A stretch of DNA of 33,435 nucleotides from Octopus bimaculoides (taxonomy: Eukaryota): positions 25,692,750-25,726,184 of the forward strand of contig NC_069003.1 in NCBI RefSeq assembly GCF_001194135.2, read 5' to 3'. Positions 1-33,435 of this stretch are shown here, one piece after another; positions within the stretch are counted from its first letter, which is position 1, and every line of letters begins with the position of its first letter. The notes beneath the pieces are model-generated. The model saw only the letters and a program-made list of their open reading frames with translations. It ran no database searches and was not told the origin of the DNA. The position numbers were made by a program, and so were the translations under genes.

Positions 1-11232: not shown

Positions 11233-11380
11233 GACGGTAGAATGGCAGAATCGATAAAGCTTCCGAAAAATATCATTGTAGTGTTTATTCTGAGCTTTTC
11301 GTTCTGAGTTCAAATCCTACCAAAGTCAGCTTTGTCCTTCATTCCTTTGGGGGGGGGGGTCAAAGAAGTTAAGTAACCGC
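11233..11380 (+). mobile_element. Diverged SINE (head plus core)
   Basis: tggcagaatcgata...cgttctgagttcaaatcc...ctttgtccttcattcctttgggg. Confidence 0.6.
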
Positions 11381-11408
11381 CGAACCACTACTCTTATAAT
11401 AGTCTTTA

Positions 11409-11650
11409 AATGAGGTACAAAGGTAACAATTTGTGGGGATAGAGAACAGCCGATTATGTAGACCCCAGTACTTTACTGGTATTTCTATTTCATCAATCCA
11501 ATATTACATTGCTACTTTATGCTGTCGGCCGTAGAGGAATGAAAGGCAGAATTGATAACGACGGATTTGAACTCAGCACGTAAAGAACCAAAACACGTAA
11601 TTCAATGCATTTAGTCTGACGCTCTTACAATTTTGCGAATCCACTGCTCC
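11409..11650 (-). mobile_element. Diverged SINE, inverted relative to 11233-11380
   Basis: gaccccagtac, gaatgaaaggc and ggatttgaactcag are reverse complements of the core and B-box. Confidence 0.6.
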
Positions 11651-11696
11651 AATAATAATAATAATAATAATGGTGATGATGATGATGATGATAATG

Positions 11697-11729
<33 letters not shown>

Positions 11730-11845
11730 TTTTTTAAAAAAGGATTGACGTAACTCTTCACGAAGGTAAATAGTCAAAACGAAAATAATAATAGTAATAA
11801 TAATAATAATAATAATAATCCTTTCATATTTTTGAAAGGATTGAA

Positions 11846-12140
11846 AAGTTGGGTTTTGAGTTGCTGGGACAACCTGCATACAGTCCAGATCTTGCCCCTT
11901 CCAAGTATCACCTCTTTAGACCACTCTAACATCCTTTACGAGCTCGTCATTTTGCTACGGACGAAGAAGCGAAGCACAAGAAGTGGGGCGTAAATGGTTG
12001 TGCGCAAGCTTGTAGACCACTTCAAGAAGTGCATGGAAAGGCATGGAGACTATGACGAAAAATAATGTAATTGTTCAATTCCTGCTTTTGTTTTGATAAA
12101 TTAGAGATAAGTGTGCGTATAATTTTTTGAGTTACTTTCA
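11846..12140 (+). mobile_element. Mariner transposase C-terminal remnant with 3' terminus
   Basis: Translates LGFELLGQPAYSPDLAPSKYHLFRPL*...KLVDHFKKCMERHGDYDEK*, carrying the mariner YSPDLAP(S/T)D motif, with a stop and a frameshift. Ends in a TIR-like tttttgagttactttca followed by TA. Confidence 0.85.
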
Positions 12141-12175
12141 TATAATAATTAATTGCATCAAAATTGTATTATCAG

Positions 12176-12348
12176 GAAAAATTGCTGGAAGAGCAGGCCA
12201 AACGACAACAGGAACGTCTCGCTAAACTGGAGAAAGAGTTACAGACTCAGTTTGCTATTGAGAAACAAGATCTTTTATTGAAACACGAATCTGAGAAAAA
12301 TCTTCTTGAGCAGAAACTGGCTGAGGACAAGATCCGTTTGACAGAAAT
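12176..12348 (+). CDS. NINL: Ninein-family exon 9 (EKLLEEQAKRQQERLAKLEKELQTQFAIEKQDLLLKHESEKNLLEQKLAEDKIRLTE)
   Basis: attatcag| acceptor, at|gtaagc donor, phase 0 to 2. Confidence 0.9.
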
Positions 12349-12414
12349 GTAAGCACTGTTTCACTTTTACACAACATGATTGAGTGAACACACATACGCA
12401 TATCTTTCAATATA

Positions 12415-12635
12415 TACGAGGCGGTGCCGTAAAGTACCCTGTTTTGGGTAAAAGAAAATACTGGGAGATGAGATAATTATGATTTTATTCAACATATTCT
12501 CTTCCCAAATTCACACACTTATTGCAGAAGCCCTACAGTTTTTTCTAAGCCCTGTAAAAGAACTCGGAAGGTTGGGCCTCCAACCAGGCCTTTCGCGACA
12601 CTCTTAAAACCAGGAACTTTTCAGCACTCCCTTGC

Positions 12636-12636
<1 letters not shown>
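12415..12636. mobile_element. Non-autonomous mariner-like MITE
   Basis: Left end tacgaggcggtgccgtaaagtaccctgtttt is an imperfect inverted repeat of right end aaaaccaggaacttttcagcactcccttg. Sits in TA context with no ORF. Confidence 0.6.
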
Positions 12637-12684
<48 letters not shown>

Positions 12685-12899
12685 TGCGCTTGCATATATA
12701 TACACACACATACAAGCACACATATACACATATATACACACATCTACTCATATAGACATACACACATACACACATCCAAGAACATGCACACACACACATA
12801 CTCATATCTACATAAGTGTACACACTCAAACATTGTTTAGACTCAGATTGACTCTAATAGAGCAGACCTTTCAGCTATGGCCACTATTCTACATCAATA

Positions 12900-13135
12900 T
12901 ATCCTTCTATCGGCGCCAGGCAACTATATTCAGGTTACTCCTTGTCCGTATTGTCTGTCGTTAGGTTTCACCCTAGGTTAATCATGATAGCGCAGACTAT
13001 CTTAAAGGCCCTCCAAATAGGACCAGCCGGTTTTTTTTTAGAGATATCTACAGCTACATTGTCTCAATGTATCTTTCTTTTCTTTAAGACCATAGGTTGT
13101 GATTCGAGGGCTATTCGGCTGATATTTCTAGCAAT
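12900..13135 (-). mobile_element. Possible decayed LINE ORF2 fragment (Tx1/L1-like)
   Basis: Minus frame KIARNISRIALESQPMVLKKRKIH*DNVAVDISKKKPAGPIWRAFKIVCAIMINLG*NLTT is mostly open with scattered stops and has the same orientation as the gag-like fragment at 14245. Family assignment weak. Confidence 0.35.
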
Positions 13136-13188
13136 TTTGAAAGACCATGTTGAGGTCTATAATTTGAAAGACCATGTTGAGGTCTATA
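13136..13188. repeat. 27-bp tandem duplication (tttgaaagaccatgttgaggtctata x2)
   Basis: Two adjacent identical copies, read directly. Confidence 0.9.
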
Positions 13189-13308
13189 TAGAACTGCAAT
13201 AAACATAGAATTGTCTGATATGTTATCTATAAAATATAGAAGTATAATACTACTAGTTACTCATCATACGATGGGTAAATTTGGAAGTATACGTTTGCCA
13301 GCCATCTG

Positions 13309-13381
<73 letters not shown>

Positions 13382-13597
13382 GAGTAAGGAATGTATTTAG
13401 GGAGGAATTCACTTTGAGATTTCGTTTTATGGTAGGGAGATTTCAGAGGGTAAAGTGTTTAGTTACGGTTCAGGAGTTTACAATAGAGCGGCACTGTACC
13501 AGAAAATATGACAAAAACTTTTGAAGATATAAATATAAAAGATACCACGAAACTAAAATGGCTGCCATTTAATAAAACAAGTATGTCTCCTCTCTAG

Positions 13598-13694
13598 GCA
13601 CCAGCTCTGGAACCAATACCCCAATTGGCTACCGTGGCTGCTTTTGCTAAGTAGCTTATTTGTCTATGTTGTCTTTACGGATCCTCCTAGATGA
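13598..13694 (+). CDS. Candidate alternative terminal exon of the ninein-family gene encoding a hydrophobic tail (HQLWNQYPNWLPWLLLLSSLFVYVVFTDPPR*)
   Basis: Acceptor gtctcctctctag|g, in frame with the phase-2 donor at 12348, 31 open codons then TGA. AATAAA occurs at 13736, 13762 and 13801. Prediction only. Confidence 0.35.
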
Positions 13695-14071
13695 ACAGTA
13701 AGTACAAATTACGCAATAGCAACAGTAAAAAAAACAATAAAAAATACACTTCTCTTAAAAAAATAAACACTGAAAAATACACCTCTCTTATTAAAAAAAC
13801 AATAAAAAGAAATGAATGAAACTGTGTAATAATAATCGCTTGCTTTTCACCACATACTGTAGTGCGCTCATAATTACTGCTTTATATCTTATAAGGGGTA
13901 GGTGAGAGGGTTTGGTGAGAATAAACTCTGGTTGTATATAATTCTCATTCCTTTCCCGACTTCACGTGTGTCAGCGATTCAAAATAAGTGGGTTGGTTTT
14001 AGACCGAAATATTTCGTAGCGCTGGTCCTTTAGCCCTTTGACTCCAGACCCTCACAACAAATGTAAACTGC

Positions 14072-14149
<78 letters not shown>

Positions 14150-14244
14150 CCTCTTTATGTACGAAGCACTCTTATCTGTATTCATACCTTGCACTCTATG
14201 GTTGCTTAGAATCGTTAGCACGTTTTCTGTTCCTCTGGCAAGAG

Positions 14245-14690
14245 CTATATTGTTGGTGCTTTTGTAGGCGCTGTGGTGGTGGTCGTAGTCAGCGCCTCTG
14301 TTGTTGTTGACATTGTTTGTCTCTCGTGTAGTTGTTGTTGGTGGTGGTGTTTTTGCTGGAGTCCTATTTGCTTTCTTTTCTTGGGGCTGCTTGTGTTGTT
14401 TGTTGGGGGTTGTTTCAGTTGTTGTGGTGTGGGTGGTGCTTGTATCAAGAGGATAGTGCCCTCCTCCTGTTTTAGTTGTGGGAAGAAGGCTTTCAGGTGC
14501 TTATTCTGTCCGCATTGATGATATCTTGGCCTTCTTCTCTCAACAGTGACGGTCAGCATAGTGCCATCTGGAAGGCTGAGTTGGTCAGGAATTTGTTCCA
14601 AAACGTCTTGGTTTATTTGGACCATTATTTACAATTCCTGACCATTCCAGTTATTTTTCTGATTTTCTCCTCCAAGTTGAGAAGGACGGC
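14245..14690 (-). mobile_element. Retroelement ORF1/gag-like remnant with degenerate CCHC zinc knuckle
   Basis: LPDGTMLTVTVERRRPRYHQCGQNKHLKAFFPQ fits CX2CX4HX4C with the first and last Cys replaced by Y and F, followed by a T/Q/P-rich tail. This layout is typical of Tx1/L1-type ORF1. Confidence 0.7.
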
Positions 14691-14983
14691 CGTGAAGTAT
14701 GCATTTAGATAAAAGACATAAATCTTATTATTTATAAGCTTTGCTTGTAGATAATGCAGACTAGGTAAAAATATCTCATTGTTCTTTTATATAAACAGAA
14801 AAATAATTACAATGTTATATTTTCTCATATGCTATGGCTTTCAGATAATTAACATTTATGTACGTTATGTATATTTGCTATCAATACATAAGTAAGGATG
14901 GTTAATGATAACAGTAATGCGTATGCATGCATGCATGCATGTATGTATGTATGTATGTATGTATGTATGTATGTATGTATGTA

Positions 14984-15027
<44 letters not shown>

Positions 15028-16049
15028 CACACACATGCATAGATATTTTATTAATATTTTATTAATGAATGTCATCAAATATAAATAATACGTGTATACG
15101 TATATACATACATATATACATAAGTACATACATACATATATGAAAAAACTACATCTCTTATAATGATATTNNNNNNNNNNNNNNNNNNNNNNNNNNNNNN
15201 NNNNNNNNNNNNNNNNNNNNNNNNNNNNNNNNNNNNNNNNNNNNNNNNNNNNNNNNNNNNNNNNNNNNNNNNNNNNNNNNNNNNNNNNNNNNNNNNNNNN
15301 NNNNNNNNNNNNNNNNNNNNNNNNNNNNNNNNNNNNNNNNNNNNNNNNNNNNNNNNNNNNNNNNNNNNNNNNNNNNNNNNNNNNNNNNNNNNNNNNNNNN
15401 NNNNNNNNNNNNNNNNNNNNNNNNNNNNNNNNNNNNNNNNNNNNNNNNNNNNNNNNNNNNNNNNNNNNNNNNNNNNNNNNNNNNNNNNNNNNNNNNNNNN
15501 NNNNNNNNNNNNNNNNNNNNNNNNNNNNNNNNNNNNNNNNNNNNNNNNNNNNNNNNNNNNNNNNNNNNNNNNNNNNNNNNNNNNNNNNNNNNNNNNNNNN
15601 NNNNNNNNNNNNNNNNNNNNNNNNNNNNNNNNNNNNNNNNNNNNNNNNNNNNNNNNNNNNNNNNNNNNNNNNNNNNNNNNNNNNNNNNNNNNNNNNNNNN
15701 NNNNNNNNNNNNNNNNNNNNNNNNNNNNNNNNNNNNNNTGTGTGTGCGTGTGTGTGTGTATACTTATACATACATACATACATATTTTTATAATGTGGTT
15801 TCTGTATATGTCGCCTTAGTTTTCTGCACTAATACAGTGTGTTATATAGTACCACGGAATGGGGTAGACATCAATTGTCTCCATTTGATCTATTCCCAAA
15901 TACTTTGCCAACAATTATAACCAATCCAAAACAACTCTTAACGAAGTTTTCAACAATTTCCCGTGACTCCACGAACTCACGAACGACACCTTTCGACTTC
16001 CTGCGATTTCTCATCTCTTATTCTTTTTTTATTGGCCACACAGGGCCTA

Positions 16050-16157
16050 ACGTCCCCGTACCTCAGCTTCGGGTGGCCAATGTTTCTCTGCCCTTTTCGG
16101 AGAGCTTGTCGCAGGGCAGAGAAACATTAGCTGCTCGGAGCTGAGGTACGGGGACGT
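16050..16157. repeat. 45-bp inverted repeat with 18-nt loop
   Basis: 16050-16094 pairs with 16113-16157 at 40 of 45 Watson-Crick positions. Confidence 0.95.
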
Positions 16158-16482
16158 GTGCAGGAGGGACATGAAGGCACTTGCCATCAACACCAATTCC
16201 TGGGAGGATCTCGCAGCCGACCGAACCAGCTGGAGAGGCACTCTTCACAAACAACTGAGGACCGGCGAAGAGAATCTGAGGGTGGCGGCAGCTGAAAATC
16301 GAGCCCGCAGAAAAGAAACGACAGCCAACAGACCGGATTCAACGTATAGGTGAGACCTCTGCAAACAAGACTGCCACTCTTGCATCGGTCTCTACAGCCA
16401 CAGGAGGCGTTGCAAAAACGGAATAGACAACTCAACGAACGGATGACATCATCCATGGTCAGTCATGACCGACGGAGGCCTA
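16095..16482 (+). mobile_element. RTE-type LINE 3' end (5'-truncated) with foldback at its 5' junction
   Basis: LRYGDVCRRDMKALAINTNSWEDLAADRTSWR...YR*DLCKQDCHSCIGLYSHRRRC (C2H2 finger with one Cys mutated to stop), then 3' UTR catccatggtc...gacggaggcc. Confidence 0.85.
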
Positions 16483-16717
16483 AAAAAGAAGGACCTAACA
16501 AAGAGGGGGCAGCACATGGTGGGAACAGAAAAAAGAAAAAACGGATGGAAAGGATGAATTAGATAAAATGGTAAATGAAATGAAGCCTTTCGGCCCCACC
16601 TCCAAGCGACTTCATTGAACTTGTTAATATAACTTCTTTTAAAAACATTATTTGTAACAGTTTAAAACACTATCTGTAACAGCTAACTTTCATATTTCAT
16701 TTTTAAAGATAGCTTAC

Positions 16718-16805
16718 TCGTTCTGGTACTGTGCTGGTGTCCATTTTCTTGACCCAGTGCTAATGCGTAAATGGACTTATTCTTTTGTATGTTGGGTCTT
16801 CCATA
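16718..16805 (-). other. Candidate second exon of the antisense transcript (88 nt)
   Basis: Acceptor atttttaaag| and donor ga|gtaagc on the minus strand. Contains AAAATGG starting MDTSTVPER and an upstream ATG giving MEDPTYKRISPFTH*. Confidence 0.42.
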
Positions 16806-16973
16806 CTTTAAAAATCTTTTTATAAAAGTGAAAGGATTTTGTCTATTTATTTATTTCGACTGTCCACCTGCGATGGTGACTAAATTGACTAGGAGCACTG
16901 TACACGATGAATATCCAGTACCAAACAATCTTAATCTCCATATTTAAACTGCATTAAAATTCGGCAAGCTTAC

Positions 16974-17090
16974 CTTTACCCCATAACGAAGATGTTCTGG
17001 TGGAGATGAAAACGGAGACTGGCTGGTGTCAGATACATCGTTGCTGGAGACGAGTTGTGCGTGTGGTCAGTGGCGAGTGCCAAAGACCTA
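16974..17090 (-). other. Candidate first exon of an antisense transcript (5' end uncertain)
   Basis: About 52% GC block ending at a perfect minus-strand donor AAG|GTAAGC (16974/16973), downstream of a minus-strand TATA-like motif. No long ORF. Confidence 0.45.
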
Positions 17091-17104
17091 GAACAGTCGA
17101 GAAC

Positions 17105-17340
17105 TGCCGTACTTATAGGAAATAATGGGCTCCCAGAAGCTGGTGATTAATTTCCCGAGTAAGGAAAAATATACTGTTGTGCTAACACGATTGGACAGCT
17201 GGAAGCCGACCAATACAAACAACAGGTTCGTTTAATCACGAGGTCATGTGACCGCTGGAACGAAAAGACCTCGTGGAGCCAAAATAGTGGGTATTTAAGC
17301 CTAGATGAGTCAAAGTGAAAGCATCTCACACAATGACAGT
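17105..17340. promoter_or_regulatory. Promoter-like module inside ninein intron, possibly bidirectional
   Basis: ATTGG 17190-17194 and CCAAT 17210-17214 (NF-Y-type), GTCATGTGAC 17243-17252 (USF/MiT-type E-box), inverted CACGAGGTC/GACCTCGTG 17237-17275, TATTTAAG 17292 (+), TATAAGT 17117-17111 (-), TGAGTCA 17306-17312. Confidence 0.45.
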
Positions 17341-19478
17341 GTAAATCGCTTCTACTACAACCTATTTTGAGTTACTTAAAAGGTGGTGTTCCCTTCCTTC
17401 TCTTCTATTTGTTGATACCGTTGTTTCACTTTAAGGATGCTTATTTACCCATCCATTATGATATTTCGACTGTTGTCCATTGTTTCAAATACGTTTTAGC
17501 ATTGTCGTTCTAGCCTTTTTTTTTAAACAGTCACATATGATTCGTCCCAAAGAATCAACCTTTAAATAAGAGTTTTGCTTCCACTAGCGAAAGCTATACG
17601 TATCTTTCAGAAAGCTCCACACCAATTTAATTTTATGCGGCATTCGTTGTTACTTTATGCGCAGGCTATGTGGGAAGACAGAATAAAGGGGCTTTTTTTA
17701 GCTTATCTCTCCGAAAAAATAGCTCCCTTTCCTGTTGAGAAAAATAAACTCGCAGAGGGGNNNNNNNNNNNNNNNNNNNNNNNNNNNNNNNNNNNNNNNN
17801 NNNNNNNNNNNNNNNNNNNNNNNNNNNNNNNNNNNNNNNNNNNNNNNNNNNNNNNNNNNNNNNNNNNNNNNNNNNNNNNNNNNNNNNNNNNNNNNNNNNN
17901 NNNNNNNNNNNNNNNNNNNNNNNNNNNNNNNNNNNNNNNNNNNNNNNNNNNNNNNNNNNNNNNNNNNNNNNNNNNNNNNNNNNNNNNNNNNNNNNNNNNN
18001 NNNNNNNNNNNNNNNNNNNNNNNNNNNNNNNNNNNNNNNNNNNNNNNNNNNNNNNNNNNNNNNNNNNNNNNNNNNNNNNNNNNNNNNNNNNNNNNNNNNN
18101 NNNNNNNNNNNNNNNNNNNNNNNNNNNNNNNNNNNNNNNNNNNNNNNNNNNNNNNNNNNNNNNNNNNNNNNNNNNNNNNNNNNNNNNNNNNNNNNNNNNN
18201 NNNNNNNNNNNNNNNNNNNNNNNNNNNNNNNNNNNNNNNNNNNNNNNNNNNNNNNNNNNNNNNNNNNNNNNNNNNNNNNNNNNNNNNNNNNNNNNNNNNN
18301 NNNNNNNNNNNNNNNNNNNNNNNNNNNNNNNNNNNNNNNNNNNNNNNNNNNNNNNNNNNNNNNNNNNNNNNNNNNNTATATATATATATATATATATATA
18401 TGAATATATGTATGTATGTACATGTATACAATGTGTGGTGCAAAGTAAACCGTTTTTTTGCAACATGCCGAAGTGGTTACTGTAATAATGTGCTAGTTGT
18501 AAACAGATATTTTTCTTTTTCTCTGTGGACAGAACAAATGGATGAAACTGATCAGTTTCAAACCTTATTTGATTTCCATCAGAGATAAAATACCATTTGA
18601 TCGGCACACAGAAATATATGAAACCAAAAATAATATATATTACTACTAAACAAAGTTGACTTTGTTCGGCTGATTAGTACGAGTGATATAAACAAGATTT
18701 TGTTGCTGTATTCTTCAACGTATCCATTTAATTAGACACCAACACGACACCAATTTTCCGCTACACCAGTGGTGTGAAACGAGATAAACTTATTCGTACA
18801 GTTTAGCTACCCGAGTTGGGATAAATTGAGTCAGTTTCGCTGCCTTTCAAGCTCATCAAGACTAATTTATCCTTCTCCTTCCTGAGATATCGAGACAAAG
18901 TTGTAGATGGTTACTTATTTAAATGTAAACAATTACGTAATCAGACAAAAATTCGTTTACATAATGGCCAGTATATGATGAACTTCTATTGATTGCAACA
19001 ATTGGATTCACACATTTTACTGATTTTCAAGCAATCAGTTTTATATATGCAACAACTCTGTATTTATGTATGGTTATAAACTTAACCTCCCACCCACCAA
19101 AAGAAAAAAAAAACCGTTGAAGAAACATTGATAAAACAAAACACTATTTGATGTAGTCAAAACATTATTATAAACGACGATCTGTAGTTTGTCGTATTTG
19201 ATAGTCGAAGAGAGAGAGAGAGAGGATTAAGAGTTAAAAATGGCGTTATCTAAAGAAATGTTTAGAATTTTCATTTCAAAACCTGGCAAGTAGTTTTTAG
19301 TAATTTGGTAAGGCAAAAACTGGTAACGTTTATTTTAATTTATGATGAATAAGAGATATCAGTTCTCAATGTTGAGTCGCCTCACATATTCACCCAAGTT
19401 CGAAAAAAATTGAAATATTTTTCTTATCAATAAGAATACAAAACAAAGAAACAAAGAGAGAGACAGAGAGAGCGAGCG

Positions 19479-19541
<63 letters not shown>

Positions 19542-19544
19542 CAG

Positions 19545-19576
<32 letters not shown>

Positions 19577-20055
19577 AAAATACTATTTAATAGAGACAAA
19601 ATTGAATAAATCCATAATAGAAAAACCTTTTAGNNNNNNNNNNNNNNNNNNNNNNNNNNNNNNNNNNNNNNNNNNNNNNNNNNNNNNNNNNNNNNNNNNN
19701 NNNNNNNNNNNNNNNNNNNNNNNNNNNNNNNNNNNNNNNNNNNNNNNNNNNNNNNNNNNNNNNNNNNNNNNNNNNNNNNNNNNNNNNNNNNNNNNNNNNN
19801 NNNNNNNNNNNNNNNNNNNNNNNNNNNNNNNNNNNNNNNNNNNNNNNNNNNNNNNNNNNNNNNNNNNNNNNNNNNNNNNNNNNNNNNNNNNNNNNNNNNN
19901 NNNNNNNNNNNNNNNNNNNNNNNNNNNNNNNNNNNNNNNNNNNNNNNNNNNNNNNNNNNNNNNNNNNNNNNNNNNNNNNNNNNNNNNTCCCCTTCTTTTT
20001 TTCTTTCCTTGACATCATATAAGCACATCTACACACACGCATACATACACGCATT

Positions 20056-20099
<44 letters not shown>

Positions 20100-20501
20100 T
20101 GTTTGTGTGTGTGTATCTATGTATATAGAAATCTATTCATGTATACACACAGATACACACAGATACACACACAGATACATACATACATGGCTGTATATAT
20201 TTATTCATAACATAAATTTGCCTTGTCTCTAATAATTTTCATCGGGTGGTTTAGCTTGTACCATTATGTAAATGACTTTGCGTCTGGTTACACAATTGTT
20301 CCTATTTAAATATGTAGCCTCGTGCTGCTTTCTCTCGATATGTTGAGACGGATGTGATAATCAGTTATTTCAGATTAAACAATGAAAGTTTCAATGCAGC
20401 TTTTATTTCTGCTTTCCAATTCAATCTATTTCCTTTTGCATTCTATTTCCCAACATTTTCTTATTCTTTTTCTCTTTTCCCTTTTAAACACCTTCTGTCA
20501 C

Positions 20502-20567
<66 letters not shown>

Positions 20568-20572
20568 GTCTA

Positions 20573-20605
<33 letters not shown>

Positions 20606-20825
20606 TATTTTCCTCACTCTCTATCCTGTTGTCTGTCTATTTCTTCTCCTCTCTGCCCCAGCCTCTGTATCTATTTTCCCATTTCTTCGTCTCTCTCTCT
20701 CTCTCTTCTGCCCCGCACCCCTCTCTATATCAAATGCTCTCCTCCTCCTCTTTCCCCCTACTCTCTCCCTCAAACCTTTCCTCTACCTCCACCCTAGTGT
20801 AATCTTGGTTCTATTATTGTTGTAG

Positions 20826-21804
20826 GTTACGTTCTGAATATATGGAAGATTTACAAAGGAAGATTCGTGAGCTAGAAAGATGTTTCAACAACGAACGAGA
20901 GCAATGGAAGAAACTCGGTTGGCCTGTGCGCCAGGAGTCGCCCGACACTAACCCTGTGGAATTAGCTCGGACTGCAGTCAGCCTACCCCTTGCCCTGGAC
21001 AACGCTCCCAGTCCTGTCTCTGAGGGTTTCAGTGAAACTAGTTCTAACTCATTTACCACCATCTCTGTAGCCCACTCCACTGGTTCCGCAACACTTACTG
21101 ATGTTGCAGTTGCCACTGTTAATACTGTTAGTAGTTGTAGTAGTATTAGTAGTGGTAGTGGTGGTGTCGGCGGTGGTAGTAGTGAAATTACTTTCGCCAC
21201 TTGTTCTGTTTCGTCTAGTGTTGATAATCCTCCTCCATGTCCAAGTTCATTTCCAAAAAATGTTTCCTTCAACAAAGATAAAGACGAAGACGCCAGTATA
21301 CCCACTGCCACTGATTCGACAGGTTCCAGAGCCATGTCCACTTTGCCGGATGATATTCAGGAAGTTACTTTAGAGTGTGTCCCACACCATTACTGCACAA
21401 AGAATACTCGGAACAGTGGAACGAAAGAGAATGAAGACATCATCGACAACGACAGGAACAACGACGAGAACGACGACGAGAACGACGGCGATGACGTGGA
21501 CGACGACGACGACGACGACAGCAATAGTGGGGCCAGTGAAAATCTGGCCATTCAGAGAAGAAACAGCAAGACTATATATGACGATTATAAGGCAAACGAC
21601 TCGAAATCCTGCGAAGACGACGTGGTTGATGGAAGCCCTGATATCCCTTCAAGAGAACCACAACCACAACAACAGCAACAGCAATCTCAACAACAGCGTC
21701 AGGAGCTAAGCGACGGAGACGAGAAGAAAGTGATTATACAGCTTTGTTGCATGGAACAACTACACAATGTAGACAACATTCATCTCCAGCGAATTTTTGA
21801 CAAG
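20826..21804 (+). CDS. NINL: Ninein-family exon 10, 979-nt exon: short coiled coil followed by a long S/T/G-, D/N- and Q-rich disordered segment
   Basis: tattgttgtag| acceptor. AT from exon 9 plus G gives ATG, continuing LRSEYMEDLQRKIRELE. Open for 326 codons to aag|gtaaga; phase 2 to 0. Confidence 0.88.
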
Positions 21805-21826
21805 GTAAGATTTTGTCATTATGTCT

Positions 21827-21864
<38 letters not shown>

Positions 21865-22765
21865 NNNNNNNNNNNNNNNNNNNNNNNNNNNNNNNNNNNN
21901 NNNNNNNNNNNNNNNNNNNNNNNNNNNNNNNNNNNNNNNNNNNNNNNNNNNNNNNNNNNNNNNNNNNNNNNNNNNNNNNNNNNNNNNNNNNNNNNNNNNN
22001 NNNNNNNNNNNNNNNNNNNNNNNNNNNNNNNNNNNNNNNNNNNNNNNNNNNNNNNNNNNNNNNNNNNNNNNNNNNNNNNNNNNNNNNNNNNNNNNNNNNN
22101 NNNNNNNNNNNNNNNNNNNNNNNNNNNNNNNNNNNNNNNNNNNNNNNNNNNNNNNNNNNNNNNNNNNNNNNNNNNNNNNNNNNNNNNNNNNNNNNNNNNN
22201 NNNNNNNNNNNNNNNNNNNNNNNNNNNNNNNNATATATATATATATATAGGCAAATCGGAAATAAAAAACAAACACAGCAAAGTCAAAAGGATGTACACA
22301 GTGTATGTATGATATTAGGTTGACGCTCAGTTTAAGACGGAAAAAAAGAGAGGTTGTGTGACGATTCGAACATGGTTCTTCGTCAGAAAGAGGAAAAAGG
22401 AAAGGTCCGAAGAGAAGGAAAAGAATAGTCTGAGAAAAACACTTGTGTGGTTACACATATACATGTGTGTGTGTGCGCGCGCGCCCGTGTGTGTGTGAGT
22501 GTGTGTGTAAGGATTCAATTGTTATAAAGATGCAGTAGAACCTAAGCACATCAACAGGTAGGACGCCAGAAATGGCTGGGCACGATAACACAGAGTTCTC
22601 AGGGAGGTAAACAATAATGAAGGTTTCGCGTCTTGATAGGATACTGCAGATAGGTAAGTACCAAATCCAATTTAAACTGTGGATCTGACTTTGGGGTTGG
22701 TTCAAGGTGTGGTGTAGATATAAAAAGAGAACACAAATGGCCTTTAAAATCACGGCAGCTGGTTT

Positions 22766-22937
22766 GATGCTTAGCAGTATTTCGTCCATCTTTACGTTCT
22801 GAGTTCAAATTCTGCTAGGATTGATTTTACCTTTCATCCTTTCCAGATCGATAAAATAAGTACCAGTTGAGCACTGGGGAACAATGTAATCGACTTACTC
22901 CTTCCCCGAACTTGCTCACCTTGTGCCAAAATTTGGA
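22766..22937 (+). mobile_element. Headless B-tail SINE
   Basis: B-box, core and tail cttgtgccaaaatttgg match 3727-3923. Confidence 0.85.
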
Positions 22938-22952
22938 TATGTCACAAAATAT

Positions 22953-23357
22953 GGGTTTCAAATTTTTGCACAAGTCCAGCAACAAGTCGAGGGTGTGGTG
23001 GTAAGTTGTTGTGGAAGGATTCCTGCCATCCCCAAGTGACTAAAGGTGGACTGACTCATTATTATAAAGTAAAGAACTATGAGCGATTGGAGTTCGTGTT
23101 GGTAGCAGTTCACTGTGAGCCTTTGATGTAGAGTGATGAGTCTCGTGTAACAGTAATAGTAATATGTCGTGTATATACTTTCTTCCTCACTGATTCGTTA
23201 TATTACATATCAAATACAAGGATATAAAATAAGTCGATTACATTGAATACACATCGACCGGATGAAAGATAAAGTTAACCTGAAAAGGTAAAGACAGACG
23301 AAATGCCGCTAAGCATTTACCCCGGCGTCCTAACAATTCTGCCTGTTCGCCGCCTTT
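22953..23357 (-). mobile_element. B-tail SINE with 16-bp target-site duplication, interrupted by a 223-bp insertion (23007-23229)
   Basis: atatgtcaYaaaatat at 22937-22952 and 23358-23373. Tail at 22953-23006, core and head at 23230-23357, with taagt duplicated around the insert. Confidence 0.75.
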
Positions 23358-23396
23358 ATATGTCATAAAATATTGAGATTTGTATTATAATTTCAG

Positions 23397-23544
23397 GACA
23401 TGGATGCTAAATTGAAAAATGCCTTCATTAAAGCGCTTACCAAACATCGAAATGAGGAACTGCAGAGATCAAACAAATTGGACCAGGACGAAACAGCAAT
23501 TGAATATAACGACTTTGCTGACAGCCGGAAGTTCCCACGCTTGT
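23397..23544 (+). CDS. NINL: Ninein-family exon 11 (DMDAKLKNAFIKALTKHRNEELQRSNKLDQDETAIEYNDFADSRKFPRL)
   Basis: aatttcag| acceptor and open frame. The donor t|gtaaat (phase 1) was chosen as the best consensus; the 3' boundary is less certain. Confidence 0.78.
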
Positions 23545-23953
23545 GTAAATATAATAAATAGAACTTAATTTATTCGTGTTCATTTTTGTTTAAATTCTGT
23601 AAATTACCCTCATCCATCCGTGCATGTGTACTACTCTTTTTGTTGTTGTTGTTTATGTCTAAGTGTCTCCTCTACTGGATTTAAGGTAGGACAGTTTGCT
23701 GTGCTGATGACGCCAATTGACGTAGAAATAGGTGTTCCACAGCTGTCCTCTTGTCTTCAGTCAGACTGTCTTTTCCCCTCAATGGTATGTCGGTTTTGGA
23801 GAGGTTTTGATTCATAAAATTATCTTTCCTTCGCGTTTGGAGTTGATCGTAATTACCACGAGATAATTTATTTTGTCCTTACGTGAAGATTACTTCAGTA
23901 AATCAAGATTTTATTCTGTATCTTATTTGATATACCTTTATTCGGCTTTGTTA

Positions 23954-24008
<55 letters not shown>

Positions 24009-24062
24009 ATTCTATCGGGATCTTTTGCCGAACCGCTAAGTTACGGTTGTCAAGCGATGGAC
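24009..24062 (-). mobile_element. Short internally deleted fragment of the 2501-3000 SINE family
   Basis: cttttgccgaaccgctaagttacgg/ttgtcaagcgatgg matches 2620-2680. Confidence 0.65.
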
Positions 24063-24849
24063 ACACACGCACACACGCACACATACTCAAGTATATATAT
24101 GAGTGTGCATGTGCGCGTGTTTATACATAAATACATATGTATACACACATGCATATATACACTCGTTATCATGTACACACACATTCATATATACACTCGT
24201 TATCGTGTATGATCACTTTCTGCCCTAAGGTAACAGATGTAGTTTTCCTTATCACGGGTTTCTATGACGATGATGACATACAAAAGTATGGTAAAACCCA
24301 AATTCCTCTTTCTAGACATCGGCGGTATTTCTATGCAGGAAGCAGCCATACACAGCTGAGCGGAGAATTCGGATCACGACTGCTGCTGCTTGAACACCGT
24401 CTTCTGCACTTCCACGTCGTAAAGTGGATCGGTGGTAAGCCGGATAGGTTTTAAGTCAACAACAACCTGTACTTAGTTGTATATTACGGTTGCAAAACAG
24501 AGTACGGTCAACCATACCAGCAATTAATATGTATGTACCACTTATCAGGAATGTGTTTAATATATAAAATTGGTGCATCCAATTATGTTACACCGCTAAA
24601 TTTAGTTGTTATTTAGGCAATGTGTTAGTGGATGGTTAATGCTTGTTTGTGATGTGGTACTGAAGAAGGAGCAAGAAATCCTGAAATGTGCATATACACC
24701 CATTACCTATTTTTCTCTCTTCGATCGCATTGTTTATATACACGTATTCATATATGAAACGTAACTTTCACTGCTGTCCATACCAGCAATTAATATGTAG
24801 TGTAATGCTTCTTCTATTTGGTTGACAAATATCAATATTTTACACACAG

Positions 24850-24915
24850 GGGTTAGAAGAGCATCAGACGAGCCGAAAACCAAATTGACACCATTACAAC
24901 GATGTCGGGAAAAAG
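24850..24915 (+). CDS. NINL: Ninein-family exon 12 (VRRASDEPKTKLTPLQRCREK)
   Basis: tttacacacag| acceptor, aag|gtaatt donor, phase 1 to 1, bridging exons 11 and 13 in frame. Confidence 0.7.
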
Positions 24916-25097
24916 GTAATTCATTTCATTCATGCACGCATACTAACGCATTCACGCACAGAAGCACATACATGCACATATGTACGGGCAGACAGATACA
25001 CACATGCAGACGCAAATACACATAAACGTACACGCACACATATAGATTCACTCACACATGCACAGACAAACACACACATAGAAACATACATTCATAA

Positions 25098-25276
25098 GTA
25101 GCGCTCAAATGATTTGAACTTACACTCCGAAATCATTACCGAGGGCTAAGTTCGCGTGGTAAAGAGTGGCTGTTAGAGGAATCCAGGTGAGCAGATTTGG
25201 AGATAATGATGCAAATAAACAAATTAAACTGTCGGTAAAGATTTCGACGTATAAATTCAAATCATTTGAGCGTTAC
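25098..25276. mobile_element. 179-bp MITE with ~45-bp terminal inverted repeats and TAA target duplication
   Basis: gtagcgctcaaatgatttgaa versus ttcaaatcatttgagcgttac (20/21), extending inward to ~45 bp. TAA at 25095-25097 and 25277-25279. Confidence 0.8.
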
Positions 25277-25620
25277 TAAGTGTTTTCTATATAGAGATTC
25301 TCTCGATCTCATTTGTTAACTATATGGAGCTACTTAGGGTTTCATCTGTTGACTCTATACATATATACGTATATGCTTTTTTTGCCAGTTTGCAACATGT
25401 AGTTCTCTTCACTCTGACAGTTCCGTCCGTAATTTTTTGATACAATTCCTTCACATATAACTCATGTTACACTTTCTAACATCCTATTACAAACATGTTT
25501 CTAACGTGTTACTTTTCTGAAACAATGTGTAACTTTAAAAAACGTTTTCTGCTAGAAAATGTTCAATACATACAAAAAACACATACATACATGCGTAAAA
25601 TATGCGCACATGAATGCATG

Positions 25621-25677
25621 CATACATACATACGTACATACATACATACATACATACATACATACATACATACATAC
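25621..25677. repeat. (TACA)n left of the RLE fragments
   Basis: Read directly. Confidence 0.95.
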
Positions 25678-25864
25678 GAGGTTTTGTTAGTAAGTGCTTA
25701 AAGGAGAATCTGGATAAACTGGGATTTTCAGAAAGAGAAATCGACCGGCTAATTCGTACATTACAAGTGCAATCTGTGAGTGGAACAGTAAAGATATGCA
25801 AGACTTTTCTCAAGTTCTCCCTACTCAGTGGAAGATTTATAATAATTAAAAAATAGAAGAGACG
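25678..25864 (+). mobile_element. RLE-type non-LTR retrotransposon 3' fragment 1
   Basis: GFVSKCLKENLDKLGFSEREIDRLIRTLQVQSVSGTVKICKTFLKF is homologous to the C-terminus of the adjacent element. Confidence 0.7.
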
Positions 25865-25872
25865 TACATACA

Positions 25873-26636
25873 GAAACTGTATATTGTAGTGGAAATTAGC
25901 TGCCCAGCGGATGTTAACGTAAAGTTAAAGATCAGCAGAAAGAAAATACCTACGCTAAGCTATTGAGAAATCTACAGTTACTGTACCCAGATTACAAGTT
26001 CAAGCTTGTATCTGTAATTATTGGGGGACTGAGAAATGTAACACACTCCCTAAATACCAATCTTGAGAAATTAGGTTTCTCAAAACCAGAAAGGAGAAGG
26101 CTGATTCGAAGACTGCAGATCCAAGCCACGACTGGAACTGTAAAAATCTGCAAAAATTTTTCAGACGTTTATCATTTAAGTATATAAGCATGTCTCGACA
26201 AGTAACTACATGCATGAAAATACAAACATCAAACGAAACATACAAATCTGCACATGCACTGACTCTAAATACTGCACATAAACACATACATGCAAAAGTA
26301 CTCTGTTGATGTTGAAATTCGAATGAAGGTGGTGAGCTGGCAGAAACGTTACCCCCCCGGGCGAAATGCTTAGCAGTATTTCGTCTGCCGTTACGTTCTG
26401 AGTTCAAATTCCACCAGAGTATACTTTGCCTTTCAGCCTTTCGGGGTCGATATATTAAGTACCAGTTACGCACTGGGGTCGACGTAATCGACTTAATCCC
26501 TTTGTCTGTTCTTGTTTGTCCCCTCTATGTTTAGCCCCTTGCAGGCAATAAAGAAATAAGAAGGAGCCTTGGATCTTGGTTAGAAACTGGCTCCTTCTCT
26601 GTTCAGAAGAAATCTTGAAATAAAACTGAATAGTAA
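25873..26636 (+). mobile_element. RLE-type (R2/R4/NeSL superfamily) non-LTR retrotransposon 3' fragment 2, with SINE inserted in its 3' UTR
   Basis: KLYIVVEISCPADVNV...ENTYAKLLRNLQLLYPDYKFKLVSVIIGGLRNV...LEKLGF...TGTVKICKNF (one frameshift) fits the RLE C-terminus pattern (E..CP, K..KY..L, PI.IGALG). Confidence 0.75.
26326..26560 (+). mobile_element. Full A-tail SINE inserted in RLE 3' UTR
   Basis: Same sequence as 3492-3726, with gaagg repeated at both junctions (26325-26329, 26560-26564). Confidence 0.9.
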
Positions 26637-26763
26637 CATACATACATACACGCATACATACATACATACTTACATACATACACACATACATACATACATA
26701 CATACATACATACATACATACATACATACTTACATACATACATACACACATACATACATACAT
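26637..26763. repeat. (TACA)n right of the RLE fragments
   Basis: Read directly; starts exactly at the apparent 3' end of the element. Confidence 0.95.
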
Positions 26764-26832
26764 TTACGATTAAGTTGGTTCGATAATAAGTATGACCATT
26801 GCTTGTTAAAAGCAAACATGATTCTTAAAAAA

Positions 26833-26938
26833 TCCAGCGATCAAGCAGCAGTTTTTATTACGTCTATCACATAAATGTCTCTTCTCCAGCGATCAAGCAG
26901 CAGTTTTTATTACGTCTATCACATAAATGTCTCTTCTC
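26833..26938. repeat. Perfect 52-bp tandem duplication
   Basis: tccagcgatcaagcagcagtttttattacgtctatcacataaatgtctcttc occurs twice adjacently. Confidence 0.95.
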
Positions 26939-27100
26939 AGTTAAATGATATGCAGAATCAGGATATTTAGCCTTGCGCGCAGATAAGTGTCTTTTCAGAT
27001 CACTGATAGAAAGACAACGTTTACAACGCAATTGGCAGACATATGACCTTTCAGGTTGCGCTGATGATTTAAAAAATTATTAGCTTAATTGGTTCATGTA

Positions 27101-27133
<33 letters not shown>

Positions 27134-27169
27134 ATCTATATATAGTATAATCTAGCGACATAAAGATCT

Positions 27170-27249
<80 letters not shown>

Positions 27250-28181
27250 GAAATCGATAGGGATATGCTTATCGATTTTGAATATTTACTGTCTCTACTA
27301 TGTCCATCACCTTAATCTCTANNNNNNNNNNNNNNNNNNNNNNNNNNNNNNNNNNNNNNNNNNNNNNNNNNNNNNNNNNNNNNNNNNNNNNNNNNNNNNN
27401 NNNNNNNNNNNNNNNNNNNNNNNNNNNNNNNNNNNNNNNNNNNNNNNNNNNNNNNNNNNNNNNNNNNNNNNNNNNNNNNNNNNNNNNNNNNNNNNNNNNN
27501 NNNNNNNNNNNNNNNNNNNNNNNNNNNNNNNNNNNNNNNNNNNNNNNNNNNNNNNNNNNNNNNNNNNNNNNNNNNNNNNNNNNNNNNNNNNNNNNNNNNN
27601 NNNNNNNNNNNNNNNNNNNNNNNNNNNNNNNNNNNNNNNNNNNNNNNNNNNNNNNNNNNNNNNNNNNNNNNNNNNNNNNNNNNNNNNNNNNNNNNNNNNN
27701 NNNNNNNNNNNNNNNNNNNNNNNNNNNNNNNNNNNNNNNNNNNNNNNNNNNNNNNNNNNNNNNNNNNNNNNNNNNNNNNNNNNNNNNNNNNNNNNNNNNN
27801 NNNNNNNNNNNNNNNNNNNNNNNNNNNNNNNNNNNNNNNNNNNNNNNNNNNNNNNNNNNNNNNNNNNNNNNNNNNNNNNNNNNNNNNNNNNNNNNNNNNN
27901 NNNNNNNNNNNNNNNNNNNNNNNNNNNNNNNNNNNNNNNNNNNNNNNNNNNNNNNNNNNNNNNNNNNNNNNNNNNNNNNNNNNNNNNNNNNNNNNNNNNN
28001 NNNNNNNNNNNNNNNNNNNNNNNNNNNNNNNNNNNNNNNNNNNNNNNNNNNNNNNNNNNNNNNNNNNNNNNNNNNNNNNNNNNNNNNNNNNNNNNNNNNN
28101 TCCCCACCAATCCCCTCCCCCACTCCACCTCATAGCTAATGCTATAATCGGGTTTGCATTTTTCTTTTTTTCATTTTCCAG

Positions 28182-28318
28182 TTCTGAAGATGGAGAATGA
28201 TCGCAGGTTGCTGACACAGAAATATGAAGACAAACTGCGTCAACAAGATCGAGAAATACAAAAACTGAGAAATAAATTTGTTGAGATGTCAGACACACCG
28301 AAAGATTATTCTGTTAAA
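28182..28318 (+). CDS. NINL: Ninein-family exon 13 (LKMENDRRLLTQKYEDKLRQQDREIQKLRNKFVEMSDTPKDYSVK)
   Basis: Long pyrimidine tract plus ccag| acceptor. The donor aaa|gttaat gives the phase 0 required by the next exon. Confidence 0.85.
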
Positions 28319-28546
28319 GTTAATAAATCCCTGAAGTATATCTTAAATCTGTTGTAAATTAAAAAGGGATACCGTAGAGTTACATAATACTGTGTTATTT
28401 CAAAACGGTAGTTCTCAACCATTTTTCAACTATGTACCCCTTTGATTACTATTTTACTCGGGTAGACCCTTATAACCATTCGATGTTTAAAATTTTTTAA
28501 ATATTTTTATCATTAAATATAAAATTATATTATCAAATGCTTATTT

Positions 28547-28807
28547 AAGGCGGCTAGCTGGCAGAATCGTTAGCACGCTGGGCGAAATGCTTAGCGGTAT
28601 TTCGTCTGCCGTTACGTTCTGAGTTCAAATTCCGCCGAAGTCGACTTTTCCTTCCATCCTTCCAGGATCGATAAATTAAGTACCAGTTACGCACTGAGGT
28701 CGATGTAATCGACTTAATCCCTTTGCCCGTCCTTGTTTGTTCCCTCTATGTTTAGCCCCTTGTGGACAATAAAGAAACAAGAATCGTTAGCATGCCGGGC
28801 GAAATAC
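28547..28807 (+). mobile_element. A-tail SINE followed by the start of a headless second unit (28781-28807)
   Basis: Matches 3492-3760, including the restart at gaatcgttagca. Confidence 0.9.
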
Positions 28808-28990
28808 TTTAACGTCCGCCTTCCATGCTGGCATGGGTTGGATGGTTTTCACAGGACGCAACCTGCTTTAAAGCTGCGTCGAGATCTAATGTCTGATTTG
28901 GCAGGGTTTTTACAGCAGGATACCCTTCCCAACACATTTTTTACTGAGGATACTGGGTGCTTTTTTGTGTGGTACCAACACGAGTAAGGT
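28808..28990. mobile_element. Unclassified interspersed repeat
   Basis: tttaacgtccgccttccatgctggcatgggttggatgg...ggcagggtttttac...ggatacccttcc is recognised from memory as a common octopus repeat. Single copy in the window, so not verifiable here. Confidence 0.45.
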
Positions 28991-29108
28991 CACCATTCAA
29001 CTTGTAAAACTAAAAGGCTGAAAGGGAGCCTATAACTAAAGGAAAATAATAAAAGAGAGAATGAAAATAATAAGAGAGAGAGATATAGATAGATAGAGAG
29101 ATACAGAT

Positions 29109-29141
<33 letters not shown>

Positions 29142-29283
29142 ATAATTTCAAGCGCGGAACTGAGGAAATGCGAGTTATAGATTCTTTGAACCCATTGGCT
29201 GATAGACTTTCTACCATCTTCATTTTGTGTACTTGTGCTTCTTCGTGATAAGATTTTATGATTCCTTTGTCCAATTTTTACAG

Positions 29284-29482
29284 ACGGCTGTCACCAAACT
29301 TGGGTACCATTTACTGTTCCCGCGTCAGAAATACAATAAATCGACCCAAACTGATCGCAGGGGCCATCTGCATCGAAACATGTCGGATTTACATCTCAAG
29401 TGTTTCTACCAAGAAGAGAAATTATATAACTTGGAGAAAGAACTTTCGCAACGAGAGGAACATTCAACCACTATCATGAAAA
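29284..29482 (+). CDS. NINL: Ninein-family exon 14 (TAVTKLGYHLLFPRQKYNKSTQTDRRGHLHRNMSDLHLKCFYQEEKLYNLEKELSQREEHSTTIMK)
   Basis: tttttacag| acceptor, a|gtaggt donor, phase 0 to 1. Confidence 0.85.
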
Positions 29483-29569
29483 GTAGGTGTTGATCTAAAG
29501 TTGAACCTATTCCTCATTTGCTCTCAGCTCACCCTCCCATCTTTATCATTGTTAATATTGTAGAACAAT

Positions 29570-29626
<57 letters not shown>

Positions 29627-29629
29627 TAA

Positions 29630-29815
29630 TAATCCTTTCACCTATAGGTACAAAACCTGGAATTTTATAGGAGGGACAAGCCGATTAGCTTGACCCAAGT
29701 GCTCAACTTGTACTTATTGCATCAACTCCGAAAAAATGAATGGCAAAGTCGACTTCGGCGGAATTTGAGCCCAGAACGTAAAGACGGACGAAATGCTGCT
29801 AAGCATTTTTCTCAG
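29630..29815 (-). mobile_element. Diverged C-tail SINE
   Basis: gaatggcaaagtcgacttcggcggaatttgagcccagaacgtaaagacggacgaaatgctgctaagca is the reverse complement of the shared core and B-box. Confidence 0.8.
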
Positions 29816-29883
29816 CGTAATAATAATAATAATAATAATAATGATAATAATAATGATAATAACAATAAATACTCTGATGCAGT

Positions 29884-30415
29884 ACGTGGCAGCAGCTCTC
29901 ATGGCTTTTAATCTTAACTGATTTAAAGTGTTAACATGTACATGTTTTGTCTTGGTATAGAAGATGGGTTACAGCAAATATTCTGCCCAATATTACAGAT
30001 TTGCTTGTCAGTTGTTTGACCATAACTAGCTGACCATGCCCCTTGGTGGCTGACAATATGTGTATCTCTGATCACGAGCAGGAGTAGTGAGGAGCATCAT
30101 AGCCATTTGTTGAGAGGAATTCTTTGGGGTTTGAATAATTCACCTCTGGAAACATGGGTGTCCCCGTTCATCATCCATAAACAAACCTTATTGAGACACC
30201 TTTTGAGGAGGATGGGTTACTCGACTTGAAGAAAATTCTAACGGGGTCCCCATCTGCAAGGTCATGCACTGTTTATCTTGATATGAGATCACAATGTCAC
30301 GCACATATGATTGTGATGTATGTGCCTGGTGTATCCTTATCAGATGGATATATTTGATTTCGTATATTTGTATCCCATTGTCACTTTAATGGCATGTGCT
30401 ACTCTCTCATTCAAT
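29884..30415. mobile_element. Unclassified interspersed repeat (probably a retroposon 3' end)
   Basis: Recognised from memory as an abundant octopus repeat (catggcttt..atcttaactgatt...gaagaaaattctaac...tgcaaggtcatgc), bounded by AAT repeats. Not verifiable within the window. Confidence 0.45.
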
Positions 30416-30682
30416 AATAATATTTATTATTGTTGCTGTTGTTATGAAAAGTGGTGGAATGAAGAATCGTTCGAGTGGCAGAACAAAATATTTTGCGGTT
30501 TCTGTTTCGGTCTTCACTGTCTGAGCTTGAATTCCACTGATATTGACTTGTCTTTTATCCTTCAAGATCAATAAAATAAAGCACTGATCAGTATGATCGA
30601 CTACACGCCTCCCTACTTAGACTACAATCTATATTAGAAGTCAATAATAACCAATATTTATATCTATATTATCTTTCGATTG

Positions 30683-31066
30683 TGGAGGCGCAATGGCCCA
30701 GTGGTTAGGACAGCGGACGCGCGGTCATAGGATCGCGGTTTCGATTCCCAGACCGGGCGTTGTAAGTGTTTATTAAGCGAAAACACCTAAAGCTCCACGA
30801 GGCTGCGGCAGGGGATGGTGGCGAACCCTGCTGTACTCTTTCACCACAACTTTCTCTCACTCTTTCTTCCTGTTTCTGTTGTGCCTGTAATTCAAAGGGT
30901 CAGCCTTGTCACACTGTGTCACACTGAATATCCCCGAGAACTACGTTAAGGGTACACGTGTCTGTGGAGTGCTCAGCCACTTGCATGTTAATTTCACGAG
31001 CAGGCTGTTTCGTTGATCGGATCAACTGGATCCCTCGACGCCGTGAGCGACGGAGTGCCAACAACA
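30683..31066 (+). mobile_element. Full-length SINE of the 9773 family with short target duplication
   Basis: A/B boxes, (CAA)n end, and ctttcgat at 30673-30680 and 31072-31079. Confidence 0.9.
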
Positions 31067-31486
31067 AAAACCTTTCGATCAGTTTGAATTGTGTTCGTCG
31101 TTAGATGCCTTACTCTTGAGTGCGTACACAGTACTAGACTAGATTTGAACTAACAATCTTTATTTCTGCATTAAAAGATTAAAAAAAAAGATTTTTCTTA
31201 ACCATAATACCACTGATGGCTGTACATGTAGTTTGAAAATGAAGGTCCTTCGTTCAAATCCTGCCTGGAACTATGTTAATATCCAGGAATAAGCTACATT
31301 ACGGGGTTAAAACTAATAAAAAGTGCAGTCTAGATCCAAAATATAAAATAAATATTTACTAAGGTGAAATTAATAGACGGGAAATTATAATCTTAGTTAC
31401 AGCTCCTTCCTTCCATCTCAGACATTTATTGCGAGCTAAAAGTTTCTGTCACAAAACAGTGAACAGTCACGTGTTTATACTTTCAG

Positions 31487-33435: not shown

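What the first reader, a model, noticed from the sequence alone, without database searches (positions are those of the whole stretch)
13598..13806. Hidden in-frame terminal exon that would give ninein a transmembrane tail anchor
Seen: a strong acceptor (gtctcctctctag|g) whose frame matches the phase-2 donor of exon 9. Splicing yields ...KIRLTEM-HQLWNQYPNWLPWLLLLSSLFVYVVFTDPPR*, an ~18-residue Trp-flanked hydrophobic stretch with a 4-residue polar end. Three AATAAA hexamers (13736, 13762, 13801) follow. Established: ninein-family proteins are soluble dynein adaptors and microtubule anchors, and Drosophila Bsg25D acts at perinuclear non-centrosomal MTOCs. I know of no membrane-integral ninein isoform. 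Inference: intronic polyadenylation could make a tail-anchored EF-hand/coiled-coil dynein adaptor for ER, nuclear envelope or Golgi, functionally like KASH5. The PPR end is reminiscent of, but much shorter than, a KASH peptide. A consensus donor (aca|gtaagt, 13698) just after the stop would instead make it a poison exon.
Basis: partly seen in the sequence, partly recalled or inferred. Interest (0 to 1): 0.8.

Follow-up and report, generated by a model that had tools for sequence, protein, structure and literature searches.

The report
Conserved truncating cassette exon in octopus ninein
A 100-base hidden exon in an intron of an octopus ninein gene is real enough to be conserved, with both splice sites and its reading frame, in the distant octopod Argonauta; including it would cut ninein down to its N-terminal third and end it in a short greasy tail, but whether that tail anchors the protein in a membrane or merely marks an unproductive transcript is still open.

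Summary
The host gene is ninein, and exon 9 ends in phase 2.

Within the window the feature is no more than chance gives. About one strong acceptor with a TM-like terminal peptide is expected across the nine introns I scored, and one is seen.

Comparison changes the picture. In Argonauta hians the same intron carries the same block on the same strand. Its acceptor and GTAAGTA donor sit at the aligned positions, and the exon-9 frame is open. The block encodes a related hydrophobic peptide (WLPWL..LL...L....V.TD). The rest of the intron cannot be aligned.

What is conserved is a cassette exon, not a terminal exon. The three AATAAA lie in one Octopus-specific 33-nt tandem repeat, and Argonauta has no signal within 1 kb. 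Inclusion stops translation just after the peptide in both species. Octopus uses an in-exon TGA. Argonauta uses a frameshift to TGA in the second codon of the next exon.

Constraint on the peptide is only suggestive (joint p 0.003-0.1). TM strength is moderate in Octopus and sub-threshold in Argonauta. The KASH-like end is not conserved. No expression data could be reached.

Verdict: a genuine conserved truncating exon. The tail-anchor reading is possible but unproven.

The parts
12176..12348 (+). Ninein exon 9 of the window (constitutive). The donor AAT|gtaagc leaves two bases (AT) of a codon, so it is phase 2.
   Evidence: It is 98% identical to residues 507-565 of O. vulgaris ninein CAI9739716.1. 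The orthologous exon and phase are present in L001 and L003.
12349..20825 (+). Host intron (8.5 kb, with three N gaps). Apart from microsatellites, the cassette is the only block with a counterpart in the Argonauta intron.
13578..13597 (+). 3' splice site region of the cassette: a short polypyrimidine tract ...tatgtctcctctctag. A possible branch point TTAAT lies about 25 nt upstream.
   Evidence: PWM 2.5, within the range of real acceptors. An aligned acceptor in Argonauta, tcctcctcctgtag, scores 7.9, among the top 2 of 428 AG sites in its intron. The branch point is by eye only.
13598..13697 (+). Conserved 100-nt cassette exon. In the exon-9 phase it reads (M)HQLWNQYPNWLPWLLLLSSLFVYVVFTDPPR*. 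Its length is not a multiple of 3.
   Evidence: The Argonauta orthologue is L003 30741-30832 (92 nt), reading (M)LMVTTFYSQWLPWLCLLNGLLIHVLTDSNG. Smith-Waterman z = 7.8. Reciprocal tblastn E = 1.8e-5. It is single copy in all sequence on hand.
13692..13694 (+). In-frame TGA, two codons before the cassette donor. It would be a premature stop if the exon is spliced on to exon 10.
   Evidence: Argonauta lacks it, but reaches TGA in the second codon of the next exon through a frameshift (A|GT TGA).
13698..13704 (+). Consensus 5' splice site gtaagta of the cassette.
   Evidence: It is identical (gtaagta) at the aligned position in Argonauta. The Argonauta donor is among the top 7 of 404 GT sites in its intron.
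13727..13808 (+). A-rich 33-nt tandem repeat (about 2.5 copies) that holds all three AATAAA hexamers. It is Octopus-specific.
   Evidence: There is no counterpart, and no AATAAA or ATTAAA, within 1 kb downstream in Argonauta.
20826..21804 (+). The real next constitutive exon (979 nt; LRSEYMEDLQRKIRELERCF... followed by a Ser-rich and acidic low-complexity region).
   Evidence: The junction ...TEM|LRSEYMEDL is present in O. vulgaris ninein and in the A. hians model.

Best explanation
The 100-nt unit at 13598-13697 is a genuine alternative cassette exon of ninein, conserved in evolution. It is not a terminal exon made by intronic polyadenylation.

When it is included between exon 9 and the 979-nt exon 10, the reading frame of exon 9 runs through about 31 mostly hydrophobic codons and then stops. 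In Octopus the stop is a TGA inside the cassette. In Argonauta it arises because the 92-nt cassette shifts the frame onto a TGA in the second codon of exon 10.

Inclusion therefore switches the gene from full-length ninein (1761 aa in O. vulgaris) to a message for roughly residues 1-565 plus a greasy C-terminal peptide. Residues 1-565 carry the EF-hand pair, the Ninein_mid region and the first coiled coils. The message carries a premature stop far upstream of many exon junctions.

I take its main role to be a regulated truncating or unproductive splicing switch for ninein. Part of the included mRNA is likely removed by nonsense-mediated decay. Whatever is translated is a short N-terminal ninein that lacks the C-terminal two-thirds and ends in a hydrophobic tail.

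Shown: the sequence features, their conservation, and the consequences for the frame. Inferred: that the exon is used at all, its regulation, decay of the mRNA, and the fate of the protein.
For: Orthology and constraint on the exon:
- tblastn with the tail hits L003 30760-30825, in the same intron and on the same strand (E = 0.002).
- The reciprocal hit lands on window 13617-13673 (E = 1.8e-5).
- The nucleotide Smith-Waterman score is 22, against 11.5 +/- 1.3 for shuffles.
- It is the only block of the 8.5-kb intron with a counterpart, apart from microsatellites.
- The flanks do not align.
- In Argonauta the cassette plus about 10-30 nt on each side is the only single-copy DNA between repeats.

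Both splice sites fall at the aligned positions. They are strong in Argonauta, with the acceptor in the top 2 of 428 and the donor in the top 7 of 404.

The donor is conserved and the poly(A) signals are not.

The frame is broken in both species, with a stop at nearly the same place.

Gene identity and exon map:
- O. vulgaris 'ninein isoform X1' maps on the window as 16 exons.
- Precomputed Pfam hits to EF-hand_7 and Ninein_mid are on record for the orthologues.
Against: - No transcript evidence of any kind could be reached.
- Annotated proteins of O. vulgaris and A. hians skip the cassette.
- No protein carrying the tail exists in the searched sets.
- Only two species could be compared. The O. 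sinensis contigs and the ENA contig L001 do not cover the place.
- Nucleotide identity is only 59% and the flanking intron is not conserved. This is unlike classical ultraconserved poison exons.
- The Octopus acceptor alone is unremarkable.
- The open frame and retained hydrophobicity are not needed for a pure decay switch. They hint that the peptide itself matters.
Confidence: 0.55

Rival explanations
1. The protein product is the point (the first reader's idea, freed from the poly(A) detail). Including the exon makes a short ninein, consisting of the EF-hand dynein-binding head and the first coiled coils. Its C-terminal hydrophobic stretch inserts post-translationally into a membrane such as the ER, outer nuclear envelope, Golgi or mitochondrial outer membrane. 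The result is a membrane-tethered dynein adaptor or microtubule anchor.
For: - The exon-9 frame is open through the whole cassette in both species, while both other frames carry stops.
- The internal indel is exactly one codon.
- Differences in the core fall 10:3:10 on codon positions 1, 2 and 3, with five synonymous Leu/Pro codons.
- F/L and V/I replacements keep the hydrophobic character.
- Neutral-drift simulations give a joint probability of 0.003 (free placement) or 0.009 (changes kept per codon) for an open frame, at least 12 identical residues and the observed hydrophobicity together.
- The stop falls 5-6 residues after the conserved TD in both species, by different means.
- The Octopus stretch scores like moderately hydrophobic tail anchors.
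- KASH5 shows that an EF-hand/coiled-coil dynein activator can be membrane-integral (PMC10071310, PMC9242646).
Against: - Argonauta's stretch WLPWLCLLNGLLIHVL has KD18 1.29 and a Hessa sum of +2.5 to +4, below the usual TM thresholds.
- dN/dS is about 0.57, not clearly below 1. The most conservative simulation gives p = 0.098.
- T-rich intronic sequence yields TM-like peptides at 3-4.5% of AG sites anyway.
- The message would carry a premature stop unless it is polyadenylated in the intron, and that feature is not conserved.
- From general knowledge, a consensus 5' splice site 38 nt upstream of the AATAAA would be expected to suppress those sites through U1 snRNP.
- No such protein is annotated or present in the databases searched.
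- No paper links ninein to a tail anchor.
Confidence: 0.25
2. A terminal exon made by intronic cleavage and polyadenylation at the AATAAA cluster at 13736-13806.
For: In Octopus, three AATAAA lie 42-109 nt downstream of the TGA. This is the only cluster of three within 100 nt in the window.
Against: - All three sit in one 33-nt tandem repeat, so they are a single event.
- Background density is 1.1 AATAAA per kb.
- Argonauta has no AATAAA or ATTAAA within 1 kb.
- A perfect GTAAGTA donor is conserved between the stop and the signals.
Confidence: 0.1
3. A non-functional pseudo-exon. It would be a chance juxtaposition of splice-like sites, or a relic of an old transposon, and the similarity to Argonauta would carry no functional meaning.
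For: - Within the window the feature is exactly at chance expectation.
- The intron is full of repeats.
- In Argonauta the polypyrimidine tract abuts a repeated element.
- Identity is only 59%.
Against: - Same intron, same strand, same phase, and both splice sites aligned, in a pair of genomes whose introns are otherwise unalignable.
- No second copy in the window, L001, L002, L003 or L004, about 120 kb in all.
Confidence: 0.1

Closest known systems
Premature-stop ('poison') cassette exons that couple alternative splicing to nonsense-mediated decay
   Same: - It is an internal exon with its own 3' and 5' splice sites.
- Its length is not a multiple of three in either species (100 and 92 nt).
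- Inclusion creates a stop far upstream of many exon junctions.
- The exon is conserved across genera while the surrounding intron is not.
   Different: - Classical examples are conserved almost base for base, together with their intronic flanks. Here identity is 59% and the flanks are unalignable.
- The upstream frame stays open to the very end of the exon in both species and keeps a hydrophobic peptide. A pure decay switch does not need either.
- Sensitivity to decay was not testable.
Vertebrate ninein isoforms with alternative C-termini
   Same: Alternative splicing of ninein changes its C-terminal part and hence its localisation and function. Mouse macrophage ninein-CAN and ninein-ISO2 are an example (PMC12135376). 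A recent review asks whether non-centrosomal anchoring of ninein uses such isoforms (PMC12651242).
   Different: Those isoforms differ near the far C-terminus and remain long soluble coiled-coil proteins. This exon would cut the protein at about residue 565 of 1761 and add a hydrophobic end. No homology between the exons was looked for or found.
C. elegans NOCA-1h, a ninein-related protein with an isoform-specific membrane-targeting region
   Same: A ninein-family protein in which an isoform-specific short region directs cell-surface or membrane localisation independently of gamma-tubulin (PMC4608005).
   Different: In NOCA-1h the region is N-terminal. It comes from an alternative start, works through a predicted palmitoylated cysteine rather than a hydrophobic segment, and is dispensable for function.
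KASH5, the transmembrane EF-hand/coiled-coil activating adaptor of dynein
   Same: An N-terminal EF-hand pair, then a coiled coil, then a C-terminal hydrophobic segment. It would work as a membrane-fixed dynein adaptor (PMC10071310, PMC9242646).
   Different: KASH5 has a bona fide TM helix followed by a luminal KASH peptide that binds SUN proteins. Here only 5-6 residues follow the stretch, the 'PPR' end occurs in Octopus only, and TM strength is marginal in Argonauta. No sequence relationship was found.

Membership tests
Ninein / ninein-like protein family (identity of the host gene) | N-terminal EF-hand pair | tested here: met
   Not inside the window, because the window starts at residue 144 of the orthologue. 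The orthologues P0002 (A. hians) and P0006 (O. vulgaris) hit EF-hand_7.
Ninein / ninein-like protein family (identity of the host gene) | Ninein_mid region (Pfam PF27645) | tested here: met
   Precomputed hits are on record for P0002, P0006 and P0007. The window's exons are 86-98% identical to the matching parts of P0006. The local Pfam copy lacks this model, so the window's own translation gave no hit.
Ninein / ninein-like protein family (identity of the host gene) | Orthology to a protein annotated as ninein | tested here: met
   CAI9739716.1 'ninein isoform X1 [Octopus vulgaris]' maps colinearly on the window as 16 exons.
Tail-anchored membrane proteins | A single TM segment within about 30 residues of the C-terminus | tested here: inconclusive
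   Octopus: KD18 1.89 and a Hessa sum of about +0.8, with a P and two S inside the stretch. Argonauta: KD18 1.29 and Hessa +2.5 to +4, with N, G and H inside. Only simple hydropathy scales were used. No dedicated predictor was available.
Tail-anchored membrane proteins | No N-terminal signal peptide; post-translational insertion | not testable with these tools
   The N-terminus of O. vulgaris ninein (MDENEGITVD...) is acidic and does not look like a signal peptide by eye. Insertion needs experiment.
KASH-domain proteins | TM helix followed by a luminal peptide of about 30 residues ending in PPPX | tested here: not met
   Only 5 residues (TDPPR) follow the stretch in Octopus and 6 (TDSNGS) in Argonauta. 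The prolines are not conserved.
Poison (decay-coupled) cassette exons | Own 3' and 5' splice sites; inclusion gives a premature stop upstream of exon junctions | tested here: met
   Both sites are present and conserved. The stop is TGA at 13692 in Octopus. In Argonauta it is a frameshift TGA at codon 2 of the next exon. At least seven exons follow in the window.
Poison (decay-coupled) cassette exons | Included transcripts rise when nonsense-mediated decay is blocked | not testable with these tools
   No expression data were reachable.
Poison (decay-coupled) cassette exons | High nucleotide conservation that extends into the flanking intron (typical, not obligatory) | tested here: not met
   59% identity inside the exon, and the flanks are unalignable.
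Alternative last exons made by intronic polyadenylation | A poly(A) signal downstream of the stop, conserved, with no competing strong 5' splice site | tested here: not met
   AATAAA x3 occurs in Octopus only, inside one tandem repeat. Argonauta has none within 1 kb. A GTAAGTA donor is conserved.

The most novel reading that the evidence does not exclude
Octopods make, by including a conserved 92-100-nt exon, a short ninein of about 600 residues. It has the EF-hand dynein-binding head plus the first coiled coils. Its about 30-residue hydrophobic C-terminus anchors it in an intracellular membrane. This would be the first membrane-integral ninein. It would also be a second example, independent of KASH5, of a membrane-fixed EF-hand dynein adaptor or non-centrosomal microtubule anchor.
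Probability: 0.25. Interest if true: 0.8.

Novelty: new variant of a known kind. Interest (0 to 1): 0.55.

Why it matters
How ninein reaches non-centrosomal sites such as the cell cortex, nuclear envelope and Golgi is an open question. A recent review asks explicitly whether isoforms with other C-termini do this (PMC12651242).

A conserved exon that cuts ninein after its dynein-binding third and adds a hydrophobic end offers a concrete, testable candidate in cephalopods, whose large neurons depend on long-range microtubule transport.

If the exon is instead a decay-coupled switch, it would be an example of conserved unproductive splicing controlling the dose of a centrosomal scaffold in a mollusc. 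That is still useful for annotation. Current gene models of O. vulgaris and A. hians skip the exon. O. sinensis has the gene in pieces, one of them under an unrelated name.

Tried and rejected
- **Transposon or repeat origin.** Self-BLAST of 12349-14100 found no other copy in the window. There is no copy in L001, L002 or L004. In Argonauta the block is single copy between repeats. The idea is rejected as far as about 120 kb allows. No whole genome was searchable.
- **Known non-coding RNA.** Rfam at E <= 1 gave only sub-threshold microsatellite-driven miRNA matches elsewhere, and nothing at 13400-13900.
- **Conserved RNA structure.** Fold z-scores are -0.74 and +1.08, and the consensus energy is -5.75 kcal/mol. 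Rejected.
- **Recursive splice site.** The cassette begins GCACCA in Octopus and GCTGAT in Argonauta. Joining it to exon 9 does not rebuild a GT donor, so this is rejected by inspection.
- **Alternative acceptor at 13605.** It would give a 93-nt exon, but it runs into TAA after 15 codons (by hand).
- **Protein searches for the tail.** There was no true hit in the word-indexed 5.8-billion set, either with exon 9 plus tail or with a two-species profile. There was none in the exhaustive 1.84-billion set either. Its single hit, P0005, is an SRCR/Ig repeat protein that scores through many weak 'VIVTDPP' repeats. The indexed search shows only cluster representatives, so it hid O. vulgaris ninein behind a 439-aa fragment until the cluster was listed.
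- **Closer relatives.** The O. vulgaris gene spans 128 kb, so no DNA was returned. O. sinensis contigs VCDQ01004533.1 and VCDQ01004595.1 stop short of the cassette on either side. The ENA contig L001 ends 5.7 kb into the intron without it, and in Argonauta the cassette lies 5.6 kb in.
- **Other look-ups.** An exact look-up of the exon-9 ORF found nothing. A degenerate 29-base pattern of the conserved core found nothing in JGI metagenomes. A PDB sequence search showed only calmodulin-like EF-hand similarity.

Full report
**Observation**

- Exon 9 (12176-12348) ends ACA GAA AT|gtaagc.
- At 13598 an acceptor-like site, gtctcctctctag|G, opens a frame that reads M-HQLWNQYPNWLPWLLLLSSLFVYVVFTDPPR with the carried-over AT.
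- That frame stops at TGA (13692-13694).
- A gtaagt donor follows at 13698, so the acceptor-to-donor unit is 100 nt.
- AATAAA occurs at 13736, 13762 and 13801.

**Gene model**

I built the gene model by hand. Ten GT-AG exons gave one open frame of 764 residues. The model was then confirmed and completed by Octopus vulgaris 'ninein isoform X1' (CAI9739716.1, 1761 aa). Its residues 144-1160 map on the window as 16 colinear exons.

The exon ending at 12348 is the ninth of these. The true next exon is 20826-21804, giving the junction ...KIRLTEM|LRSEYMEDL. The candidate therefore lies 1.25 kb into an 8.5-kb intron.

The orthologues carry EF-hand_7 and Ninein_mid, so the host gene is ninein.

The window is from an Octopus species close to, but not the same as, O. 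sinensis and O. vulgaris. Intron identity is about 89% and exon identity 84-98%. The species itself was not determined.

**Chance within the window**

I scored splice sites with a generic weight matrix whose frequencies I took from memory. I calibrated it only against the real sites of this gene.
- The candidate acceptor scores 2.5. Real acceptors range from -3.2 to 4.5.
- 22 of 372 AG sites in the intron score as well or better.
- The donor scores 2.3, and 15 of 386 GT sites do as well.

I translated every intronic AG site in the correct phase. About 3% (23 of 746) give a terminal peptide as TM-like as this one, and the rate is 4.5% on the opposite strand. With 32 equally strong acceptors, about one such case is expected in nine introns, and one is found.

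The three AATAAA sit in about 2.5 copies of one 33-nt A-rich tandem repeat. Background density is 1.1 per kb.

The hydrophobic stretch is moderate. Its KD mean is 1.89 over 18 residues. Its Hessa sum is about +0.8 kcal/mol, and -1.1 for the 15-residue core. Taken alone, the finding is what a T-rich intron produces by chance.

**Related sequences**

The protein searches returned few cephalopod entries, but enough to fetch four loci.
- **L001.** An unidentified cephalopod contig in ENA assembly ERZ21867824. It carries the four exons that end with exon 9 (labels B-E), with 76-89% amino-acid identity and the same phase-2 donor.
- **L002 and L004.** Two O. sinensis contigs that hold other parts of the gene.
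- **L003.** Argonauta hians, with the whole region.

L001 ends 5.7 kb into the intron. The O. sinensis contigs stop short on both sides. All three are uninformative.

In Argonauta, tblastn with the tail ORF hit L003 30760-30825. The hit is inside the orthologous intron (25145-32497), on the same strand, with E = 0.002. Reading the DNA shows tcctcctcctgtag|GCTGATGG...ACGGATTCTAATGGAA|gtaagtat. This is a 92-nt unit (30741-30832). Its acceptor and its gtaagta donor fall exactly where the Octopus sites fall in the alignment.

In the phase left by Argonauta's exon 9 (GAC AT|gtgagt) it reads M-LMVTTFYSQWLPWLCLLNGLLIHVLTDSNG.

Support for orthology:
- The Smith-Waterman score is 22, against 11.5 +/- 1.3 for shuffles, with a maximum of 17 in 300.
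- The Argonauta peptide finds window 13617-13673 as its best hit (E = 1.8e-5).
- A scan of the whole Octopus intron in 120-nt windows found no other block with a counterpart, apart from microsatellites.
- The sequence on either side of the unit does not align.
- In Argonauta the unit plus about 10-30 nt on each side is the only single-copy DNA in a field of satellite-like and SINE-like repeats.
- Its splice sites are among the best in that intron, with the acceptor in the top 2 of 428 and the donor in the top 7 of 404.

This is the signature of an exon held by selection, not of a chance pseudo-exon.

**What kind of exon**

The donor is conserved and the poly(A) signals are not. Argonauta has no AATAAA or ATTAAA within 1 kb downstream. 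From general knowledge, a consensus 5' splice site just upstream of a poly(A) signal tends to suppress it through U1 snRNP. The conserved architecture is therefore a cassette exon.

Neither length is a multiple of three (100 and 92 nt). In Octopus the frame ends at the TGA two codons before the donor. Without that TGA it would end at the fourth codon of exon 10 (GTT ACG TTC TGA). In Argonauta the extra base joins exon 10 as A|GT TGA, which stops at the second codon.

In both species, inclusion ends the protein 5-6 residues after a conserved Thr-Asp. That is about residue 565 of 1761 plus about 31 residues. The stop lies far upstream of at least seven further exon junctions.

**Coding constraint on the peptide**

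The evidence is suggestive only.
- The frame of exon 9 is open over all 30 aligned codons in both species. The other two frames carry 1-5 stops.
- The one internal indel is a whole codon.
- In the core, differences fall 10:3:10 on codon positions 1, 2 and 3, and several Leu/Pro codons differ only synonymously.
- Overall identity is 59% for nucleotides and 12 of 30 for residues, with dN/dS about 0.57.

I simulated neutral drift from the Octopus sequence with the observed number of changes. The table gives the joint probability of an open frame, at least 12 identical residues, and hydrophobicity as high as observed.

| Constraint on the simulated changes | Joint probability |
|---|---|
| Changes fall anywhere | 0.003 |
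| Number of changes per codon kept | 0.009 |
| Changed positions kept, only the new bases redrawn | 0.098 |

Argonauta's stretch WLPWLCLLNGLLIHVL is weaker. Its KD18 is 1.29 and its Hessa sum is +2.5 to +4.

The 'PPR' end is not conserved, and only 5-6 residues follow the stretch, so a KASH-like function is excluded.

**Other explanations examined**
- There is no Rfam match at the cassette.
- There is no stable or covarying RNA fold.
- It is not a recursive splice site, because the cassette starts GC, not GT.
- No protein with this tail was found in 5.8 billion indexed clusters.
- None was found among 1.84 billion exhaustively scanned representatives either. The single hit there is a spurious repeat protein.
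- The literature held here has no tail-anchored or transmembrane ninein.

The literature does hold several related cases:
- A ninein-related isoform, NOCA-1h, is targeted to membranes through a predicted palmitoyl cysteine (PMC4608005).
- Mouse ninein isoforms have different C-termini (PMC12135376).
- KASH5 is a membrane-integral EF-hand dynein activator.
- A review places the dynein/dynactin-binding elements of ninein in its N-terminal part and asks whether splice isoforms direct non-centrosomal anchoring (PMC12651242).

**Verdict**

Its significance could not be seen from the window alone and rests on the Argonauta comparison.

The best-supported reading is a conserved alternative cassette exon that truncates ninein after its N-terminal third and appends a hydrophobic peptide (confidence 0.55). 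Its use, its regulation and the fate of the mRNA and protein are inferred, not shown.

The membrane-anchor reading remains alive at about 0.25. The intronic-polyadenylation mechanism and the KASH analogy are not supported. A meaningless pseudo-exon is now unlikely (about 0.1).

The decisive data are junction reads, more octopod orthologues and a localisation test of the tail. All are ordinary and obtainable.

Noticed in passing
L003 30671-30717 and 30864-30912 (also 30483-30548 against 30930-31189): In Argonauta the cassette is bracketed by inverted copies of a repeat of about 50-66 nt (84-94% identical). In the pre-mRNA these could pair and loop out the cassette, which would favour skipping or back-splicing. 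Octopus has no inverted repeat around its cassette.
   Followed up: partly
L002 (O. sinensis VCDQ01004533.1) and L004 (VCDQ01004595.1): O. sinensis ninein is scattered over unplaced contigs. XP_036355789.1, named 'putative uncharacterized protein DDB_G0277255', is in fact the middle of ninein (exon 10 onward). XP_036356180.1 'ninein-like, partial' is the N-terminal part. The piece with the three constitutive exons ending in exon 9 (window exons 7-9), and hence the cassette, was not found.
   Followed up: partly
L003 10001-32690 and 34347-42690: The Argonauta hians annotation splits ninein into two gene models: 628 aa (partial) and 1217 aa. The first ends inside the low-complexity part of exon 10.
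   Followed up: no
window 7744-7851 and 24852-24914: Two further small ninein exons that my hand-built model had missed. They were revealed by mapping O. vulgaris ninein. The first (36 codons) keeps the frame, which is why the model looked consistent without it.
   Followed up: yes
window 20826-21804: Exon 10 is a 979-nt exon encoding Ser-rich, poly-Asp/Asn and poly-Gln low-complexity sequence. It evolves much faster than the coiled-coil exons: 84% against 92-98% amino-acid identity to O. vulgaris. It differs by several indels.
   Followed up: no
window 584-1257, 3490-3823, 7993-8094, 8735-8896, 22767-22901, 26326-26560, 28547-28810, 29670-29817, 31830-32036: There are many copies, on both strands, of one short interspersed repeat. 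It translates as ...RPRRNLNSERNGRRNTAKHFAR.... It is also abundant in the O. sinensis contig at 75-93% identity. A second repeat family (9772-10094, 30681-31058) is likewise shared. The cassette belongs to neither family.
   Followed up: partly
window 9318-9794 (-), 16051-16350 (+), 11819-11926 (+): ORF fragments that look to me like tails of LINE ORF2 (...NWEQLMEDRSVWKE......NSWEDLAADRTSWRG...) and of a mariner-type transposase (...PAYSPDLAPSKYHLF...). Pfam gave no significant match, so these labels rest on recollection only.
   Followed up: partly
window: 11 runs of N (2681-2809, 6490-6499, 6937-7350, 8098-8636, 10095-10646, 15171-15738, 17761-18376, 19634-19987, 21865-22232, 27322-28100, 32563-32779): 4546 of 33435 bases are assembly gaps. 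Three of the gaps lie in the host intron of the cassette, so further conserved elements there cannot be excluded.
   Followed up: no
protein search tool behaviour: The indexed protein search shows only cluster representatives. Full-length O. vulgaris ninein was hidden in a cluster represented by a 439-aa O. sinensis fragment. Searches with the two exons ending in exon 9 (window exons 8 and 9) therefore missed it, and they also missed the A. hians protein. Negative results from that tool are weak evidence.
   Followed up: yes
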